DNA from: Terriglobales bacterium
Lineage (GTDB): Bacteria > Acidobacteriota > Terriglobia > Terriglobales > Acidobacteriaceae
DNA: 64,000 nt
Reading direction: 5' to 3'
Assembly (NCBI GenBank): GCA_025936825.1
Contig: JAICSO010000010.1
Span: 80,257 to 144,256, forward strand
Shown: positions 1-64,000 of the stretch, one piece after another
How positions within the stretch are numbered: the stretch's first letter is position 1
Layout: each line of letters begins with the position of its first letter
Notes under the pieces: generated by a model
Databases searched by the model: none
The model's input: the letters and a program-made list of their open reading frames with translations, nothing else
Told to the model about the DNA's origin: nothing
Made by a program: the position numbers and the translations under genes

Positions 1-989
1 TCGTTGCCGTAAATGTCCGGTGCAATGGCATCGATGGCGGGCGCTAACGCGCGCCACAGACCTACCCACTCCTGCACGGCGCCGCCGCTAGGATACTGGA
101 TGCCAGGGATGGAAATCCGCCGCTCGGGCAGCTCACCAGGCGGATAGCTCAGCCACACATTGATGTAGACGGGAATACCAAATTCTTTTTTGCCGGCGGC
201 GACGATTTCGTTTACATACTTTGCCTGGTGGTAGAGCTGAAACAATTCGTCAGCATTGTCGCGAAAAACTTCGCTCCACGTACCCGGCTGCTTGTGCGCG
301 GCCGCCAACATGTCCGGAGGAACGGATCCGGCAAACTCCTTGTTCGACTCAGGCGAGAAGTCGCGCGCGCTCCCGATAATCCCGGATTCGTTTTCCGCTT
401 GCACCATCAGCACCGTATGCTGGTCGCCGTCAATCGTTTTGAGGTGGCGCATCAGCGCGGTGAACGCGGCTTTGTCGGCATCGAGATTGGAACGAGAACT
501 GGCGGAGAGACCGTCAATGGGATTGCCGTCGGCGCGGATCACCCGCGGAAAACGCTTAGTGTCGGTCTTCACCCACTGCGGCACGTAATGCATGTTGCCG
601 TTCTTCCAGGTGCCGAACCATAGGAGAACGACATGTAAGTTGTGCTCGCGCGCGCCGTTTATCAGAGCATCGACGTTGTCCCAGTTGAACTTTCCTTCCT
701 GAGGCTCCATCTGCTCCCAATACACGGGTGCTTCCATGGTGTTGGCGTGCAGTTCTGCAATCGCCTTGAAGACCCTTGGCAGCTCCGAAGGCCACGCGCT
801 GGAATTGTGCAATTGGCCTCCGAGCATCAGGTAGGGTTGGCCGTCGACCAGAAGAGCCCAGCGGCCGTCCTTCTGGACAAAACGCGGAGCTTCGGCTGCG
901 AAAGTGAAAGCAGCGGCGCCCAGGCAGAACAGAAATATGACTAGGCATTTACGAAAGAGATGCGGGTTGCAGAATCTGGTGTCTTTCAT
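1..989 (-). CDS. Secreted clan GH-A glycoside hydrolase, GH35/GH42-like beta-galactosidase family. Only the N-terminal ~329 aa are present; the C-terminus lies beyond the left window edge.
   Basis: Absent from the ORF track because there is no stop inside the window. Hand translation of the minus strand from ATG (987-989) gives MKDTRFCNPHLFRKCLVIFLFCLGAAAFTFAAEAPRFVQKDGRWALLVDGQPYLMLGGQLHNSSAWPSELPRVFKAIAELHANTMEAPVYWEQMEPQEGKFNWDNVDALINGAREHNLHVVLLWFGTWKNGNMHYVPQW...HTVLMVQAENESG..., and the frame stays open to position 1. It has a signal peptide plus the YWEQxEP and QxENE motifs typical of (beta/alpha)8 galactosidases. Confidence 0.6.
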   Translation of the reverse strand, partial: MKDTRFCNPHLFRKCLVIFLFCLGAAAFTFAAEAPRFVQKDGRWALLVDGQPYLMLGGQLHNSSAWPSELPRVFKAIAELHANTMEAPVYWEQMEPQEGKFNWDNVDALINGAREHNLHVVLLWFGTWKNGNMHYVPQWVKTDTKRFPRVIRADGNPIDGLSASSRSNLDADKAAFTALMRHLKTIDGDQHTVLMVQAENESGIIGSARDFSPESNKEFAGSVPPDMLAAAHKQPGTWSEVFRDNADELFQLYHQAKYVNEIVAAGKKEFGIPVYINVWLSYPPGELPERRISIPGIQYPSGGAVQEWVGLWRALAPAIDAIAPDIYGN

Positions 990-1007
990 GAAGACAGATC
1001 CCCCTTT

Positions 1008-2768
1008 TCAGCTTTTCTTCCAACCTTTGTTATCCACGCGGCCAACTCCCTCACGAAAGGTCACGAGTTGATCGACCGCCACAGCTTTGAACATTTCGTG
1101 CAGGCCGTTCGGCCAAAAAATTTCAACGTCCGCTGATGTAACTGCGCCAAGACCAAAGTGCAGCCGTGGATCACTGCACGAATAATAGCTGGACTGGCTT
1201 ACGACGGCCTGCACCTGCTTTTTGCCGCCGTAGTGAACGATCACTCGCGCGCCGATCGCGCTGCGGTTCGACTTGACGCCTTCCAGCTTGACCTTGACCC
1301 AGTGCTGCTTCGGATCGACATCGTTGCGCAGCAATGACGGACGTTCGTTCATGTTCATGATGAGCACGTCCATGTCGCCGTCGTTATCGAAATCCCCGAA
1401 AGCGCAGCCGCGGCTGCTGTGAGGGGTGGAAATTCCCGGGCCGCCTTGCGTGGGGAGTTCTTCGAATGTCCCATCTCCTAAATTTCGGAACAGAACGCGC
1501 GGCGTCTTGTACGGATACTGCGGAAGCTTGGCTTCTACTTCGGGGTAGACGCTGCCGGTTGCGATGAGCACGTCAGGATAGCCGTCATTATCGAAATCGA
1601 CGAGGCCGGTCCCCCAACTGGTATAACGGGTCTCTACGCCGACCTTCACCAAACGAGTGACGTCGTCGAAATTACCTTTGCCATCACTGCGATAAAAACC
1701 GTCGGTGTCGCCGATGAAGTGGGTCTTGAAAAGATCGAGATGGCCATCGAGGTTGTAATCTCCGATACCAACTCCCATTCCGGCCTGCTCCATCCCGTCT
1801 TCGCTAAGCGCGACGCCGCGCATGACGCCTTCCTCGCGGAATGTGCCGTCGTGATTGTTCATGAACAGCAGGCTGGGCGTGGAATCGCACGCGACAAAAA
1901 TGTCGGGCCAGCCGTCTTCGTCGAAATCGGCGGTCACGACGGTCATGCCGTAGCTCTCGATCGCGACATCAATTCCTGCCTTCTTCGTGACATTCGTGAA
2001 GGTGCCATCGCCATCGTTGTGATAAAGCGAGTGCCTTCCGGTGGGCAAGCCGCGCGGGCCGCAATTTACAGGAACACCTTTCCAGTTGCAGGTGGAGTTC
2101 TCACCCGGCACGGGCGCATGCTGCAGATCAAAGCGGATGTAGTTCGAGACGAAGAGATCAAGGTGGCCATCGCGGTCATAATCGACAAACGCGCACCCAG
2201 CTCCCCAGCGCGGCGGTCCGTCTTCCCAAAGACCGGCTTGCTTGGTTACATCCGTGAAGGTGCCGTTCCCATTATTGCGAAAAAGTCGATTCTGCCCGAA
2301 GTAGGTGATGAAGATGTCGTCGAAGCCGTCGTTGTTGTAGTCGGCGACGCAGACGCCGTTCGCCCACCCTGCCATCTTCAATCCGGACTTTTCGGTAACA
2401 TCGGTAAATGTGCCGTCGCGATTGTTCTTATAGAGGCGATTCGTCGCCTCCGCTGGCGCGCCTTCGAGGCGGGTACCGGAAAGCAGCAACACGTCCATCC
2501 AGCCGTCGTTGTCGTAATCGATGAACGCACAACCGCAACCATTGGCTTCCAGAATGTATTTCTTGCTTTCTACCCCGCCGTAAATGACGGGCGCTTTGAG
2601 TCCGGCGGCTTCCGCGATGTCTTCCAAATGCGCGTTGAATGGCTTGCCCGAAGGCGGCGGCGCCGCCTGTGCTTTCACGTCGCGAGATGCAATCCCCTGT
2701 GACAATGCAGATTTCGCGGCGGCAGCGCAAAGTGAGAACAGTACGAATGAACGGCGAGTGATGGTCAT
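1008..2768 (-). CDS. CRTAC1-family secreted protein (FG-GAP/VCBS repeats plus a C-terminal ASPIC/UnbV domain)
   Basis: 586-aa ORF with signal MTITRRSFVLFSLCAAAAKSALS. It has repeated calcium-binding-type loops: DYDNDGWMDV, DYNNDGFDDI, DYDRDGHLDL, DFDEDGWPDI, DFDNDGYPDV, DFDNDGDMDV. The C-terminal NRSAIGARVIVHYGGKKQVQAVVSQSSYYSCSDPRLHFGLG resembles the UnbV/ASPIC signature. Confidence 0.85.
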   Translation of the reverse strand: MTITRRSFVLFSLCAAAAKSALSQGIASRDVKAQAAPPPSGKPFNAHLEDIAEAAGLKAPVIYGGVESKKYILEANGCGCAFIDYDNDGWMDVLLLSGTRLEGAPAEATNRLYKNNRDGTFTDVTEKSGLKMAGWANGVCVADYNNDGFDDIFITYFGQNRLFRNNGNGTFTDVTKQAGLWEDGPPRWGAGCAFVDYDRDGHLDLFVSNYIRFDLQHAPVPGENSTCNWKGVPVNCGPRGLPTGRHSLYHNDGDGTFTNVTKKAGIDVAIESYGMTVVTADFDEDGWPDIFVACDSTPSLLFMNNHDGTFREEGVMRGVALSEDGMEQAGMGVGIGDYNLDGHLDLFKTHFIGDTDGFYRSDGKGNFDDVTRLVKVGVETRYTSWGTGLVDFDNDGYPDVLIATGSVYPEVEAKLPQYPYKTPRVLFRNLGDGTFEELPTQGGPGISTPHSSRGCAFGDFDNDGDMDVLIMNMNERPSLLRNDVDPKQHWVKVKLEGVKSNRSAIGARVIVHYGGKKQVQAVVSQSSYYSCSDPRLHFGLGAVTSADVEIFWPNGLHEMFKAVAVDQLVTFREGVGRVDNKGWKKS

Positions 2769-2841
2769 TACGAAGCGATGGGTCCCTTATGCTTGAATGC
2801 CTTTATTGGACGGCAGTCTAGGATAAACCACGGACGAGGGT

Positions 2842-4314
2842 TCATTGTGGCGAGGAAGGCGGAGTCACGACCAGTTTGTAGCGATTGTTCTCTGCTTCCT
2901 GTCTAGTTGCATCCTGGCGGGCGGCGGCTAATCGCTTGAGGAGATCGGGGATCTCCTCTTTGTGATCGGTTTTCCGCAGCGCCACGATCATACGATAGAG
3001 CGCAGTCTGATCTTTCGGATTTTGCTTCAGTGCCGCGCGGCACTCCGCGACGGCAGCGTCGGTCTGACCCGCCTGCAGGTAATAGTTCGCGAGCACGTTA
3101 TGCGCGTTGCCAAGGCCTGGCTGCAGCCTCACCGCTTTCTTCGCGGCCTCCATTCCATGGGCAAATTCTGGAGTACCGGCCACCGGAGCTTTCTGCTGAA
3201 TGATGGCGGATTCCAGATAGAGCAAGAACGCGTCGTTCGGAGCTTTGGCAAGCTTCGATCGCACGACAGCAAGGGCCTTGTCGGGATCATCCTGATGTTT
3301 TTCTTCCGCGATGAGCCCTTGCGCGATTCCCGCTGCAGAATGCTGGGGATCCAGTTGTTCTGCTTTGTCAAAATCAGCCTGCGCCTTCTCGAAGTCGCCG
3401 ATCTGGACATATAGCACGCCGCGGGCCAGGTGGAGCGGAGCGGCATCGGGCTGCAGCTTGAGCCCTGAGTTCATCATTTCGATTCCGGCTTGAAACGACT
3501 GGTGAGCGAATGCGATGTTGGCGAAGTCCACATAGAGCGACGTGCGGCGCGGATCTTTGACGATGGCGTCACGAAGGAGTTTCACCGCTTCTGGAGTTTC
3601 GCCGAGAGCTTCGTGCGCGGAGGCGGCGAGTTGCAGCGTGCCCACGTCCGGATCAGCTTCGAGAAGTGCTTGCAATGTCGCGAGCGCATCGCGCGGATGA
3701 TTGGCGGCAAATTGCACGGTCGCCAACCCGTTGCGCGCACGCGGATCGTCGGGATGAGAAGTCAGAACCTGCTGAAAGATGGCGACAGCCTTGTCAGCCT
3801 GCTTTACACGAAGGAGGCAAGCCCCGTATTCCTGCATCGCACCAGGCTGCACGCTGATGATCTGCTGACTCTTCTCGAATTCGGTGACAGCTTCGGTGCA
3901 ATTCCCTTGCTTGTAAGCAAGCGTCCCGAGCATGGCGTGACTGGTCTGGTCAGCGGGACGTAACTGGGCAATGCGGTGGAGAAGAATCGCGGCTTCTTTG
4001 TTGTCGGCTTCGTATTGAATCTGAGCAGCACCTTCTAGAGCCGGTAGATAGTTCGGCGTGAGCTTCAGGGCACGATGGTAGGCGCCGAGCGCTTCTTTGG
4101 GTTTCTTCTGCGCCGATAGGGCGATACCCTTCAACGTCCAGAGTTGAGAGTCGTTAGGAGTAGCCGCGAGTCCCTCGTCCGCAAGCTGCACTGCCTGCGT
4201 CGCGTTTCCAGCGCGTAACGCGGAAGTGATTTGAGCGACCCGACTCGGTGCCTGAGCCTGGATATACAGACAACAACCGAGTGTAATCGCGGCTACTCTT
4301 CGGAACACAACCAT
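2842..4314 (-). CDS. Secreted tetratricopeptide-repeat (TPR) protein, paralog A
   Basis: 490-aa ORF with signal MVVFRRVAAITLGCCLYIQAQA. It shows 34-residue TPR periodicity throughout (e.g. EALGAYHRALKLTPNYLPALEGAAQIQY, KAQADFDKAEQLDPQHS, AAVAECRAALKQNPKDQTALYRMIVAL). It is collinear with the ORF at 13628..15106. Confidence 0.85.
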   Translation of the reverse strand: MVVFRRVAAITLGCCLYIQAQAPSRVAQITSALRAGNATQAVQLADEGLAATPNDSQLWTLKGIALSAQKKPKEALGAYHRALKLTPNYLPALEGAAQIQYEADNKEAAILLHRIAQLRPADQTSHAMLGTLAYKQGNCTEAVTEFEKSQQIISVQPGAMQEYGACLLRVKQADKAVAIFQQVLTSHPDDPRARNGLATVQFAANHPRDALATLQALLEADPDVGTLQLAASAHEALGETPEAVKLLRDAIVKDPRRTSLYVDFANIAFAHQSFQAGIEMMNSGLKLQPDAAPLHLARGVLYVQIGDFEKAQADFDKAEQLDPQHSAAGIAQGLIAEEKHQDDPDKALAVVRSKLAKAPNDAFLLYLESAIIQQKAPVAGTPEFAHGMEAAKKAVRLQPGLGNAHNVLANYYLQAGQTDAAVAECRAALKQNPKDQTALYRMIVALRKTDHKEEIPDLLKRLAAARQDATRQEAENNRYKLVVTPPSSPQ

Positions 4315-4355
4315 TGCATCAACATTATCCGCGATCCACCCCGACAGCGTGCCAA

Positions 4356-6209
4356 CTAGGCTTCCGTCCTGAGGTACAAGCGATATTCCTCATCCATGAT
4401 CTTCGCGAAAGGCCGAAAAGTGAGAACACCCGAACCAGCCCGTGCCGTCCAATCATCTGACGACTGAGAGACTCGCGTTGCCGCCATCAGTTGGGACTTT
4501 GATATGCGCGCGGGGACTTCGCTCACTGCAAAAAGTGCTAGCGGGCCCTGAACGAGTGCGACGTTATTTTGATCTTCATTGTCGATCGCTTCCAGCCGCA
4601 GCGGCATCTCGAATTCGATCTCAACACGATCGCCGTCCTTCCAACTGCGCTGCACGGCGGCGAACTTGCCGGGTTCGATGGCCGGATCGGTACGGCCTCC
4701 ATTTACCGAAACGCGAGTTTTTGCACCAGCCCACGCGGGAATTCGCACGTACATGGTGAATATTTCTGGCTTCGGCATGGACAATGCCAACTGCGTTGTC
4801 TGCGCGTGTGGATACTCCGTATTCTGTGTAAGTGTGACCTGAGTACCGTTTTGCGACCACGCGACCCGTGATGGCAAGAACAGGTTGACGTAAATTCCGT
4901 CGTTGCTCTTGTAATACGAGCTGATGCCGTAATCAGCAGCGAGTTGGGGATACGTTCCCGAACAGCAAGGCCATTTGTCCTTGTAATGCACCTTTTTGGC
5001 CGAGTTGTTGTAGTCGGAGTAATAGAAGCTGGTACCGTCAGGCATTACAGGATGTGCGCCGGCGATGGTGTTGTAGAGCACGCGTTCCATGCTGTCGCCG
5101 TATCGGGAGTCTCGCGTCGTACGCAGCAAATATCGAGTGATCTTGAAGTGACCATACGCTCCGCAAGGCGTCTCGAAGCTGGCGTGCGTTGTGCCCAGGC
5201 TCGCATCGAGCAGACCTTTCCCGGGCGGAACGAAGGCTTCATCCGGTCCCCAACCCCCTGTAGCGAAGCTCTGCTCATGAACAAACTGCAGACCATTCTT
5301 CGCTGCGCGCAGATATTTCTCATCGCCGAGCACCAGGTACGACTGCATCGCCGAACTCAGTGCGTTGACGTGGCTGTAGGCGTGCTCGCCAGGAAGAACA
5401 TTTTGTCCATCAGCAAGTGGGCCGAAGTAATCCTGCTCAATGAAGCGAACCGCCAAATCGCGGTATTCCTTCCGGCCGCTACGACGATATGCGAGGAAGA
5501 AATTTTCGGGAAGCGTGTAGGTCTCATCCCACGTATCCGCCACCATGGCATGAGGACGAGCCCGCTGTTCAGCGCGGCTAAGAGCCTTCTCGGGCAAGTA
5601 CGGCAATGCCGCCTGTGTGGCACGCCAGTGGACATCCAGCGCGTCAGGGCACTTGGCGAATTCGTGCGCATCGATGAGGCCACAACTGGTTTTGTCGTAG
5701 GTATACGCGGGAAGATGATACCCCCGGTAAAACTTTCCAGAAGGTTCGACGGTTTCACCGAAAGCGCGGACTAGGCGATGCACCTTTTCTTGCGTGGCTT
5801 GCGAACCCGTAACCGCGTATGCGCGCGCTAGACCGGAGAGATACTGCCCAAAGCTGTGACCCGGAATGAAGGCATGAAAATTCTCCGGTGGGCTAAAGTC
5901 GTCGGCGTTGTCGTACCAGCCCCCCATATCGGGCCCTGGAGCGGGCATGCCTTCGCGCTGGCGGAACGGCTTCAGCATGGCGTCTTCGTCGAGATGCAAG
6001 TAAACATCGTGGTTGCGATCAAACTGCTCGCGAAAAAGGCCAGGTAATAGTTGGACCTGACCATACTCAAACACGGACAGCGGAGGTTCTACAGCAACGG
6101 CGGCTGAACTATTGCTGGCCCAAACAGCGGGCGTACGCGCCAAAAGTGCGGATCCGGCGACAGCAGCGCCAGAAAGTTGCATGAATTCACGTCGAGAAGT
6201 TTTTTTCAT
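4356..6209 (-). CDS. GH127-family (DUF1680) beta-L-arabinofuranosidase-like glycoside hydrolase, Tat-exported
   Basis: The track ORF is 4356..6266. I place the start at the in-frame ATG at 6209, which gives MKKTSRREFMQLSGAAVAGSALLARTPAVWA (twin-arginine signal). FETPCGAYGHF and KWPCCSGTYPQ fit the Glu/Cys and Cys-Cys zinc and catalytic site pattern known for GH127 HypBA1. Confidence 0.8.
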   Translation of the reverse strand: MKKTSRREFMQLSGAAVAGSALLARTPAVWASNSSAAVAVEPPLSVFEYGQVQLLPGLFREQFDRNHDVYLHLDEDAMLKPFRQREGMPAPGPDMGGWYDNADDFSPPENFHAFIPGHSFGQYLSGLARAYAVTGSQATQEKVHRLVRAFGETVEPSGKFYRGYHLPAYTYDKTSCGLIDAHEFAKCPDALDVHWRATQAALPYLPEKALSRAEQRARPHAMVADTWDETYTLPENFFLAYRRSGRKEYRDLAVRFIEQDYFGPLADGQNVLPGEHAYSHVNALSSAMQSYLVLGDEKYLRAAKNGLQFVHEQSFATGGWGPDEAFVPPGKGLLDASLGTTHASFETPCGAYGHFKITRYLLRTTRDSRYGDSMERVLYNTIAGAHPVMPDGTSFYYSDYNNSAKKVHYKDKWPCCSGTYPQLAADYGISSYYKSNDGIYVNLFLPSRVAWSQNGTQVTLTQNTEYPHAQTTQLALSMPKPEIFTMYVRIPAWAGAKTRVSVNGGRTDPAIEPGKFAAVQRSWKDGDRVEIEFEMPLRLEAIDNEDQNNVALVQGPLALFAVSEVPARISKSQLMAATRVSQSSDDWTARAGSGVLTFRPFAKIMDEEYRLYLRTEA

Positions 6210-6331
6210 GAAGTTCTCACCAATAAGACCACAGGAGAAAATACGGGAACATGCGCCACTCTGCATGGTACATGTGTCTCATATAGTGGGATGCACCAAG
6301 GCAAGCATCACGCACATAGAGATACCGTAAG

Positions 6332-6976
6332 CTAACTCGTGACCGGGATAATTCCTTGTTTAATCGCCACAGATGCGGCTTCGGTACGATCACTCACCTC
6401 GAGCTTCTGGGTGATGTTGTTGATGTGATTGCGTACTGTGTGTTTGCTGATGCCAAAGGCATCGCCGATTTCCTTGTTGGTCAAGCCCTTCGTGAGTAGT
6501 TCGAGGATCTCCAGTTCCCGAGCACTTAAACTCGAACGGTGGGTCCGCTCCGAGAGTCTGGCCGCAATGGAGGGTGGAAAGTACCTCTTCCCTGCGTGAA
6601 CAGCAGTGATTGCCGCTACGATCTCGTCCCGGGACATCTCCTTGAGAAGATAGCCACGCGCGCCGGCCTGCACAGACCGAAAAATCTCTTCTTCAAATTC
6701 GAAGCTGGAGAGGATGAGGACCTTCGGAGGCGATGCCTGGCGCGAGAGCACGTGGAGCATGTCAATTCCGCTCATTTTGGGCATCCGCAGGTCAAGCAAG
6801 ATTACGTCAACCGATCGATGCGAGAGCATAGCGAATGCCTCTTCGGCACTAGCCGCGACTCCCGAAATCTCGACTGCCTTATGTTTTCCCAGCATGCTGC
6901 TCAGCCCCGCCCTGACTACAGGGTGGTCATCGACGATCAGCAGCCGTATCGGCTTCTTTCCGTTTTCCTTGTCCAT
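6332..6976 (-). CDS. NarL/FixJ-type response regulator (receiver domain plus LuxR-type HTH)
   Basis: 214 aa. The receiver domain reads IRLLIVDDHPVVRAGL...DVILLDLRMPKMSG...KVLILSS. The C-terminal LSARELEILELLTKGLTNKEIGDAFGISKHTVRNHINNITQKLEVSDRTEA is a GerE/LuxR HTH. Confidence 0.9.
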   Translation of the reverse strand: MDKENGKKPIRLLIVDDHPVVRAGLSSMLGKHKAVEISGVAASAEEAFAMLSHRSVDVILLDLRMPKMSGIDMLHVLSRQASPPKVLILSSFEFEEEIFRSVQAGARGYLLKEMSRDEIVAAITAVHAGKRYFPPSIAARLSERTHRSSLSARELEILELLTKGLTNKEIGDAFGISKHTVRNHINNITQKLEVSDRTEAASVAIKQGIIPVTS

Positions 6977-9110
6977 TGAACCGATGCTCCAAGAGAGAGT
7001 GCCAAAGTGAGGTGAGCCGGGTCAGACTCACGGGAACCGGCGCAACCGCCTGCACGCTGGTTCCGACCCCGGGCGTACTGCGAATCTGAAGGTCCGCGGA
7101 AATATTATCCGCCCGCTTCCGCATGCCGCGGATTCCAAATCCCAAGGACTGCGAGTCAATCAAGAATCCTTTGCCGTTGTCTTCAACCGTCAGTTCCAGA
7201 AAATTGCCGCCGTAGGTCAAAGTTATTTTCAACAGCGTCGGACTGGAGTGGCGCACAGCGTTGGCGAGCGCTTCCTGGCCGATGCGAAAGAGAGTGTCAG
7301 AAATGCGTATCGGAATCCTTCCAGGCTCTCCGGAACTGGTCGCGATGACTCGAATGTTTCCGCCAGCGACCATGCTACGGGCGCTCTCCTCGAGCGCCGT
7401 GAGCAAGCCAACCGACTCCAGCAGTTCCGGACGCAGTGCCGCGATATTCCGTTTCGCTTCCTCATGGCTGCGGCGTACCAGCGTCGATGCCATCTCGATT
7501 TCGCGGTGCATTGCGGCACGATCGTCGACCTCGTCACGAATCGCCTGCAACTGGAAACCGATTCCGGCAAAACTCTGCGCCAGCGTGTCGTGCATCTCCT
7601 GTGCCAGCCGATGACGTTCGTCCAGCACGGCGGCGAACCGTGATCTCTCCATGTAGTTCTGAAATGCTTGGGCAATCAGAACAGCCAACAAGCAGGCAAT
7701 AATCGCGACGACAATGTTCCGGGTATTCCACCATGGCGGGCCCTGGAGGACTGCGACGTCATTTACAGAAGGAAGAAGAATGGCAAACGGCGTCAAATCA
7801 TGGGTGTATTGCGAACCTACAACGCAAATTCCACGCAGCCGAAGCCGGCTTTGCTCCTTAATTCCACGCAACGGAGTAACACCGCTGCTCACATTGGTGA
7901 CAACCTGGAAGGATTGATTGTCTTCGTCCAGATCAAAGACCACAGTGCCGTCCGCAGCTTGCTCTTTCCGTTGCAGATGTCCCTCAAGCTCGATGTATTG
8001 ACCATCGAAAGCTCCGGTGGCGGCCTGCGAGGCGGTAATCGTCATGGCATGCAGTGGCGCGTGCGCCCAGAGACTATGGACCTCCGCGTTCGTCATGATG
8101 GCACTGAACTCGTGAGGTTCGGCCACGCCCTTCGCTTCCACCTGGTCGCCAATCTGGGGTGGAGTTTTTGCATCGAAGCTCTGAATTTCCACGCCGCCGG
8201 TGGAATCTTGAACAAACAAGGACGGATGCGTAAGGGTCACAACGCCGTGAATGGCGACCGGCGTGGGTTTGTCGGGCGCCAGCGCTACCAGGTTTGAAAT
8301 CGGCAATCCGCCGGAATCGACGTGATGCGCGCGCATGTCAAGGTAGAGAGGCTCAAAATATTGCTCGTTGGCGTCGTTGGTCGGGTCGCCAAGGGGACCG
8401 ACTTTGGTCATTGGAGTAGGCCCCGGAATCTCGGCAGTCCCAGCAATTGCGAGCAGATCTGCACGACTGGCTGGGCGCACTCGAACATTTCTCCAAAGTC
8501 CGCCTGTCTGGTACGACTTCAAACCAAAGCGTCCCGACTTGACACAGTCGGGTAGACGAACGGCATCGATGGTGATCTCGCCGGTGAGTGAGGTTGCACT
8601 CGCAACGATGTTGCATTCATAGGCAAGCAGCTTGATGTGGTACCACTGCTGCGCCACCACGCGCGGTACAACGCGATTCCTCTGGTATTCGATCCAGCCA
8701 AAGCCGGCGTGGCCGAGGATCAGCGTGTTGTCGAGATCGCGCAACCCGGCGTAGTAGCCGTTGTAGGCATCAACGCCGACTTCCTCGTTGTTAGCCCGGA
8801 TGATGAGGCCTGCGTCTCCGTATTGACCCAGGAGCTGCACGTCGGCTTCGATCATGTAGTTGCTGACGGAGGGGTTCCCGTTCATCAGCTTTGCGCCGCG
8901 CTCATCGGAGTTATTGAGCATGGCACCATTCAGAAATTGCCAAGCACCCCCGAATGGCTGCCAATCGTCGCGCGTTTCTAGATTGCCGCTCTGCGGAAAA
9001 CGGGGAGCCTGCCACCAGCGCCGGTGTACGAAGAACACGATGGCTCCGACGGCGACTACAAACACTGCAATCGACAACACACCGACTCGCCGCCGCAGTT
9101 TCGGGCTCAT
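6927..9110 (-). CDS. Sensor histidine kinase (HisKA_3 + HATPase_c) with a large (~430 aa) extracytoplasmic domain
   Basis: The track ORF is 6927..9125. I prefer the ATG at 9110 (MSPKLRRRVGVLSIAVFVVAVGAIVFFV) because it forms an ATGA overlap with the stop of the upstream binding-protein gene. There are two TM segments, at about aa 10-30 and IVVAIIACLLAVLIAQAF. The H-box is HRLAQEMHDTLAQSFAGIGFQL, and the ATPase region is VEDNGKGF...GFGIRGMRKRA. The 3' end overlaps the response-regulator start by 50 nt. Confidence 0.85.
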   Translation of the reverse strand: MSPKLRRRVGVLSIAVFVVAVGAIVFFVHRRWWQAPRFPQSGNLETRDDWQPFGGAWQFLNGAMLNNSDERGAKLMNGNPSVSNYMIEADVQLLGQYGDAGLIIRANNEEVGVDAYNGYYAGLRDLDNTLILGHAGFGWIEYQRNRVVPRVVAQQWYHIKLLAYECNIVASATSLTGEITIDAVRLPDCVKSGRFGLKSYQTGGLWRNVRVRPASRADLLAIAGTAEIPGPTPMTKVGPLGDPTNDANEQYFEPLYLDMRAHHVDSGGLPISNLVALAPDKPTPVAIHGVVTLTHPSLFVQDSTGGVEIQSFDAKTPPQIGDQVEAKGVAEPHEFSAIMTNAEVHSLWAHAPLHAMTITASQAATGAFDGQYIELEGHLQRKEQAADGTVVFDLDEDNQSFQVVTNVSSGVTPLRGIKEQSRLRLRGICVVGSQYTHDLTPFAILLPSVNDVAVLQGPPWWNTRNIVVAIIACLLAVLIAQAFQNYMERSRFAAVLDERHRLAQEMHDTLAQSFAGIGFQLQAIRDEVDDRAAMHREIEMASTLVRRSHEEAKRNIAALRPELLESVGLLTALEESARSMVAGGNIRVIATSSGEPGRIPIRISDTLFRIGQEALANAVRHSSPTLLKITLTYGGNFLELTVEDNGKGFLIDSQSLGFGIRGMRKRADNISADLQIRSTPGVGTSVQAVAPVPVSLTRLTSLWHSLLEHRFNGQGKRKEADTAADRR

Positions 9111-10075
9111 TCCGTCTTCCACCAATCTGCCGTCAATTGGCGATAGATTTCAGGCGTGTCCAGATTGTCCCGAGTCATCAGAATCGGAGGAAGTACGGTA
9201 ACGCCGGGTGTGCCCTCCCCACGCAACTGCGCCAGCATTAGAGTCATGGCAGTGTGCCCCATGTCATACGTGCGCTGCATTATGACGGAATCAAGACCAC
9301 CGGTCCGCAGCGGTGGAATCAGGTCCTGATCGAATCCGATCAACTTAATCGCGCGGGCTTTGCCGAACTCCACGAGAGCGTAGTACGCGCCGCGTGTCGA
9401 ACTTGTCGACAGCGCTACTATGGCATCAACCGCGGGCCCGGAGTTCAGCAGATCTTCAGCGGTCTGCTGCTCTTGCGGAACGCTGTAGTAACCGAGTCTG
9501 CGGGCGACAACATGAATATTCGGGAACTCCTTGCCAAGCGTATTCTCAAGCGCTCGCTCACGGTCCCGTATTCCAGTGAGTTGCGGATTCAAGCCGAGAA
9601 TCGCTACTGAGCCGCTTCCTTTCAGAATGTTCCCCAGCCGTCGCGCTGCCATTTCTCCGCCGGCGGCGTCGTCATTCAGCACATATGACAGCTTTGAGGT
9701 AGGAGCGATGCCCAGATTCGTCCCAACCACGACCATTGGCAAACCCCGGCTCACAATCCGCCTGACGGGTGTTCGCAAGGGGAGGGTTTCGTCTGGTGTA
9801 AGAATGATGCCGGACGGACTGCGGCCAACAACTTGATCGAGAAGAGCGATCTGTCCCTCGACGTCGTCTTCCCTGGGTGGAGCATTCCAATAGACTTGCA
9901 AACCGTTTTTGTAGGCCAAATGCGTAACGCCCGCATGCTCCGGTTCCCAAAGCACGGTACCGCAGGAGCGCGGGATGACCGCAATCAGCTTGGGGTTGCG
10001 AGCGCAGGAACCTGAGAAAACGCATACTGTCGCGGCGATCACCATGACAGCGCGTGTGCGGGGCAAGGGAACCAT
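9107..10075 (-). CDS. Periplasmic sugar-binding protein (ribose/galactose-binding-protein-like, Peripla_BP type)
   Basis: The track ORF is 9107..10141. The likely start is the ATG at 10075 (MVPLPRTRAVMVIAATVCVFSGSCA, a signal or anchor). The body IAVIPRSCGTVLWEPEHAGV...GIILTPDETLPL...GLPMVVVGTNLG...AILGLNPQLTGIRDRERALE...AIVALSTSSTRGAYYAL...KLIGFDQD matches the type-I periplasmic-binding-protein / LacI-like sugar-binding fold. Confidence 0.75.
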   Translation of the reverse strand: MVPLPRTRAVMVIAATVCVFSGSCARNPKLIAVIPRSCGTVLWEPEHAGVTHLAYKNGLQVYWNAPPREDDVEGQIALLDQVVGRSPSGIILTPDETLPLRTPVRRIVSRGLPMVVVGTNLGIAPTSKLSYVLNDDAAGGEMAARRLGNILKGSGSVAILGLNPQLTGIRDRERALENTLGKEFPNIHVVARRLGYYSVPQEQQTAEDLLNSGPAVDAIVALSTSSTRGAYYALVEFGKARAIKLIGFDQDLIPPLRTGGLDSVIMQRTYDMGHTAMTLMLAQLRGEGTPGVTVLPPILMTRDNLDTPEIYRQLTADWWKTE

Positions 10076-10277
10076 GGTCGAGTGGTCTGCTGAATGAATG
10101 CCGAGGACGCCAGAGGTTTCTGCGGCGCCTAATACATTCATAGTACATCTGTCTCATGTGCTCTGGCTGCAAAATCGCTTAGCCTTCTGGCACCCTCACA
10201 GTGTGAAAAACAAGGGGCAAAGGGTCAAGGACAGTAAACGCTTACCCATCTCCATGAAAGCAGTCCCAGGAGTGCAC

Positions 10278-13200
10278 ATGGTAGTCAAAAAGATTTTCCT
10301 ATTCGCGATTGCGATCCTACTGACGTCTCCCGCGTGGGCGCAGTTCACCAGTAACGTACAGGGCGTGGTGCAGGATTCGTCGGGCGCAGTCATTTCCAAA
10401 GCCACGGTCACGCTCACGAATCAGGCAACGCAGGCGAGCCGTTCGACAACGAGTGACGCCGATGGCAATTTCCGATTCGTCAGTTTGGCACCGGGATCGT
10501 ACAAGCTGGCAGTCGAAGCCGCAGGTTACAGCAAGTCGGAGTCGACGCTCACCTTGCTGACCGAGCAGAATTTGAACGTTCCGGTCACGCTGAAGGTCGG
10601 GGCAGTAACGGAGGCAGTGACGGTCACCTCCGCCACGCCGGTGGTCGATACAGCCGACAGCCGCGTTGAGCTTACGCTCGAAAATCAGTCTGTGGCTGAA
10701 CTGCCGGTGATAGGTCGGAACCTCGTCACGCTTGTCACCATGGCGCCCGGCGTTTCCGGTCTCGGCACGAGTTCTTCCGGCAGTCCGGCCTCGGGCGTCG
10801 ACAATTTCTCAACCGAAGAGCAAGTTGACGCCAGTGCCAACGGCCAAGGACAAAACAACAATCAGTACGTGATTGATGGTCTGGATGTCACCAGCGGCAT
10901 TCGTCAAGGCGTATTGAACCTGACGCCGCAGCCGGATGCGATTCAAGAAACCAGCATTCAGGTGAACACCTTCAGCAGCGAATACAGCCGCGCTGCCGGG
11001 CTTCAAACCATTTTCACGACGAGGTCTGGAACTGACCAGTTCCACGGATCGGCTTCCGACTGGTTCAACTATCAAGGAATGTTCGCCAATCAGCATTTCG
11101 TCAGTTCCTCGAGCAGTCCTTACAAGCCGTTCCACTCCAACAATATGAATTTCGCGATCGGCGGCCCAATCATTCCCCACAAGGGCAGCTTCTTCTACTT
11201 TGCGGTGGAGGCGTTGCGATCGTCATCGAGCGCCGGCGGATCGGTGACATTCCCCGCTCCGGAATTTATTGCCTACGCGCAGGCCAATTATCCGAATACG
11301 GTTGGAACTCACATCCTGAGCACCTACTTACCTTCCGGAGTTGGAGGCGTACAGACAATAAGTTTCCTCAACGGGAACATTCCGATGATTGATAAAGGAT
11401 TTTTTGGCGCGACCTCGCGACGGAATGGAACGCAGTATTTTGCACGCATTGACCAAACCTTTCATAAAGACCGGGTTTACGCCAGCCTGTTCCGCACCCT
11501 GCTGCTGACCGGCGCCCCGTCACCTATGACTCAGTTTTCGGCATTGAACAACACGTGGCAGGTCGCAGGGCAAGCCTCCTGGACTCATATGTTCTCCTCG
11601 AACACTCTGAATGATTTCACTGCCGGCGTCAGCCGAGTGGAAGGTGTTCTGGGCACAGGCGCTAAGGATTACACGGTTCCGTCTATTAACGTGACGGGAA
11701 TCAACGTGGACTCCGGGCAAGCATACGGCACAGGCTTTGCGCAGGGAGATTTTATTCAACACAACTGGCACTGGCGTGACGTTCTCACCCACGTGCGCGG
11801 TGCACACACTCTGAAGTTCGGTTACGAAGGCTGGTACGGGGACGACGTGGAGCCGTTCCAGGGACCGTGGTCACAGCCGAAATTCGACTTCAACGACCTG
11901 CTTTCGCTGGCGCAAGATGCGCCGCGTGACGAGAACGGGGTGATGTATAACCCGGCGACCGGAACGCAGCAGTTGTGGAACTGGGACGCGGCATCTCGAA
12001 CCTTTGGGTTATTTGTTCAAGATACCTGGAAGGCTCGCAAGAACCTGACGCTTACTCTGGGCTTGCGCTACGACGATAGCGGCAACCCGTGGTCGAAGAG
12101 TCCTTCTACCGTCTTTGGGAACTTCTATTTCGGTACTGGTGATACGGTTCAACAGCAAATCGCGAATGGTTACGCCAAAGGGACGCACAACGCCCTGTTG
12201 CACTCAGTCAACAATCTCTTCAGCCCGCGTGTGGGATTTGCTTGGGATCCGACCGGCAACGGCGACTGGGCAGTCCGCGGCGGGTTTGGCATATACAACA
12301 ACTGGCTGACACAGGCCAACGTCCAAGAGGAGTTCCGCGGGAGTCCTCCGGGACTGGTTCTGCCGACTTTCTTCGCCGGTGGAACTGCAACAGCCCAGGC
12401 ACCCATCTTTGTACTCGGAACGAGCAGCAAGCCGCCATTTGGGTTCACCTTCCCTACGTTCCAAGGCGGATTGAATGCGCAAGGAGGTGTGGTCGGCGCC
12501 AGCTTCAATATCGGCGGCATCAACCCTCTACTCAAATCTCCGAAGGCTGACATCTGGATGCTTAGTGTTCAGCGAAAACTGAACCGCTATCTAGCTGCCA
12601 GCGTGGGCTATTCTGGATCCCATTCGTACGATATCGTCAGCAATGGCAATTCCACTGGCATAGTCAGCTATGGTGTTGACATCAACGTCCAGCCTGGCGA
12701 TCTCATTACCCATCAGAGCATCGTCCCGACTCGGCTCAATCCAAGCTTCGGTGCAATTACCTATTCGGCGAATGACCGCTACGCGAACTACAACAGCGTC
12801 TACTTTGACCTGAGGGGTAAGTTCTCGCGAGGCTTCATCGATGCTTCGTACACTCGCTCGCGCGCCAAAGATGATGCGCTTACATACCCCGACCCCTTCA
12901 ATCCAAAACGTTATTACGGCTTGTCGCCGTTCGACGTACCGAACCGCTTCTCAATCACCTTCAATTATTCGCTGAAAGGATTGGCTGGCGGAAAGGGAGC
13001 AGTGGGCTTACTCACGGGTGGCTGGGGAGTGAGCGGCACCAGCATCTTCCAGTCGGGATACCCTTTAACCGCTACCACCAATGCGTCGTACCAACCCATT
13101 TGTCAGAATGGTGCGACAAATTGCCCATCAGCCGGCAATCCGGCCATCGGCTACGCTCCTGGGAGCGGGGACTTCAACGCGGACGGCAACAACTTCGACT

Positions 13201-13541
13201 TCCCCGACGCGACGAGCTACAGCCAGTCGACTAACAATAGAAGTTGGCTTACGGGCGCTATACCCACAAGCAATTTCGCAATCCCTGCGTTCGGGCAAGA
13301 AGGTAACGAAAAATCGAACGGCTTCCGGGGACCAAACTTCTACGAGACCAACGTAAACTTCTATAAGGACACACACATAACCGAGCGGATCAACTTCCAA
13401 CTGCGGTTTGAATTTTTCAATATCTTCAACCGCGCAAACTACGCAAACGTTGACACCAATCTTCCGGACGGAAGTTTCGGGGAGGCTACTGCTTCCCACG
13501 AGCCGAGGTTCTGGCAGATCGGCGGCAGGATTTCCTTCTAG
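10278..13541 (+). CDS. TonB-dependent outer-membrane receptor with an N-terminal carboxypeptidase-regulatory-like domain
   Basis: The track ORF starts at 10098. The ATG at 10278 is preceded by AGGAG (10267-10271) and gives the signal MVVKKIFLFAIAILLTSPAWAQ. FTSNVQGVVQDSSGAVISKATVTLTNQATQASRSTTSDADGNFRFVSLAPGSYKL is a CarboxypepD_reg domain. The plug region reads LPVIGRNLVTLVTMAPGV, and the protein ends in a C-terminal aromatic residue (...GGRISF). Confidence 0.85.
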   Translation: MVVKKIFLFAIAILLTSPAWAQFTSNVQGVVQDSSGAVISKATVTLTNQATQASRSTTSDADGNFRFVSLAPGSYKLAVEAAGYSKSESTLTLLTEQNLNVPVTLKVGAVTEAVTVTSATPVVDTADSRVELTLENQSVAELPVIGRNLVTLVTMAPGVSGLGTSSSGSPASGVDNFSTEEQVDASANGQGQNNNQYVIDGLDVTSGIRQGVLNLTPQPDAIQETSIQVNTFSSEYSRAAGLQTIFTTRSGTDQFHGSASDWFNYQGMFANQHFVSSSSSPYKPFHSNNMNFAIGGPIIPHKGSFFYFAVEALRSSSSAGGSVTFPAPEFIAYAQANYPNTVGTHILSTYLPSGVGGVQTISFLNGNIPMIDKGFFGATSRRNGTQYFARIDQTFHKDRVYASLFRTLLLTGAPSPMTQFSALNNTWQVAGQASWTHMFSSNTLNDFTAGVSRVEGVLGTGAKDYTVPSINVTGINVDSGQAYGTGFAQGDFIQHNWHWRDVLTHVRGAHTLKFGYEGWYGDDVEPFQGPWSQPKFDFNDLLSLAQDAPRDENGVMYNPATGTQQLWNWDAASRTFGLFVQDTWKARKNLTLTLGLRYDDSGNPWSKSPSTVFGNFYFGTGDTVQQQIANGYAKGTHNALLHSVNNLFSPRVGFAWDPTGNGDWAVRGGFGIYNNWLTQANVQEEFRGSPPGLVLPTFFAGGTATAQAPIFVLGTSSKPPFGFTFPTFQGGLNAQGGVVGASFNIGGINPLLKSPKADIWMLSVQRKLNRYLAASVGYSGSHSYDIVSNGNSTGIVSYGVDINVQPGDLITHQSIVPTRLNPSFGAITYSANDRYANYNSVYFDLRGKFSRGFIDASYTRSRAKDDALTYPDPFNPKRYYGLSPFDVPNRFSITFNYSLKGLAGGKGAVGLLTGGWGVSGTSIFQSGYPLTATTNASYQPICQNGATNCPSAGNPAIGYAPGSGDFNADGNNFDFPDATSYSQSTNNRSWLTGAIPTSNFAIPAFGQEGNEKSNGFRGPNFYETNVNFYKDTHITERINFQLRFEFFNIFNRANYANVDTNLPDGSFGEATASHEPRFWQIGGRISF

Positions 13542-13560
13542 GCGTTTGGAGAATAGCAGC

Positions 13561-13590
13561 GGCCCGCTCCAAAGGAGCGGGCCTTTTTTG
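13561..13590 (+). terminator. Rho-independent terminator of the TonB-dependent receptor gene
   Basis: GGCCCGCTCC (13561-13570), loop AAA, GGAGCGGGCC (13574-13583). This is a perfect 10-bp GC-rich stem, followed directly by TTTTTT (13584-13589), 20 nt after the stop codon. Confidence 0.8.
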
Positions 13591-13627
13591 TTATGTTGGA
13601 GAAGCAAGATTCGGAATTTCTGACTAG

Positions 13628-15106
13628 ATGAACTCCACATTTCCGGTCCGCCTGCGCGTCATTGTCGCGGTACTTGCCACTTCCCTGCTCTTGTTTCCGC
13701 TCGGTTTGCGCGCGCAAAATGCGGGTGTTGAGGAAAACCGGATCGCATCTGAGTTGCGTGAAGGGAACAACGAGAAGGCGCTTGAACTGTTGTCCACCGC
13801 GGTGCAGAAGTATCCGACCGATGCGCAGCTTTGGACCATGCAAGGCGTTGCCTACTCGCGACAGGGGCAAAAGAAAGAAGCCCTGACAGCTTTTCAACAC
13901 GCGCTGAAACTCGCTCCTGACGCGATTCCTGCGCTGGAAGGTGCCGCGCAGATCGAATTCGAAGCCGGCGATACTCGCGCCATTCCTCATCTTGAGCGCC
14001 TGCTGAAGCTGCGGCCAGAAGACACAACCAGTCATGGGATGCTTGCCGTACTGCAATACCAACAAGCAAACTGCGGCAAAGCGCTCCCTCACTTCGAGAA
14101 GGCTGAGGCCCTGTTTCAGGGCCATCCCGACGCGTTGCATGCTTACGCGGTCTGTCTGGTTCGCGCCAAACAAATGGACAAGGCCGCTTCTGTCCTGGAA
14201 AATGCGGCTCGGTTCGAGTCTGGGAACGCCCAGGAGACGAGATTGCTGGCGAGTGTTGAACTTATGGCGCATCACCCGGAATCGGCATTGTCTGCCCTCG
14301 CCCCTCTGCTTAAATCGGGAACGCCTGACGCTGAAACACTGGAATTGGCGTCGCTCGCATATGAAGCGACACACGACACCCAACGTGCAGTAGACGCCCT
14401 GCGGCAAGCCATTCTGGCCGATCCGAAAAATACAAGTTTGTACCTGGATTTCGCGAACCTGGCCGCTGATCACCAATCCTTTCAGGTAGGAATCAATGTC
14501 GTGAATGATGGGTTGGCTTTGCAGCCCCAGTCGGCGCCTTTGTACTTTGCGCGCGGTATGCTGTATTCGCAAGTTTCCGATTACGACAAGGCGCAGGCGG
14601 ATTTCGAAACGGCTTACCGCCTCGATCCGAAACAGTCATTGAGCGCCGCCGCACAAGGGCTGATGGCGGCGCAGCAGAACGACTTTGATGGCGCGCTCAA
14701 GTCTATCGACGAGAAGCTGGCGAAAAAGCCGAATGATCCAGTTCTCCTCTATCTCAAGGCTGACATCCTCACCCAACAAGGCGCCGAAACTGGCACCGAG
14801 AGGTTCGCAACTGCGATGCGCGAGGCCAAGCAGGCCGTCGCTTTGAATCCGGCGCTCGCGCCGGCTCACGCGGTCTTGTCAAAGCTGTATTTGCAGGGGG
14901 GAGACAACCAGCAGGCGATCAAAGAGAGCCGGAAGGCTCTCGAGCTAAACCCCAAGGATCAAGCTTCGATCTACCGGCTGATCCAAGCCTTACGCAAGGC
15001 AGGAGACACCGCGGAAGTTCCCGGTCTTTTGAAACGTCTTGCACGACTGCGCGAAGAAACCACGAAGCAGGAGCGAGAACAGAATCGTTTCAAACTGGTT
15101 GAGTGA
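13628..15106 (+). CDS. Secreted tetratricopeptide-repeat (TPR) protein, paralog B
   Basis: 492 aa with signal MNSTFPVRLRVIVAVLATSLLLFPLGLRAQ. It aligns by eye end to end with 2842..4314. Examples: ALKLAPDAIPALEGAAQIEFEAGD vs ALKLTPNYLPALEGAAQIQYEADN; KAQADFETAYRLDPKQS vs KAQADFDKAEQLDPQHS; LNPKDQASIYRLIQALRKAGDTAEVPGLLKRLA vs QNPKDQTALYRMIVALRKTDHKEEIPDLLKRLA. Confidence 0.85.
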   Translation: MNSTFPVRLRVIVAVLATSLLLFPLGLRAQNAGVEENRIASELREGNNEKALELLSTAVQKYPTDAQLWTMQGVAYSRQGQKKEALTAFQHALKLAPDAIPALEGAAQIEFEAGDTRAIPHLERLLKLRPEDTTSHGMLAVLQYQQANCGKALPHFEKAEALFQGHPDALHAYAVCLVRAKQMDKAASVLENAARFESGNAQETRLLASVELMAHHPESALSALAPLLKSGTPDAETLELASLAYEATHDTQRAVDALRQAILADPKNTSLYLDFANLAADHQSFQVGINVVNDGLALQPQSAPLYFARGMLYSQVSDYDKAQADFETAYRLDPKQSLSAAAQGLMAAQQNDFDGALKSIDEKLAKKPNDPVLLYLKADILTQQGAETGTERFATAMREAKQAVALNPALAPAHAVLSKLYLQGGDNQQAIKESRKALELNPKDQASIYRLIQALRKAGDTAEVPGLLKRLARLREETTKQEREQNRFKLVE

Positions 15107-15142
15107 CGACAAACTTGGTTCGGCTATCCCTTCACTGTTTTC

Positions 15143-16471
15143 TTAGAAAACAAACGTCGTTGATGCGTATGGGTAATTGTAGGACTGGCCCGGGGTTGCG
15201 TTGTTCAGGAAAGTCCCCGGGAAGATGTGGCCGAAACCGCCGCTGAATTGAAATTGGCGGGAGAAGTTGTATGCTACTGCGCCGTCGAGTTCCTGGCCGA
15301 CGAACCTTCCAGCACTGCCATTTGCGACGCGAACGATTAGCGTGCTGGCCGCGTTGTAAAGTCCATCGTGCGGGTCCGCCAGCCACCAGGCATCGTATCT
15401 TGCGATGGCTGTCCACTTCTTCGAGGGCTTGGTTTCGAATGACAGGCGTGCGTTGCGAATGTTCTTCCAACCCACCTGATCATCCATGCCGTACTTGTCG
15501 TGACCGGTGGCGTAAAGCTGGTCGAATGTGCCACGGTGGCCGTCTTGCGGATTCGCATCGCCGGAGGCGTAGTTATACTCGAGCGCGATCCGCGGGTGCA
15601 AATGCTTTGTCGGCAGAGTCTTTCCGAGTACCCAGTGCCCAGCCCAAGAGCCGATGGTATCAGCGCCAAGTGATCCCGTCTGTCGATCCATTTCGAGGCC
15701 GTAATCCCAATTTGCGCGGAACTTACCGACCCAGCGAACACCCGCAGTGCCGAAGTTCATGATCCCGGGCGTGCCGAGCTCGGTTTTGAGGCCAGACTGA
15801 CGACGCCACAAGAAATAAGGTTCCACCGTGGCGTTCGGAACGAGTGCCTCGATTCTGCCGTACGCTCCGTAAAGATTGTTGCCGGGAGTGCTCCAGTCGA
15901 ACTCGCCGTCCTCCTGCCTAACGACACGAGCAGCGAAGAGATCGATGCGATAGCGGCCGCTACGCAGGCTTCCGCGCAGTGCGTCAAAGCTGCGAGCGGT
16001 GTTGGTGTAATTCGAGTTGCCGATCAACCGCTCGTCACCGAATGCGAGTTCCTGGCGGCCAGCGCGGAAACCAATCCGGTTTTTCTCGATGTCGCCGAGT
16101 TCAACATAGCCCTGGCGGAGGTCGAATGTGTCCTGATACGGCGGGGCAGCGGGATTCTGGTTCTTCCAGAAGACGCGTGCATCCTCGGCTTGAAACCCGA
16201 ATTTCAGCCATAATTCGGGACGCAAAGTCATGTTCAGGCGCAGGCGGCTCAGAAGGTAGGCATCCTTGGTGTTGAACTTAAATCCACCGCCAGTAAAACC
16301 TTCCGCGCGGGCGCGATACTCGCCACCCAGCTGAAGCCACTTCGGAAGCTGTGCATTAACGTTTTCAGAAAGCAATTTCTTGTCAGCTTGCGGATTCGCG
16401 GCTGGGGCTTGCGAGAAGGCGCGCAGCGAGACAAACAAAATCAATAATCCCAAGACTGTTACACGAGACAT
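15143..16471 (-). CDS. Outer-membrane beta-barrel porin, alginate-export (AlgE-like) family
   Basis: 442 aa with signal MSRVTVLGLLILFVSLRAFSQA. It then reads WLQLGGEYRARAEGFTGGGFKFNTKDAYLLSRLRLNMTLRPELWLKFGFQAEDARVF, shows alternating beta-strand periodicity throughout, and ends in a terminal aromatic residue (...STTFVF). It lies 46 nt downstream of narK on the same strand. Confidence 0.65.
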   Translation of the reverse strand: MSRVTVLGLLILFVSLRAFSQAPAANPQADKKLLSENVNAQLPKWLQLGGEYRARAEGFTGGGFKFNTKDAYLLSRLRLNMTLRPELWLKFGFQAEDARVFWKNQNPAAPPYQDTFDLRQGYVELGDIEKNRIGFRAGRQELAFGDERLIGNSNYTNTARSFDALRGSLRSGRYRIDLFAARVVRQEDGEFDWSTPGNNLYGAYGRIEALVPNATVEPYFLWRRQSGLKTELGTPGIMNFGTAGVRWVGKFRANWDYGLEMDRQTGSLGADTIGSWAGHWVLGKTLPTKHLHPRIALEYNYASGDANPQDGHRGTFDQLYATGHDKYGMDDQVGWKNIRNARLSFETKPSKKWTAIARYDAWWLADPHDGLYNAASTLIVRVANGSAGRFVGQELDGAVAYNFSRQFQFSGGFGHIFPGTFLNNATPGQSYNYPYASTTFVF

Positions 16472-16517
16472 GAATGCTCCATATGAATGCGAGTTATATA
16501 TGAATAGTACGAGTTTC

Positions 16518-17774
16518 TCAGTTCTCGTCGGCAGATACCAGGTTGCGTGCGAAGGTGCGGAAGCAGAACACGCCCGAGCGACTCACGAATGCTTCATCCC
16601 AATCGCGTGCCCACGCAGTGCCACGCAGCAGAAGTAGAGCGGAAGCCACGAAGAACGCGATTGAAAAGGCGAGAAGGCCAGTGCCATAGTCGCCCACACG
16701 ATCCTTGGTCGCTCCAAGAAGCGACGGGAGGAGAAAGCCGCCGAGACCTCCGGCGGCCCCCACAAGTCCGGTGACAACTCCAACATGCCGAGAGAATCTC
16801 TGCGGAACCAGTTGGAACACCGCACCATTTCCCATGCCAAGCATTCCCATGCAGAGAAAAAGCAGCGGCACAACGACCGGAAGTTCGGGTAGGGAGCTGA
16901 TGGCTGCAAGGCAGCAACCGACGCCCGCAAGCAGCGCGAGGAGCAGTCGATAGCCGCCAATACGATCGGCAATCCAACCGCCTACCGGGCGCAAGAAACT
17001 GCCCGCCACCACGACCAGCGTGGTGAAGTCCCCGGCGTGAACCTTCGTCAACCCATACTGGTCGTGGAAGAAGAGGGTGAGGAAGCTTGCGAGGCCGACG
17101 AAGCCGCCGAAAGTGAAGCAGTAGAACAAGCAGAACCACGCGGTGTCGGCCTGGCGGAAGATGACAACATAGTCGCGCCATGCCGGTCGCGGTGGACGCT
17201 TGGGGCTGTCCTTGGCCATCAGAGAATAGAGGACCAACACCAGGGCTACCGGCAGCATCGCTAAGGCAAAAGCGTTCGGCCATCCGTAGTGCTGTGCGAA
17301 TCGCGGCGCGAACAGGGTTGCTAACAGTGTCCCCGAGTTGCCTGCGCCAGCGATGCCCATGGCGAGACCTTGATATTCAGGCGGGTACCACGTTCCGGCG
17401 AGCGGCAGTGCAACGGCGAAGCTTGCGCCCGCGATCCCGAGCAAGAATCCAATCAGATAGAAGCTATGCAGACTCGACGCGAATCGCCATCCCAAGAACA
17501 GCGGGATGAGCGTGACCGCGAGTCCGACGATTCCCGCGCGGCGCGGGCCGAGGACATCACCCAACACGCCGAGAATTGGGCGGAAGAACGACCCCGCCAG
17601 CAGTGGCAAGGCGACAAGAAATCCTTTTTGCGTTGCTGAGAGTTTGTAGGTTTCTGCGACGAACGGTCCGAGCGGACCGAGCAGCACCCACGCCATAAAG
17701 CTGACGTCGAAGTACAGAAATGCCGCAATGAGCGATGGAGTATGACCGGCGTTACGAAAATCTGAGATCTTCAC
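16518..17774 (-). CDS. narK: MFS nitrate/nitrite transporter
   Basis: The track ORF runs to 17996 but would then overlap nirD by 245 nt. An in-frame GTG at 17774 is preceded by AAGGAG with an 8-nt spacer (minus strand taAGGAGcgtccctGTG). The product VKISDFRNAGHTPSLIAAFLYFDVSFMAWVLLGPLGPFVAETYKLSATQKGFLVALPLLAGSFFRPILGVLGDVLGPRRAG... is a 12-TM NNP-family MFS protein. Confidence 0.85.
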   Translation of the reverse strand: MKISDFRNAGHTPSLIAAFLYFDVSFMAWVLLGPLGPFVAETYKLSATQKGFLVALPLLAGSFFRPILGVLGDVLGPRRAGIVGLAVTLIPLFLGWRFASSLHSFYLIGFLLGIAGASFAVALPLAGTWYPPEYQGLAMGIAGAGNSGTLLATLFAPRFAQHYGWPNAFALAMLPVALVLVLYSLMAKDSPKRPPRPAWRDYVVIFRQADTAWFCLFYCFTFGGFVGLASFLTLFFHDQYGLTKVHAGDFTTLVVVAGSFLRPVGGWIADRIGGYRLLLALLAGVGCCLAAISSLPELPVVVPLLFLCMGMLGMGNGAVFQLVPQRFSRHVGVVTGLVGAAGGLGGFLLPSLLGATKDRVGDYGTGLLAFSIAFFVASALLLLRGTAWARDWDEAFVSRSGVFCFRTFARNLVSADEN

Positions 17775-18171
17775 AGGGACGCTCCTTAGATGTTTCCAGG
17801 GAGCCGCCCTCAGCGACAGCAGCGTGGCCGGTCGAAGCGGGGCAACTCGCGAGTTCTGAAATTTCCAGAAGAAGCATCCCGGCTTCAACTTTTGTAGCAA
17901 ACGTCTTGACGCAGGCCGGCGTCTCGGCGGGCCGTTGAACGTTACCGTGCTGCAGATCGATTTTCCATCCGTGTAGGGGGCAAACGACATTGTCACCGGT
18001 CACGATGCCGTCGGCCAGCGGTCCGCCGCGGTGAGGGCAGCGATTGTCGACGGCCAGAAACTTCGCTCCGAGATTGAAAACAGCGATGGAGCGATTTCCA
18101 ATGACGACTTCGCGGCCTTCACGCAATGGGATGTCATCGCAATACGCAACTCGAATCCATTCGTTGCTCAT
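17752..18171 (-). CDS. nirD: Nitrite reductase [NAD(P)H] small subunit (Rieske-like)
   Basis: 139 aa. MSNEWIRVAYCDDIPLREGREVVIGNRSIAVFNLGAKFLAVDNRCPHRGGPLADGIVTGDNVVCPLHGWKIDL is the NirD/Rieske-fold signature. The start forms an ATGA overlap with the nirB stop (18168-18171). Confidence 0.85.
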   Translation of the reverse strand: MSNEWIRVAYCDDIPLREGREVVIGNRSIAVFNLGAKFLAVDNRCPHRGGPLADGIVTGDNVVCPLHGWKIDLQHGNVQRPAETPACVKTFATKVEAGMLLLEISELASCPASTGHAAVAEGGSLETSKERPCEDLRFS

Positions 18172-20576
18172 GCGAGCACCTCCTGAAGCGGAGTGATTTG
18201 CACGAACTGGGTCGCGGTTTGAGGATCGTCACGTTCCAGCCACGCGTCGCGCGAGTGTGCCTTTGATTTCCTCAGGCGGTCGCGCAAAGCGGCCTTCATC
18301 GCATCCGGTGCGTAGATGGTTTCCTTGCGGACCTTCTCAATCCCCAAACGCTCGACGAAGTCATAAGTGCGTTCGAGATAGTTTGCATTTTCGCGGTAGT
18401 ACTGCAGGAAGAGACTCGCCGCATCGAGTGCTTGTTCCGTGGTCTCAACGGTGATCAGCAGATCGGCTTTGCGGACGCTCTTGCCTGCTGCGCCTCCGAC
18501 AACCACTTGCCAGCTGCCGTCCTGACCGACCAGGCCGATGTCTTTGACGGTTGCTTCGGCGCAATTACGAGGACAACCAACTACGCCCATCTTCAACTTG
18601 TGAGGGGTGAACAGGTTCTCGAAGCGGCGCTCGAGTTCAATGCCGGCGCTGGTCGAGTCCTGCGTACCGAAGCGGCAGAAGTCCGTGCCGACGCAGGTTT
18701 TCACCATGCGGATTCCTTTGGTGTAAGCCTGCCCGGAAGGCATGCCGAGGTCCGCCCAGACTTTCGGCAGGTCTGACTTCTTCACGCCGAGTAGGTCAAT
18801 TCGCTGGCTGCCGGTGATCTTCACCATGCGTACGTTGTATTTTTCGGCGACATCGGCGATACGGCGAAGTTCGTCAGGCGAAGTCACGCCACCTCGGATC
18901 CGCGGTACAACTGAAAATGTCCCATCCTTCTGAATGTTGGCGTGTACGCGGTCGTTGATGAAGCGGGTCGAGCGATCTTCGTCGTGATCGCCGCACCAGA
19001 GCATGTCGAGCATGTAACTCAGCGCCGGCTTGCAAACTTCGCAGCCGAACCCGTTGCCATAAATGTCGAGAACTTCCTGCACCGATTTCAGCTGTTGGCT
19101 CCGCAGGATCTCGCGGAGGGTGTCTTCGGTAAAGGGAATGCATTTGCAGATCGTTTTCTTCGTGTCTTCCTGAAAGTCTGGTGCTACCGCCTTCAGCAAA
19201 GACTGGCACAAGCCCGCGCAACTGCCGCAACCGGTTGAGGCGCGTGTGTGTTCCTTTAGTTGTGCCATCGTGCACACGCCTTTTTCGTGGATGGCCTGAA
19301 TGATGGCGCCCTTGCTCACACCCATACAGCCGCAAACGGTTTCGTTGCCCGACATGTGGGCTACGTCGAGGCCGGTATCGGCTGATGAGTCAGGAAAGAG
19401 AAGCTGGCGTCGCATGGCGCTCAGGTCTTTTTGGGAGCGCAGCCAATCCATGTAGTTGTGGCTGTCGCCGGTGTCGCCGACCAGAATCACACCTGAGAGC
19501 TTGTTGTTCTTGAGCGTGAGCTTCTTGTAAACACCGAGAGATGGATCTTCGTAACGGATGACTTCCGAGCCATCGACTTTGTCGTTGATCTCACCCGCGG
19601 AGAACACATCGACGCCCATGATCTTCAGCTTGGTGCCGAGCACGGTGCCTTCGTAGGTTGGGCCTTTGTTCCCAGTGATCGTGGCAGCAAGAACCTTGCC
19701 CTGCTCGATGAGCGGAGCGACCAGGCCATAGCAGACTCCGCGGTGCTGCACACATTCGCCGACCGCAAAAATGTCGGGATGCGACGTTTCCATGTAGTCG
19801 TTAACGACGATGCCGCGCTTGATTTCGAGGCCAGCTTTTTCGGCGAGAGTGATATTGGGACGAATGCCGGCAGCAATCACTACGAGTTCCGTAGGAATGC
19901 TGCCTCCGCCCTTGAACTCCACACCTTGCACGTGGCCATTTCCGAGAACTTTGGTTGTGCTGAGGCCAAGCAGGACCGTGATGCCCATCTGGTTCATCTT
20001 GGTCGCGAGATATCCGCCCCCAGTAGGATCCAGTTGGCGCTCCATCAAGGTTTCCATCAGGTGGACAACTGTGACGTCACAGCCTTGGATCTGGAGTCCA
20101 CGTGCGGCTTCGAGGCCGAGCAAACCACCGCCAATGACAACGGCCTTCAATGCTGGACGCGCGCGCTCCAGCAGTTGGTGCGTGTCGTCGAGATTACGGA
20201 AGACGAAGACGCCGTCCTTCTTTACGTCTTCAATGGAAGGAATCAGAGGCATGCTGCCGGTTGCAAGCAGCAACTTATCGAACGAGGTCACGCTGCCGTC
20301 ATCGCCAGTGATGGTTTTTGCAATAGGATCAACATCAACAATGCGCACACCAAGCCGGAGATCGATGTTGTTCTTCTCATACCATTCGAGCCCGTTTAGA
20401 ACGATGTCATCGGCCGACTTTTCTCCGGCAAGTACTGACGACAGCAGAATGCGGTTGTAGTTGACGTGAGTTTCGTCGCCAAAGATCGTGATCTGGAATT
20501 TCGGAGCATGGCGCAGGATCTGCTCGACGCAGGCCACCCCAGCCATTCCATTTCCGACCACCACTAACTTTTCCAC
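18168..20576 (-). CDS. nirB: Assimilatory nitrite reductase [NAD(P)H] large subunit (FAD/NAD, BFD-like 2Fe-2S, siroheme/4Fe-4S domains)
   Basis: The track ORF runs to 20657. An in-frame GTG at 20576 is preceded by GGAGG with a 7-nt spacer and gives VEKLVVVGNGMAGVACVEQIL (Rossmann GxGxxG). The BFD-like motif is VCGCMGVSKGAI...TGCGSCAGLC. The sulfite/nitrite reductase ferredoxin-like and 4Fe-4S/siroheme region reads VKTCVGTDFCRFG...VVGCPRNCAEA. Confidence 0.9.
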   Translation of the reverse strand: MEKLVVVGNGMAGVACVEQILRHAPKFQITIFGDETHVNYNRILLSSVLAGEKSADDIVLNGLEWYEKNNIDLRLGVRIVDVDPIAKTITGDDGSVTSFDKLLLATGSMPLIPSIEDVKKDGVFVFRNLDDTHQLLERARPALKAVVIGGGLLGLEAARGLQIQGCDVTVVHLMETLMERQLDPTGGGYLATKMNQMGITVLLGLSTTKVLGNGHVQGVEFKGGGSIPTELVVIAAGIRPNITLAEKAGLEIKRGIVVNDYMETSHPDIFAVGECVQHRGVCYGLVAPLIEQGKVLAATITGNKGPTYEGTVLGTKLKIMGVDVFSAGEINDKVDGSEVIRYEDPSLGVYKKLTLKNNKLSGVILVGDTGDSHNYMDWLRSQKDLSAMRRQLLFPDSSADTGLDVAHMSGNETVCGCMGVSKGAIIQAIHEKGVCTMAQLKEHTRASTGCGSCAGLCQSLLKAVAPDFQEDTKKTICKCIPFTEDTLREILRSQQLKSVQEVLDIYGNGFGCEVCKPALSYMLDMLWCGDHDEDRSTRFINDRVHANIQKDGTFSVVPRIRGGVTSPDELRRIADVAEKYNVRMVKITGSQRIDLLGVKKSDLPKVWADLGMPSGQAYTKGIRMVKTCVGTDFCRFGTQDSTSAGIELERRFENLFTPHKLKMGVVGCPRNCAEATVKDIGLVGQDGSWQVVVGGAAGKSVRKADLLITVETTEQALDAASLFLQYYRENANYLERTYDFVERLGIEKVRKETIYAPDAMKAALRDRLRKSKAHSRDAWLERDDPQTATQFVQITPLQEVLA

Positions 20577-20619
20577 TCGACAACCTCCACTTGGAGTACT
20601 GACGAAAGACAAAACCCTG

Positions 20620-20690
20620 AACCACAGAGGACACAAAGGTTCACAGAGGAACGCCACAGAGGTTCTCTGTGGTGCATCTGTGTAGCTCTG
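20620..20690. repeat. Intercistronic CACAGAGG repeat element with a perfect 8-bp hairpin
   Basis: CACAGAGGA occurs at 20623-20631 and 20642-20650, and CACAGAGG at 20655-20662. The third copy is the left arm of the perfect inverted repeat CCACAGAG (20654-20661) / GTT / CTCTGTGG (20665-20672). The element lies in the 144-nt nasA-nirB spacer. Confidence 0.5.
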
Positions 20691-20720
20691 CGGCTGTTGT
20701 GATGGAGCTTTATCATTTCG

Positions 20721-22925
20721 CTATCTCCCGTTCCGCTTTCCATCTACCGGATGGCTCAGCTTCACGCGCACGGCACACTGTTTGTAATTCGGTTCACGAG
20801 AAATCGGATCAAATGCGCTCTGCGTTACCTGGTTGGCGTTGGTCTCGACAAAGTGGAAGGGCATGAAGACCTGACCGGGCGCGACGATCTCAGTAATGCG
20901 AAGCTCGACGTTCTTCACTCGGCCCCGGCGCGAGATCACATCCACACGATCGTGCGGTTTCAGCTTGAGTGCCTGCGCATCACGGGTGTTCATTTCGAGC
21001 CACGCATTGGGCGACATGCGTTCGAGGATGGGCACCTTGCCCGTCTTGGTACGCGTGTGCCAATGCTCGACAGTGCGCCCGGTGTTCAGTACCAAGGGGA
21101 ATTCTCGATTCGGTTGTTCGGGGAATGGCTTCCATTCGATACAGAACAGCTTCGCTTTGCCATCCTCGGTCTGGAACTTGCCATCGGTGTAAAGGCGCGT
21201 GGTCTTGATTTCTGTCGAGCCTTCAGGAAATGGCCACTGCACGCCACCGTTGTCTTCGAGCATTTCGTAGTTCATGCCGGAGTAGTCGCAAAGGCGCCCG
21301 GCGGAAACGCGCTTCCATTCCTCGAAAGCGTGTTTAGGGCGGCTCCATCCCGGGAACAACTCCTCGCGACAACCAAGCCTGTTGGCGACTGCAACGAATA
21401 TTTCGAAGTCAGACCTTGCCTCACCCGGCGGATCAACCGCAAGATTTACCTTGCTGACGCGGCGCTCCGAGTTCGTATAGGTCCCCTCCTTCTCGCTCCA
21501 GATGGCGGCAGGAAGGACGAGATGCGCTAGTTCCGAGGTGGGTGTTGGATGAAATCCGTCCTGCACGACCAGGAAGTCGAGTGTCTCCAGCCCCTGTTTC
21601 AAAACATCAAGGTTCGGAAACGACACGATCGGATTAGTCGCAATAATCCACAGCGCACGGATCTTTTTGCTGACTGCGGCTTCAATGATGTCCGGGTACG
21701 CCAGCCCCCGTGAGCTTGGAATGCGATCAGGAGAGACGTTCCACAGGGCCGCCAGATCGTTGCGATCTTCTTCCCTCTCAAATTTCCGATAGCCCGGCAA
21801 ACCCGAAGTGAATCCGGCTTCACGCGTGCCCATCGCATTGCACTGGCCGGTGATTGAGAATGGTGAGGCACCTTCGCGCCCGATGTTTCCGGTGATCAGT
21901 GTAAGATTGTTGATCGCGTTGACTGTTTCGGCGCCCTGTGTGCTGTGATTCACGCCCATGGTCCAGCCGATCAGTGCCGCCTTGGAAGTTCCGTACAGAT
22001 ATGCCGTGCGAAGGATGAGGTCCTCGCTCAGGCCGGTGATCTGCGAGACATACGCCGGAGTGTACTTTGCTACTAACTTTTCGAGTTCTGCGAATCCCGT
22101 AGTGTGCTGGTCAATATAGTCGCGGTTGATCATCCCAGTGCGAATGAGCACGTGGATCAGGCCATTGATTAGAGCGATGTCTGACCTGGGCTTAAGCGGT
22201 AGAAACAGGTCCGCCATCATCGCGGTTTTGGTGACTCGGGGATCGGCGACGATGAGTGTCTTATGCGGATTCGCGTCAAGGTGCTGGCAAAGAATCGGAT
22301 GGTTATCGGCAATGTTCGCGCCGATCAGAAAAATGACATCCGCCTTGCGCAGGTCTTCATAGGCGCCTGGCGGCCCGTCACTGCCGAAGGAACGTTTGTA
22401 CCCTGAAACCGCACTGGCCATGCACAGCGTTGTGTTTCCGTCGTAATTCTTTGTGCCGAAACCAAGCTGCACTAGTTTTCCCAGTGTGTAGAACTCTTCC
22501 GTGACGAGCTGCCCCGTGCTGATCACGCCCAGCGAATCGTGACCATATTTTTCCTGCGTGCTACGAAACTTCGCGACCATTACGTCGAGGGCTTCGTCCC
22601 AGGAAATCCGCTCTAGTTTGCCCTTCTTGCGCAACAGCGGATACTTGGCGCGGTTTGAGGCCTGCAGCGTGTGGTGTTCAGAGAGTCCCTTTGGACACAG
22701 TTTTCCCAGGTTGACGGGATGGTTCGGAATTCCCCGCACCGCAACTGCCCGGTTATCTTTCACGCCGACGAACATCCCGCAGCCCACTGAGCAATAACCG
22801 CAGGTGGTCGAAACCCAGCGGTCGGGAATTTTCTGTGCCGAGGTGTAACCGTGATCGGGATCGCTGGCGTAGGAATACTTGTCCGCAAGGATGTCGAGGC
22901 CGATCTGCTGCTTAAAACTCTTCAC
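20721..22925 (-). CDS. nasA: Assimilatory nitrate reductase catalytic subunit (molybdopterin oxidoreductase, NasA/NarB type), cytoplasmic
   Basis: 734 aa. The N-terminal 4Fe-4S motif is TTCGYCSVGCGMFVGV...LGKLCPKG. Molybdopterin and C-terminal barrel domains are present, ending ...QVTQSAFDPISREPNYKQCAVRVKL. There is no twin-arginine signal. The GTG start at 22925 forms a GTGA overlap with the upstream stop and is preceded by GGAGG. Confidence 0.85.
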   Translation of the reverse strand: MKSFKQQIGLDILADKYSYASDPDHGYTSAQKIPDRWVSTTCGYCSVGCGMFVGVKDNRAVAVRGIPNHPVNLGKLCPKGLSEHHTLQASNRAKYPLLRKKGKLERISWDEALDVMVAKFRSTQEKYGHDSLGVISTGQLVTEEFYTLGKLVQLGFGTKNYDGNTTLCMASAVSGYKRSFGSDGPPGAYEDLRKADVIFLIGANIADNHPILCQHLDANPHKTLIVADPRVTKTAMMADLFLPLKPRSDIALINGLIHVLIRTGMINRDYIDQHTTGFAELEKLVAKYTPAYVSQITGLSEDLILRTAYLYGTSKAALIGWTMGVNHSTQGAETVNAINNLTLITGNIGREGASPFSITGQCNAMGTREAGFTSGLPGYRKFEREEDRNDLAALWNVSPDRIPSSRGLAYPDIIEAAVSKKIRALWIIATNPIVSFPNLDVLKQGLETLDFLVVQDGFHPTPTSELAHLVLPAAIWSEKEGTYTNSERRVSKVNLAVDPPGEARSDFEIFVAVANRLGCREELFPGWSRPKHAFEEWKRVSAGRLCDYSGMNYEMLEDNGGVQWPFPEGSTEIKTTRLYTDGKFQTEDGKAKLFCIEWKPFPEQPNREFPLVLNTGRTVEHWHTRTKTGKVPILERMSPNAWLEMNTRDAQALKLKPHDRVDVISRRGRVKNVELRITEIVAPGQVFMPFHFVETNANQVTQSAFDPISREPNYKQCAVRVKLSHPVDGKRNGR

Positions 22926-24484
22926 GCGGCCACCTCCACTCCGCTGGCAATGTAGGAGGCGGCAATGTTTTTGGGCACGACGCTCACATAAAAGAGATAC
23001 CGCCCGAGAACTTCGCCGGCCAAAGCTGAGGCAAACGCTGCAGCTAATCCCAATCGAGTTGGAAATAGAAGCGGTAGCGCTATACCGCCTGCCATCAGGA
23101 GTGCCCCACGAATCAGGAATCGCGACGCCAAAACCGTGGAGAGCAAACGCGCTGTCGACTGCCGCTCGAACGAATCCGAGGCATTAAGTCTGAGAAAGCG
23201 CAGAGCATTGTTCAACAGTTGAACGGACCCCGCCCCAACGGAAAGCACTAGCAGGAGCCTTCCCGATCCCACGCCGATATTTGCAGCGAACAAAGGCCCG
23301 AGAATGGCGCCGGTCAGGAAGAAGTCGGCAATCGTATGCTTGCTGTTCCATGCGGGGCGAGCGCGCACCAAGTAGATGCATGCACTCGCGGTGATCCCAC
23401 CTGCGCCCAGCAGCGCCGTCAATCCGCCTAGCGCGGAACTCAACGGAAGGCGCAACAGCAACGATCCCGCATAAGCGCCGGCCATACTTGAGAACGCGCC
23501 GAACATCAGCACCTCGCGGCTCAGCCATGAGCGCTTCCACATCTTGAGGGCGCGGTATGCATGAATGGGTCGCCCCAGGTGCATGGTCGAAGCGCCCAGT
23601 GCGAGACCGCCCACCATGAGAGATCCAAGTGCCGCTATGCTCAGTTTTTCCGACGCGCCCCGCAATTGGAGCAGCCAGATCGCGGCGAATGCGCCAACCG
23701 AAAGCTGAGTGAGAACCGTCATGATCACCAGCGGCCAATGTGGATGCTCGGGTTTTACGCGCCATGCATCAGCTTTTCGTGTGTCGGGAGGCATGTGCTC
23801 GGGCAGAGTGATGCGAGTGGTGGAAATGCTGTCGTCGGCAGAAGGAAGCCCGGGAGCGTTTGCATTCTCGGCATACTCGCGCCTCCACTGCTCGATGTTG
23901 ACAATCTCTATGCGGATCGCGCCTTCAGGGCATGCGTTCACACAGGCGGGTTCGCGGCCGTCTGTCAGGCGCCCGTAGCACATGTCGCATTTGCCAACTA
24001 CACCGCGCTCAGCGTTGTACTGTGGCACGCCGTAAGAGCAATTCCACGTGCAGTACTGGCAGCCGATGCAGGTTTCGGGGTTATGCTGCACGATGCCAGT
24101 AACGGGATCCTTCTTATATGCCTCGACCGGGCAGCCGATCAGGCATGAAGGCTCAAGGCAATGGTTGCAGCCCATCGAAATGTGAAGGCGTTGCGTATTT
24201 GGATAGAAACCGCCCTCAATCTCGCCGACGCGGCGCCAATTGATGTTGGCCGGGTTTCCATTTTGCTCGTTGCAGGCCACCACGCAGCACTTGCAACCGA
24301 TGCACTGCGTCATATCGAAGTGAAAACGGTACTGCTCGCCCGGTTGAAGATCGCGTTGCGGTATGCGTGGCGCGGGTGCGGTGGTCGCGATTTGATATAG
24401 CTGCTCTTCGGCGACAGCCGAGGCGCTCATCACGAAAGTAAAGCCATCTTCCCGCGCACGCTCAATGAGTGGCAACGAACTCAT
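22922..24484 (-). CDS. Fusion protein: four-cluster 4Fe-4S ferredoxin domain (DmsB-like) plus an 8-TM DmsC/YnfH-like membrane anchor
   Basis: The track ORF runs to 24676. I prefer the ATG at 24484 (MSSLPLIERAREDGFTF), which has GGAGGA just upstream. There are four Cys groups: CIGCKCCVVAC, CNHCLEPSCLIGCP, CIGCQYCTWNC and CDMCYGRL...CVNACP. About 8 hydrophobic helices follow, including MHLGRPIHAYRALKMWKRSWLSREV, which is the DmsC-family signature as I recall it. No signal peptide. Confidence 0.8.
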   Translation of the reverse strand: MSSLPLIERAREDGFTFVMSASAVAEEQLYQIATTAPAPRIPQRDLQPGEQYRFHFDMTQCIGCKCCVVACNEQNGNPANINWRRVGEIEGGFYPNTQRLHISMGCNHCLEPSCLIGCPVEAYKKDPVTGIVQHNPETCIGCQYCTWNCSYGVPQYNAERGVVGKCDMCYGRLTDGREPACVNACPEGAIRIEIVNIEQWRREYAENANAPGLPSADDSISTTRITLPEHMPPDTRKADAWRVKPEHPHWPLVIMTVLTQLSVGAFAAIWLLQLRGASEKLSIAALGSLMVGGLALGASTMHLGRPIHAYRALKMWKRSWLSREVLMFGAFSSMAGAYAGSLLLRLPLSSALGGLTALLGAGGITASACIYLVRARPAWNSKHTIADFFLTGAILGPLFAANIGVGSGRLLLVLSVGAGSVQLLNNALRFLRLNASDSFERQSTARLLSTVLASRFLIRGALLMAGGIALPLLFPTRLGLAAAFASALAGEVLGRYLFYVSVVPKNIAASYIASGVEVAA

Positions 24485-24968
24485 ATTCCTCCGGCCGTTC
24501 GAGAGACACTGATCCCACGTTGAGATGACCTGATGCCCGATCTTCAACAAAAGCAGGTGGACACCACTCACCTTGCTATGTAACTGAGCTTCTTGCTGGA
24601 TACGGCCCGGTATCCGGAGGACTTCCAACTTCTGGGTTCGGGCCTCGAACAGGGAGGCGGGGTGCCAACTCCGCACGGGAGAACTGGCTGACGGGAAAAC
24701 TCGCGACTGGCACTAGGTAATCCAGTGAGCAGGTTCGCCGCGTCTTCTGACTCACTTGTAGCGGAGTCAAAAAAGCATTGGAAATTAAAAATTCTTTTGC
24801 CGGCGATAATCGGAAACCCAGTCGCTATTTCTTTGATTTTGCGTATCGAACTCGATCGGGCGCCGTGGGCACGTCAAATTCCTAAATGCACCTCATCGTT
24901 TTTTTGAATTGGGTGGCTACCGATTTTCTGTACTAATAGCAACAACCAACGCCATTGGAGGAACAAGC

Positions 24969-25616
24969 TTGAGTAGCGTACGGTCGCGGATTTCGGCGGA
25001 GAAGAAGGAGCTGTTCCCTGTGTTCCTCAAGCTCGCGCAGCAGAGATCTCTGGTAGTCGGTGCAGGAAAAACCATGGAAGAGAAAATCCCGACGCTCCTG
25101 GCGTGCGGAGCATCGGTCACCGTGGTTGCTCCAAATGCGACACCGAAGATCCAGAGACTAGCACAGGCGCAAAAAGTAGTCTGGCTTCAACGACGGTATG
25201 AAAGCCGAGATTTGGACGGTATTTTCCTGTGCGTTGTCGCGACGTCATCAAAGGCGACGAACCAGGCCGTCTTTGAACAAGCTCAGCAACGCGGAGTTTT
25301 ATGTAACGTTGTACGCGATGGAGCACACTGCAATTTCTATTGCCCAGCAGTCGTGAAACGCGGACCGCTACAGATTGCAATCTCTACAGCTGGACACTCA
25401 GGAGCTCTCGCCAAGCGGCTTCGTGAGGAACTGGAGCGTGAATTCGGCCCCGAATGGGAGAACTGGCTGCGCTGGCTGGGTGAGGCGCGGTCCTCTTTAT
25501 ATGACGATCCACTCTCCCCGCGCCGGCGCCGCACCATGCTGCACAAACTCGCCAGCCGGAAAACCCAGGAAGAGATGTTTCGCCGTTGGGGTTTATCTTC
25601 CGGGGCAAAACGATAA
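24969..25616 (+). CDS. Siroheme synthase N-terminal-type enzyme (precorrin-2 dehydrogenase / sirohydrochlorin ferrochelatase; CysG-N / SirC / Met8 family)
   Basis: The track start is the TTG at 24909. An in-frame TTG at 24969 follows GGAGGA with a 6-nt spacer. LFPVFLKLAQQRSLVVGAGKTMEEKIPTLLACGASVTVVAP (NAD-binding) and NFYCPAVVKRGPLQIAISTAGHSGALAKRLREELE match the family. There is no uroporphyrinogen methyltransferase domain. Confidence 0.8.
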   Translation: MSSVRSRISAEKKELFPVFLKLAQQRSLVVGAGKTMEEKIPTLLACGASVTVVAPNATPKIQRLAQAQKVVWLQRRYESRDLDGIFLCVVATSSKATNQAVFEQAQQRGVLCNVVRDGAHCNFYCPAVVKRGPLQIAISTAGHSGALAKRLREELEREFGPEWENWLRWLGEARSSLYDDPLSPRRRRTMLHKLASRKTQEEMFRRWGLSSGAKR

Positions 25617-25768
25617 ATCATCCAGCATGAGTGTGCTTTAGTGCGCGGAAAGCGTCCTCCGGGAACTACTAGTTGCCCGCACTCATCAAGGTGTTCGCGT
25701 CCACAGTTGAGCAAGGCCGGTCATTTCTGGAATAGAACGTGCTTGTGGCAACATCAGGGCATCGCTAA

Positions 25769-26668
25769 ATGTCGTCTCTTACCAAAATCTTCGGAAAAGC
25801 CACCATCCTTTTCATACTGATGGGAGGCATCTCTGACGCAAGCGATGTGCCGATCCAACTTGCACGGATTATGGGTGGGCGTTCTGGGGCTGCGGTTGTT
25901 ATCGATGTGCAATCGGGGCACATACTCGCGATATATCGTCCGGAAGTTGCCGCGCGCCGATTGGTACGTCCCGCTTCAGCTTTCAAACCATTCACGCTAC
26001 TCGCGCTGCTGCAATCAGGCAAACTGTCACGTACCGATTCTCTTGTGTGTCAGCGTAATCTGCGAGTTGGCACGCACGACCTTTCTTGCTCGCACCCGCA
26101 GATTGGGCCTTTGCAGGCGGTAGCAGCGCTCGCTTATTCCTGCAACGACTTCTTCGCAACTTTTGGCCAGCGTTTGAGTGGACCGGAATTGCAGGCCGCG
26201 TTTCAAAAGGCAGGATTCGCATCGCCAACAGGTCTGGCTGAAGGTGAAGCCGTCGGCTCCATTCACACCGCGCGCACCAAAGAGGAACGTCAATTGCAAG
26301 CAGTGGGAGAAGGCGACATGAGGGCAACGCCGCTGGAAATGGTTGCTGCGTATCGAAATATTGCACTGAAGAGGATGTCCTCTGAGTCCACGGCTGCGGA
26401 CCGGATGGTTTTTCAGGGACTTGAAGAGGCGACCGCCTATGGCATGTCCCGGCTTGCGTCTCCAACCGGGATCAAAATCGCCGGGAAAACCGGTACGCCA
26501 AAGGCGGAGGATGGCAATTGGTCGAATGGCTGGTTTGCAGGATACGCACCCGCTGACAAGCCGGAAATCGCACTCGTGGTTTTCGTCGAACGCGGGACGG
26601 GCCCGAGCGACGCCGCACCGCTTGCAGCAGAGATATTCAACTCCTGGTGGAAAGCCAAGCAGAAATGA
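25769..26668 (+). CDS. Free-standing secreted penicillin-binding transpeptidase-domain protein
   Basis: 299 aa with signal MSSLTKIFGKATILFILMGGISDA. All three active-site boxes are present: SxxK (SAFKPF), SxN (YSCND) and KTG (AGKTGTP). There is no glycosyltransferase or pedestal domain. Confidence 0.75.
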   Translation: MSSLTKIFGKATILFILMGGISDASDVPIQLARIMGGRSGAAVVIDVQSGHILAIYRPEVAARRLVRPASAFKPFTLLALLQSGKLSRTDSLVCQRNLRVGTHDLSCSHPQIGPLQAVAALAYSCNDFFATFGQRLSGPELQAAFQKAGFASPTGLAEGEAVGSIHTARTKEERQLQAVGEGDMRATPLEMVAAYRNIALKRMSSESTAADRMVFQGLEEATAYGMSRLASPTGIKIAGKTGTPKAEDGNWSNGWFAGYAPADKPEIALVVFVERGTGPSDAAPLAAEIFNSWWKAKQK

Positions 26669-28311
26669 AGCAGTCGCTGTGTGTCCTGTTGCTCGTGTTC
26701 CTCAGTGTATCCTCTGGCGCACAGGAACGCACGTTACGAGTGCGACTGTTCTGGCAGCATCCACCTGACGAAATACGTATTACTCCGCTGGGAGCTTCCC
26801 TTCGGACGTGTACGAACTGCGCTCCGGTTCCTCTCACCGAAGCCAGCGTGATTAGGGCGAAACACGCCGTCCTCACTATCGGATCCATTTCTTCGGGCAC
26901 CGTCATCATTACGGGTCGTGCGCGGATCAGTGGGCAAGACTTTCCACCGTTCTCGGCTGAAAACGAGCTCGAAATCAAGGCGCGGGATGGCTTTCTGCTT
27001 CTCACGCTAAAGATGCCTCTGGAGAGCTATGTGGCGGCGGTCCTGCAGGGCGAAAGCGGTGGATTCAAGTCCGATGATGCCTTAAAAGCAATGGCGGTAG
27101 CTGCCCGGACCTACGCCGTTCATTTCGGCTCAAGGCACCAGACGGAAGGTTTTGACTTCTGCGACACCACGCATTGCCAGGATGTCCGTCTTGGCGCCGA
27201 GTCCGAGCGGGTTCGAGCCGCAGTTGCCGCAACCACTGGAGAACTGCTCTGGTATCACCGCCAAGCTGCAGCCACTTACTACCACCGTAGCTGCGGCGGC
27301 CAACTCGAGGACGCGCGCGCGCTCGAACCTGATCTCGAGGCGCCCTACTTGCGCCGTCATCAAGACGCATACTGCGTTCGCGTTCCCGACGAGTGGCATG
27401 CGCAAATCAGCAAGAGCGACCTGTCGCACGCTTTAGGGCGTCCGGTTACATCCGTCGCGGTTGCAGAAAGATCGGAATCCGGCCGAGTGCAACGCTTGCT
27501 CGTAAACGGCCGAGCAATCTCAGCAACCGATTTCCGCCTGGCTATTGGCCGGACTCTTGGGTGGGACAGACTGCGTAGCGACCTTTATGAACAACAGGAC
27601 CTCGGCGATGTGATCACGTTTCGGGGACGTGGCCAAGGACATGGAGTCGGGCTTTGCCAGGCGGGCGCAGAGATTATGGGCAAGCACGGCGATAGCTATC
27701 GGGAGATTCTGGCCTACTACTACCCCGGAACCTCGCTTGGAGTAAACGCACAAGGCCTTGCGTGGGAGAAGTTACCAGGAGAGGCATTGGACCTGCTAAC
27801 AACCAACAAAGCGGATGCCGCGTTCCTGCTCCCGACTGCAGAAAAAGCCCTGCAGTTTGCGACAGATCGCACCGGGTGGAGCGTCAGCGGACGCCCGCAA
27901 ATAAAGATATATCCGTCCATCAGCGTTTATCGCGATGCCACGGGAGAGCCGGGGTGGGTGGCAGCCAGCACGCTGGGTAGTACGATTCGGCTGCAACCGA
28001 TCACCGTGTTGCAGCGCACCCACTCTCTCGACTCAACTTTGCGGCACGAGTTCCTGCACATGCTCATTGAAGCGAACGCTGCACCGAATGCGCCTCTGTG
28101 GTTGCGGGAAGGACTGGCAATATATTTGGCCAATTCGCAAGCAGTGAGGCCTGCGAGCATCGATGTCGATGCGCTGGAACGCCAGATGCATTCACTGCGC
28201 ACTGAGGAACAGATGCGTGCTGCTTATAAATCGTGCGGGGCGGCGGTGGCAAACGCTGTCGAAAAAGACGGACTTCAATCCGTTCTCTCCTCGGTTCGTA
28301 AGGGGCGGTGA
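26665..28311 (+). CDS. SpoIID/LytB-domain protein fused to a C-terminal peptidase-MA-like (HExxH) domain
   Basis: The ATG at 26665 (MKQSLCVLLLVFLSVSSGAQ signal) forms an ATGA overlap with the PBP stop. SpoIID signatures are ALKAMAVAARTYAV, FDFCDTTHCQD and YYHRSCGGQLED. The C-terminal TLRHEFLHMLIEANAAPNAPLWLREGLAIYLAN resembles the Peptidase_MA_2 pattern (HExxH ... W..EGLA.Y). Confidence 0.75.
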   Translation: MKQSLCVLLLVFLSVSSGAQERTLRVRLFWQHPPDEIRITPLGASLRTCTNCAPVPLTEASVIRAKHAVLTIGSISSGTVIITGRARISGQDFPPFSAENELEIKARDGFLLLTLKMPLESYVAAVLQGESGGFKSDDALKAMAVAARTYAVHFGSRHQTEGFDFCDTTHCQDVRLGAESERVRAAVAATTGELLWYHRQAAATYYHRSCGGQLEDARALEPDLEAPYLRRHQDAYCVRVPDEWHAQISKSDLSHALGRPVTSVAVAERSESGRVQRLLVNGRAISATDFRLAIGRTLGWDRLRSDLYEQQDLGDVITFRGRGQGHGVGLCQAGAEIMGKHGDSYREILAYYYPGTSLGVNAQGLAWEKLPGEALDLLTTNKADAAFLLPTAEKALQFATDRTGWSVSGRPQIKIYPSISVYRDATGEPGWVAASTLGSTIRLQPITVLQRTHSLDSTLRHEFLHMLIEANAAPNAPLWLREGLAIYLANSQAVRPASIDVDALERQMHSLRTEEQMRAAYKSCGAAVANAVEKDGLQSVLSSVRKGR

Positions 28312-28395
28312 GCCCAAATTTCCCGTGCAGCCGGTGCCGCACTTTACCTGCAGAACTGCTCAGATAATCTATTGTTCCCTGATAGGAGTTCCCAA

Positions 28396-28806
28396 ATGAC
28401 TATCGACCTTCATGCAATGACACCGCTCCTTCAAGTTTTCGACATGCCGACGTCGCTGAAGTTCTACTGCGAGGTCCTCGGATTCGAAATTGTGCAGACG
28501 GATTCGAATACTGAAGCACCAAATCACAACTGGGTTTGGTTAAGACAAAACGATATTGACCTGATGTTGAATACGGCATACGAGTACGACAAACGTCCAC
28601 CACAACCCGACCAACGACGGGTTGCGACTCACAATGACATAGGACTGTTCATCGCCGCACCGGACGTGGATGCGGTCTACGCCCACCTGCTCGCTTGTGG
28701 CATTCAAGTGCAACCACCCCAAGTTGCGCCATATGGCATGAAGCAGCTGTATGTGCGAGATCCTGATGGATTCGGCCTGTGCTTTCAATGGAAGGCGAAT
28801 GCCTGA
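28396..28806 (+). CDS. VOC-family (glyoxalase/bleomycin-resistance fold) protein
   Basis: The ATG at 28396 follows AGGAG (28384-28388). The sequence MTIDLHAMTPLLQVFDMPTSLKFYCEVLGFEIVQTD...GMKQLYVRDPDGFGLCFQ is typical of a VOC beta-alpha-beta-beta-beta module. Confidence 0.75.
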   Translation: MTIDLHAMTPLLQVFDMPTSLKFYCEVLGFEIVQTDSNTEAPNHNWVWLRQNDIDLMLNTAYEYDKRPPQPDQRRVATHNDIGLFIAAPDVDAVYAHLLACGIQVQPPQVAPYGMKQLYVRDPDGFGLCFQWKANA

Positions 28807-28807
28807 A

Positions 28808-29620
28808 TCAGCTTAGAACCGGCGCCGGCTCGATGTTTTCGACCACATCGTGCCCCTCACTTGCCCGCATGATCGCAGCACAGAGAGCGAACCAAGCGGT
28901 GACCAGCAGCAGGTAGCCGAACCCAAGCCGCAGAACCATGCCCCAGGTTTGATCCGTCAAGGGCGAAGATTTGCGCGGCACCATCCATGCGAGATAGTAA
29001 GGAACATATGCGCCAATCACGAAACACACCGCATAAGCCAGCCAGAAGCGCCAGCGGCGGATCGGGCGAAAGGCTGGCGCGCTGAAGAATGCGCGAATGT
29101 TTTTCACTGCAACCTGTCCGCCGATCGGCAACAGCAGGATAGGCCACAAAAAGAAGTACACGAACCAGACTGCCCAGTGTGCCGCCGAGAACATACCTCG
29201 CGGCGTCACCTTCTTTCGCATCAAACCCGGTAATGAATGACGCGCATAACCGCCAGCTTGCTCGTCATAAGTCCAGAGCTGGCCGATCAGCCAAATCCCC
29301 AAGGCAAAGATGATCGCCCACAACAGAAACGCGGGAATCCGAGTAACGGAACGTTTGAGGGAAACCAGGAACCGCTGCTCTGATGCCAAACTAAAGAAAT
29401 CGAAGGTCGCGCTATGCAGCCATAGAGTAATGAAGGCTATTGCCAGTCCGCCAAGCACGGTCAGCATAACTTCCCAGCCGGTCTCCTCGGGGATGCGAAT
29501 CCAGTAGAAAAACGCAATCAGCAGCAACGCATTCGCAATCACATGAACAAGCCAAACCCGCTTGCTGCTCAACACCGCTGACAACGTATCGATCTCAAAA
29601 CCGCGCGTGTCGGTGCTCAT
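28808..29620 (-). CDS. Polytopic inner-membrane protein of unknown family (~6 TM), coupled to the alpha-2-macroglobulin gene
   Basis: The track ORF runs to 29824, inside the A2M gene. The in-frame ATG at 29620 forms an ATGA overlap with the A2M stop (29617-29620). The product is MSTDTRGFEIDTLSAVLSSKRVWLVHVIANALLLIAFFYWIRIP... with about six hydrophobic helices. I recognise no family motif. Confidence 0.6.
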   Translation of the reverse strand: MSTDTRGFEIDTLSAVLSSKRVWLVHVIANALLLIAFFYWIRIPEETGWEVMLTVLGGLAIAFITLWLHSATFDFFSLASEQRFLVSLKRSVTRIPAFLLWAIIFALGIWLIGQLWTYDEQAGGYARHSLPGLMRKKVTPRGMFSAAHWAVWFVYFFLWPILLLPIGGQVAVKNIRAFFSAPAFRPIRRWRFWLAYAVCFVIGAYVPYYLAWMVPRKSSPLTDQTWGMVLRLGFGYLLLVTAWFALCAAIMRASEGHDVVENIEPAPVLS

Positions 29621-32600
29621 TTGACCTCCAGTGTCAGCGGATCGCTGGTTGCGAAGTACGAGGGTTGATACATGGGTTCCACCTTCGCCGGGCTGACGCG
29701 GAACACGCCTGGATTCACCACCTTTAAGAGATACACATACTCCTGCGCCCCACGAGAGAAGTAAGTCTGGAAGAAAGTAGCGCGATCGTCGTGGAATTCG
29801 CGGCGCGTATACCACCAATTCCACCAGGAAGGCTTCTCCGTCAGATCGTAGAGATTGTCATGCTCGATGAATTCGGTTCCGGCGGGAATCGGGTCCTCGA
29901 CCATCATGTACTTCCAGTCGGAGCCGGTCACCGTCAGGCGTACAGCCAGAGTATCGCCGCTTTGCACCGGCCCTCTCAGCGGTTCGAGCTTGTAGCGTAT
30001 GACATCCCCCTGCTTCACTGGCGACAACGTGAAGTACTCGCGCGCCAGCGTCAAGTTGAACGACCCGGCATTCGTGAGTTTCTTCTCGTCGGAATAGTAG
30101 TCGCCTCGCAACGACCAATACAGCCTTCCCTGTCCTCTCTTGCGGATGACTACGCGATTGTTTTGGCTCAGCTGCACGCCACTGAGTTGCAGCTTGGCAG
30201 CACTCGGCGAAAGCGCGTCGCCTTCGCTGAATCGCTTGGTCACAACCAGCTTGTCATTCACCAGAACGTCTACCAAGAAGTTGGGCTTGAGTTCGCCACT
30301 CTGTTTGAGGAAATCGATCAAGCCGTACACGACAAACGCGGTCTGCTTGGTCGAATCCCACCAGTAGCCTTCATTGCGGTGACTCACCAGCCAAAAGGCA
30401 GCTTTCGGAAGCAGTGGGCTGTCCGGATTAACCTTAGCCAGGAATTTTGCCGCAAATGCCGTCGCTTCGGGACTGGCGTCTGTTTCGAAATCGAGCATCG
30501 GATCGCGGGTCAGGTTCCAATGTGCCGATTGATCGTCGACAACCGCTCCTTTTTCCACTTGGTCCGCGAGTTCGCTGACCCGAGAATCTTTCGCCAGGTC
30601 CATTGCCAGTCCGAGCATGGCAGCACCATACGGCGAAAGATCGGATCGTTGATCCCACACCGAGTCGAGCATTGCTTTGTCTGTCGCTCCGCTCAGGGCT
30701 AAGGAATAAGCCATGTAGGCGCGCAGATCGGCAACGATTCTCTTGTCGCTGTTAAAAGTATTTCGCACCCAGGACTGGGCCCTAGTCAGCCGGTCCTGGT
30801 CTACGTCGTACCCGATGCGCTTCGCTTGGCTCAAGCCAGCCAGAACGTATGCCGACATGAACACGTGGCTATCATCGGTCTGCCACCAGCCCCAGCCGCC
30901 ATCCTCGTGTTGAAATTCGTATAACCGCTTCACGCCGGCGTCGATCTTCTTCTGCAGTTCGTCTTGATCCATCGCAGGTTTGAGCCCCAGTTGCTTGATG
31001 GCGTCGCCAACGATCACGTCAGGCAGGAAGCTTGACATCGTCTGCTCGGTGCAGCCGTATGGATACGAGGTCAGGTATTCCAGCGCGCCGAAGATCGCCC
31101 CCGCCGTAGACGGTGACAGTTCGATTTGCAGATCCTGGAAGGAACGGCCCGATGAGCCTGCCGCATCGGGCAGGTTGATGTTTTGGGTCGTTTCCCCATT
31201 CGTATCGCTGAGCGAACCAGAGGCCGGAATCGCCATCTTCACGCCGTAGGGAATCACGGGTAGGGTGAGTTCCATCGCATCCGATTCCTCGTTGGTCAAG
31301 GCCTTAGCAACCACTGAGGCCTCGAGCACGTTCTGTGCTTTCACGCGCCAGTCCAGACTGACCTCGCCGCGGCTGGGAACGTTGATGTCGCGGGTCGCAC
31401 CATTGACGACCTGCAGGCCTTTCAAATCCATCGAGACACGAGCGTTCTTAGCATTCGGAAGATAATTGTGAACGATCGCGGAGATCGTAACTTCGTCTCC
31501 TTGCCGGAAGAAGCGCGGAACTACCAGGCGTACCATTACGTTTTTGCGGACGATAACCTTTTCCACCGCACTCCCGACCTTAGTATCGGCAGTAATCCCG
31601 CGGGTGGTGGTGCGCCAGGTTGTCAGCGAATCGGGGAAGTTGAATCGCACCGAGGCTTTGCCGTCCGCTCCTGTATTTACGTCAGCAACCCAGAAGGCGG
31701 TGTCGGGAAATGCCTTACGAATCTTCGGTTCGACGAGGCGCTCAGGCTTAATTTCTGCCATCCATTTGTGGCGCGTCACGTTCGCCAGCTTCATTGCCTT
31801 CTTACCGGCTTCTCCATGGAAGTAATACGAAAGCGAGCTGTCGGTGGTCACACGGTTAAATACTCGGCCGTAGAAGAATTTCATGACGTCGGTGGTCGCT
31901 TCCGGGCGAATCGCGTAAATCGCCTCGTCCACGACACCCAGGCTGAATTCCGCTGCAGTTGGCCTGCCCTGCGCATCTTTCGCGATAATCGTGTAGCTCG
32001 CAGCTTCACCTGGCTGGAACTGTTGCTTCGAAGGCTGCAACTGGACATTTAGCTTGTACGCATCGGGCACCACGTTGATGCTCTTTGAGCCTTGGTGCAG
32101 TTTGTTGTCTTTCAAGAATGCCGCGCTGATGTAGAAATTCGGCGCATTCTCCTGTCGAATTGGAACCTGCACCGTGATTGGTCCGCCGTTGCTGTGGAAC
32201 ACCTGCTTGCTCAGCAAACCCAATCCTTCAGAGGTAACGAGAATGCTGACGGGGTCGGGCCCAGCCATAATCAGCACCTTAGCCGTATCGCCCGGTTTGT
32301 AGATTTTCTGATCGGGGATGATCTGAATGCGTTCGCGTTCACCGCCCCACCAGTACCAGTCACGATCAGGCACCCATATGTACGCAGTCTCTTGCAACGT
32401 ACGATTCTCGGCTGTTGGCGCACTGACGTATGCACGAATGGAGCCGGCCTTAGTAATTTTTATTTTGAGTTCTCCGTGGCCACTCGCGTCGGTCTGGCCG
32501 TCCGCAGAGAACCATTGCGTTCCGCGACGATCGCGATAGTCCCAACTCTCGAGCACAACGTGGAAAGGCGTCTGCACCGGCTTGCCGTCGTAATCTCGAG

Positions 32601-34281
32601 CTTCAACGTTCAGCTGCGCTGTGCTGCCGAAGTCGTACACATAGCTGGCTGGACTGGCGCCAATGCGGAATGTGCCGTAAGTGGCAAGAACGTAATTGTG
32701 ACCGCTGATCTCGCGCTTGCCTTCATCAGTGACTCGCGCTTCTATGCGGTAAGTGGTGTCGTTATGCCTATCAGCGGCAAACTCGGTTGGAACTGTGATT
32801 TGTAATTGCCCATTTCCATCTAGAGTTCCTGTGTTCTCTTCTGTCTGCTGGCCGTAGTAGTAGGTTTCGGTGTCGCTATTGGTGCCGCCTTCCTCGCCTC
32901 CATCGCCGCTCTCGGTGTTCTCCTCGTCGACGTCCTCACCCCACATGTTGAGGCCGTTATAAGTTGCTTCGCGGTGCACCACCCACGTGACTTTCGCATT
33001 CGCAACCGGCTCGCCGAAGTAGTATTTAGCGTCAATCGTAGCCTTGATTGTCTGGCCTTGCAGAACACGCGGGCTTTCGGGCGTGATTCGCACCTGGTAT
33101 TCGGGCTTTTTGTATTCCTGAACCGCAAAGCTTCCGCCAGGGGTGTAGTTGTCACCATTGCGAATTTCGATGTTGTAGTCGCCTAGCGCAGCGTTCGCGG
33201 GAGTCACGTACTCTCCATGGAGCGTTCCCATTGCGCTGGACTTCATCGATGCTGCGAACACATCCTTGCCGTCGACATCGCTGATTTTTACGTCAAAGTT
33301 TGTGTTCGCCGGCGCCTGATAGGTAAAGCCCGATCGAGTGCGCAAGATCGCTTTGAAGTGGACGGTATCGCCAGGCCGGTACACGGGACGGTCAGTGTAA
33401 ACGTAGGTAGTGAGCGACCGCGCAGGATCCGTTGTCATCCAGTAAGACCAAGGTGCACTGATGGCGAAATCGTCTTTAGTTCGCGCCATCACTTGCACCC
33501 CTTCAGGCCGCGGTTCTTTCACCTCCACTTGCGCCAACCCATCTTGATCGGCAGTCGCCTCGCCCACCTGATCTCGGTTCACGAAGAAGAACGTCGTGGC
33601 GGCGGGAACTGGCTGGCTTGTCTGCCGGTCAGACGCAAAGGCAAGAATTGTTCCGGGCGCGGTCTTGGTGATGAGCGCCATCTGACTCACAACCACGATC
33701 GTGTACGCGCGCAGTTTGCCGTCGGTTGCCTCGATCAGATACACGCCGCGATCTTTCACGGGGATGGCGACGTTCTCCGTTTCCCAGCGGTATTGACGGG
33801 AACTGACGTTCTGGCGCCAAGTTGCAACCAACTGCTGAGAATTCAGAATGGGGATTTGCGCAAAGACCTCAGCAGGGCCTTGCGGCTGTTGTTTTGCCTG
33901 GCTTCGCTGCTCGCGAATGGTCGCGCGATTATCGGTGGTAAACTGCGCACGAAAGAAGTCTCGTATCCAGACAAACACGTTGTGTTTCCAGTTGTGAAAG
34001 CGCTCGATCCATGTGAGCTTGTGCGGAGGGCGCGGAGCACGGCCTCCAAATTGGTGAGCATCGCCCAGCTGGGCAAAGAATTTGACGGGATCGTTCACCC
34101 GGTAGACGCGGAACTCCAGCGTCTCCACATTCTGAGCCCACATGTCTATCGACACCTTGTCGCCGGGCGCATAGGTTCGACTGGAGTTCAGCGAAAAATA
34201 TCCGGTTTTCTCTTCCTGACTGAACCCGATCGAGGAAAGAAAGATAAAAGCAACAAGCCCAAGAACGCGAAAAGAGCGCAT
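29617..34281 (-). CDS. Bacterial alpha-2-macroglobulin family protein with an intact thioester motif
   Basis: 1554 aa with Sec signal MRSFRVLGLVAFIFLSSIGFSQ. It has MG-domain architecture. The thioester pentapeptide G-C-T-E-Q sits in LEYLTSYPYGCTEQTMSSFLP (CTEQ codons at 31042-31053). The alpha/alpha-toroid thioester domain contains HEDGGWGWW, and the receptor-binding-like C-terminus reads MVEDPIPAGTEF. Confidence 0.9.
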   Translation of the reverse strand: MRSFRVLGLVAFIFLSSIGFSQEEKTGYFSLNSSRTYAPGDKVSIDMWAQNVETLEFRVYRVNDPVKFFAQLGDAHQFGGRAPRPPHKLTWIERFHNWKHNVFVWIRDFFRAQFTTDNRATIREQRSQAKQQPQGPAEVFAQIPILNSQQLVATWRQNVSSRQYRWETENVAIPVKDRGVYLIEATDGKLRAYTIVVVSQMALITKTAPGTILAFASDRQTSQPVPAATTFFFVNRDQVGEATADQDGLAQVEVKEPRPEGVQVMARTKDDFAISAPWSYWMTTDPARSLTTYVYTDRPVYRPGDTVHFKAILRTRSGFTYQAPANTNFDVKISDVDGKDVFAASMKSSAMGTLHGEYVTPANAALGDYNIEIRNGDNYTPGGSFAVQEYKKPEYQVRITPESPRVLQGQTIKATIDAKYYFGEPVANAKVTWVVHREATYNGLNMWGEDVDEENTESGDGGEEGGTNSDTETYYYGQQTEENTGTLDGNGQLQITVPTEFAADRHNDTTYRIEARVTDEGKREISGHNYVLATYGTFRIGASPASYVYDFGSTAQLNVEARDYDGKPVQTPFHVVLESWDYRDRRGTQWFSADGQTDASGHGELKIKITKAGSIRAYVSAPTAENRTLQETAYIWVPDRDWYWWGGERERIQIIPDQKIYKPGDTAKVLIMAGPDPVSILVTSEGLGLLSKQVFHSNGGPITVQVPIRQENAPNFYISAAFLKDNKLHQGSKSINVVPDAYKLNVQLQPSKQQFQPGEAASYTIIAKDAQGRPTAAEFSLGVVDEAIYAIRPEATTDVMKFFYGRVFNRVTTDSSLSYYFHGEAGKKAMKLANVTRHKWMAEIKPERLVEPKIRKAFPDTAFWVADVNTGADGKASVRFNFPDSLTTWRTTTRGITADTKVGSAVEKVIVRKNVMVRLVVPRFFRQGDEVTISAIVHNYLPNAKNARVSMDLKGLQVVNGATRDINVPSRGEVSLDWRVKAQNVLEASVVAKALTNEESDAMELTLPVIPYGVKMAIPASGSLSDTNGETTQNINLPDAAGSSGRSFQDLQIELSPSTAGAIFGALEYLTSYPYGCTEQTMSSFLPDVIVGDAIKQLGLKPAMDQDELQKKIDAGVKRLYEFQHEDGGWGWWQTDDSHVFMSAYVLAGLSQAKRIGYDVDQDRLTRAQSWVRNTFNSDKRIVADLRAYMAYSLALSGATDKAMLDSVWDQRSDLSPYGAAMLGLAMDLAKDSRVSELADQVEKGAVVDDQSAHWNLTRDPMLDFETDASPEATAFAAKFLAKVNPDSPLLPKAAFWLVSHRNEGYWWDSTKQTAFVVYGLIDFLKQSGELKPNFLVDVLVNDKLVVTKRFSEGDALSPSAAKLQLSGVQLSQNNRVVIRKRGQGRLYWSLRGDYYSDEKKLTNAGSFNLTLAREYFTLSPVKQGDVIRYKLEPLRGPVQSGDTLAVRLTVTGSDWKYMMVEDPIPAGTEFIEHDNLYDLTEKPSWWNWWYTRREFHDDRATFFQTYFSRGAQEYVYLLKVVNPGVFRVSPAKVEPMYQPSYFATSDPLTLEVK

Positions 34282-34282
34282 A

Positions 34283-35320
34283 TCAGTCCTCCTCCCGGAG
34301 GATGTTCCAGCGATACACTCCCAAAAACGCCGGGTTCTGCGGCGTTGGTCTCCAGCAGAACTCCGGATGATGCTGCAATTCTGTGACCGTCACTCTGCGA
34401 ATCTCTCCAGAGGTGTGACCACTCGGTCCAGTGTGGTAAATGAGCCAGCCTGATCCGTCGGTAAAGGAACTGTCCCCGAGATAGATCATGGTGTGGAAAG
34501 GCATGCGATGTCCCTCCTGGCGGAAGAACAACAGATCGCCGGTGCGCGCTGCGCTCATCTGCCGACTGACGAAATGCGTGTTGTAGAGCCGCAGTGATTC
34601 GGCATCAGCAAACTGCGTGAACGTGCCATTCACAACGTCATCGGGAGCAAATGCGCCAGGCTTCGTCCGAAAGAGACCAATCCCCAGAGCTGTGTGCGGG
34701 TATGTGTACTTCTTCACCGATTGAGAACCTGGCAGTTGATTCAAATGCCATTGGATCGCCCATGAGGCATCATGCCTGCGTAGTGTCTCGCGATAAGCGA
34801 ACCGGATCAGCGCCGCACAATCATTGATCTCGATTGGGCGGTCCTTTTCTGGCTGAAACAATGTGGATTCGGCCAGAAACGCAAACCAGTGGCGGAATGC
34901 CGACCGGTCTTCTTGGCTGTCCAGTCGCAGGAAGTCGGGTGTGCCATCGCCAAATTGATCAGTAGGATCAAGATTCAGTTGTATTTTGGTTTGCGCAGGT
35001 GGAAATCCAGGAGCACGTGCGATCAATGTGACCAAGCCTGGATTCACGCCGGCACGCAGATAAACGTCCGGGCCTTTCATTTCGATATCGGCCAGCTCAC
35101 GACCCGACGTAAAAGTCCAGACAACTGCGGTGGGGCTATATTTTTCGGCTGAAACGTTGAGTTTGGTTTCAGCGTAGCCGTTGGCGGGGAGCACATCCCG
35201 GCCGGGAGAAACCACCAAGCCTGATTTGCGGGCCCGATGGTAACTGGCAAACGCAAGTGCCAATCCGATCAGTAAGCAAACCAGCGCTAGACCCCACCGG
35301 CGTGCGAAATGGCGCAACAA
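34283..35320 (-). CDS. DUF1175 (E. coli YfaT-like) protein with an N-terminal Ig-like extension
   Basis: 345 aa, TTG start. The C-terminal half (SAFRHWFAFLAES...INDCAALIRFAYRETLRRHDASW...ARTGDLLFFRQEGHRMPFHTMIYLG...LIYHTGP...WRPTPQNPAFLGVYRWNIL) matches YfaT blocks as I recall them (FRSWF, DCAGLVRFA..E.L..HD..W, ARPGDLMFF...H.MIWMG, IYHTG, NP.F.G.YR.N.L). The stop lies 1 nt before the A2M start. Confidence 0.8.
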   Translation of the reverse strand: MLRHFARRWGLALVCLLIGLALAFASYHRARKSGLVVSPGRDVLPANGYAETKLNVSAEKYSPTAVVWTFTSGRELADIEMKGPDVYLRAGVNPGLVTLIARAPGFPPAQTKIQLNLDPTDQFGDGTPDFLRLDSQEDRSAFRHWFAFLAESTLFQPEKDRPIEINDCAALIRFAYRETLRRHDASWAIQWHLNQLPGSQSVKKYTYPHTALGIGLFRTKPGAFAPDDVVNGTFTQFADAESLRLYNTHFVSRQMSAARTGDLLFFRQEGHRMPFHTMIYLGDSSFTDGSGWLIYHTGPSGHTSGEIRRVTVTELQHHPEFCWRPTPQNPAFLGVYRWNILREED

Positions 35321-35836
35321 GTTCAGCTTCTCTGGAACAGCGGATTATAAACGGACTCGATCGTGCAGTTGAGTTACCAAAAGGATCACGCTGTTTTGAG
35401 AGCATTTCAAACAGCACCAGCGTGTCAAGCGACACACAGAGTGTCAAAGGACAGACAGTCGGGCGTATGGTCCCACCTGAGGATTAAGCGATCATCGCTA
35501 ATGAGCGAACAGATATGCGGCAGAGGGTGATTGAATCGACATCAAATTGCAGGCTCGAATCGCAGAGGTTCGATTATTTCTGCGTCGGATTTGCGGATGT
35601 CGAGTCCAGAACTTTTAGGACCGTCCTTTGCCGCTCCAATTCTTCGTGCTCAATACGTTCCAAAGTTGCTCTCGGCGGCGTCGCGCTCTCTCTCCTCCAG
35701 CTGCAGCACGCCCAGCCGAAAATAGGACTCGGTCTGCGCCGGTTTGAGTGCGATCGACTGCTCAAAGATTTACAACTGCGCTATGATTTCACTCTGATTT
35801 TCGCTGACCGATTGCCAGGCTCCGGGAGAAATCATC

Positions 35837-36907
35837 ATGATCAAGTTTCGAACGCTGCGTCTTCTTAGCGTCATTGTCACCTTGATATTCGCGCTGCAAA
35901 CGAAAGCGACTCTCGCCGCTTCCAAAGAGTTCGTCGTGAATCCGCTGATGCCGAGTGGTCCCGATCCCTGGGTGGAATACAAAGACGGCTATTACTATTT
36001 CATGCGCACTACTGCCACGAACCTGACGATCTGGAAAACACGAAGCATGGCGGAATTGGGATCGGCGGAACAGAAAGTTGTTTGGACACCACCTCCCACC
36101 GGCCCGTACTCGCACGACATTTGGGCGCCCGAAATCCACTTTTTACGCGGCCGCTGGTACATCTACTTCGCCGGCGACGCAGAAACGAACCAGACACATC
36201 GGATCTATGTTCTGGAAAACGCAAACGCCGATCCTCTGCAGGGCGAATGGCAAATCAAAGGCAAGATTACAGATGCGTCGGACAAATGGGCGATTGACGC
36301 TTCGGTATTCGAAGATCATGGCGCGTTGTACATGATCTGGTCAGGATGGGAAGGCGATGAGAACGGCACTCAAAGCATTTACATTGCGCGACTGAGCAAC
36401 CCTTGGACTGTGGAGAGCAAGCGCACACGCATCTCAACGCCGGAATATCCCTGGGAAAAGGTTGGCGACATGCCGCCGCAGATGGCGGGAGGGAACCCTC
36501 CCCACATCGATGTAAATGAGGGACCTGAGGCCCTTATCCACGGCGGAAAAATCTTCCTCACGTATTCTGCGAGCGCCTGCTGGACGGACAACTATGCGCT
36601 CGGAATGGTGACTGCGGTCTCCGGCGCCGACCTGCTCGACCCACACTCCTGGATCAAGTCTCCACATCCGGTGTTTCAACAGTCGCCGGAGCACCACGTG
36701 TACGCAACTGGGCATAATTCATTTTTCAAATCGCCGGACGGTCGCGACTGGTTGCTGTATCACGCCAATTCCGAGCCCGGACAGGGTTGCGGCTGGCATC
36801 GCTCACCGAGGGCGCAGCCTTTTACCTGGAATTCGGACGGTACTCCGAATTTTGGCGATCCTCTATCTATCGATGTGCACATCCCGTGGCAAGAAGACAG
36901 ACACTGA
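35837..36907 (+). CDS. GH43-family glycoside hydrolase (five-bladed beta-propeller), secreted
   Basis: 356 aa with GGGAGA upstream of the ATG and signal MIKFRTLRLLSVIVTLIFALQTKATLA. NPLMPSGPDPWVEYKDGYYYFMRT, HDIWAPEIHFLRGRWYIYFAGD, WAIDASVFEDHGALYMIWSG and NEGPEALIHGGKIFLTYSAS carry the catalytic Asp/Asp/Glu pattern of GH43. Confidence 0.85.
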   Translation: MIKFRTLRLLSVIVTLIFALQTKATLAASKEFVVNPLMPSGPDPWVEYKDGYYYFMRTTATNLTIWKTRSMAELGSAEQKVVWTPPPTGPYSHDIWAPEIHFLRGRWYIYFAGDAETNQTHRIYVLENANADPLQGEWQIKGKITDASDKWAIDASVFEDHGALYMIWSGWEGDENGTQSIYIARLSNPWTVESKRTRISTPEYPWEKVGDMPPQMAGGNPPHIDVNEGPEALIHGGKIFLTYSASACWTDNYALGMVTAVSGADLLDPHSWIKSPHPVFQQSPEHHVYATGHNSFFKSPDGRDWLLYHANSEPGQGCGWHRSPRAQPFTWNSDGTPNFGDPLSIDVHIPWQEDRH

Positions 36908-37024
36908 TTCAGCCAGTTGGAACACGGTCTGGTAGCATTTCGGCTGTCCTAGACTCGTCTGTATCGCGAAACGCACGTAGATTCGGGCCTTCTATAAGCA
37001 ATAGGCTTATTTCTTGGTTCATCA

Positions 37025-37921
37025 TTGAGAAGAGATCTTACTAACCACCCTCCGTTTTGCCGGATAAGAACATTGCGATGTGTTGTTCTGCCGATGTGCG
37101 CCGCACTGCTCGCCGGAAGCGCCGCGGTGAATGCCTTCACTCAGGAACGCAAGACCGGCGGTCACGAAGGCGTGCAGCAGGATTATCAAAAAATGACTCC
37201 GGAGCAGCGCTCCGCTGCAACGCGCGAATTTCTTGGATTAGGGCTCATGCCGGACACGGCCGCGGCCGCACGAGGGGCGCCGTTGTTCGCGCAGAACTGC
37301 GCCGTGTGTCACGGGAAAGCTGCTCGCGGAGGCATGGGGCCGAGCTTGATTACGTCAGATCGGGTGCTAACCGATGAACACGGAGAACGGTTGGTGCCAT
37401 TTCTCCAGAAAGGCAGTCCGGGAAAAGGAATGCCGGGATTCGCCACCATGTCAGATCAGCAACTGACTGACATCGCCGAATTCCTGCACTTACAGGTGGA
37501 GAATGTGGCTAATCGCGGGACCTACAAAGTGCTGAACATCCTCGTTGGGAATGCACCAAAAGGCAAAGCGTATGTACTGGCCCATTGCATGTCCTGTCAC
37601 ACGACGGAGACGTTCGCGCACATCGCAAGCAAGTTCCGCTCTCCGGAGCAACTGCAACGTAACTGGATCTGGCCGATGCACGATGGCAGCATAACGGCTG
37701 ACGTAAAAACGTCAAAGGAAAGGTTCTCGGGGCGGGTAACCGAGATCAGCGATTTTCGTATAACTCTCGTGGACAAGTCAGGCAAAACGCGCACCATCGA
37801 TCGTGGTCCTGGTGTGGATGTGCAGATCAACGATCGCTTCGCTGCGCACCAGGAAATAGTGATGACACTTGCAAACGATGACATGCACAACGTGACTGCT
37901 TACTTTGAGACCCTGAAATGA
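37025..37921 (+). CDS. Dihaem c-type cytochrome, probable electron acceptor of the downstream PQQ dehydrogenase
   Basis: There are two CxxCH motifs (CAVCHG and CMSCHT). The start is ambiguous: TTG at 37025, TTG at 37073 (giving MRCVVLPMCAALLAGSAAVNA, a good signal peptide) or ATG at 37094. The stop overlaps the next start (ATGA at 37918-37921). Confidence 0.7.
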   Translation: MRRDLTNHPPFCRIRTLRCVVLPMCAALLAGSAAVNAFTQERKTGGHEGVQQDYQKMTPEQRSAATREFLGLGLMPDTAAAARGAPLFAQNCAVCHGKAARGGMGPSLITSDRVLTDEHGERLVPFLQKGSPGKGMPGFATMSDQQLTDIAEFLHLQVENVANRGTYKVLNILVGNAPKGKAYVLAHCMSCHTTETFAHIASKFRSPEQLQRNWIWPMHDGSITADVKTSKERFSGRVTEISDFRITLVDKSGKTRTIDRGPGVDVQINDRFAAHQEIVMTLANDDMHNVTAYFETLK

Positions 37922-39528
37922 AGCTCTTTGCGGCCATCTGCGAAGCCCTCGCCGTCACGAGCGTTGTGGGTGCCTCGCTTTGCGCCCAAGTATCGCTGGC
38001 CCCAAACGCCATCGGAAAAGCGCCGATCAACAACTGGCCCACGTTCAATGGCGATTACACTGGCGAGCGTTACAGCACGCTTACGCAGATCTCCACCGAC
38101 AATCTAAAACAGCTCGCGCAACAGTGGGTATACCGGATCACGGAAGTTGGAGCGCAACGCGGCGCCCCAGTCCCGATCATTAAATGCACACCGTTGCAGG
38201 TGAATGGCGTGTTGTACATCACCATCTCGGATCATGTGTGGGCGCTGGATGCACGAACTGGAAAAGAGTTGTGGCATTACGACTGGGTCGATCATGGCGG
38301 ACATCTGGTGGGACAACGCGGCGTGGGGATCTGGAACAGCACTGCATTCTTTTTAACGCCGGATAACTGGCTGGTGTCTCTCGACGCCAACACCGGCAAA
38401 GAGAACTGGCGAAAGAATTACGCCGATGCGCGCAAGCAGTATTTCTCAACTTCGGCGCCGCTCATAGTGAAGAACCACGTGATCGTGGGAGTGGGCGGGG
38501 ATGCAATGGATATGCCTGGGTTTCTAGATTCGTTCGACCCCGTCACGGGAAATCTGCAGTGGACGTGGTGGTCGACACCACGCAAAGGCGATCCCGCGCT
38601 GAAGACCTGGCCCAACGAGGCAGCGTCAGACCATGGCGGCGGGATGACGTGGATGCCGGGGACGTATGATCCGGAGCTCAATCTTCTTTATTGGCCGACA
38701 GGGAACACGAACCCCGTGTTTGCTGGCCAAGGAAGACCAGGCGCCAATCTGTGGACCGAGTCGATTGTGGCTCTCGATGTGGACACGGGAAAGCTGAAGT
38801 GGTACTTCCAGGTGTCGCCGCACGATACACACGACTTTGACAACACCACTGCTCCGATTCTGTTTGATCGCATCGTCAACGGAAAGCCTCAGAGATTGGT
38901 AGCGCAGGCAGCGCGCAATGGTTTTTTTGTGACGCTGGATCGGGTCACGGGCAAGTACCTGGTTGTGAAGCCGTACGTTCCACTTGATTATTCGTCGGGA
39001 TTGTCGGCGCAAGGCGAGCCGATTCCGATCCCCGACAAGGATCCGTCGGTGGGCGGCTCCATCAACATCGTAAACGCCTCGAATTGGCCGGCTCCATCAT
39101 ATAGTCCGAAGACTGGACTGGCATATGTGAACTCGGTGGAGGGGAAGGCGATTTACTACCTTACCGACGATAGCGACAATCCTTCGGGTTATGGAGGCAC
39201 CGGCGCCGGCATCGGGCGTGAGGTCAGAGTGTTGCAAGCCATCGATCCGCTCACGGGAATTGCTGTGTGGAAGCATGCATATCCGAATCTGAGCAATGCG
39301 CCGACTACGGTCGGGCCGAGCATCCTGACAACTGCGAGCAACCTGCTCATCTCTGGTGATGATCAGAAGAACCTGATCATTTTCAGCGCTGACAAGGGCG
39401 AGATCCTGTGGCATCACGAACTGAATGCGAATGAATCGGGCGGCATCATCACCTACCTGCTGGACGGGAAGCCGTACGTTGTATTCGGCGCAGGAGACAG
39501 CTTGTACGCGTGGAGCCTGAACAAATGA
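37918..39528 (+). CDS. PQQ-dependent dehydrogenase (quinoprotein beta-propeller), periplasmic
   Basis: 536 aa with signal MKLFAAICEALAVTSVVGASLCAQ. NNWPTFNGDYTGERYSTLTQISTDNLKQLAQQW is the typical quinoprotein N-terminus. It has repeated W-motif propeller blades (VNGVLYI...WALDARTGKELW, LVSLDANTGKENW, VALDVDTGKLKWYFQ). Confidence 0.8.
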   Translation: MKLFAAICEALAVTSVVGASLCAQVSLAPNAIGKAPINNWPTFNGDYTGERYSTLTQISTDNLKQLAQQWVYRITEVGAQRGAPVPIIKCTPLQVNGVLYITISDHVWALDARTGKELWHYDWVDHGGHLVGQRGVGIWNSTAFFLTPDNWLVSLDANTGKENWRKNYADARKQYFSTSAPLIVKNHVIVGVGGDAMDMPGFLDSFDPVTGNLQWTWWSTPRKGDPALKTWPNEAASDHGGGMTWMPGTYDPELNLLYWPTGNTNPVFAGQGRPGANLWTESIVALDVDTGKLKWYFQVSPHDTHDFDNTTAPILFDRIVNGKPQRLVAQAARNGFFVTLDRVTGKYLVVKPYVPLDYSSGLSAQGEPIPIPDKDPSVGGSINIVNASNWPAPSYSPKTGLAYVNSVEGKAIYYLTDDSDNPSGYGGTGAGIGREVRVLQAIDPLTGIAVWKHAYPNLSNAPTTVGPSILTTASNLLISGDDQKNLIIFSADKGEILWHHELNANESGGIITYLLDGKPYVVFGAGDSLYAWSLNK

Positions 39529-39547
39529 CGTGCGCTGGAGAGAATCC

Positions 39548-40303
39548 ATGAAAATCGACTTGAAGGGCCGGACTGCGGTGATTACCGGCGGAAGCCGTGG
39601 TCTAGGCGAGGCAATGGCGAAATCTCTGGCGGAGGCCGGCGCACAGATCGCGTTAGTGGCCCGCGACCGAGCACGCATGGAAGCGGTGCGAGATAATCTT
39701 GCGGCGCACGGAGCCGTGGCAGAGTTGTATGTCGCCGACGTGACGCGGGAAGACGAAGTGGCAAGGTTGGGCGACGCGGTCAGGAGTCGATTTGGGAACC
39801 CGCAAATCCTGATCAATAGCGCTGGCATCAACCTCAGAAAGAACCTGGTGGATTTCACCCTCGACGAGTTTCGCAGCGTGCTGGATGCGAGTCTAATCTC
39901 CACCTTTCTGATGTGCCGTGTATTTGTGCCGGGAATGAAGGGCACGGGATACGGCCGCATTCTGAACATGAGTTCGATCATGAGTCATGTTTCACTCGCT
40001 GGGCGCGCAGCCTATAGTTCCGCAAAGGCCGCGTTGCTGGGGCTGACGAGAGCTTTGGCGCTGGAACTAGCTGCGGATGGAATTACGGTAAATGGGATCA
40101 GCCCGGGGCCGATTGGCACCGACATGAATCGATCGCTCATGAACAATCCGGAGTTGAACACGCAGTTCCTCGCGAACCTGCCACTCGGCCGCTGGGGCAA
40201 AGTGGAGGAGATTGGTGCGCTTGCCTGCTATTTATGTTCCGAAGATGCAGGCTTCATAACAGGAACTGACATCCTCATCGACGGAGGATGGACGGCGCGG
40301 TAA
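39548..40303 (+). CDS. Short-chain dehydrogenase/reductase (FabG-like SDR)
   Basis: The ATG at 39548 follows GGAGAG. TAVITGGSRGLGEAMA is the TGxxxGxG motif, NSAG is present, and YSSAKAA is the YxxxK catalytic motif. Confidence 0.9.
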   Translation: MKIDLKGRTAVITGGSRGLGEAMAKSLAEAGAQIALVARDRARMEAVRDNLAAHGAVAELYVADVTREDEVARLGDAVRSRFGNPQILINSAGINLRKNLVDFTLDEFRSVLDASLISTFLMCRVFVPGMKGTGYGRILNMSSIMSHVSLAGRAAYSSAKAALLGLTRALALELAADGITVNGISPGPIGTDMNRSLMNNPELNTQFLANLPLGRWGKVEEIGALACYLCSEDAGFITGTDILIDGGWTAR

Positions 40304-40312
40304 TGCCCGAAG

Positions 40313-41209
40313 CTACCGCGGTGCCGAGGTGGGCTGCGGTGGCGCAGGCGGTGGCACATAATCAACCAGAGTGTCTACAGTTTTGTGAGCCGCCCAGGCG
40401 ATGCCACGCAGCAGCATCTGCTGGATTTGATAGTTAGCGAAATTGGCGTACTCGTGTCCCTGCATCCATGCAAATGCACGTCCGGATTGGCCGCCAGCAA
40501 CGCCGTGTTCATAGGTCCAAATTTGCGGGACGACTTCGCCTTTGTGCGTGCCCGCACTTGGGGTGCCCGGGATACTGGTTGTTGCCAACACGTGAATTCC
40601 GGGATTGTGCGCCCACGTCATGTTGTAAAAAGCTTCGTCGAAGATGGTGAGATTCGACATGCCTTTCATGATGGGGTCCTTAGGATCGACAACCGTGTAG
40701 GGAATCGGCGCGCCGAGGGTGTAATTGACTTCGCCGTGCTTCTTGCCACCACCAACCAGTGTTGCGAAATAAGCTGGATCGGGACCGCATAGCGAATCGT
40801 GCAAGCTGACCAATCCTCCGCCTCGTTTGACGTATCCTTCCAGCGCCGATTTCTCTTCCTTGCTGAGGTACCCGGCGTCTCCCTTATAGATGATGACGAC
40901 ATCGGTGTGCTCGAGGTCAGCGGCTGAGGGCGCGTGCAGCGCACCGTCGACCACAGCACCATGCTCGGTGAGGATCTTGCTCCAATCTGCGAGAAATTGC
41001 GGGTAGTCGTGCTGACCGGCAGAGTGGGACTTAAGACCTGCCCAGATGTAAATATGCATGCCGTTTTGGTTCTGACCCCAAGGTCGAACCGCCTGCAGTT
41101 CATCTGTCCGAGGAACCTGCGAGTTGGCGTTAGGAGTCAGCAACATGGCGGCAGTAAGCAGAAGAAAACCTGGCGTGACGCAAATGAGACGCATCGTCTG
41201 GCTCAACAC
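40313..41209 (-). CDS. ThuA-like (trehalose-utilisation, class-I glutamine-amidotransferase-like fold) secreted protein
   Basis: 298 aa. An alternative ATG at 41194 gives the signal MRLICVTPGFLLLTAAMLLTPNANS. HDYPQFLADWSKILTEHGAVVDGAL...TDVVIIYKGDAGYLSKEEKSALEGYVKRGGGLVSLHDSL resembles the ThuA domain pattern. Confidence 0.6.
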   Translation of the reverse strand: MLSQTMRLICVTPGFLLLTAAMLLTPNANSQVPRTDELQAVRPWGQNQNGMHIYIWAGLKSHSAGQHDYPQFLADWSKILTEHGAVVDGALHAPSAADLEHTDVVIIYKGDAGYLSKEEKSALEGYVKRGGGLVSLHDSLCGPDPAYFATLVGGGKKHGEVNYTLGAPIPYTVVDPKDPIMKGMSNLTIFDEAFYNMTWAHNPGIHVLATTSIPGTPSAGTHKGEVVPQIWTYEHGVAGGQSGRAFAWMQGHEYANFANYQIQQMLLRGIAWAAHKTVDTLVDYVPPPAPPQPTSAPR

Positions 41210-41247
41210 AATCCTACAGGAAGTCGGCGCGATGAATTTGGTTAGCC

Positions 41248-42183
41248 TTAGGCCCTTGAAGGTCCCCTTACGGGAGTATCGCGTAACATGTGAATAAGCA
41301 TTTCCAGGCTTTCCTCGAATGTGCGCCCAGATGTATCAATCTGAATGTCCGCTTTGCCGTAAAGCACCTCGCGTTCCGCAAGAATGCGCTTAAGGTCGGC
41401 CATTGCCTCGCGATTGTTAGCCATTGGGCGCATGTCGCCCTGATCAATGACGCGCTGCATGTGTTCTTCGGGAGACGCCTTGACCCACACCGTGATACAC
41501 GAAGATAACAGCCGTTCAAATGTCCGGGGGTCCGACACCAAACTCCCCCCGGTCGCGATCACAAATCGCGAATGGCTTTGCAGCACCTTTTCGAAACACT
41601 GCCGCTCATATTCTCTAAACCCACTCTGCCCATGAAAATCAAAAATCAAGCCTAACTTCAATCCTGTGTGTTGTTCGATGAGTTGGTCGAGTTCAAGGAA
41701 CGGCAGTTCAAGACGCTGGGCGAGCGCCCGGCCCAGGGTCGATTTGCCGGCGCCACGGAGGCCGATGAAGGCAACCCGCCGATGATGCGCGGCAGGATCA
41801 ATTCCGCCGAAATGGTCGAGCAGAAGCCGGTGGGCGACCTTCAAATCCTCGGCACACAGTTGCCGCAAGAACTCCACGGTTGGAAGGAATTCGGCCGGCG
41901 GTTCAGCACCATCCAATAGAAGGCGATCGATAGAAACGTTCAGCGCTGTTGCCAGTCGCCCCAAGACGAGGACCGAAATGTTGCCCTTTCCCGTCTCGAT
42001 CTCGGCTAGATATCGCTCGGAGACGCCAGAGTTGCGCGCGAGCATCTTCCGCGTCATGCCGCAGCCGGCTCGGGCTTGGCGAACCCTTTCAGCCAGCAAC
42101 TTCAGGGGATCGCTTGGCCTCTGTTTCGGGCGCGCTCTGCTGCCCTTGCGTGAAAGTTGGGATCGAGGCGTTTTTTTGAGCAT
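41248..42183 (-). CDS. boxR: BzdR/BoxR-type transcriptional regulator (XRE HTH fused to a shikimate-kinase-like domain)
   Basis: 311 aa. The N-terminal HTH is LAERVRQARAGCGMTRKMLARNSGVSERYLAEIETGKGNISVLVLGRLATAL. The C-terminal domain has P-loop IGLRGAGKSTLG and continues ...LDQLIE...FREYER...VIATGGS (shikimate kinase fold). The gene is divergent from boxC. Confidence 0.8.
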   Translation of the reverse strand: MLKKTPRSQLSRKGSRARPKQRPSDPLKLLAERVRQARAGCGMTRKMLARNSGVSERYLAEIETGKGNISVLVLGRLATALNVSIDRLLLDGAEPPAEFLPTVEFLRQLCAEDLKVAHRLLLDHFGGIDPAAHHRRVAFIGLRGAGKSTLGRALAQRLELPFLELDQLIEQHTGLKLGLIFDFHGQSGFREYERQCFEKVLQSHSRFVIATGGSLVSDPRTFERLLSSCITVWVKASPEEHMQRVIDQGDMRPMANNREAMADLKRILAEREVLYGKADIQIDTSGRTFEESLEMLIHMLRDTPVRGPSRA

Positions 42184-42268
42184 AGGTTTGGCAAACTACA
42201 GGCGGCAAAATTCTCAGCAATTACGTTCTAAGCTGAGCCTCCAGGATGACTTGCGAGATCTCAAACCT

Positions 42269-42288
42269 AAATGCATTATAATGCATTT
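42269..42288. promoter_or_regulatory. Candidate BoxR operator overlapping a -10 box: perfect 20-bp palindrome AAATGCATTATAATGCATTT
   Basis: The sequence is a perfect reverse complement of itself. It contains two TGCA cores (42272-42275 and 42282-42285). Its centre is TATAAT (42277-42282 on the plus strand, and by symmetry also on the minus strand at 42275-42280). It lies in the 191-bp boxR/boxC divergent intergenic region. Confidence 0.55.
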
Positions 42289-42374
42289 CTCTCACGTTGA
42301 CTCCACCTCGAGCATGCAATATGGTGTTATCAGCGTGGGGTTGGTTGCGAACTTCTATACCTCGGGACCGAAAC

Positions 42375-44045
42375 ATGCCAACTGCTACCGAGAAGCCGGA
42401 GCACGTCTTTTCAGATTTCGTTGATTTCCAAACAGGGCCGCGCCAATACCGCCATTGGAAGCTTGCCATTGATGGAAGAGTTGCGACTCTTACCATGGAT
42501 ATTCAGGAAGACGGCGGGATACTGCCCGGGTACAAGCTTAAGCTCAACTCCTACGATCTGGGGGTTGATATTGAACTGCATGACGCCTTGCAGCGGATTC
42601 GCTTTGAGCATCCGGAAGTCGGCTGTGTGGTCATCACCAGTGCGAAGCCTCGTGTTTTCTGCTCCGGGGCCAACATCTACATGTTGGGTCTGTCGACGCA
42701 TTCCTTGAAAGTAAATTTTTGCAAGTTCACCAATGAAACGCGTAATGGAATTGAAGATTCCAGCGCACATTCCGGGCTCAAGTTTGTCGCAGCTTGCAAT
42801 GGATCGACAGCCGGTGGGGGCTACGAATTAGCTCTGGCGTGCGACGAGATTCTCTTAGTGGACGACCGCTCCTCCGCAGTGAGCCTGCCCGAAGTACCCC
42901 TTCTGGGAGTGCTTCCAGGAACGGGAGGGCTTACACGGGTAATCGATAAACGCCATGTGAGGCGGGACCTGGCGGACGTCTTCTGTACCACGCCAGAAGG
43001 TGTGCAAGGGCAGCGCGCAAAGCAGTGGGGGCTCGTCGATGATGTGATCAAACCGCAGGAATTCGAGAGCCGTGTGCGGACCCGCGCCATCGAACTCGCG
43101 CAAAGTACCGATCGACCCTCGGCTGCCGAAGGCGTCGCGCTTCTTCCTCTCGTACGCAAGATCGATGAGCAGGGGTATCACTACAAGTTCGTTGATGTGC
43201 AATTTGAAGCGCAACGTCGCACGGCAACCATCACGGTGAAAGCGCCTGATTCTGCTGTTCCGCACACTTCCGCAGAGATTCTTGCTGCCGGGGCAGAGTG
43301 GTGGCCGCTGCAGATGGCCCGCGAACTCGACGATGCGATCCTGTCACTTCGCACGAATCAACTCGAATTGGGGCTCTGGATCCTGAAAACAGAAGGCGAG
43401 TTAGAGAAGGTATTGGCGGCAGATTCGGCAATGATTTCCAACCGCGACCACTGGCTAGTGCGGGAGGTAATCAATTTCTTGCGTCGCACCTTCGCTCGTC
43501 TGGATGTCAGTTCCAGATCCATGTACGCGATCGTCGAACCGGGCTCGTGTTTTGCCGGCAGCCTCTTTGAACTGCTTTTGTCCGCCGATCGGGTGTACAT
43601 GCTCGATGAGTCGGGGGTTAATGTCGCCCTTTCTGAGATCAACTTCGGCGGTCTTGAAATGGTCAACGGTCTAACCAGGCTGCAGGCAAGGTTCTATCGC
43701 GACGAAGTCAAAATCCAAAATTTGCGGAAGTGTATTGGCTCGCCATTAGCAGCTCGGCCGGCGGCTGACGCTGGCCTGGCTACTTTTACGCCGGATGAAC
43801 TGGATTGGGATGATGAGGTCCGCCTCGCAATCGAGAGCCGAATTGCACTTTCGCCCGATGCAATGACGGGCCTCGAAGCTAACCTTCGCTTCGGCCCAAC
43901 GGAAAATACGGACTCGCGCATCTTTGGGCGACTTTCCGCGTGGCAGAACTGGATATTCATTCGCCCGAATGCCGTGGGGCCAACCGGAGCGCTGAAAGTT
44001 TACGGCACAGGAAATCGCGCCAAGTTTGATTGGGAACGGGTATAA
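42375..44045 (+). CDS. boxC: Benzoyl-CoA-dihydrodiol lyase (2,3-epoxybenzoyl-CoA dihydrolase), crotonase superfamily
   Basis: I place the start at the ATG at 42375 (MPTATEKPEHVFSDFVDFQTGPRQYRHWKLAIDGRVATLTMDIQED). It has two crotonase-like halves, its size is ~556 aa, and it sits directly upstream of boxB. Confidence 0.85.
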   Translation: MPTATEKPEHVFSDFVDFQTGPRQYRHWKLAIDGRVATLTMDIQEDGGILPGYKLKLNSYDLGVDIELHDALQRIRFEHPEVGCVVITSAKPRVFCSGANIYMLGLSTHSLKVNFCKFTNETRNGIEDSSAHSGLKFVAACNGSTAGGGYELALACDEILLVDDRSSAVSLPEVPLLGVLPGTGGLTRVIDKRHVRRDLADVFCTTPEGVQGQRAKQWGLVDDVIKPQEFESRVRTRAIELAQSTDRPSAAEGVALLPLVRKIDEQGYHYKFVDVQFEAQRRTATITVKAPDSAVPHTSAEILAAGAEWWPLQMARELDDAILSLRTNQLELGLWILKTEGELEKVLAADSAMISNRDHWLVREVINFLRRTFARLDVSSRSMYAIVEPGSCFAGSLFELLLSADRVYMLDESGVNVALSEINFGGLEMVNGLTRLQARFYRDEVKIQNLRKCIGSPLAARPAADAGLATFTPDELDWDDEVRLAIESRIALSPDAMTGLEANLRFGPTENTDSRIFGRLSAWQNWIFIRPNAVGPTGALKVYGTGNRAKFDWERV

Positions 44046-44050
44046 ATTCT

Positions 44051-45502
44051 ATGGCAGAAGTACCTCAAACAACTCGGCAATCAATCGATTACTCACAGCA
44101 AATCCCCAATAATGTCGATCTCGCGCATGATCGAGCGCTGCAGCGCGCTTTGGAGCGGTGGCAGCCGGCGTTTCTGAATTGGTGGGACGAAACTGGTCCC
44201 GAACGCTCGTCGCAACTGCAGGTTTATCTCAGGACAGCAGTGAGCGTGGATCGCGACGGTTGGGCAAATTTTGATTATGTGCGCATGCCGGAGTACCGCT
44301 GGGGGATCTTCTTAACTCCACGGGACGAGAATCGGAAAATCAATTTTGGCGATCATAAGGGCGAACCCGCTTGGCAAGAAGTCCCCGGAGAGTACCGCTC
44401 GACATTGCGGAGGATCATCGTTACCCAAGGCGATACCGAGCCTGCTTCTGTCGAACAGCAAAGGTATTTAGGGGCCACCTGCCCGTCTTTGTACGATCTT
44501 CGCAATCTGTTTCAGGTGAACGTGGAAGAAGGCCGGCACCTTTGGGCAATGGTGTACCTTCTCCAGCGGTATTTTGGCCGTGACGGGAGGGAGGAAGCGG
44601 AAGCCTTACTCCAGAGACGATCTGGCGATCCGAACAATCCGCGCATACTCACTGCGTTCAATGAGAAGACCGGGCACTGGCTAGCATTCTTCATGTTCAC
44701 TTTCTTCACTGACCGCGATGGTAAGTTCCAGCTTTCCGCGTTGACCGAATCCGGATTCGACCCATTGGCACGCACAACGAAGTTCATGCTGACCGAGGAA
44801 GCGCATCATATGTTCGTCGGTGAATCTGGCGTTGCTCGGGTTCTGCAGCGGACGTGCGAGGTTATGACGGAGAAAAAACTGACCGATCCTGCCCAACTCC
44901 GCGCAAAAGGAGTGATCGACTTTGAGACACTGCAGAGGTTCGTTAACTTTCATTACAGCGTAACACTTGACCTTTACGGCGCTGACATCTCCTCAAATGC
45001 GGCCTCGTTCTACACAGGAGGGTTGAAAGGACGTTACGACGAAACCAAGCTTAACGACGATCACGCGCTCACGAACGATTCCTATTCGGTTCAGGAAGTC
45101 GAAAACGGAAGGATTGTTGACAAACAGGTACCAGCCCTCACTGCATTGAACGCTCGCCTGCGCGATGACTACACTCAGGAAATACAAGCCGGCCTCGACC
45201 GCTGGAACAGAATTCCGGAGAAATTCGGCTTACCGCTTCGCATCACTCTGCCACACCAGGGATTTCACAGGAAAATCGGGAATTTCGCCGGTCAATATGT
45301 CTCACCCGACGGCTCCGTCCTCTCCAAGGAGGAATGGGATCGGCGGTCGAAGGATTGGCTGCCATCCGAGGACGACCATGCTTTTGTCGCGTCACTGATG
45401 CAGCGCGTGATCGAACCAGGCAAATTCGCCAATTGGATTGCTCCACCTGCGCGGGGCATCAGGAACCTTCCAATTAACTTTCAATACGTGCGTTTTGAGT
45501 GA
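44051..45502 (+). CDS. boxB: Benzoyl-CoA 2,3-epoxidase, di-iron oxygenase subunit B
   Basis: The start is the ATG at 44051. Long stretches are identical or near-identical to Azoarcus BoxB as I recall it: IPNNVDL...LQRALE.WQP.FLNWWD, WQEVPGEYRSTLRRIIVTQGDTEPASVEQQR, LYDLRNLFQVNVEEGRHLWAMVYLL, NPRILTAFNEKT, FMLTEEAHHMFVGESG. Confidence 0.9.
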   Translation: MAEVPQTTRQSIDYSQQIPNNVDLAHDRALQRALERWQPAFLNWWDETGPERSSQLQVYLRTAVSVDRDGWANFDYVRMPEYRWGIFLTPRDENRKINFGDHKGEPAWQEVPGEYRSTLRRIIVTQGDTEPASVEQQRYLGATCPSLYDLRNLFQVNVEEGRHLWAMVYLLQRYFGRDGREEAEALLQRRSGDPNNPRILTAFNEKTGHWLAFFMFTFFTDRDGKFQLSALTESGFDPLARTTKFMLTEEAHHMFVGESGVARVLQRTCEVMTEKKLTDPAQLRAKGVIDFETLQRFVNFHYSVTLDLYGADISSNAASFYTGGLKGRYDETKLNDDHALTNDSYSVQEVENGRIVDKQVPALTALNARLRDDYTQEIQAGLDRWNRIPEKFGLPLRITLPHQGFHRKIGNFAGQYVSPDGSVLSKEEWDRRSKDWLPSEDDHAFVASLMQRVIEPGKFANWIAPPARGIRNLPINFQYVRFE

Positions 45503-45522
45503 GGCTCCTGGAGACGCGATTG

Positions 45523-45867
45523 ATGAATTCATTTCTGGTGGAGCGACTTGGCGACGTCAGCATTTCATGCCGCAAACTCTTTGCGGTGATAGTGCGCGAG
45601 GCCTATTACGGACCTATTCATCCAAAGAACCAGGGGACGGCAACACCGCCGGAGATTCTTGAGGCTTGCGGCTTGGACGTTGGTGAGTTCTACGGGTTGC
45701 TTGAAGAATTGAAGCGCGCCGGATTGATCAAAGTCGAGAATAGTTACCCTTTCGAAGAAATCCAACTTTCTCCTGAAGCAGTTGAGGCACGATGGGTCGC
45801 GGATCGCTGCGCTAAGATTGGGCAGCAACTCGACAATGCTTTTGTAAATCTCAACTTCCCCGCCTGA
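45523..45867 (+). CDS. Small hypothetical protein (114 aa) at the position where boxA would be expected
   Basis: The ATG at 45523 is preceded by GGAG about 9 nt upstream. The track start is a GTG at 45499 that overlaps the boxB stop. The product is MNSFLVERLGDVSISCRKLFAVIVREAYYGPIHPKNQGTATPPEILEACGLDVGEFYGLLEELKRAGLIKVENSYPFEEIQLSPEA... It has no Fe-S cysteine clusters and no flavin or NAD motifs. The LEELKRAGLIKV segment looks winged-helix-like. Confidence 0.5.
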   Translation: MNSFLVERLGDVSISCRKLFAVIVREAYYGPIHPKNQGTATPPEILEACGLDVGEFYGLLEELKRAGLIKVENSYPFEEIQLSPEAVEARWVADRCAKIGQQLDNAFVNLNFPA

Positions 45868-45952
45868 TGCTGCATGCAGAGTTGTTTTCACAGCAAGGGC
45901 GGAGTGTCGACAACAGAACCATCTTTGGCGAGTACGCACACTGCGGAAGCGA

Positions 45953-46429
45953 TCAAATTTGGCCGGAGCGCCGCCACTCCTGCCGCACAGCTTCGACCAG
46001 TTCCAGCAGATCACTGGGATGCTCAAGGAACCTGTCTCCGCCGCTCTCGTAAGATCCCGGCTGTCCTGCGTCCGCCGGATATGTCGCTGAGAGATGAATA
46101 ATCGGAGTGTCGCGCGTTTGGGCACTGCTTCGAAGGCGGCGCGCCACATCGAACCCCAACATGTCGGGAAGATTCACATCCGGAATGATCAGGCTTGGTC
46201 TGAAACTCGAAACCTTTTCCAGCGCCGCTCGCCCGTTTTTCGCTTCGATGACAGTGAATCCTGTCTTGCGTAGCAGCCGGGTCACCGCGTAACGGTGCTC
46301 ATTGGTGTCATCGACATTAAGAATGGTGATTCTGGCTAGGTCGTGTCCTTTTAATGCACTCTCCAGCACCAGAAAGAGTTGCTCCGGGGAGCCTCCCTCA
46401 GGAAGAGACGGAACTGTCCTATGAAGCAC
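45953..46429 (-). CDS. Orphan single-domain response regulator (CheY-like receiver)
   Basis: ITILNVDDTNEHRYAVTRLLRKTGFTVIEAKNGRAALEKVSSFRPSLIIPDVNLPDMLGFDVARRLR...PIIHLSA is a receiver domain with the acidic pocket, phospho-acceptor Asp and conserved Ser/Thr positions. There is no output domain and no adjacent kinase. Confidence 0.8.
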   Translation of the reverse strand: MLHRTVPSLPEGGSPEQLFLVLESALKGHDLARITILNVDDTNEHRYAVTRLLRKTGFTVIEAKNGRAALEKVSSFRPSLIIPDVNLPDMLGFDVARRLRSSAQTRDTPIIHLSATYPADAGQPGSYESGGDRFLEHPSDLLELVEAVRQEWRRSGQI

Positions 46430-46595
46430 GTAAGAATTCAGTACAACGACGCATTCTCAGCAGCAGATCATGCTGGTTCAGCGCACCCGCCAATCTCCCC
46501 AATCGTCGTTTAGAACCAGCGGAAATGTCAAATGGTGACCTGCGTTTCTTGGACAATGTCACGATCGGATATGAACGCTCCGGTAGAATGAACGC

Positions 46596-47936
46596 GTGAG
46601 TCCGCACAAGCACCGGATCGCCGATTACCTTCGGCCCAAAACGCTTGCGATGTTGTTGCTCGGGTTTTCTTCCGGCCTTCCTTTTCTCCTCGTCGCTAAC
46701 ACGTTCGGCTACTGGCTGCGCGATGAGCACACCTCCCTGACGGCCATTGGGTTTCTCTCCTGGGTTGGAATTGCCTATTCGCTGAAATTTTTATGGGCAC
46801 CGGTAATAGATCGTGTCGACCTCCCGTTGTTCAAACGCCTCGGACATCGGCGCGGATGGATGATGTTCTCGCAAATCGTGGTCGGGCTGGCGCTGTGCGC
46901 GATGGGCGGAGTGGGAACGCAGGCAGGCCTTGGCCGTCTTGGGGCCCTGGCGCTGGTAGTCGCGTTTGCCGCAGCCACACAGGACATTGTGATCGATGCC
47001 TGGCGAATTGAATCGGCAGACGATGGAGAAGAACAGGGCCTCCTCGCCTCTGCCTATCAGTTCAGCTACCGTTTGGCGATCCTGGCCACGGATTCCCTCA
47101 TCCTTATTGTGGCAGCGGCCGTGGGCTGGCGCATGTCCTATGGTATTTACGGCGCGTGCATGGCCATTGGAATCATCGCAACCTGGTTTGCAAAGGAACC
47201 CGAGCGCGCGGATGCGGTGATGGACAAGAAGCAACACGAAGCGCCGATTTGGACGCCGCGCGGTTTCTTTGACGCCGTTGTGGGCCCGTTCATCGCGTTT
47301 TTCCGCGCACATGGCTGGCTCGCGCTCGTTATGTTGGCGGCCATCAGCCTGTACCGCCTGCCTGACTACGTCATGGGTCCGATGGCAAATCCCTACTACC
47401 ATGACATCGGTCTTTCGAAGCAAACGGTCGGAGCGGTGCGGGGTTCAATCGGAGCTATTGCTACCTTCGCGGGTATTGCGGCGGGCGGATTCTGTTCGCT
47501 AAAGCTTGGCTACATGCGTGCGCTGATCATCGGGGGCATTCTGCAGGCAGCGTCAATTGCCGCGTATGCCGCTCTCGCGTTCTCGGGCACGAGCATTCGC
47601 CTGTTCGCGCTAGTCATGGCCGGCGATAACTTCAGCATCAGCTTTGCTGGCGTTGCGCTCATAGCGTACATGTCGAGCCTTACTAACATTGGGTACACCG
47701 CCACGCAGTATGCGCTCTTGAGCTCAACCTATGCCTGGCTGGGGAAGATATTGAAAGGGTTTTCCGGCGCTGAGGTCGAAAGGCTGAGCACCACGTTCGG
47801 CCTCATTCATGGTTACGGCATTTTCTTTATTGCTTGCGGACTGACCGGCCTGCCCGCTGTCCTTCTTTTTGCAGTATTGGGTTATTGGCACAGCCGGAAG
47901 CAAGCGGTCGCAGCCACTGCAAGTATTCCTTCGTAA
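46596..47936 (+). CDS. ampG: AmpG-family muropeptide MFS permease
   Basis: 446 aa, GTG start. LAMLLLGFSSGLPFLLVANTFGYWLRDEHTSLTAIGFLSWVGIAYSLKFLWAPVIDR matches the AmpG N-terminal signature (compare E. coli ILGFASGLPLALTSGTLQAW). It has 12-14 TM helices. Confidence 0.85.
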   Translation: MSPHKHRIADYLRPKTLAMLLLGFSSGLPFLLVANTFGYWLRDEHTSLTAIGFLSWVGIAYSLKFLWAPVIDRVDLPLFKRLGHRRGWMMFSQIVVGLALCAMGGVGTQAGLGRLGALALVVAFAAATQDIVIDAWRIESADDGEEQGLLASAYQFSYRLAILATDSLILIVAAAVGWRMSYGIYGACMAIGIIATWFAKEPERADAVMDKKQHEAPIWTPRGFFDAVVGPFIAFFRAHGWLALVMLAAISLYRLPDYVMGPMANPYYHDIGLSKQTVGAVRGSIGAIATFAGIAAGGFCSLKLGYMRALIIGGILQAASIAAYAALAFSGTSIRLFALVMAGDNFSISFAGVALIAYMSSLTNIGYTATQYALLSSTYAWLGKILKGFSGAEVERLSTTFGLIHGYGIFFIACGLTGLPAVLLFAVLGYWHSRKQAVAATASIPS

Positions 47937-48264
47937 CCAACCGAGGAAGCCTGTGACATGGCACGGAATCGGTATTTCAGAGGACCGGCATTTTTAAAAT
48001 TCCGACGCTCTCGTGCCAGTAGATCTGGAACTCAGCTAGGTCAGGGTAAGTGCTGGTCGTAAATTCACCACCGATCCATTAGGCATAAAGAATCCGTCCA
48101 CCCCTTTGCCCTGGGGAAAGCTGCTGCAAGTTGTTGACAACCCTAGTGTGTGGTGAGAGACTTCTGTCCGCGAAAGAAGCGCGATTCCGCGCCCCTTTCA
48201 TTTCGTGGACTTCGTAGTCGGATAACTCCCGGGTGCAGCAATCTTCGTTTCTATTTGTGGGTCG

Positions 48265-51200
48265 GTGTTGACTAAATTATTCGGCTGGCGTTTCCGCTCC
48301 TCTGATTGCTCCCAAAATTCTGTTCAAGATCCCCGAGTGTTATGGCGTCGCTTCGCATTTGCGGTCATTGTTCTTGCATTAACTGTGACGATTGGTTGCA
48401 ACCGCCAGCAGACTCAAATCTCTCGCCATCTGGACTTCAATCAGGACGTGCAGCCAATCCTTGCCAGCCGCTGCTTCAGTTGCCACGGCCCCGATCCGGA
48501 GATGCGCAAAGCGGGCCTGCGGCTTGATCTCGCGGAATGGGCGATGAGGAAGCGCGAGGGACATCGCGACGCGATTATCCCCGGCCATCCCGAGAAGAGT
48601 GAACTAGTCAAGCGAATCGAGTCGAAAGACCCGCACTACCTCATGCCGCAAAATGCGCAAGGCGAGGCTAAGCCGATGAGCGCCGGCGAGATCGCGATTT
48701 TGAAGGAGTGGATCAAGCAAGGCGCGGTCTATCGTCCGCATTGGGCTTTTGAAGCGCCGGTTCGACCAACTGTTCCTCACGATGCGCAAAGTGACGCTTG
48801 GGCCAGGAACGCGATCGACAATTTCATCTTCGCGAAACTGGACAAACAAGGTCTGCAGCCTTCTGCCGAGGCGGACAAGCCGGCGCTCATCCGACGAGTG
48901 ACATTGGATCTCACTGGCCTCTTGCCTTCGCCAGATGAGGTGCGCGCTTTCGTGAATGATTCATCGCCGGATGCATACGAGCATCTAGTCGATCGACTGC
49001 TGGCGCAGCCGACTTTCGGGGAGCAACGCGCGCGCTACTGGCTCGACTACGCCCGCTACGCGGATACGTATGGACTGCACTTCGATAACAGCCGTGACAT
49101 CTGGCCGTATCGCGATTACGTGATTCGCTCATTCAATAACAACAAACGTTTCGACCAATTTGCGATGGAGCAGATTGCTGGCGACTTGATGCCGATGAAG
49201 ACTCTCGATCCGCTAATCGGCAGCGGTTATGTGCGTCTGGGCGTCAGCAGCAACGAAGGTGGGACGATTCCGGAACAGTTGCGCGTCAACATCGCGCGCG
49301 AACGCACCGAAGCCTACGGCGCTACCTTCATGGGGCTGACCGTTGGTTGTGCGGTCTGCCACGATCACAAGTTCGATCCAACTACGCAGCGCGATTTCTA
49401 TTCTCTGAGCGCCTTCTTCAACAATCTGGATGAGAAGCCTTTCAACGACGATCGCCCGGTGTGGACGCCGGTGGTGCGAGTCCCAAAAGCCGCGGAGGAA
49501 GGGGCATACGACGGCGTGCTGGCGCGCCGGTCGGAGCTCCAGCAAAAACTGAATGCGATGCGTGTTGATGCCTCGAAATTGGTCGCGCAATGGCTGACGT
49601 CCAAGAAGGACCCGGCGCGTCCAGTTTCGATGGAAGGACTGGCAGTCCGATTGCGCCTTGATGAAGGTACCGGCGAGGCGTTGAAGAATAGCGCGCCCAA
49701 TGCGAACCCCGCCAGCTTTAAGACCACGACCATGAAACCGGAGTGGGGCGAGACCACGTGGCTGTGGCCTGATTTCCGTATGCAATCGAGTACGCGGGTG
49801 CTGCTGGGGCAGGCCGGCAATTACGAGGCCAGCCAAGCGTTCTCCGCGGGAGGCTGGTTCATGTTCCGGGCAGCCCCATTTCATCCGGGAAGTTACGGAA
49901 CGCTGATCTCGAAGATGGAATCTACGCAGCATGATCGCGGATGGGAACTGGCGGCCGATTACAACGGCGCAATCAGCGTAGCGTTGGTGAATCAGCGGCC
50001 GAAAGACGAAGGCGCACAGAAAAAAGCAGCAGACAAGAAAGACAAGAAGCAGACTTCAGAAAAGAAGCCGGCCGAAGCCAAGGAACCGTTCGACTATCCC
50101 ACGCCGCAGGACCTAAGCAAAAAGGACCTTGCGCCGAACAAGCCGCCCGAACAATTGAAGGCGGAGAAAGACGGAGAGAAGAAGGCAAAGGCAAAAGCTG
50201 CGGCGGAAGCAAAAGCGAAAAAAGCGCATCCCGACGAGACACCGCACGACAACACCCCTGACATCGCAATCCGCGTGGCGGCGCTGAAGCCTCTTCCACT
50301 CGACAACGCGTGGAAACATATCTTCTTTACGTACGACGGTTCGGGTCGCGCATCTGGAATCAAGATTTTCATTGACGGCGTTCAAGTCGCGACTCGCGTG
50401 CTTAACGACGATCTCGGCGGCGCGAGTATTCGTACCGATGCTCCATTGCAGCTTGGATGGCGCAATACCGAGGAGCATCCGGCGAAGGATGCTCGTTATC
50501 AAGATATTCGGCTATATTCTCGAGCCGTCACCACGGATGAAATGAAGCGCCTTCCCTTCGAAGATTATGTCGCAGAAATCGCAGCGCGGCCATCGGCGCA
50601 ATGGACAGAAGACCAGCGGCACGTGATCACCGAGTTCTACCTTAATAATATTGATCCCGTTTACCGTGGTATTAAGCACGAAATGGTCTCGATCGATCAG
50701 CAGTTGGACCATTTGTCTGCCGGCGGCAACTTGACGCAAGTCTCCTGGGAGAAATCCACTCTTCCGTACGCTCATGTGCTGACGCGGGGTATATATACCG
50801 CTCGCACGGAGCGGGTCGAAGCCAACACCCCACATTTTCTTCCACCGTTGCCGGCGAATGAACCGCGCAACCGGCTTGCGCTCGCGAAGTGGACTGTCAG
50901 CCCAGAGAATCCGCTAACCGCCCGGGTCACGGTCAATCGCATGTGGTACGAACTCTTTGGCACGGGTCTCGTGGAAACAACGGAAGACTTCGGGATCATG
51001 GGTCAGCGTCCGACGCATCCGGAGTTACTTGACTGGCTGGCGGTCGAATTTCGCGAAAGCGGATGGAACATCAAGCACATGTACAAGCTGATGGTGATGT
51101 CCGCGACGTACCGCCAGACTTCAAAAACCAGCCCGCAGCAATTGGCGAAGGACCCCAGAAATCAGTGGTTGTCGCGCGGTCCTCGGTTCCGCATGGATGC

Positions 51201-51816
51201 CGAGATGGTTCGCGATATTGCGCTCCAGTCGAGCGGCCTGTTGGTGACAAGGATCGGCGGGCCGAGCGTGAAGCCTTATCAACCGCCGGCCATTTGGGAG
51301 CAGGTGAGTTATCCGACGAGCGACACGGTTCATTACGCGCAGGAGCACGGGGATGCGCTCCACCGCCGCAGCATGTACACGTATGTGAAGCGCATGGCGC
51401 ATCTGCCCAACATGGATGCATTCGATGCCCCGGCGCGCGACGTGGTCTGCACCCGGCGGCAGCGCACCGACACTCCGCTCCAGGCCCTGGTGACGATGAA
51501 CGACGTGCAGTGGGTGGAAGCCGCCCGCGCCCTGGCAGAGCGCGTGATTCGCGAGGGTGGAGCGACACCCGAGAAGCGGATCAATCGCATGGCGCTCATC
51601 TTGCTTTCGCGCGTCCCAGCGCCACAAATGGCCGACGTCCTGGAAAAGTCATTCCTTGAAATGCAGAAACATTACGCCGCGAATCCGAAAGACGCTCATT
51701 CTCTCGTCAATATCGGTGAGAAAAAACGAGACAGTTCGATTCCCGAGCCGGAATTGGCTGCATGGACGATGATCGCCAACGAAATGCTGAATCTCGATGC
51801 GACCGTGAACAAGTAG
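48265..51816 (+). CDS. Large periplasmic PSCyt1 (CxxCH) - DUF1549/PSCyt2 - LamG-like - DUF1553/PSD1 protein
   Basis: 1183 aa. GTG start at 48265, with an alternative in-frame GTG at 48337 (VLWRRFAFAVIVLALTVTIGC). The haem-c motif is FNQDVQPILASRCFSCHGPDPEMRKAGLRLDL. The DUF1549 block is WARNAIDNFIFAKLDKQGLQPSAEADKPALIRRVTLDLTGLLPSPDEVRAFV. A CAVCHDHKFDP motif is present. The LamG-like block is IFFTYDGSGRASGIKIFIDGVQV. The DUF1553 block is VNRMWYELFGTGLVETTEDFGIMGQRPTHPELLDWLA. Confidence 0.85.
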   Translation: MLTKLFGWRFRSSDCSQNSVQDPRVLWRRFAFAVIVLALTVTIGCNRQQTQISRHLDFNQDVQPILASRCFSCHGPDPEMRKAGLRLDLAEWAMRKREGHRDAIIPGHPEKSELVKRIESKDPHYLMPQNAQGEAKPMSAGEIAILKEWIKQGAVYRPHWAFEAPVRPTVPHDAQSDAWARNAIDNFIFAKLDKQGLQPSAEADKPALIRRVTLDLTGLLPSPDEVRAFVNDSSPDAYEHLVDRLLAQPTFGEQRARYWLDYARYADTYGLHFDNSRDIWPYRDYVIRSFNNNKRFDQFAMEQIAGDLMPMKTLDPLIGSGYVRLGVSSNEGGTIPEQLRVNIARERTEAYGATFMGLTVGCAVCHDHKFDPTTQRDFYSLSAFFNNLDEKPFNDDRPVWTPVVRVPKAAEEGAYDGVLARRSELQQKLNAMRVDASKLVAQWLTSKKDPARPVSMEGLAVRLRLDEGTGEALKNSAPNANPASFKTTTMKPEWGETTWLWPDFRMQSSTRVLLGQAGNYEASQAFSAGGWFMFRAAPFHPGSYGTLISKMESTQHDRGWELAADYNGAISVALVNQRPKDEGAQKKAADKKDKKQTSEKKPAEAKEPFDYPTPQDLSKKDLAPNKPPEQLKAEKDGEKKAKAKAAAEAKAKKAHPDETPHDNTPDIAIRVAALKPLPLDNAWKHIFFTYDGSGRASGIKIFIDGVQVATRVLNDDLGGASIRTDAPLQLGWRNTEEHPAKDARYQDIRLYSRAVTTDEMKRLPFEDYVAEIAARPSAQWTEDQRHVITEFYLNNIDPVYRGIKHEMVSIDQQLDHLSAGGNLTQVSWEKSTLPYAHVLTRGIYTARTERVEANTPHFLPPLPANEPRNRLALAKWTVSPENPLTARVTVNRMWYELFGTGLVETTEDFGIMGQRPTHPELLDWLAVEFRESGWNIKHMYKLMVMSATYRQTSKTSPQQLAKDPRNQWLSRGPRFRMDAEMVRDIALQSSGLLVTRIGGPSVKPYQPPAIWEQVSYPTSDTVHYAQEHGDALHRRSMYTYVKRMAHLPNMDAFDAPARDVVCTRRQRTDTPLQALVTMNDVQWVEAARALAERVIREGGATPEKRINRMALILLSRVPAPQMADVLEKSFLEMQKHYAANPKDAHSLVNIGEKKRDSSIPEPELAAWTMIANEMLNLDATVNK

Positions 51817-51823
51817 AGGACCT

Positions 51824-53365
51824 ATGAAGCAGCACCCCTTGTGCACTGATTGTGAAGACAAGATCACGCCGATGGATTTGCCGATCCCGGCTGGGCTGAA
51901 ACACGAGTGGTCGAAATGCGAATCGCGTCGCCAATTTCTTGGACGCACCGGCAAGGTCCTGGGCTGGGCAGCGCTGGCTAGCCTTTTCGGCGAGGTGGGT
52001 CTTTATCATCGGGCCTTGGCGGCGGCGGAAGCGGCATCCGGAAAGGACAATCTCAGACTTCCCCATTTCGCGCCCACAGCGAAGCGCGCCATCTACCTTT
52101 TTATGTCGGGTGCGCCGCCGCAGGTGGATCTGTTCGATTACAAGCCGAACCTTACCGCTCAGTTCAATGCGGACATGCCCGCGTCTGTTCGGGGTAATCA
52201 GCAGTTGACCGGAATGACCGCCGGCCAGGCTCGCTTTCCGATCGCTCCCGCGCACTGGCCCTTCAATCAACATGGGCAGACCGGAACCTGGATCAGCGAC
52301 CTGCTTCCTCACACCTCGCGCATGGTGGATGACCTCACCTTTATAAAATCCACGAACACAGATGCGATTAACCACGAACCCGCCATCATGCTGATGAATA
52401 CCGGCAACATGAATGCCGGCAAGCCGTGTCTTGGCGCGTGGCTCGCATATGGCCTTGGCAGCATGAACGACAACCTGCCCACGTTTGTCGTTCTTCAGAC
52501 CAAGACGAACCCGAAGGAGAACAATCAGCCGGTTTCGTCACGTTTGTGGAGCAGCGGTTTTCTTTCTTCTGAATTTTCAGGCGTAGGCCTGCGGTCGGTA
52601 GGCGATCCCGTGCTTTACCTCGAAGATCCTGCTGGCGTCGACCGCGAAACGCGGCGCAAGATGCTGGACGCGGTAGAAGAAATTAATCGCCAAACGCTCG
52701 CCGAAGTCGGAGATCCGGAAACCAATTCGCGAATTGCTCAGTACGAGATGGCGTTCCGCATGCAATCTTCGGTGCCGGAATTGACGGACCTCAGCAAGGA
52801 ACCCGAGTCGACGTGGGAACTCTATGGTCCGGACGCGAAGGAACCAGGAACATTTGCCTACAATTGCCTGCTCGCGCGGCGCATGGCCGAACGCGGCGTC
52901 CGCTTCACGCAGGTTTATAAGCGGGGCTGGGACGTGCACGACAACGTTGTCGGGAACTTACCCGTGCTTTGCCAGGAAACAGATCGAGGATGTTATTCGC
53001 TAGTCACCGATCTCAAGCGCCGCGGCTTGCTCAACGACACGCTCGTGATCTGGGCGGGCGAATTTGGGCGCACCGTTTACAGCCAGGGTGGACTAAGCCA
53101 GGAAAACTATGGACGCGACCACCACCCGCGGTGCTTCACGGTGTGGATGGCCGGCGCGGGTGTGCGTCCCGGCGTCACATATGGGGAGACGGATGAGTAC
53201 AGCTACAACGTGGTGAAGGACCCGGTGCACGTGCGCGATTTCAACGCGACCATTCTTCATTGCCTCGGAATCGACCACAACAAATTCACTTACAAGTTTC
53301 AGGGCCTGGATCAAAAGCTCACCAGCCCGGTGCCGGCGTTTGTGGTTCAAGGGATTTTGGCGTGA
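51824..53365 (+). CDS. DUF1501 protein (sulfatase / alkaline-phosphatase-superfamily-like), Tat-exported
   Basis: 513 aa with GAGGA upstream of the ATG. The Tat-type motif is SRRQFLGRTGKVLGWAALASLF. LPHFAPTAKRAIYLFMSGAPPQVDLFDYKP and ...VIWAGEFGRT...GRDHHP... are the characteristic DUF1501 blocks. It starts 7 nt after the DUF1553 gene stop. Confidence 0.85.
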   Translation: MKQHPLCTDCEDKITPMDLPIPAGLKHEWSKCESRRQFLGRTGKVLGWAALASLFGEVGLYHRALAAAEAASGKDNLRLPHFAPTAKRAIYLFMSGAPPQVDLFDYKPNLTAQFNADMPASVRGNQQLTGMTAGQARFPIAPAHWPFNQHGQTGTWISDLLPHTSRMVDDLTFIKSTNTDAINHEPAIMLMNTGNMNAGKPCLGAWLAYGLGSMNDNLPTFVVLQTKTNPKENNQPVSSRLWSSGFLSSEFSGVGLRSVGDPVLYLEDPAGVDRETRRKMLDAVEEINRQTLAEVGDPETNSRIAQYEMAFRMQSSVPELTDLSKEPESTWELYGPDAKEPGTFAYNCLLARRMAERGVRFTQVYKRGWDVHDNVVGNLPVLCQETDRGCYSLVTDLKRRGLLNDTLVIWAGEFGRTVYSQGGLSQENYGRDHHPRCFTVWMAGAGVRPGVTYGETDEYSYNVVKDPVHVRDFNATILHCLGIDHNKFTYKFQGLDQKLTSPVPAFVVQGILA

Positions 53366-54792
53366 GCGTCGGTGCCAAGGTCGCGAGCCAGTCCAGAGAT
53401 GTGTGGCAAAAAGCGCGCCAAGGTCGACGGCCACGGGTCGTACTCGGCGCTGCGACTGTGCTTGTACTGCTCTCGCTGCTCTTCTTGCCTTTGAATGGTC
53501 AGCCGCATGCTGACTGGCTTCAATTCTTTGGCCGTTTTCATCCGCTGCTAGTGCATCTTCCTATCGGGCTCATCGTGCTCTTACCGGTGCTCGAAATTTT
53601 AGGAACGCGGCGTCCGGCGTTGCGAGAGGCAGCAGGGCTTGTGCTGCAGTTGGCGTTGGCGACGGTCCTGGTTGCGATTGTCTTTGGCGCTCTCTTGGCT
53701 TATGGCAGTGGTGAAAGTGGGACTACGGTCACGCGTCACCTGCGCGGCGGGATCCTTTTAGCACTCGAGTTAATGCTGTGCGTGGCGCTTCGGCGCACTT
53801 GGCTTGAGGCGCAACACACACGTGCGTATTTCGTCATGCTCGGTGTGGTTTTGCTCACCCTTACCTGGACCGCTCATCAGGGTGGATCGCTCACTTACGG
53901 CAGCGGCTATCTGACTCGCTACATGCCGCCTGCAATGAAGAGGTTTGTCGCACCAAGCGCGGTTTCATCGCATCCGAATTCTTTTTTCGCCAAGCACATT
54001 TACCCAGTTCTCGACACCAAGTGCGTCTCGTGTCATGGCACCACCAAGGAGCAGGGCGGCCTGCGGCTTGACTCCTACGAGTCGCTCATGGCGGGGGGCA
54101 AAGATGGGATCGTGATCGCCCCACGAAATCCTGATGGCAGTCTCCTATTGAAGAAGGTGACGCTTCCTCCGAGCGATCCTCACTTCATGCCTGCCGAAGG
54201 GCGCGCTCCACTTACACCTGACGAGATTGCGAGAATTCGCGCATGGGTATCCGCGGGAGCATCCCCTGAGGCGCGCAGCGTTCCAGGTATTTTCATCGCT
54301 GGGGATGAAGAGGAAGCGCCACCGCCAGTCGGGGACTACAGCGCGCTCATGCCTCAGATTCAACAGATGCAGATGTCGCAAGGGGCCAAGTTGGTACCAG
54401 TTTCGGCGGAACCGTCGGATGGTCTGATCCTGCGCACAACCGATGTGGCTTCAACCTTCGACGACGCACAGCTGGCAAAATTCCAGAAATTTGCTCTCTT
54501 CATTGTTGAGGCGGAACTCGGAAGAACTGCAGTCACTGACGACAGTATTTCCACGCTTATTCAGTTTAAGAATCTCCGCGCTCTTCACCTGGAAGGGACA
54601 GCGGTGACTGGCCGAAATCTTGCCAAGCTCACTTCCCTCCCGCAACTCGCCTACTTAAATCTCAGCGCAACCAAGGTGTCCAGCGATGCACTTGGACCAC
54701 TGAAAAACATGCCCAATTTACGACACCTTTATGTGTTCAATTCGCCCGCAGAACCCGCGTCGGCAGATAACTCCGTCAGGAGCACCCAATGA
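53362..54792 (+). CDS. Membrane protein: DUF2231-like 5-TM domain + PSCyt1 c-type cytochrome domain + leucine-rich repeats
   Basis: The track ORF starts at 53260, inside the DUF1501 gene. An in-frame GTG at 53362 forms a GTGA overlap with the DUF1501 stop. The TM region contains FGRFHPLLVHLPIGLIVLLPVLEILG (DUF2231-like). FFAKHIYPVLDTKCVSCHGTTKEQGGLRLDSYESLMAGG is a PSCyt1 CxxCH domain. The C-terminal LRALHLEGTAVTGRNLAKLTSLPQLAYLNLSATKVSSDALGPLKNMPNLRHLYVFNS is LRR-like. Confidence 0.7.
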   Translation: MSVGAKVASQSRDVWQKARQGRRPRVVLGAATVLVLLSLLFLPLNGQPHADWLQFFGRFHPLLVHLPIGLIVLLPVLEILGTRRPALREAAGLVLQLALATVLVAIVFGALLAYGSGESGTTVTRHLRGGILLALELMLCVALRRTWLEAQHTRAYFVMLGVVLLTLTWTAHQGGSLTYGSGYLTRYMPPAMKRFVAPSAVSSHPNSFFAKHIYPVLDTKCVSCHGTTKEQGGLRLDSYESLMAGGKDGIVIAPRNPDGSLLLKKVTLPPSDPHFMPAEGRAPLTPDEIARIRAWVSAGASPEARSVPGIFIAGDEEEAPPPVGDYSALMPQIQQMQMSQGAKLVPVSAEPSDGLILRTTDVASTFDDAQLAKFQKFALFIVEAELGRTAVTDDSISTLIQFKNLRALHLEGTAVTGRNLAKLTSLPQLAYLNLSATKVSSDALGPLKNMPNLRHLYVFNSPAEPASADNSVRSTQ

Positions 54793-55826
54793 CAAACCTC
54801 AATCGGCGAAACTTCATGAGCGTGGCAGGGATTGCAGCAGGCGCACCCGCGATGTCGACGCTTGCCATGGCGGAAGAGAGCAAGGCAAAATCGCCAGTGA
54901 TGACCGGAAACGGAGAATGGACCTACGAAGTTGTGACTGAATGGGGATCGCTGCCGCCAGGCACGTCTTTCGGTGGAACGCACGGCGCGATCGCGCAAGA
55001 TAATGCTGGCCAACTCTATGTCAGCACTCAGAGCACGACGGGAGTGCTTGTTTATAGCGAGGACGGCCGCTTGATCCGCACCATCGCCAACAATTATCCA
55101 GAAGTTCATTCCATGGTTCACGCCGAAGAGAATGGCGAGGAGTTCTTCTACTCCACCGTACAGAAGGGCACGCCGGCAGAAAACTGGTTATTCGTCAAAT
55201 TAAGAACGAACGGGGCCGTCGCCCTGAAGATCACCGCTCCTCCGGAGGCTGGATTCAAGGCTGCGAATGAATGGCGCCTTACTGCGGCAGTGCCTGCGCC
55301 GGACGGTTCCATCTTCATCGCCAACGGTTACGGAGACTCGCGTATTTTTCGCTTCGATAAGAATGGCAGCTACAAAGGAACCTTTGCCGAAAAGGGGAAG
55401 TTGGAAGGCCAACTCGACTGTAGCCACGGGCTGACCCTCGATACTCGCTATGACCAGCCGCTTCTTCTAGTTTGCGATCGCGAAAACCGGCGCTTGTGCC
55501 ACTTTGATCTGGACGGAAAATATGTCCGCACTGTGACCCAGCACCTGCGCCGCCCGTGTCAAGTGAGTTTGAGCGGAGATTATGCGATCGTTTCTGAATT
55601 GGAAGGACGGGTAACCATCCTCGACCGGGACAACACACCAGTTGCTTTTCTCGGCGACAATCCGCTAAAAACGCAATGGGCGAAGTACGAACTCGATCCG
55701 CACGACATCAATGCCGGCGTATTTAGCGCGGCCCATGGCTGCTTCGTTGATTCTGATCAAAACATCTTCGTCTCTGACTGGAACCTGACCGGCCGTGTCA
55801 CCAAACTCAGGAGGCGAAGGATCTGA
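54789..55826 (+). CDS. Tat-exported six-bladed beta-propeller protein (NHL-repeat / PAL-like)
   Basis: 345 aa. The start forms an ATGA overlap with the upstream stop. The Tat signal is MTNLNRRNFMSVAGIAAGAPAMSTLAMA. Repeated blade motifs are present (GQLYVSTQSTTGVLVYSEDGRLIR, GSIFIANGYGDSRIFRFDKNGSYKG, LLLVCDRENRRLCHFDLDGKYVR, NIFVSDWNLTGRVTKL). Confidence 0.7.
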   Translation: MTNLNRRNFMSVAGIAAGAPAMSTLAMAEESKAKSPVMTGNGEWTYEVVTEWGSLPPGTSFGGTHGAIAQDNAGQLYVSTQSTTGVLVYSEDGRLIRTIANNYPEVHSMVHAEENGEEFFYSTVQKGTPAENWLFVKLRTNGAVALKITAPPEAGFKAANEWRLTAAVPAPDGSIFIANGYGDSRIFRFDKNGSYKGTFAEKGKLEGQLDCSHGLTLDTRYDQPLLLVCDRENRRLCHFDLDGKYVRTVTQHLRRPCQVSLSGDYAIVSELEGRVTILDRDNTPVAFLGDNPLKTQWAKYELDPHDINAGVFSAAHGCFVDSDQNIFVSDWNLTGRVTKLRRRRI

Positions 55827-55961
55827 AGGTTGGCAGCGAAAACTACATGTCGTGAATGCTTGATAAAAATGGATACAGAGGCTTGCATCCGCGAGCAGGT
55901 TGAGAGCGGAGAAAGCCCGGTGGCGCGGCCGCGTCGCTGACAAATCGAAAGTAGAGGAAAC

Positions 55962-58301
55962 TTGACCATACCTAGCGATTTCACTCGTAGAACATTTCTG
56001 CAATCGGCTGCACTCTCTGGTATCGCCGTGGCCGCTCCGAAGGCATGGTCGCTATCCGCAGCCGAATCTGCTTCCGACGAAGATCTCACGCAGTTTGTCG
56101 ACATTTTTATTGGCACCGGTGGGCACGGGCATACATTCCCTGGACCGACCGTGCCGTTCGGAATGGTGCAATTGAGTCCCGACACATGGAACGTCGACTG
56201 GGACCACTGCTCGGGTTATCACATCAGTGACACGTCTATCATGGGTTTCAGCCACACCCACCTGAGCGGCACGGGGGCAGCAGACTTGCTTGACGTCCTG
56301 CTCATGCCCGCGGTTGGACCTGTGCGCACTGAGCCAGGTCCGCGTGACAATCCGACCTCTGGATATCGTTCGCGCTTTTCGCATCAAGATGAACACGCGG
56401 AGCCCGGCTACTATTCGGTGCTGCTCAAGGACTACGGAATTCGCGCAGAGCTGACGACAACGGCTCGCGTCGGCCTGCATCGCTATACCTTTCCGGCAGA
56501 TCCGACGAGTCATTTCATCGTTGATCTCGAACACGGTGTTTGGAATTCCGACACCAAGCCGAATCCAACGCAGGTTCTGTCCGCTGAGATAAAGGTAGTC
56601 GGAAACGATACCGTGGTTGGCGGGCGACGCGTCGGCGCGTGGGCGAACGGGCGATACGTATTTTTCGCAATGCGCATGTCGCGGCCTTTCTCCAGTGCGC
56701 AAATCGTGGCTGACAGCAAGGCACTGGAGCCATCAGTAAACGAGGCGAAGGCGACGTCGCTGAAGTGCGTACTCTCTGTCCCGACCTCTCATGACGAAGT
56801 CATCCACGTTAAAGTCGGGATCTCTGCGGTGAGTGTCGAAGGGGCCTTGAGGAACCTGGAAGCGGAAGTTCCGGCATCGGACTTCGACGGTGCTAGGCGG
56901 GCCGCAAAGCAGGCTTGGCAACGCGAGCTATCAAGAATTCGGATCGAGACCACGCGTGCCGATCACCGGAAGATCTTCTACACGGCGCTGTACCACGCGA
57001 TGGTGGCGCCTTCGCTGTTCAGCGATGTTGATGGTCAGTATCGAGGGATGGACCTGCAGGTTCACAAGCTTCCTGCCGGCGAGAACAACTACACCACCTT
57101 TTCTTTGTGGGACACCTACCGCGCTCTGCACCCGCTCTACACGCTGATTCAAACCGACCGCCTTCCCGATCTGCTCAACACGCTGATTCGCATGGCGGAA
57201 CAGAGCCCTGCAGGAGTGCCGGTTTGGCCACTCTACGCAGTGGAAACCGGATGCATGATCGGGTATCACTCCGCGCCCGTTCTCGCGGAGGCGCACATCA
57301 AGGGCGTCAAGGGAGTGGATTATGCCAAGGCATATTCGCTGTGGCGAAAGCGGGCATTCGTCGACAATTACCGCGGACTGATTCAATATCGCGATCTCGG
57401 CTACATTCCGTGCGACCAGGAAGATGAATCCGTCAGCAAGACGCTAGAGTATGCCTACGACGATTGGGCGGTTGCGCATCTCGCGCGTGCCGCGGGGGCG
57501 ACCGAGGACTACAGGCTGCTGCTGCAACGCTCCCGCAATTACAAGAACGTGTTCGACGGATCGAGTACATTCATGCGGGGGCGTCTGGCAAATCATCAGT
57601 GGGCTGACCCATTCGATCCGCGCGGAATGGGGCACTCTAAAAAGTGGCGCGATTTCACCGAGAGCAATTCCTGGCAGGCCACATTCCTCAACCAGCATGA
57701 CCTTTATGAGTACATGAAATTGTTTGGCGGGGAGGAAGGATTCGTTCGCAAATTGGATGAGCTATTCAATCAAAGTTCTGAGCTTCCTCCGGATGCTCCG
57801 CCTGACATTGCAGGGATGGTCGGCCAATACGCCCATGGCAACGAACCTGGGCATCATGTTGCTTATCTCTACTCCTACGCCGGAGCGCATTACAAGACGC
57901 AGGCCCGCGTGCGATTTCTGCTAGACACAATGCATCATGCGGATCCGGACGGTCTTGCCGGAAACGAAGACTGCGGACAGATGTCTGCCTGGTACATCAT
58001 GAGTGCACTCGGGCTCTACGCGGTGGACCCTGTCAGCGGGAATTACGTTTTCGGGAGTCCGCTCTTTGATCGTGCCACAATCCAACTTGCAGGCGGAAAA
58101 CGATTGACGGTAGAAACTGTCGGCAACGGTGCCGACAGGCCATACATTCAGTCAGTGAGCTGGAATGGAAATCCGTACAGGAAGAGCTGGATCCGTCATG
58201 CGGACCTCATTGGGGGCGGAACCCTGACGTTCCACATGGGCGCACAGCCGAATACCGGATTCGGCGCAACGCCGGAAGACCGACCACCATCATTCGCATG
58301 A
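55962..58301 (+). CDS. GH92-family alpha-mannosidase, Tat-exported
   Basis: 779 aa. The TTG start follows AGAGGA. The Tat signal is MTIPSDFTRRTFLQSAALSGIAVAAPKAWS. FVDIFIGTGGHGHTFPGPTVPFGMVQLSPDT is the hallmark GH92 N-terminal block. GNEPGHHVAYLY and GNEDCGQMSAWY are the conserved C-terminal catalytic blocks. Confidence 0.9.
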   Translation: MTIPSDFTRRTFLQSAALSGIAVAAPKAWSLSAAESASDEDLTQFVDIFIGTGGHGHTFPGPTVPFGMVQLSPDTWNVDWDHCSGYHISDTSIMGFSHTHLSGTGAADLLDVLLMPAVGPVRTEPGPRDNPTSGYRSRFSHQDEHAEPGYYSVLLKDYGIRAELTTTARVGLHRYTFPADPTSHFIVDLEHGVWNSDTKPNPTQVLSAEIKVVGNDTVVGGRRVGAWANGRYVFFAMRMSRPFSSAQIVADSKALEPSVNEAKATSLKCVLSVPTSHDEVIHVKVGISAVSVEGALRNLEAEVPASDFDGARRAAKQAWQRELSRIRIETTRADHRKIFYTALYHAMVAPSLFSDVDGQYRGMDLQVHKLPAGENNYTTFSLWDTYRALHPLYTLIQTDRLPDLLNTLIRMAEQSPAGVPVWPLYAVETGCMIGYHSAPVLAEAHIKGVKGVDYAKAYSLWRKRAFVDNYRGLIQYRDLGYIPCDQEDESVSKTLEYAYDDWAVAHLARAAGATEDYRLLLQRSRNYKNVFDGSSTFMRGRLANHQWADPFDPRGMGHSKKWRDFTESNSWQATFLNQHDLYEYMKLFGGEEGFVRKLDELFNQSSELPPDAPPDIAGMVGQYAHGNEPGHHVAYLYSYAGAHYKTQARVRFLLDTMHHADPDGLAGNEDCGQMSAWYIMSALGLYAVDPVSGNYVFGSPLFDRATIQLAGGKRLTVETVGNGADRPYIQSVSWNGNPYRKSWIRHADLIGGGTLTFHMGAQPNTGFGATPEDRPPSFA

Positions 58302-58349
58302 ACAAGATCAGCTACTCTTTACGCGCCTAAAGCCGATTTCAGTTTGTGC

Positions 58350-58374
58350 TTAGGGCCGGATCTCCCGGCCCTAA
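58350..58374. terminator. Hairpin between convergent genes (possible bidirectional terminator)
   Basis: TTAGGGCCGG (58350-58359), loop ATCTC, CCGGCCCTAA (58365-58374). This is a perfect 10-bp stem lying between the GH92 stop (58301) and the PNGase-like stop (58382). There is no clear U-tract on either strand. Confidence 0.5.
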
Positions 58375-58381
58375 ACTCAAC

Positions 58382-60067
58382 TCAGTGGCAACCGGTGCTA
58401 ACGGATGTCAGCACATTGTTAGTCGATGCAATTTTGCAATCGTACGACTGCCCTTTCAAATCCACGTAGGTGTAGTGCTGCGAACTTGAAGGCGGTTGGA
58501 CGTCGGATGCTTGCGCGGCATTCGTGACAGCGGTGTATGTCCCGAGGTGTCCGTTCACCAGCGTGAGCTTGCTGTCTTGATATTTCTGCGATGTCGCAAC
58601 GGTGAAGCCGAACAACGAGTTCGCCACGGGAGCAATAAAGTCGACGCTGATCGGGAAGCTGAACAACTCCTGGGTTGTGGTCGACCCGGTGTTGTCAGAG
58701 ACGGTCGTGGACGACAGAACGCTGTTTTGAACGGATGTGTTCTGATCGATCACAGAACCGTTCACCGTGTCGAAGTCGATGGTCTGCGTGCTTGTGAAGT
58801 TCTGCTGCTGGGTTAATGAAGTGGCAACCTGACCATGCGATGTGTTGGCGTACCCCGCGATGGTGAAGTTCCGATTCGAAGTCACGGCGATCGCGCCAGT
58901 CACTGTCGAGGTGCCTTGCAGGTTCTCGCTTACTGCAGGGGAAGGCAACGTGAGCGTATTCTGCGTTACCGTGCCCGTTACCTGGCTGCTGCCGGAGTCC
59001 AGGAACAGCAGAAGCGAGGAGGTCATGCTGAAATAGAAATCATTGTTGAACACGCTTAGGGCGATCGTGTGCGGATTGCCATCGTTCAGCATTCCCACGA
59101 ACGGCGTAAGGTTCACTCGAAAAGGAACAAAGTCGAGCGTCTGTACTGCGGGGATAGGTCGCCACTGGTCTGGAAGGAATCCGGTGTAAACCCATGGCGA
59201 AACTGGAGCGATGCCCGCCGGCTGGCCATCGATCGAAATCTCGGTTTCGCGAAAATCGGTATTGCCACAACCATAGACTTCGTTGATGCCGCTCAAATCG
59301 TTGGGGAAGCATGCATACCACTGCTCATCCACGTTCTGACTCTGCGCGATGACGTCCAGATAAGCGCCCTCAATGTTCTGCGGCAAATTGAAAGTCGTAG
59401 TGAGTTGGTCGGTGGGCTGGAAAACATTCGCAGGAAGATTGATGCCGCCGCCGGAGTTGGTTTGTACCATGGGCAACACCAAGTCCGGGGTACGTGGCAC
59501 AGGGCTCTTCCCGTATCCCGGATAAAACTCAAGATCAGCACTCACGGTGAAGACCCCGTTCAGCAGCGTGTTATACGGCGCGCCGCAGTCGGTGGTGCAG
59601 TTCGCCAGCACGAACGTGCCCTGCTGTCCAGAGGTGAGCAGCGCGCTGTAATCGGTTACATCCCGTTCGATGTGCCAGGCATTCGGAGAAGAATGGATCG
59701 GCTCGGGAGTTGTTCCGAAGTAAAGGTTGTTATTCCCAAGGAACAGGCTTGCGGTGCGGTCGAATTGGCGGCCGGCGTTCTCGGAGAAATTGATTTCGAG
59801 TACAACCTTCTGCCACGGACCGGAACACCCAGCGGGTGGGTTGAAGGAGAAGTTCTGGGCGGTTTGCGAAAAGAACGCAAACTGGTAATTGGTGAAGAGC
59901 GGGACGACACAGGGTTGTAGGTGAGGCCGTGAGACAACAGGGTCAGCGGTGGCCGTCAGCGAAGTTCCAATCTGCCGGTTCGTGCTTTGCGCGAATGCGG
60001 GAACGCGTAGCGTTAGTGCGGTAGCAATGCACAGTAATGCGACGAGAGCATACTTCCTGGAAAACAT
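58382..60067 (-). CDS. Peptide-N4-(N-acetyl-beta-glucosaminyl)asparagine amidase A-type (PNGase A / PNGase H+-like) secreted protein
   Basis: 561 aa with signal MFSRKYALVALLCIATALTLRVPAFA. PCVVPLFTNYQFAFF...FNPPAGCSGPWQKVVLEINFSENAGRQFDRTASLFLGNNNLYFGTTPEP...WHIERDVTDYSALL follows the PNGase A domain pattern as I recall it (y.PP..C.g.W.kvvL......GRQfDR...l.lg.....r.sT.EP....W....DVT.Y..LL). Confidence 0.65.
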   Translation of the reverse strand: MFSRKYALVALLCIATALTLRVPAFAQSTNRQIGTSLTATADPVVSRPHLQPCVVPLFTNYQFAFFSQTAQNFSFNPPAGCSGPWQKVVLEINFSENAGRQFDRTASLFLGNNNLYFGTTPEPIHSSPNAWHIERDVTDYSALLTSGQQGTFVLANCTTDCGAPYNTLLNGVFTVSADLEFYPGYGKSPVPRTPDLVLPMVQTNSGGGINLPANVFQPTDQLTTTFNLPQNIEGAYLDVIAQSQNVDEQWYACFPNDLSGINEVYGCGNTDFRETEISIDGQPAGIAPVSPWVYTGFLPDQWRPIPAVQTLDFVPFRVNLTPFVGMLNDGNPHTIALSVFNNDFYFSMTSSLLLFLDSGSSQVTGTVTQNTLTLPSPAVSENLQGTSTVTGAIAVTSNRNFTIAGYANTSHGQVATSLTQQQNFTSTQTIDFDTVNGSVIDQNTSVQNSVLSSTTVSDNTGSTTTQELFSFPISVDFIAPVANSLFGFTVATSQKYQDSKLTLVNGHLGTYTAVTNAAQASDVQPPSSSQHYTYVDLKGQSYDCKIASTNNVLTSVSTGCH

Positions 60068-60224
60068 ACGTCACCTTCCTTGCAAGATGTGAAGCTGCCC
60101 CGGCGCGGGAATGTTTATCGCACCAGCGGCATGCGTTGTCAAGGACCTAGTGACTGAAACTCAATAAACCAATCATTTTATTGGTTCTCTGAGTTTGATA
60201 TGCGCACTTAAGCAAAGGCGGTGA

Positions 60225-61010
60225 TCACACTCTCTTCACGTCGATTCCGCGTTCACTAAACAAGGCAATGGTCTTGTCGGAAGCGCGATTGTCGGTGATC
60301 AGCATGTGAATGTCGGAGATGGGGCAGACGAGAGCCGGAGTGACCGCACCTAGCTTACTGGAATCGGTCACCACGATGACTTTCTTAGCCTGGCGGATCA
60401 TGGCGCGGAAGGTGAGCGCTTCTTCAGATTCAATTACCGTTACTCCGCGGACGGGGTCGATTCCGCACACGCTGACGAATACTTTGTCCATGTAAATATC
60501 GCTCAGGAAGTTGACAGCGGAATGGCCGACAAGAGAAAACGATCCTGCCCACTGGACGAAGCCGCCGGTAACGAATGTTCGTAATCCATCGCAGTTGCTC
60601 AATTCCATCGCGATGTTCACGGCGTTCGTAATCACGCGAATATTATGGCGATTTCGCAGGCTACGAGCGACGTGGGTTGTCGTCGTCCCGGCGGTGAACC
60701 CGACAGTTTCATTCTCCTGGATTAATTCCGCGGCGGCTAATCCGATGCGGCGCTTATCAGCGACTCGATGTTGTTCCCGGTTCTGGAATAGCGAGTCATA
60801 GCGGAATGGCTCGTAAAGGAGTGGCTCGATCAGGGTCGCTCCACCCGGAGTTCGGCGGATGAGTCCCTTCATCTCGAGCTTGGCCAGGTCCCGACGAACG
60901 CTGGCCGGCGAGGTGTGCAGGCCCTTCACCAGATCGTCTAGTGAAATATTGCCACGGTGCCGAAGCTCCCGCAGGATGGCATCGACACGCTTATCTCCCC
61001 TGAATTTCAT
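60225..61010 (-). CDS. DeoR/GlpR-family transcriptional regulator
   Basis: The track ORF runs to 61064. The ATG at 61010 gives MKFRGDKRVDAILRELRHRGNISLDDLVKGLHTSPASVRRDLAKLEMKGLIRRTPGGA (DeoR wHTH). A DeoR C-terminal sugar-phosphate sensor domain follows (...VITNAVNIAMEL...VTGG...VFVSVCGID...VVTDSSKLG). Confidence 0.9.
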   Translation of the reverse strand: MKFRGDKRVDAILRELRHRGNISLDDLVKGLHTSPASVRRDLAKLEMKGLIRRTPGGATLIEPLLYEPFRYDSLFQNREQHRVADKRRIGLAAAELIQENETVGFTAGTTTTHVARSLRNRHNIRVITNAVNIAMELSNCDGLRTFVTGGFVQWAGSFSLVGHSAVNFLSDIYMDKVFVSVCGIDPVRGVTVIESEEALTFRAMIRQAKKVIVVTDSSKLGAVTPALVCPISDIHMLITDNRASDKTIALFSERGIDVKRV

Positions 61011-61095
61011 CGGATTCGCCCCAATGTTGTGAACGGCAAAAGTGTACATCACACACCGAAGCAAAAGCGCAGCCGGTCCTTTCTGTAGTCAACAC

Positions 61096-61124
61096 ATTGA
61101 TTGAAAAATGTAAAATCAATCAAT
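61096..61124. promoter_or_regulatory. Candidate operator: ATTGATTGA-N11-TCAATCAAT inverted repeat next to a TTGACA -35-like box
   Basis: The 9-bp arms are perfect: ATTGATTGA (61096-61104) and TCAATCAAT (61116-61124), with spacer AAAATGTAAAA. TTGACA at 61130-61135 is followed 18 nt later by TACCGT (61154-61159). The site lies in the divergent deoR / TonB-dependent-receptor intergenic region. Confidence 0.4.
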
Positions 61125-61227
61125 TTTGCTTGACAAAGCGCAACGCGTCTCAGTACCGTCACCTTTCAGACCGGAGATTGCCGGGCCCTCCCCTGGCCAA
61201 AATCGAGCGAAGAGAGATGAGGATTTT

Positions 61228-64000
61228 ATGAAAACAAAAGTGGTTTACGCGGCTCTGATTGGCTTGCTCGCTGCCTGCTTTGCGCTGCCTGCGATGGCAC
61301 AGACTGTGACCGCCGCCATCACGGGTGTCGTTACCGACCCCAGCGGCGCGGTTGTCCCCCGGGCTACCGTGATCGCGGAAAACACCGCGACCGGCGTGCA
61401 GACAACGGCTCAAACCAATGACACGGGCGCCTACATGATTCGGTTTCTCCCCATCGGGACCTACACCCTGAATATCAACGCGAAAGCTTTTGCACCCGCG
61501 AAAGTGGATGGAATTACCCTCGAGATCAATCAGACCGCTACCGTCAACGTCGCCATGAAAATCAGCACAGCCGAGACGACGGTTGTGAACGAAACCGTTC
61601 ATCCGATTCTGGACACGCAAGATGCGACCCTCGGCAACACCCTGAGCACCAATGAAATTCAGAACATTCCGCTGAACGGGCGGAACTTCTCTTCGCTCAC
61701 TTTGTACGAGCCGGGGTCAGTTAATACCGACCCGAGCGGGCTAACCGGTAGCAATGCGATTGAGCGCAATACATTCAACAACGGCATTGTGGCGGTGAAT
61801 GGCAATCGCCAGCAGGCGAACAACTACACCATCGAGGGCGCAGACGATAACGAACCCCAGAACAATCTTATTGGCTACAATCCTGCGCCAGACGCAATTG
61901 CGCAGGTACGCGTAATCTCCGGGAACGCGAACGCGACTTACGGAAACGCTAATGGCGGCACGGTTGTAACCGTACTCAAGTCAGGTACGAACAACTTCCA
62001 CGGCTCTATGTACGAGTTCCTCCAGAGCCAGATTCTCGATGCCAATACCTGGTCCAATAACCACAAGACACCAATAATTCCCAAAAACTCGTACACACAA
62101 AACATTTTCGGAGGCACAATCGGCGGTCCCATTGTAAGAAACAGGCTGTTCTTCTTCGCGGACTACGAAGGAATACGCCATCACACGGGCGGAACGTCAT
62201 CCGCGAGTTTGCTGACGCCGGCCATGCTTGCGGGAAATTTTGGGGTTCTCAATGCCTCGGGCATACAGCTCTACGACACGCAGAACGGATTCTCTCCATA
62301 CGCGGGCAACCAAGTCCCTGTTACCAATCCTGTCGCGCAGTATCTTGCGGCGCACCCGGAGCTGTATCCGGCGCCGAATTCCACGCCGACCGATGGATTG
62401 ATCGCCGATAATTTCCAGGGCCCTCAGTCCTCATACATTTCCAACAACCAGGAAGATGTGAAAGTTGACTGGACGCCTACGGATGCGAATCGCATCAACG
62501 GCTTCTATTCGCAGGGCACAGGATCGGATTTCACGACCGCTCTGATTCCTGTGTTCTTCCCTGCTCACAATCATTACCCAACGAAGATCGCGGGCGCCAG
62601 CTTCGTCCACACTTTCTCGCCTTCCATCATTAACGAATTCCGCTTAGGCTTCACGCGAGTGCGCTGGCTCAACGGTGTTCCCAGCGATCCCTCGGGACAG
62701 TTCGGCCTGGCCGGTGATCAGAAAGTGGGTATCCCTTTCGGGACCCAGCAGTACGTTGGTTTTACCGGGCAGAGCATCAACACCGCCAACTACGTTGGGA
62801 CCAATGCCAATCCGCAGGTCTTCACCGACAATACTTTCAATTATTACGACAACCTCACTTGGCAGCACGGACGCCATTACTTCTCGATCGGAGGCCAAGC
62901 GACCCGCTATCAGCAGAATTACTTGAATGCGGGCAATGTCGGGTTCCTGGGTCAGTTCTCGTATAACGGAATCTTCACCAGCGACCCAAATGCGGCGAAC
63001 GGTCCTGGCTACGGGCCAGCCGATTTCGTGCTTGGCCGAATTCAAAACGTGCAGTTGGCATCGCCGCTGGGATGGGTTGGGAATCGGCAGTGGCGTCTGG
63101 CTGGATACGTCCAGGACGACCTGAAGTTGACCGCTCGGCTCACGCTGAATCTTGGAATTCGCTATGAGTATGACCAACCCTGGTATGAGCAGAACAATAA
63201 GACGGCAAACGTCCTGCCCGGCGGAATCGTAGAGTATGCAGGGCACGTTCCAGCCTTAGCCGAGCCGGGGTCGATCGTCTGCAAAACCCGCGCATGCTAC
63301 GACGCGAATTACAACCAATTCATGCCGCGACTCGGGTTCGCTTATCAGGCCACGAGCAAGCTGGTCATTCGCGGCGGTTATGGCGCAACCAGCTTCTTCG
63401 AGGGGTATTCGTTCAATCAGCGTTTGACCTCCAGCCCTCCCTTCTCTCTCGCAATCAACACCAGTGCCACCACTCCGTCTACAACTTCGGGAGGCACTCC
63501 GTTCACGGTTGCGAACGCCTTCAGCCAGCCGCTGGGGATTAATAATTCTCTCTACTCCGTGTGGCCGCAGAATACGCAACCCTCATACATTCACCAGTTC
63601 ACGCTGATGACGGAATACGCGCTCACCAACGAGCTGTCGTTGAGCGCTGGATATCACGGTCAGGTTGGGCACCATCTGGCGGACTATCGCAATGGAAACC
63701 AACTGACAACGGCACAAGCTCTGGATCTCTCGCCTCTTGGGGGATGCGGCGCTGCGAACATCCCGGCTGCGGACCAGACTCCCTACTTCGCGCTGGTCGG
63801 AGAATGCAATCCGGTCCTGATTACCGAGTCGCAAGCGCGAATGACGTACAACGCAGCCCAGGTGACCCTGCGTCAGCGAACGCATCATGGATTGGAATAC
63901 ACCGTGAACTACACGTTCGCGAAGTCACTGACGAATTCCTCGGGCAACTATTCTGTGGCTAATACCAGCTTCAACGGATCGTCACATCAGAACGGATACG
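61228..64000 (+). CDS. TonB-dependent outer-membrane receptor with a carboxypeptidase-regulatory-like N-domain. Only the N-terminal ~924 aa are present; it continues past the right window edge.
   Basis: Absent from the ORF track because there is no in-window stop. The ATG at 61228 is preceded by GAGGA. Hand translation gives MKTKVVYAALIGLLAACFALPAMAQTVTAAITGVVTDPSGAVVPRATVIAENTATGVQTTAQTNDTGAYMIRFLPIGTYTLNINAKAFAPAKVDGITLEINQTATVNVAMK...IQNIPLNGRNFSSLTLYEPGS... This has the same architecture as 10278..13541. Confidence 0.85.
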   Translation, partial: MKTKVVYAALIGLLAACFALPAMAQTVTAAITGVVTDPSGAVVPRATVIAENTATGVQTTAQTNDTGAYMIRFLPIGTYTLNINAKAFAPAKVDGITLEINQTATVNVAMKISTAETTVVNETVHPILDTQDATLGNTLSTNEIQNIPLNGRNFSSLTLYEPGSVNTDPSGLTGSNAIERNTFNNGIVAVNGNRQQANNYTIEGADDNEPQNNLIGYNPAPDAIAQVRVISGNANATYGNANGGTVVTVLKSGTNNFHGSMYEFLQSQILDANTWSNNHKTPIIPKNSYTQNIFGGTIGGPIVRNRLFFFADYEGIRHHTGGTSSASLLTPAMLAGNFGVLNASGIQLYDTQNGFSPYAGNQVPVTNPVAQYLAAHPELYPAPNSTPTDGLIADNFQGPQSSYISNNQEDVKVDWTPTDANRINGFYSQGTGSDFTTALIPVFFPAHNHYPTKIAGASFVHTFSPSIINEFRLGFTRVRWLNGVPSDPSGQFGLAGDQKVGIPFGTQQYVGFTGQSINTANYVGTNANPQVFTDNTFNYYDNLTWQHGRHYFSIGGQATRYQQNYLNAGNVGFLGQFSYNGIFTSDPNAANGPGYGPADFVLGRIQNVQLASPLGWVGNRQWRLAGYVQDDLKLTARLTLNLGIRYEYDQPWYEQNNKTANVLPGGIVEYAGHVPALAEPGSIVCKTRACYDANYNQFMPRLGFAYQATSKLVIRGGYGATSFFEGYSFNQRLTSSPPFSLAINTSATTPSTTSGGTPFTVANAFSQPLGINNSLYSVWPQNTQPSYIHQFTLMTEYALTNELSLSAGYHGQVGHHLADYRNGNQLTTAQALDLSPLGGCGAANIPAADQTPYFALVGECNPVLITESQARMTYNAAQVTLRQRTHHGLEYTVNYTFAKSLTNSSGNYSVANTSFNGSSHQNGY

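What the first reader, a model, noticed from the sequence alone, without database searches (positions are those of the whole stretch)
20721..24484. Assimilatory-type nitrate reductase translationally coupled to a DmsB-DmsC-like FeS/membrane-anchor fusion instead of a soluble NAD(P)H or ferredoxin module
Seen in the sequence: the first gene of the nas operon encodes a signal-less protein with four 4Fe-4S Cys groups, fused to eight hydrophobic helices that carry a DmsC-like HLGRP...SWLSRE block. Its stop overlaps the nasA GTG start (GTGA). NasA itself has no Tat signal and ends like cytoplasmic NasA/NarB enzymes. Established knowledge: known assimilatory nitrate reductases take electrons from NAD(P)H via a flavoprotein or NirB (NasC/NasBC types) or from ferredoxin/flavodoxin (NarB). 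DmsBC-type modules normally wire periplasmic, Tat-exported molybdoenzymes to the quinol pool. Inference: this locus may encode a quinol-linked, cytoplasm-facing nitrate reductase in an assimilatory context alongside nirBD and narK. That would be an atypical electron-supply route. No NasC/NasB-like reductase gene is present in the operon.
Basis: partly seen in the sequence, partly recalled or inferred. Interest (0 to 1): 0.6.

Follow-up and report, generated by a model that had tools for sequence, protein, structure and literature searches.

The report
Membrane-anchored, quinol-type assimilatory nitrate reductase
This soil bacterium's nitrate-assimilation operon pairs a cytoplasmic nitrate reductase with one protein that joins a four-cluster iron-sulfur wire to an upside-down DMSO-reductase-type quinol anchor, so nitrate is probably reduced with menaquinol electrons rather than NAD(P)H or ferredoxin; the pairing is widespread, and I found no description of it in the papers I could search.

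Summary
Gene 1 (24484..22922, minus strand, 520 aa) has 16 Cys in four [4Fe-4S] groups, fused to an 8-helix DmsC/NrfD-type anchor. Its TGA overlaps the GTG of a 734-aa, Tat-less Nap/Nas-type nitrate reductase (GTGA).

- **Topology.** Loop charge places the FeS domain and the quinol site in the cytoplasm in 83 of 83 relatives. That is the reverse of E. coli DmsC.
- **Quinol site.** The DmsC residues His65 and Glu87 are invariant here (H302, E324).
- **Synteny.** The fusion is followed by a NasA-like gene in 136 of 141 loci from several phyla, whatever nitrite reductase lies nearby.
- **Phylogeny.** The linked catalytic subunits form one clade, apart from long-form NasA/NasC and from NapA. That clade splits the same way as the anchors.

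Best reading (about 0.65): a menaquinol:nitrate oxidoreductase that faces the cytoplasm and serves assimilation. It is built like SoeABC but carries a NasA-type catalytic subunit.

An NADH route is therefore not excluded in this window.

No biochemistry exists. The papers I could search do not describe the module, and two reviews imply it should not exist. This scan has already noted the same module in at least 33 other genomes.

The parts
22922..24484 (-). Gene 1 ('FUS'), 520 aa: a DmsB-type four-cluster FeS domain fused to a DmsC/NrfD-type 8-TM anchor
   Evidence: Pfam Fer4_11 plus DmsC. TIGR02951 dmsB scores 151.6 bits, below its cut-off of 214.1. The AlphaFold model has pLDDT 92.2 and pTM 0.90. 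Foldseek matches PsrB/ArrB/FdnH in the N-terminal part and PsrC/ActC in the C-terminal part.
23870..24334 (-). FeS domain (residues ~51-205) with 16 Cys in four [4Fe-4S] groups; no signal peptide or TM helix precedes it
   Evidence: Cys positions; all 16 are invariant in 83 relatives. The domain is collinear with E. coli DmsB.
22982..23743 (-). DmsC-type anchor (residues ~248-501), eight TM helices, predicted to sit inverted relative to E. coli DmsC
   Evidence: K+R count in loops is 16 on the FeS side against 5 on the far side here. The family mean is 14.8 against 1.9 in 83 of 83 proteins; E. coli DmsC has 3 against 6.
23513..23581 (-). Putative menaquinol site loop HLGRP...SWLSRE (H302-E324), on the same side as the FeS domain
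   Evidence: H302, S319, S322 and E324 align with DmsC H65, S82, S85 and E87 and are invariant in 83 sequences. PMC8076601 reports that mutating H65 or E87 in DmsC blocks quinol oxidation or binding.
22922..22925 (-). GTGA overlap: the stop codon of gene 1 overlaps the GTG start of nasA (translational coupling)
   Evidence: Sequence read. In related loci the median implied gap is 18-39 nt.
20721..22925 (-). NasA-like Mo-bisPGD nitrate reductase, 734 aa, short form without a C-terminal 2Fe-2S domain and without a Tat signal
   Evidence: Pfam Molybdop_Fe4S4, Molybdopterin and Molydop_binding only. The alignment to D. desulfuricans NapA covers residues 32-722. It sits in the clade of fusion-linked subunits, SH-aLRT 100.
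22803..22925 (-). Conserved 41-residue N-terminal extension before the FS0 cluster motif, specific to fusion-linked NasA; possible docking arm
   Evidence: All 25 clade-N sequences have 41 residues before CxxCxxxC, with a shared GLD...Y.Y..D...G...PD.WV.TT pattern, no Tat-type twin-arginine motif with h-region, and a maximum 12-residue hydropathy below 0.9. NapA controls score 1.55-1.84 and do have RR. The docking role is inference.
22422..22424 (-). Codon of Cys168, the predicted Mo ligand (TTLCMASAV)
   Evidence: It aligns with Cys140 of D. desulfuricans NapA (RLCMASAV). HDCR FdhF has RLCHAPTV at this place.
18168..20576 (-). nirB, NAD(P)H-nitrite reductase large subunit (FAD/NAD, BFD 2Fe-2S, sirohaem domains)
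   Evidence: TIGR02374 scores 884.7 bits, above its cut-off of 578.
17752..18171 (-). nirD, small subunit that keeps the Rieske [2Fe-2S] ligands (NasG type); candidate alternative donor to NasA
   Evidence: TIGR02378 scores 77.7 bits, above 74.65. CPH...CPLH is shared with the Paracoccus sp. NirD and absent from E. coli and Ralstonia NirD.
16518..17750 (-). narK-type nitrate/nitrite MFS transporter (start codon uncertain)
   Evidence: MFS_1. TIGR00886 scores 282 bits, below its cut-off of 311.7.
15143..16471 (-). Alginate-export-family outer-membrane barrel, last gene on this strand
   Evidence: PF13372, E 7.4e-65. The same family lies in nas clusters of L046, L054 and the Chondrinema plasmid.
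24969..25616 (+). Divergent sirohaem-synthase N-terminal-type gene (precorrin-2 dehydrogenase/ferrochelatase)
   Evidence: TIGR01470 scores 151 bits, above 62.3. It is conserved upstream in L009 and L010.

Best explanation
The two overlapping genes encode a membrane-bound, cytoplasm-facing menaquinol:nitrate oxidoreductase that performs the first step of nitrate assimilation.

**Proposed path.**
[quoted passage not shown] The site is formed by H302, S319, S322 and E324, and in this family it lies at the cytoplasmic face.
- Two electrons pass along the four [4Fe-4S] clusters of the fused DmsB-type domain to the FS0 cluster and the Mo-bisPGD (Cys168) of NasA.
- NasA reduces the nitrate imported by NarK.
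- NirBD then reduces the nitrite to ammonium with NAD(P)H.

**What is shown.** The domain content, fold, cluster ligands and conserved quinol-site residues. The charge bias that places the FeS side inside the cell. The nitrate-reductase signature of the catalytic subunit. The near-obligate, co-diversifying gene pairing in nitrate-assimilation contexts. A menaquinone (futalosine) pathway in this genome.

**What is inferred.** That the two proteins form a complex. That quinol is the donor. That the reaction serves assimilation. That, because quinol protons and nitrate-reduction protons are on the same side, the reaction is probably not electrogenic. It would still spare NAD(P)H, and the electrons would have passed complex I first.
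For: - **Architecture.** Fer4_11 plus DmsC in one 520-aa protein. It is collinear with E. coli DmsB then DmsC. The model has pLDDT 92.2. Foldseek gives PsrB TM 0.78 and PsrC TM 0.71.
- **Orientation.** There is no signal peptide or TM helix before the FeS domain. K+R is 14.8±2.1 on the FeS-side loops against 1.9±1.5 on the far side, in 83 of 83 proteins. E. coli DmsC, whose DmsAB faces the periplasm, has 3 against 6.
- **Quinol site.** DmsC H65, E87, S82, S85 and R271 correspond to H302, E324, S319, S322 and R495, all invariant. PMC8076601 reports that H65 and E87 mutations block quinol oxidation or binding.
- **Catalytic subunit.** CMASAV and T-G-Q as in NapA, unlike the C/U-H and R-G-Q of formate dehydrogenases. 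No Tat signal. No 2Fe-2S C-terminal domain.
- **Pairing.** GTGA overlap. A NasA-like gene lies directly downstream in 75 of 78 genome loci and 61 of 63 metagenome loci.
- **Independence from NirBD.** Of 51 well-flanked loci, 24 have a full NirB, 7 have only a NirA-like sirohaem protein and 20 have neither in the flank. Examples are Sulfurimonas with NirA and isolate AB60 with a CysJ/CysI-like pair.
- **Co-diversification.** All 41 linked catalytic subunits form one clade (SH-aLRT 100). It splits into the same two subclades as the anchors.
- **This genome.** It holds one DmsC homologue and one Nas-like enzyme. It has futalosine-pathway genes, no MenA hit and no UbiG match above the cut-off.
- **Energetics.** Established potentials are about -74 mV for MK/MKH2 and about +430 mV for nitrate/nitrite (the latter quoted in PMC10100899), so the reaction is strongly downhill.
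Against: - No enzyme assay, mutant, expression or topology experiment exists for any member that I could find.
- I could not model the complex. The tool folds one chain at a time.
- In this window nirB and a NirD with intact Rieske ligands follow nasA. In Paracoccus the homologous NasB-NasG pair is held to feed NasC from NADH (my knowledge of Gates et al. 2011, not read here). An NADH route could therefore coexist with or replace the quinol route.
- Short-form NasA/NarB enzymes elsewhere use ferredoxin or flavodoxin.
- The positive-inside rule is a statistical predictor and does not replace a topology measurement.
- Two Campylobacterota loci carry the fusion without an adjacent NasA: L085, where it follows a NirA-like gene, and L086.
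- Cyanobacterial NarB, B. subtilis NasC and SoeABC were not in my trees.
Confidence: 0.65

Rival explanations
1. NADH is the real donor in this operon. Electrons go NirB (FAD) -> NirD/NasG-type Rieske cluster -> NasA, as proposed for Paracoccus NasBGC. The fusion protein would be an accessory: a membrane tether near NarK, a second conditional route, or a redox sensor.
For: nirB and nirD directly follow nasA. The window's NirD keeps CPH...CPLH like the Paracoccus-type NirD, whereas E. coli and Ralstonia NirD have lost these ligands. About half of the well-flanked clade-N loci carry a full NirB next to the pair.
Against: The fusion-NasA pair is equally conserved where no NirBD is nearby, for example with NirA-like or CysJ/CysI-like nitrite reductases. 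This NasA lacks the C-terminal 2Fe-2S domain of the long NasA/NasC forms that work with NasB/NasG. A pure tether would not need sixteen invariant cluster Cys and an invariant quinol site.
Confidence: 0.13
2. The enzyme is quinol-linked but mainly dissimilatory. It would be a third type of membrane nitrate reductase, used as an electron sink or for nitrate respiration or ammonification under low oxygen.
For: The architecture is that of respiratory CISM enzymes. Quinol:nitrate electron transfer is what NarGHI does. NirBD with NarK also serves fermentative nitrite detoxification in enterobacteria (established knowledge).
Against: The contexts are assimilatory throughout: sirohaem nitrite reductases that make ammonium, narK, sirohaem synthesis genes, and an ANTAR-type regulator in L046. 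With the quinol site and the active site on the same side, no redox loop is expected (inference). Carriers include Sulfurimonas; members of that genus are known to respire nitrate with Nap (my knowledge, not tested here).
Confidence: 0.1
3. The catalytic subunit acts on a substrate other than nitrate (another oxyanion, or formate), and the nas context is coincidental.
For: The best NCBIfam score is to the broad Fdh-alpha model (607 bits, below its cut-off of 666). The NasA and NasC equivalogs are also far below their cut-offs.
Against: CMASAV and T-G-Q match NapA and differ from formate dehydrogenases. The clade lies with NasA/NasC and NapA, apart from the Fdh outgroup, SH-aLRT 100. NarK and nitrite reductase are neighbours in most loci.
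Confidence: 0.04
4. The complex faces the periplasm as DmsABC does, exported by an unrecognised route.
For: E. coli DmsC, the best-studied member of the family, faces out (PMC8076601).
Against: Neither protein has a Tat or Sec signal. The charge bias is the reverse of E. coli DmsC in 83 of 83 proteins. A nitrate importer is encoded in the operon.
Confidence: 0.03

Closest known systems
SoeABC sulfite:quinone oxidoreductase (Allochromatium vinosum, Aquifex aeolicus)
   Same: It is a Mo-bisPGD enzyme with a four-cluster FeS subunit and a haem-less 8-TM DmsC/NrfD-type anchor. The peripheral subunits are held to face the cytoplasm, with the anchor inverted. The anchor has the same His65/Glu87/Ser82 quinone-site residues (PMC8076601).
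   Different: SoeA belongs to a different molybdoenzyme family and oxidises sulfite, delivering electrons to quinone. Here the catalytic subunit is of the Nap/Nas lineage and electrons must flow from quinol to nitrate. SoeB and SoeC are separate proteins, whereas here they are one polypeptide. I could not put Soe sequences in a tree.
E. coli DMSO reductase DmsABC
   Same: The fusion is collinear with DmsB followed by DmsC. All 16 cluster Cys and the menaquinol-site residues are kept. The Pfam DmsC family is matched above its cut-off.
   Different: DmsA carries a Tat signal and DmsAB face the periplasm. Here there is no signal and the charge bias is reversed. B and C are fused. The catalytic subunit is not DmsA-like (171 bits against a cut-off of 778). 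The DmsB equivalog cut-off is not reached.
Classical assimilatory nitrate reductases (Klebsiella/Erwinia NasA-NasB, Paracoccus NasC-NasB-NasG, Ralstonia NasA, cyanobacterial NarB)
   Same: All are cytoplasmic, Cys-ligated Mo-bisPGD enzymes with an N-terminal [4Fe-4S] cluster, encoded with narK and sirohaem nitrite reductase genes.
   Different: The known donors are soluble: NAD(P)H flavoproteins, a Rieske protein, ferredoxin or flavodoxin. The long forms carry a C-terminal 2Fe-2S domain that is absent here. Identity is only about 36%, and the fusion-linked enzymes form their own clade with a 41-residue N-terminal extension.
Respiratory nitrate reductase NarGHI
   Same: It is the one established quinol:nitrate oxidoreductase with a cytoplasmic active site and a four-cluster subunit.
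   Different: NarG is an Asp-ligated type II enzyme (42.5 bits against a cut-off of 1084). The anchor NarI is a dihaem cytochrome b that oxidises quinol at the outer face, which makes an electrogenic redox loop. Here the anchor has no haem and its quinol site is predicted at the inner face.

Membership tests
Complex iron-sulfur molybdoenzymes (CISM: catalytic + four-cluster + anchor subunits) | Mo-bisPGD catalytic subunit with an N-terminal FS0 Cys motif | tested here: met
   Molybdop_Fe4S4, Molybdopterin and Molydop_binding. The CxxCxxxC motif starts at residue 42.
Complex iron-sulfur molybdoenzymes (CISM: catalytic + four-cluster + anchor subunits) | Four-cluster protein with four Cys groups | tested here: met
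   16 Cys, invariant in 83 sequences. The fold matches PsrB, ArrB and FdnH.
Complex iron-sulfur molybdoenzymes (CISM: catalytic + four-cluster + anchor subunits) | Integral membrane anchor with a quinol site | tested here: met
   PF04976 scores 67.8 bits, above 22.3. PsrC TM 0.71. H302 and E324 are invariant. Quinol binding itself was not tested.
DmsABC/YnfFGH-type DMSO/selenate reductases | Tat signal on the catalytic subunit; peripheral subunits in the periplasm | tested here: not met
   No Tat-type twin-arginine motif with a hydrophobic region. The charge bias is the reverse of E. coli DmsC.
DmsABC/YnfFGH-type DMSO/selenate reductases | DmsB and DmsA equivalog scores | tested here: not met
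   TIGR02951 scores 151.6, below 214.1. TIGR02166 scores 171, below 777.7.
[quoted passage not shown] | Cys Mo ligand in the Nap/Nas motif; cytoplasmic (no Tat signal) | tested here: met
   Cys168 in CMASAV aligns with NapA Cys140. No signal.
[quoted passage not shown] | Curated equivalog score (NCBIfam NasA_Halo, NasC) | tested here: not met
   530 bits against a cut-off of 1000, and 526 against 1100. It forms a separate clade from long-form NasA/NasC.
[quoted passage not shown] | Encoded with nitrate uptake and nitrite-to-ammonium genes | tested here: met
   nirB, nirD, narK and sirohaem genes in the window. The same kinds of neighbours occur in related loci.
[quoted passage not shown] | Soluble electron donor (NAD(P)H flavoprotein, ferredoxin or flavodoxin) | not testable with these tools
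   Needs enzymology. The gene context points instead to a membrane FeS/quinol partner.
SoeABC | Cytoplasm-facing complex with an inverted DmsC-family anchor carrying His65/Glu87 | tested here: met
   The family description is from PMC8076601.
SoeABC | SoeA-type catalytic subunit (sulfite dehydrogenase lineage) | tested here: not met
   The catalytic subunit has the Nap/Nas motifs and groups with NasA/NapA. PMC10100899 lists bSreA/SoeA as a separate family from NasC/NasA. No Soe sequence was in my tree.
NarGHI | NarG-type catalytic subunit and dihaem cytochrome b anchor | tested here: not met
   TIGR01580 scores 42.5, below 1084; narH scores 42.1, below 524. The anchor is DmsC-type.

The most novel reading that the evidence does not exclude
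The inverted NrfD-type anchor is more than a passive quinol site. It would carry the protons released from menaquinol across the membrane through the conserved mid-membrane Arg (R495, equivalent to DmsC R271), which would make assimilatory nitrate reduction energy-conserving. The same fused wire might also feed the ferredoxin-type sirohaem nitrite reductase in some lineages, as the NirA-like -> fusion adjacency without NasA in L085 hints. In that case the whole eight-electron path from nitrate to ammonium could run on quinol.
Probability: 0.12. Interest if true: 0.88.

Novelty: new variant of a known kind. Interest (0 to 1): 0.72.

Why it matters
Textbook schemes give bacterial assimilatory nitrate reductases two electron supplies: NAD(P)H through flavoproteins or Rieske proteins, and ferredoxin or flavodoxin.

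- **Conflict with the published view.** One survey of the DMSO-reductase family states that no member of the Fdh/Nas/Aio/Nap clade is associated with the canonical four-cluster or membrane-anchor subunits (PMC7331816). A catalogue of NrfD-like complexes lists no Nas complex (PMC8076601).
- **Scale.** A phmmer search found 863 50%-identity clusters at E<=1e-30, of which the ~150 best listed were largely full-length fusions; carriers I named include Acidobacteriota, Planctomycetota, Campylobacterota and Actinomycetota, among others.
- **Consequences if it takes electrons from quinol.**
  - A large share of soil and aquatic nitrate assimilation would be wired to the respiratory chain.
  - The energy cost of growth on nitrate changes, because the electrons pass complex I first and no NAD(P)H is spent on this step.
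  - Nitrate uptake would depend on the redox state of the quinone pool.
  - 'nasA' counts in metagenomes would be read differently.
- **Testability.** Cultured carriers and simple membrane assays make the idea directly testable.

Tried and rejected
- **Formate dehydrogenase reading** (JGI names the fusion 'formate dehydrogenase iron-sulfur subunit', and the top NCBIfam hit is Fdh-alpha). I rejected it on the active-site motifs and the tree.
- **FqoABC**, the uncharacterised 'formate:quinone' complex of PMC8076601. It has Asp65 and FdnGH-like subunits, so it is not this family.
- **Plasmid collection.** I found no full-length fusion there: 0 of 531 records cover 80% or more of the query. It did supply reference NasA, NapA and FdhF sequences.
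- **Looser 'fusion-like' hits in the same phylum** (G017, G042, G119). These sit next to a different Tat-less 683-694-aa molybdoenzyme and branch outside the two NasA-linked clades. I did not count them as members.
- **Leader RNA upstream of gene 1.** It folds no better than shuffles do (z -0.46).
- **Literature.** Six full-text searches found no description of the module. PMC4013037 looked promising but proved irrelevant.
- **Missing references.** I could not obtain cyanobacterial NarB, B. subtilis NasC or SoeABC sequences for the trees.

Full report
**1. What is there**

On the minus strand the window carries a tight gene string:
- gene 1, 24484..22922;
- a NasA-like molybdoenzyme, 22925..20721;
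- nirB, 20576..18168;
- nirD, 18171..17752;
- a NarK-type transporter, about 17750..16518;
- an alginate-export-family outer-membrane barrel, 16471..15143.

A sirohaem-synthase N-terminal-type gene is divergent at 24969..25616.

Gene 1 most likely starts at the ATG at 24484, behind GGAGG. Relatives of 520-522 aa cover it end to end. Its TGA overlaps the GTG of nasA (GCC GCG TGA / GTG AAG).

**2. The fusion protein**

- Pfam finds a 4Fe-4S dicluster domain and the DmsC anchor family, 67.8 bits against a cut-off of 22.3.
- The protein is collinear with E. coli DmsB followed by DmsC.
- Sixteen cysteines form four CxxCxxCxxxC-type groups. All are invariant in an alignment of 83 full-length relatives.
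- An AlphaFold model built on that alignment is confident: pLDDT 92.2, pTM 0.90, eight long membrane helices.
- Foldseek matches the N-terminal half to four-cluster subunits (PsrB TM 0.78, ArrB, FdnH). It matches the C-terminal half to NrfD-type anchors (PsrC TM 0.71, ActC).
- The curated DmsB equivalog is not reached (151.6 against 214.1 bits). This is a relative of DmsB, not an orthologue.

**3. Which way it faces**

No signal peptide or TM helix precedes the FeS domain, so the domain should stay in the cytoplasm.

I counted K+R in the loops between the eight helices. The loops on the FeS side carry 16 and the opposite loops carry 5. Over 83 family members the means are 14.8±2.1 and 1.9±1.5, with the FeS side richer in every one. 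E. coli DmsC aligned to the same columns gives 3 against 6.

By the positive-inside rule the anchor sits inverted relative to DmsC, whose DmsAB partners face the periplasm (PMC8076601). The only NrfD-type complex that review treats as inverted is SoeABC.

**4. The quinol site**

E. coli DmsC His65 and Glu87 align with H302 and E324 of the HLGRP...SWLSRE loop. Ser82, Ser85 and the mid-membrane Arg271 align with S319, S322 and R495. All are invariant in the 83 sequences.

The review reports that replacing His65 blocks quinol oxidation and that Glu87 is important for quinol binding. The site lies in the loop that follows TM2, on the same side as the FeS domain.

The genome has two futalosine-pathway (MqnA/MqnD family) genes, no MenA hit and no UbiG match above the cut-off. 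Menaquinol is therefore the likely quinol.

**5. The catalytic subunit**

- It has the three MopB domains and nothing else, so it lacks a C-terminal 2Fe-2S domain.
- In the HMMER alignments Cys168 in TTLCMASAV aligns with the Mo ligand Cys140 of D. desulfuricans NapA (RLCMASAV). It reads ITGQ where NapA has LTGQ. The HDCR formate dehydrogenase has RLCHAPTV and LRGQ at these places.
- No curated equivalog is reached: Fdh-alpha 607 against 666, NasA_Halo 530 against 1000, NasC 526 against 1100.
- Forty-one residues precede the FS0 motif. The stretch is conserved in all 25 clade-N relatives. It has no Tat-type twin-arginine motif with h-region, unlike the NapA controls.
- Canonical NasA/NasC have only 4-18 residues before FS0. 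I take the extension as a possible docking arm; this is inference.

**6. Is the pairing real?**

- A scan of one genome per species returned 80 loci. In 75 of the 78 with DNA downstream, a NasA-like gene starts right after the fusion, with a median implied gap of 18 nt.
- By record title the carriers are mostly Acidobacteriota. They also include Sulfurimonas and other Campylobacterota, Ilumatobacter and other Actinomycetota, Polyangiales, Turneriella and Omnitrophota.
- A tree of the fused proteins shows two clades: N, which holds the window, and X.
- A metagenome scan with a clade-X profile gave 80 more loci. In 61 of the 63 with DNA downstream the next gene is again NasA-like, at about 40-44% identity to the window's enzyme. 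That is a better match than to Ralstonia NasA, NapA or FdhF.
- One clade-X member comes from the cultured planctomycete Calycomorphotria hydatis.
- The nitrite reductase next to the pair varies: full NirBD, a NirA-like sirohaem protein (Sulfurimonas), or a CysJ/CysI-like pair (isolate AB60). Of 51 well-flanked loci, 24 have a full NirB, 7 have only a NirA-like protein and 20 have none in the flank.
- In a sample of 201 genomes of the window's phylum, only four carry close homologues: the window's genome and three others. In those three the two genes are adjacent. The module is therefore patchy within a phylum.
- A phmmer search against one representative per 50%-identity cluster found 863 proteins at E<=1e-30.

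**7. Phylogeny**

I built an IQ-TREE (LG+C20+F+G4) tree of 25 clade-N-linked and 16 clade-X-linked catalytic subunits with these references:
- long-form NasA/NasC from Ralstonia, Paracoccus, Erwinia and Sinorhizobium;
- a Bacteroidota 1178-aa Nas;
- three NapA or NapA-like sequences;
- three FdhF sequences as outgroup.

All 41 linked subunits form one clade (SH-aLRT 100). It is separate from the NasA/NasC clade (99) and from the NapA clade (100). All three sit together against the Fdh outgroup (100). Inside the linked clade the N/X split mirrors the split of the anchors (97 and 100). The two genes have therefore diversified together from a single origin.

Two limits apply. These are quick-search trees with SH-aLRT support only, and the order of the three nitrate-reductase clades is unresolved.

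**8. How it most likely works**

Menaquinol is oxidised at the cytoplasmic-face site of the anchor. Electrons run through the four clusters to FS0 and the Mo centre of NasA. NasA reduces imported nitrate, and NirBD finishes the reduction to ammonium.

The driving force is large: about -74 mV for MK against about +430 mV for nitrate/nitrite, the latter quoted in PMC10100899. Quinol protons would be released, and nitrate-reduction protons taken up, on the same side. I therefore expect no redox loop, unlike NarGHI. The gain would be that the step costs no NAD(P)H and that the electrons have already passed complex I. All of this paragraph is inference from the anatomy.

**9. Rivals**

- **NADH route.** This is the serious rival for this window. 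The NirD here keeps the Rieske ligands CPH...CPLH, as does the Paracoccus-type NirD, while E. coli and Ralstonia NirD have lost them. In Paracoccus the NasB-NasG pair is held to reduce NasC; that is my knowledge and was not read here. Against this rival: the fusion-NasA pair persists without NirBD, this NasA lacks the 2Fe-2S domain of the long forms, and a mere tether would not keep 16 cluster Cys and a quinol site invariant.
- **Dissimilatory role, another substrate, or periplasmic orientation.** These are less likely, for the reasons given in the rival entries.

**10. Comparison with what is known**

In function it resembles NarGHI (quinol to cytoplasmic nitrate). In architecture it resembles SoeABC (an inverted, haem-less DmsC-type anchor and a cytoplasmic four-cluster subunit). 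It is a member of neither, because the catalytic subunit belongs to the Nap/Nas lineage and subunits B and C are fused.

Two published surveys speak against such a complex existing:
- PMC7331816 says no member of the Fdh/Nas/Aio/Nap clade is associated with the canonical four-cluster or anchor subunits.
- PMC8076601 lists no Nas complex among the NrfD-type complexes.

Six full-text searches found no description. That library lacks most subscription-journal papers, so I can only say 'not found'. Public annotation names the fusion 'DmsC/YnfH family molybdoenzyme membrane anchor subunit' or 'formate dehydrogenase iron-sulfur subunit'.

**11. Earlier notes of this scan**

The same module has been flagged in at least 33 other genomes, and several follow-up agents reached the same reading. 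Those are unchecked AI notes and I do not count them as evidence. Every claim above rests on calls made here.

**12. Verdict**

This is a new variant of a known kind of enzyme. It is widespread and untested, and it contradicts general statements in two surveys of the field, which is why I rate interest at about 0.7. Confidence in the quinol mechanism is about 0.65 until membrane assays are done.

Noticed in passing
L085:4004-7517: In a Campylobacteraceae MAG the fusion gene follows a NirA-like sirohaem nitrite/sulfite reductase with a 1-nt gap. No NasA lies downstream; FtsK is on the other strand. Either NasA lies elsewhere in that genome, or the fused FeS wire also serves the nitrite reductase.
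   Followed up: partly
L086:1422-2993: An orphan fusion gene in a Sulfurimonas MAG sits between BREX/nuclease fragments and an RND efflux operon, with no molybdoenzyme nearby. It may be a relic or an assembly join.
   Followed up: partly
L101:6547-10069, L103:4410-7831, L102:515-2566: Other genomes of the window's phylum carry a more distant FeS-DmsC fusion (about 38% identity, 478-489 aa). It lies next to a different Tat-less 683-694-aa molybdoenzyme that starts MA(I/V)(Y/H)(T/L)TACPRNCYSTC. This looks like a second kind of cytoplasm-facing fused-anchor complex, of unknown substrate.
   Followed up: partly
L091:5986-9714 (Deinococcus psychrotolerans plasmid): A Nas/Nap-like molybdoenzyme is followed by a 220-aa 4Fe-4S dicluster protein, a Rieske protein and a small DUF6755 protein, between MFS transporters. 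This is another unusual electron-supply arrangement. The catalytic subunit sat on a very long branch in my tree.
   Followed up: no
window 15143-16471; L046:11971-13656; L054:7584-8810; L089:13781-14103: An alginate-export-family outer-membrane barrel recurs next to nitrate-assimilation genes in unrelated phyla (Acidobacteriota, Omnitrophota, Bacteroidota). It may be a nitrate/nitrite porin.
   Followed up: partly
window 17752-18171: The NirD of this operon keeps all four Rieske ligands (CPH...CPLH) and has a 35-residue C-terminal tail. E. coli and Ralstonia NirD lack the ligands.
   Followed up: yes
L046:4846-6561: In isolate AB60 a uroporphyrinogen-III synthase (HemD) domain is fused to GAF and ANTAR domains, divergent from the fusion-nasA-narK operon. 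This would be a NasT/NasR-like antiterminator joined to a sirohaem-pathway enzyme domain.
   Followed up: no
L089:6013-11057 (Chondrinema litorale plasmid): A Bacteroidota nas cluster has an 1178-aa nitrate reductase followed by a 480-aa protein annotated 'rubredoxin'. This is yet another donor arrangement for NasA.
   Followed up: no
window 24485-24760: The 5' leader of the operon does not fold better than shuffled sequence (z -0.46). The only ANTAR-domain gene of the genome lies on another contig (C140).
   Followed up: partly

What the first reader, a model, noticed from the sequence alone, without database searches (positions are those of the whole stretch)
48265..55826. Four-gene operon of exported unknown-function proteins: PSCyt1-DUF1549-LamG-DUF1553 / DUF1501 / DUF2231-PSCyt1-LRR / NHL propeller
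Seen in the sequence: four same-strand genes are packed with a 7-nt gap, a GTGA overlap and an ATGA overlap, which suggests translational coupling. All four products are directed outside the cytoplasm. These are a signal-anchored giant protein, a Tat-type DUF1501, a 5-TM protein whose CxxCH and LRR parts should face the periplasm, and a Tat-signal NHL propeller. Two independent CxxCH haem-c domains (CFSCHG, CVSCHG) flank a sulfatase-fold protein. Established knowledge: DUF1549/DUF1553 + DUF1501 pairs are abundant in Planctomycetota, Verrucomicrobiota and Acidobacteriota, and to my knowledge they have no experimentally assigned function. Inference: adding a membrane-embedded cytochrome/LRR protein and an NHL (PAL-like) propeller makes this look like a complete periplasmic redox or hydrolytic module with its own membrane electron-transfer or docking component. 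It is my best candidate for an undescribed system in this window.
Basis: partly seen in the sequence, partly recalled or inferred. Interest (0 to 1): 0.7.

Follow-up and report, generated by a model that had tools for sequence, protein, structure and literature searches.

The report
Conserved four-gene periplasmic cytochrome–DUF1501 module
Four tightly packed genes in a soil acidobacterium encode exported proteins of unknown function that stay together across at least two bacterial phyla, which extends a long-known but unexplained gene pair with a membrane cytochrome and a lyase-like propeller and gives concrete ways to test what the pair does.

Summary
Four same-strand genes (48265–55826) carry the stated domains and junctions: a 7-nt gap, a GTGA overlap and an ATGA overlap.

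- **Synteny.** In 65 species-level Terriglobales genome loci, G3 follows G2 in 63/65, G1 precedes in 56/56 and G4 follows in 48/65. No other flanking gene recurs comparably. The NTGA overlaps are conserved (47/50 and 40/43).
- **Distant relatives.** G3 relatives at 27–41% identity still sit beside the G1/G2 pair, in Bacteroidota and in unclassified lineages. Three of these loci also carry a G4 homologue, once in permuted order. A natural fusion, DUF2231-PSCyt1-PSCyt2-PSD1, sits next to a DUF1501 gene.
- **Corrections.** G1 is probably a lipoprotein and has a second invariant CxxCH in PSCyt2. G2 lacks the formylglycine sulfatase motif, and its sulfatase-type fold has only weak support. G4 keeps the Zn-ligand histidines and catalytic tyrosine of peptidylglycine-amidating lyase (PAL). 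G4 is facultative, absent from about a quarter of loci.
- **Prior knowledge.** The G1/G2 pair was described bioinformatically in 2012 with function unknown. I found no description of the G3/G4 extension.
- **Best model.** A membrane-tethered periplasmic complex in which a haem-c relay links a DUF2231 membrane domain to the DUF1501 enzyme, and the PAL-like propeller processes the product. The chemistry is unknown.

The parts
48265..51816 (+). G1: a probable lipoprotein with the architecture PSCyt1 - PSCyt2 (DUF1549) - LamG - PSD1 (DUF1553). The likely true start is GTG 48337.
   Evidence: ORF and Pfam. Homologue alignments start at about residue 24-45 of the ORF. A profile search against PDB finds PSCyt1 similar to the FoxE cytochrome c (1.8e-7) and the LamG region similar to the neurotoxin Hc lectin domain (5e-8). 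It finds nothing for PSCyt2 or PSD1.
48337..48399 (+). G1 signal peptide ending in the lipobox T-I-G-C (Cys45 at 48397-48399).
   Evidence: Read from the sequence. Equivalent G-C or S-C lipoboxes occur in the Occallatibacter, AB60 and Muriicola homologues. Lipidation is inferred.
48472..48486 (+). G1 haem-c motif 1, C70-F-S-C-H74 (PSCyt1). The probable distal ligand is Met127.
   Evidence: The two Cys, the His and the Met-Pro are invariant across phyla.
49348..49362 (+). G1 haem-c motif 2, C362-A-V-C-H366 followed by D-H-K-F-D-P, inside PSCyt2.
   Evidence: C, C, H, H, D and P are invariant in all eight aligned homologues from different lineages.
49999..50262 (+). K/E/A-rich low-complexity insert within the G1 LamG region.
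   Evidence: It is present only in the Terriglobales homologues.
50869..51645 (+). G1 PSD1 (DUF1553) domain.
   Evidence: Pfam 1e-96. No solved relative by sequence.
51817..51823 (+). 7-nt G1-G2 spacer containing an AGGA Shine-Dalgarno-like motif.
   Evidence: The spacer is 6-16 nt in 41 of 44 related loci.
51824..53365 (+). G2: a DUF1501 protein with a twin-arginine signal (R35-R36 at 51926-51931).
   Evidence: Pfam 1e-147. The RR and Phe are invariant across phyla, and cross-phylum identity is 53-55%. No PDB relative by sequence. A low-confidence AF2 model (pLDDT 46) hits only alkaline-phosphatase-superfamily structures, weakly. No formylglycine motif.
53362..54792 (+). G3: a membrane cytochrome with a 5-TM DUF2231 domain, a PSCyt1 haem-c domain and an LRR domain. 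Its GTG start overlaps the G2 stop (GTGA).
   Evidence: The stop/start overlap (NTGA) is conserved in 47/50 loci.
53431..53877 (+). G3 DUF2231 transmembrane domain (about residues 24-172). His60, His65 and His126 are invariant and lie at the predicted periplasmic ends of TM2 and TM4.
   Evidence: Helices come from the AF2 secondary structure and the hydropathy scan. The residues are invariant in 37 sequences of 27-56% identity. The topology (N-in, C-out) is inferred from the K/R distribution and from the need for periplasmic haem attachment.
54022..54189 (+). G3 PSCyt1 haem-c domain: C221-V-S-C-H225 through to the probable distal ligand Met276.
   Evidence: C221, C224, H225 and M276 are invariant family-wide.
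54502..54759 (+). G3 leucine-rich-repeat domain (about residues 381-466).
   Evidence: Profile search against PDB LRR ectodomains, 3e-8. Foldseek hits for the AF2 model are LRR proteins, weakly, with best E 1.5e-2.
54789..55826 (+). G4: a Tat-signal (R6-R7 at 54804-54809) six-bladed NHL beta-propeller with a PAL-like metal site (H107, Y181, H213, H316). Its ATG overlaps the G3 stop (ATGA).
   Evidence: In the Muriicola homologue the residues equivalent to H107, Y181 and H316 align to PAM His585, Tyr654 and His786. H213 falls in the stretch aligned to PAM 640-700, which contains His690. The overlap is conserved in 40/43 loci. The catalytic residue numbers for PAL are from my own knowledge of the PAL structure paper (Chufan et al. 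2009).

Best explanation
The four genes encode one co-functioning envelope module. Three are core components and one is an accessory.

**Shown here**
- G1 (PSCyt1-PSCyt2-LamG-PSD1), G2 (DUF1501) and G3 (DUF2231-PSCyt1-LRR) are an essentially invariant, translationally overlapped trio.
- G4, a PAL-like NHL propeller, joins them in about three quarters of loci.
- This holds across Terriglobales and in lineages as distant as Bacteroidota.

**Inferred mechanism**
1. G1 is lipid-anchored in the periplasm. It binds a glycan-like substrate through its LamG lectin domain and carries two c-type haems.
2. G2 is exported folded by the Tat pathway. It is the catalytic subunit, with an alkaline-phosphatase-superfamily-type fold, but it is not a formylglycine sulfatase.
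3. G3 sits in the cytoplasmic membrane. Its DUF2231 helices hold three invariant histidines near the periplasmic face, which could bind a haem or another metal.
4. The G3 periplasmic haem-c domain relays electrons between the membrane and the G1 haems, and so to G2. The G3 LRR domain docks the partners.
5. G4 is a Zn-type lyase like PAL. It cleaves an unstable hydroxylated or otherwise activated product of the G1/G2 reaction. That step could also occur spontaneously, which would explain why G4 is dispensable.

The direction of electron flow, the substrate and the chemistry are unknown.
For: **Co-location**
- Genome loci: G2 63/65, G1 56/56, G4 48/65.
- Metagenome loci: 55/55, 34/34, 44/56.
- Only these four families recur widely in the flanks; the next most frequent occurs in 18 of 68 loci.
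- Stop/start overlaps are conserved: 47/50 for G2/G3 and 40/43 for G3/G4.

**Distant loci**
- L072: G1-G2-G3.
- L074/L075 and L159: G1-G2-G3-NHL.
- Muriicola L157: G1-G2-propeller-G3, with the order permuted. The propeller is 26% identical to G4 at E 2e-37.
- Algoriphagus L158: G1-G2-G3.

**Fusion evidence**
- One protein (P0336) carries DUF2231-PSCyt1-PSCyt2-PSD1 and is followed by a DUF1501 gene.

**Electron-wire character of the G3 family**
- Relatives carry a DUF2231 domain followed by one to six PSCyt1 domains.
- PSCyt1 resembles the cytochromes c FoxE, the hydrazine-synthase alpha haem domain and PccH.
- All three CxxCH motifs are invariant. The distal Met is invariant for the two PSCyt1 motifs.

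**G4 active site**
- H107, Y181 and H316 align with PAL Zn ligands 585 and 786 and with Tyr654.

**G2**
- It is 53-55% identical between phyla, which suggests one conserved catalytic function.
- Every one of the 50 Foldseek hits listed for its poor model belongs to the alkaline-phosphatase superfamily.
Against: - There are no expression, protein or activity data. Co-transcription is inferred only from spacing, and the promoter/terminator scans were at chance level.
- The AF2 models of G3 (pLDDT 59.5) and G2 (pLDDT 45.8) are poor. The fold of G2 and the geometry of the DUF2231 His site are therefore not established.
- No known alkaline-phosphatase-superfamily enzyme needs an electron supply, so a redox role for G2 has no precedent.
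- All invariant DUF2231 histidines lie on one side of the membrane. That does not resemble a classical two-haem transmembrane electron carrier.
- G4 is missing from about 25% of Terriglobales loci and from several distant loci. In one clade it is replaced by a methyltransferase.
- The taxonomic breadth rests on a handful of distant loci that I picked individually.
Confidence: 0.5

Rival explanations
1. Purely hydrolytic nutrient-scavenging module. G2 is a phospho- or sulfo-esterase-type hydrolase. G1 presents the substrate through its LamG domain. G3 is only a membrane tether or a sensor, using its LRR as a ligand-binding ectodomain. The haems are structural or redox-sensing rather than an electron relay to the catalytic site.
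For: - All listed Foldseek hits of the G2 model are hydrolases or transferases of the alkaline-phosphatase superfamily.
- The LamG/lectin similarity of G1.
- In this window the neighbours include GH92 and a PNGase-A-like gene.
- He et al. 2017 link PSCyt genes to carbohydrate-binding modules and sulfatase neighbourhoods.
- No known enzyme of this fold needs electrons (my own knowledge).
Against: - Three CxxCH motifs are invariant across phyla, two of them with an invariant distal Met. That is costly to maintain for a structural role.
- The G3 family expands by adding up to six cytochrome domains, which is typical of electron wires.
- G2 lacks the formylglycine motif and has no Pfam Sulfatase hit.
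- The glycoside-hydrolase neighbours are not conserved with the cluster.
Confidence: 0.22
2. Only G1-G2-G3 form the functional unit. G4 is an independent periplasmic enzyme that happens to be a frequent downstream neighbour.
For: - G4 is absent from 17/65 genome loci and 12/56 metagenome loci.
- It is also absent from L072, L073 and L158.
- In L001/L007/L008 a methyltransferase takes its place.
Against: - G4 homologues are co-located in three independently sampled distant lineages, once between G2 and G3.
- The ATGA overlap with G3 is conserved in 40/43 loci.
- G4 is the only other flanking family that recurs widely, in 44 loci.
Confidence: 0.18
3. A respiratory or extracellular-electron-transfer conduit. 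In this reading the cytochromes move respiratory electrons to an external acceptor such as humics or metals, and DUF1501 is incidental.
For: - A membrane-anchored cytochrome plus a lipoprotein cytochrome.
- Relatives with many PSCyt1 domains.
- Acidobacteriota encode EET-like multihaem clusters (bioRxiv 10.64898/2026.05.27.727921).
Against: - The module has only three haem motifs and no porin or outer-membrane barrel conserved with it.
- The most conserved partner is the DUF1501 enzyme.
- The EET clusters in that preprint are described as porin-multihaem cytochrome clusters. In the passages read, PF07635 is mentioned only once and neither DUF1501 nor PSD1 appears.
Confidence: 0.05

Closest known systems
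The PSCyt1/PSCyt2/PSD1 + DUF1501 'conserved genetic module' of PVC bacteria (Kamneva et al. 2012, PMC3542564; domains first named by Studholme et al. 2004 in Rhodopirellula baltica).
   Same: - G1 has exactly the PSCyt1/PSCyt2/Laminin_G_3/PSD1 architecture described there.
- G1 lies directly beside a twin-arginine DUF1501 gene.
- The function is unknown in both cases.
   Different: - This example is in Acidobacteriota, with relatives in Bacteroidota.
- It carries two further conserved genes that the paper does not mention: DUF2231-PSCyt1-LRR and an NHL propeller. A text search of the paper found none of these terms.
- The four-gene version in the paper has different extras: a PPC-domain protein, a Big_2 insertion and a PSCyt1/WD40 protein.
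Peptidylglycine alpha-amidating monooxygenase system: the PHM copper hydroxylase plus the PAL zinc lyase, supplied with electrons across the membrane by cytochrome b561.
   Same: - G4 is a six-bladed NHL propeller.
- Its invariant His and Tyr residues align with the PAL Zn ligands and catalytic Tyr.
- The module also contains a His-rich membrane domain and electron carriers. The overall logic could therefore be similar: membrane electron supply, then a redox step, then a lyase step.
   Different: - No PHM-like copper monooxygenase is present.
- The putative redox partners are c-type haems and a DUF1501 protein.
- DUF2231 shows no detectable similarity to cytochrome b561.
- The analogy is a lead from my own knowledge, not a tested homology, except for the G4 active site.
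Alkaline-phosphatase superfamily enzymes: type I sulfatases, LtaS/EptA-type transferases and alkaline phosphatases.
   Same: - A weak structural match restricted to this superfamily.
- Conserved acidic and His motifs in G2 resemble the superfamily's metal-binding motifs: WDxH, GEFGRT and GRDHH.
- To my knowledge, Pfam places DUF1501 in the alkaline-phosphatase clan.
   Different: - No sequence-level hit to any solved member and none to Pfam Sulfatase.
- No formylglycine motif.
- The nucleophile is not identifiable.
- It is obligately paired with cytochrome proteins.
ScyF, the NHL protein of the scytonemin biosynthesis cluster.
   Same: NCBIfam's best hit for G4 is ScyF (9e-12). Both are exported NHL propellers encoded in clusters thought to carry out periplasmic chemistry.
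   Different: The score of 44.8 bits is far below the family cut-off of 350. G4 has no PEP-CTERM tail, and the genomic context is unrelated.

Membership tests
PSCyt/PSD1 + DUF1501 module (Kamneva 2012) | One protein combining the PSCyt1, PSCyt2 (DUF1549) and PSD1 (DUF1553) domains, optionally with Laminin_G_3. | tested here: met
   Pfam hits are all above the gathering scores.
PSCyt/PSD1 + DUF1501 module (Kamneva 2012) | An adjacent DUF1501 gene, often with a twin-arginine signal. | tested here: met
   G2 lies 7 nt downstream. DUF1501 scores 1e-147, and the RR motif is invariant.
Kamneva 2012 'most complex' four-gene cluster | A PPC-domain protein, a Big_2 insertion in the PSCyt/PSD1 protein, and a PSCyt1/WD40 protein. 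| tested here: not met
   None of PPC, Big_2 or WD40 was found in G1-G4. The extras here are DUF2231-PSCyt1-LRR and an NHL propeller.
Type I (formylglycine) sulfatases | (C/S)-x-(P/A)-x-R signature and a match to Pfam Sulfatase. | tested here: not met
   The motif is absent from G2 and from five of six cross-phylum homologues; the single SRAAR match in L072 is not at a conserved position. There is no Sulfatase hit at E<=10.
Alkaline-phosphatase superfamily (fold level) | The alpha/beta core fold shared with sulfatases, AP and LtaS. | tested here: inconclusive
   The AF2 model has pLDDT 45.8. All 50 listed Foldseek PDB hits are superfamily members, but they are weak (E 3e-4 to 1e-2, TM 0.15-0.3).
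c-type cytochromes | A CxxCH haem-attachment motif with a conserved distal ligand, in an exported domain. | tested here: met
   G1 has C70xxCH with M127, and C362xxCH. G3 has C221xxCH with M276. All are invariant. PSCyt1 is similar to FoxE and PccH.
c-type cytochromes | Covalently bound haem in the mature protein. | not testable with these tools
   This needs haem staining or mass spectrometry of the expressed protein.
DUF2231 membrane proteins (PF09990) | A match to the Pfam model above its gathering score. | tested here: met
   39.9 bits for the 510-aa ORF and 41.5 bits for the N-terminal segment, against a cut-off of 26.4.
PAL-type (peptidyl-alpha-hydroxyglycine lyase) NHL propellers | A six-bladed NHL beta-propeller. 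| tested here: met
   Sequence matches to NHL propeller structures: 1e-18 for the single sequence and 6e-31 for the profile. PAL scores 1e-6 and 4e-16.
PAL-type (peptidyl-alpha-hydroxyglycine lyase) NHL propellers | Zn ligands His585, His690 and His786, and catalytic Tyr654. | tested here: met
   The Muriicola homologue aligns its invariant His, Tyr and His to positions 585, 654 and 786. The same columns hold H107, Y181 and H316 in G4. H213 lies in the stretch aligned to PAM 640-700, so its match to His690 is by position only. The PAL residue numbers come from my own knowledge.
PAL-type (peptidyl-alpha-hydroxyglycine lyase) NHL propellers | Lyase activity on alpha-hydroxyglycine or carbinolamide substrates. 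| not testable with these tools
   This needs an enzyme assay.
Porin-multihaem cytochrome EET conduits (MtrCAB-like) | A multihaem cytochrome (four or more haems) with a co-encoded outer-membrane porin. | tested here: not met
   The whole module has three haem motifs. No barrel protein is conserved with it: an OMP_b-brl_4 gene is nearby in only 18/68 loci, at varying position and on either strand.

The most novel reading that the evidence does not exclude
The module could be a previously unrecognised periplasmic oxidoreductase system found in several phyla. In this reading a His-rich DUF2231 membrane domain exchanges electrons with the membrane pool. It passes them through three c-type haems to an alkaline-phosphatase-fold DUF1501 enzyme, which performs a redox, hydroxylation-type activation of a lectin-bound substrate. 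A PAL-like Zn lyase then cleaves the product.

That would be a bacterial functional analogue of the cytochrome b561 / PHM / PAL amidation system. It would also be the first redox role for this fold, and it would supply the missing function for the thousands of PSCyt/PSD1-DUF1501 pairs in Planctomycetota, Verrucomicrobiota, Acidobacteriota and Bacteroidota.
Probability: 0.15. Interest if true: 0.85.

Novelty: new variant of a known kind. Interest (0 to 1): 0.6.

Why it matters
PSCyt/PSD1 + DUF1501 pairs are among the most expanded gene families in Planctomycetota and Verrucomicrobiota. One paper notes that each of the two G1 domains occurs 41 times in Rhodopirellula baltica (PMC2754498). The pairs are also abundant in soil Acidobacteriota: several 90%-identity clusters of this G2 hold hundreds of metagenome sequences. 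Their function has been open since 2004-2012.

This variant adds three clues.
- A dedicated membrane cytochrome, G3, is genetically welded to the pair. It is even fused to a G1-like protein in one lineage. This argues that the pair really is wired to the membrane for electron transfer or docking.
- A lyase with a recognisable PAL-type active site hints at the kind of product formed.
- The variant occurs in cultured organisms (Occallatibacter savannae, Acidicapsa dinghuensis, Muriicola sp. Z0-33, Algoriphagus boseongensis). Knock-outs and biochemistry could therefore be attempted.

Tried and rejected
- **AF2 of G3**, using 23 homologues of 71-100% identity, gave pLDDT 59.5. Foldseek then found only LRR proteins and nothing for the DUF2231 domain.
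- **AF2 of G2**, using 42 homologues of 75-92% identity, gave pLDDT 45.8. A profile query built from cross-phylum DUF1501 sequences was meant to yield a more diverse alignment, but it returned only 75-92% identical Terriglobales proteins. The fold search is therefore only suggestive.
- **Sequence and profile searches of PDB** found no relative of DUF1501, PSCyt2, PSD1 or DUF2231.
- **Permissive Pfam scans** of G2 and of the G3 membrane segment gave no informative weak hits.
- **The metagenome scan** failed outright with a very diverse alignment. With a narrower alignment it returned only Terriglobales-like loci. Distant synteny therefore rests on individual look-ups.
- **Promoter/terminator and Rfam scans** of the locus gave nothing above chance.
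- **Taxonomy** of the distant loci L072, L074/L075 and L159 could not be established.
- **Attempts to display the PAL alignment around His690** for the window protein itself did not succeed.
- **Rejected: the downstream GH92 and the upstream MFS gene as part of the unit.** Neither is conserved next to the cluster in any other species-level genome locus. GH92 follows only in the near-identical contig L077.

Full report
**1. Observation**

The window holds four consecutive plus-strand ORFs:
- G1: 48265..51816, 1183 aa.
- G2: 51824..53365, 513 aa.
- G3: mechanical ORF 53260..54792.
- G4: 54789..55826, 345 aa.

A 7-nt spacer, 'aggacct', separates G1 from G2. A GTGA overlap at 53362-53365 joins G2 and G3. 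An ATGA overlap at 54789-54792 joins G3 and G4. More than 100 homologues of G3 are 474-477 aa long and align from residue 1, which fixes the G3 start at GTG 53362.

Pfam confirms the domain calls:
- G1: PSCyt1 (4.5e-14), PSCyt2/DUF1549 (2e-81), Laminin_G_3 (3.6e-11) and PSD1/DUF1553 (1e-96).
- G2: DUF1501 (1e-147).
- G3: DUF2231 (5.5e-10) and PSCyt1 (1.6e-11).

The G3 LRR is below Pfam thresholds. A profile of G3 homologues nevertheless hits LRR ectodomains in the PDB at 3e-8. G4 is barely detected by Pfam NHL. It matches solved NHL propellers at 1e-18, or 6e-31 with a profile. It also matches the PAL domain of peptidylglycine amidating monooxygenase at 1e-6, or 4e-16 with a profile.

GC content across the operon (0.55-0.58) matches the rest of the window.

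**2. Corrections to the anatomy**

- **G1 anchor.** G1 has a lipobox (L-T-V-T-I-G-C45). An in-frame GTG at 48337 would give a 21-residue lipoprotein signal peptide. Homologue alignments begin near there, and other homologues have similar lipoboxes. G1 is therefore more likely a lipoprotein than signal-anchored.
- **Second haem motif.** G1 carries a second CxxCH (C362-A-V-C-H-D-H-K-F-D-P) inside PSCyt2. It is invariant in all eight aligned homologues from different lineages. The operon thus encodes three haem-c motifs.
- **PSCyt1 identity.** A profile of G1 finds the dihaem cytochrome FoxE (1.8e-7), the haem-c part of hydrazine synthase alpha (2.6e-4) and PccH. PSCyt1 is therefore a genuine cytochrome-c-type domain. 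The LamG region matches lectin-like neurotoxin Hc domains (5e-8). PSCyt2 and PSD1 match nothing solved.
- **G2 signal.** The twin-arginine motif of G2 is invariant across phyla.
- **G2 is not a classical sulfatase.** G2 has no formylglycine signature and no Pfam Sulfatase hit even at E<=10. It has no sequence relative in the PDB.
- **G2 fold.** My AF2 model of G2 was poor (pLDDT 45.8). All 50 listed Foldseek hits were alkaline-phosphatase-superfamily proteins (LtaS/LtaP, sulfamidase, alkaline phosphatase, carrageenan sulfatases, arylsulfatase A, YejM), but the scores were weak. 'Sulfatase-type fold' is plausible but not established here.

**3. Synteny within Terriglobales**

A genome scan with a G3 alignment returned 68 loci, one genome per species. 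Nearly all are labelled Acidobacteriota/Terriglobales; two carry other MAG labels. They include the cultured Occallatibacter savannae, Acidicapsa dinghuensis and strain AB60.

- **Gene order.** A G2 homologue lies directly upstream of G3 in 63/65 loci, G1 upstream in 56/56 and G4 directly downstream in 48/65.
- **Independent sample.** A set of 80 metagenome contigs gave 55/55, 34/34 and 44/56.
- **Flank clustering.** All ORFs of 120 aa or more in the 68 genome loci were clustered. Only four families recur widely (63, 57, 55 and 44 loci). The next, a generic OMP_b-brl_4 barrel, occurs in 18 loci on either strand.
- **This window's neighbours.** The GH92 gene downstream and the MFS gene upstream are not conserved with the cluster.
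- **Junctions.** The G2/G3 stop-start overlap (NTGA) is present in 47/50 loci and the G3/G4 overlap in 40/43. The G1-G2 spacer is 6-16 nt in nearly all.
- **Where G4 is missing.** It is sometimes replaced. One clade has a SAM-methyltransferase in its place, with the same 4-nt overlap.

**4. Synteny at large evolutionary distance**

A profile search of 1.84 billion representatives found 2420 clusters at E<=1e-30, many matching G3 over its full length. I looked up the contigs of individual relatives at 27-41% identity:
- L072: G1-G2-G3.
- L073: DUF1501-G3 at a contig end.
- L074/L075: G1-G2-G3-NHL.
- L159: G1-G2-G3-NHL.
- Muriicola sp. Z0-33: G1-G2-propeller-G3, with the propeller before G3.
- Algoriphagus boseongensis: G1 (without LamG)-G2-G3.

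BLASTP confirms that the distant propellers are G4 homologues (26% identity at E 2e-37; 25% at 1e-19 to 1e-21). It also shows that G2 is unusually conserved, at 53-55% identity between phyla.

Named G3-family members come from Saprospiraceae, Microscillaceae, Cyclobacteriaceae, Muriicola, Cellulophaga and Algoriphagus.

One protein (P0336; its neighbouring DUF1501 clusters at 90% identity with a Lacihabitans protein) fuses DUF2231-PSCyt1 directly to PSCyt2-PSD1 and is followed by a DUF1501 gene. This is a Rosetta-stone link between the G3 membrane module and the G1/G2 pair. Other relatives carry a DUF2231 domain followed by up to six PSCyt1 domains and LRRs, an architecture typical of a membrane-anchored electron wire.

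**5. Conserved residues**

- **G3.** Across 37 G3-family sequences (27-56% identity) the invariant residues include H60, H65, H126, C221, C224, H225 and M276. From the predicted helices and the K/R distribution, the protein is N-in with five TM helices. The three histidines sit at the periplasmic ends of TM2 and TM4. The cytochrome and LRR domains are periplasmic. This suggests one haem or metal site near the outer face of the membrane, not a classical two-haem transmembrane carrier.
- **G4.** Across 15 G4-family sequences (down to 23% identity) H65, H107, Y181, H213, H316, D218, R220 and R231 are invariant.
- **G4 against PAL.** An explicit HMMER alignment of the Muriicola homologue to PAM places the H107-equivalent on His585, the Y181-equivalent on Tyr654 and the H316-equivalent on His786. 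The window protein's residues 167-223 align to PAM 640-700, the stretch that holds His690. From my knowledge of the PAL structure, those are the three Zn ligands and the catalytic tyrosine. G4 therefore very probably has a PAL-type metal site.

**6. Literature**

Kamneva et al. 2012 (PMC3542564) described DUF1501 next to PSCyt1/PSCyt2/PSD1 proteins, sometimes with Laminin_G_3. They called it a conserved, membrane-targeted, probably electron-transport module of unknown function. They also described a different four-gene version with PPC, Big_2 and PSCyt1/WD40. The paper mentions neither DUF2231, LRR, NHL nor propellers.

He et al. 2017 (PMC5615132) state that nothing is known about these functions. 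Only two papers in the library mention DUF2231, and from their titles and abstracts neither concerns its function. I found no experimental work on any of the four families.

**7. Interpretation**

Shown here: a three-gene core plus one frequent accessory, kept together and translationally overlapped across phyla, all with export or membrane signals and with three invariant haem-c motifs.

Inferred: the products form a periplasmic complex tethered by the G1 lipid anchor and the G3 membrane domain.
- The G3 haem relays electrons between the membrane site and the G1 haems, and so to G2.
- LamG binds a glycan-like substrate.
- The LRR docks partners.
- G4 cleaves a labile product.

The PAL analogy is attractive for two reasons. 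First, PAL's substrate also decomposes spontaneously (my own knowledge), which would fit G4 being dispensable. Second, PAL works downstream of a redox enzyme that is fed by a membrane cytochrome. This is a lead, not a result. No redox role is known for the alkaline-phosphatase fold, and my structure models were too poor to test geometry.

**8. Verdict**

The finding is a new variant of a known, unexplained module rather than a wholly undescribed system. Its value lies in the extra, cross-phylum conserved components and the fusion, which give testable handles on a long-standing unknown.

Noticed in passing
window 51824-51925 (G2 residues 1-34): Terriglobales G2 proteins have a conserved 34-residue extension before the twin-arginine motif. 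It contains a Cys pair (MKQHPLCTDCE...) that is absent from the Bacteroidota and other distant homologues. It could be a chaperone-recognition or metal-binding leader.
   Followed up: partly
window 49999-50262 (G1 residues 579-666): A K/E/A-rich low-complexity insert of about 88 residues sits inside the LamG region of G1. It is present only in the Terriglobales homologues.
   Followed up: partly
L001/L007 11428-12150; L008 2772-3494: In one Terriglobales clade a 240-aa SAM-dependent methyltransferase replaces the NHL propeller directly after G3, with the same 4-nt stop/start overlap.
   Followed up: partly
L160 883-6370; L161 1323-6378: In a Lacihabitans-like Bacteroidota lineage, the DUF2231-PSCyt1-PSCyt2-PSD1 fusion gene and its DUF1501 partner are preceded by a gene with vanadium-chloroperoxidase-like (VCPO_2nd/PAP2) domains.
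   Followed up: no
P0122 (905 aa), P0124, P0137: G3-family relatives carry a DUF2231 domain followed by three to six PSCyt1 cytochrome domains, some interleaved with LRRs. This is a large family of membrane-anchored multi-cytochrome proteins on which I found no published work.
   Followed up: partly
L031 11463-12518 (minus strand): A divergent NHL paralogue (32% identity to G4) lies convergent to G3, in place of the co-directional G4.
   Followed up: no
window 16518-24673 (minus strand): A nitrate-assimilation-like cluster: an MFS transporter, a NirB-like nitrite/sulfite reductase, a molybdopterin oxidoreductase, and an unusual single ORF that combines a 4Fe-4S dicluster domain with a DmsC-type membrane anchor (22922-24673).
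   Followed up: no
window 29617-34278 (minus strand): A 1553-aa bacterial alpha-2-macroglobulin with MG2, bait-region, TED and MG10 domains.
   Followed up: no
window 55962-60064: A GH92 alpha-mannosidase-type gene lies 135 nt downstream of G4 on the same strand, followed by a convergent PNGase-A-like gene. This suggests an N-glycan-processing neighbourhood, but it is not conserved with the four-gene cluster in other species-level genomes; GH92 follows only in the near-identical contig L077.
   Followed up: yes
L063, L010, L012, L056, L064, L067-L071: Several long-read-derived MAG loci (names beginning MFD) show the cluster genes broken into multiple ORFs. These are probably frameshift errors in the assemblies rather than pseudogenes, and they slightly depress the synteny counts.
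   Followed up: partly
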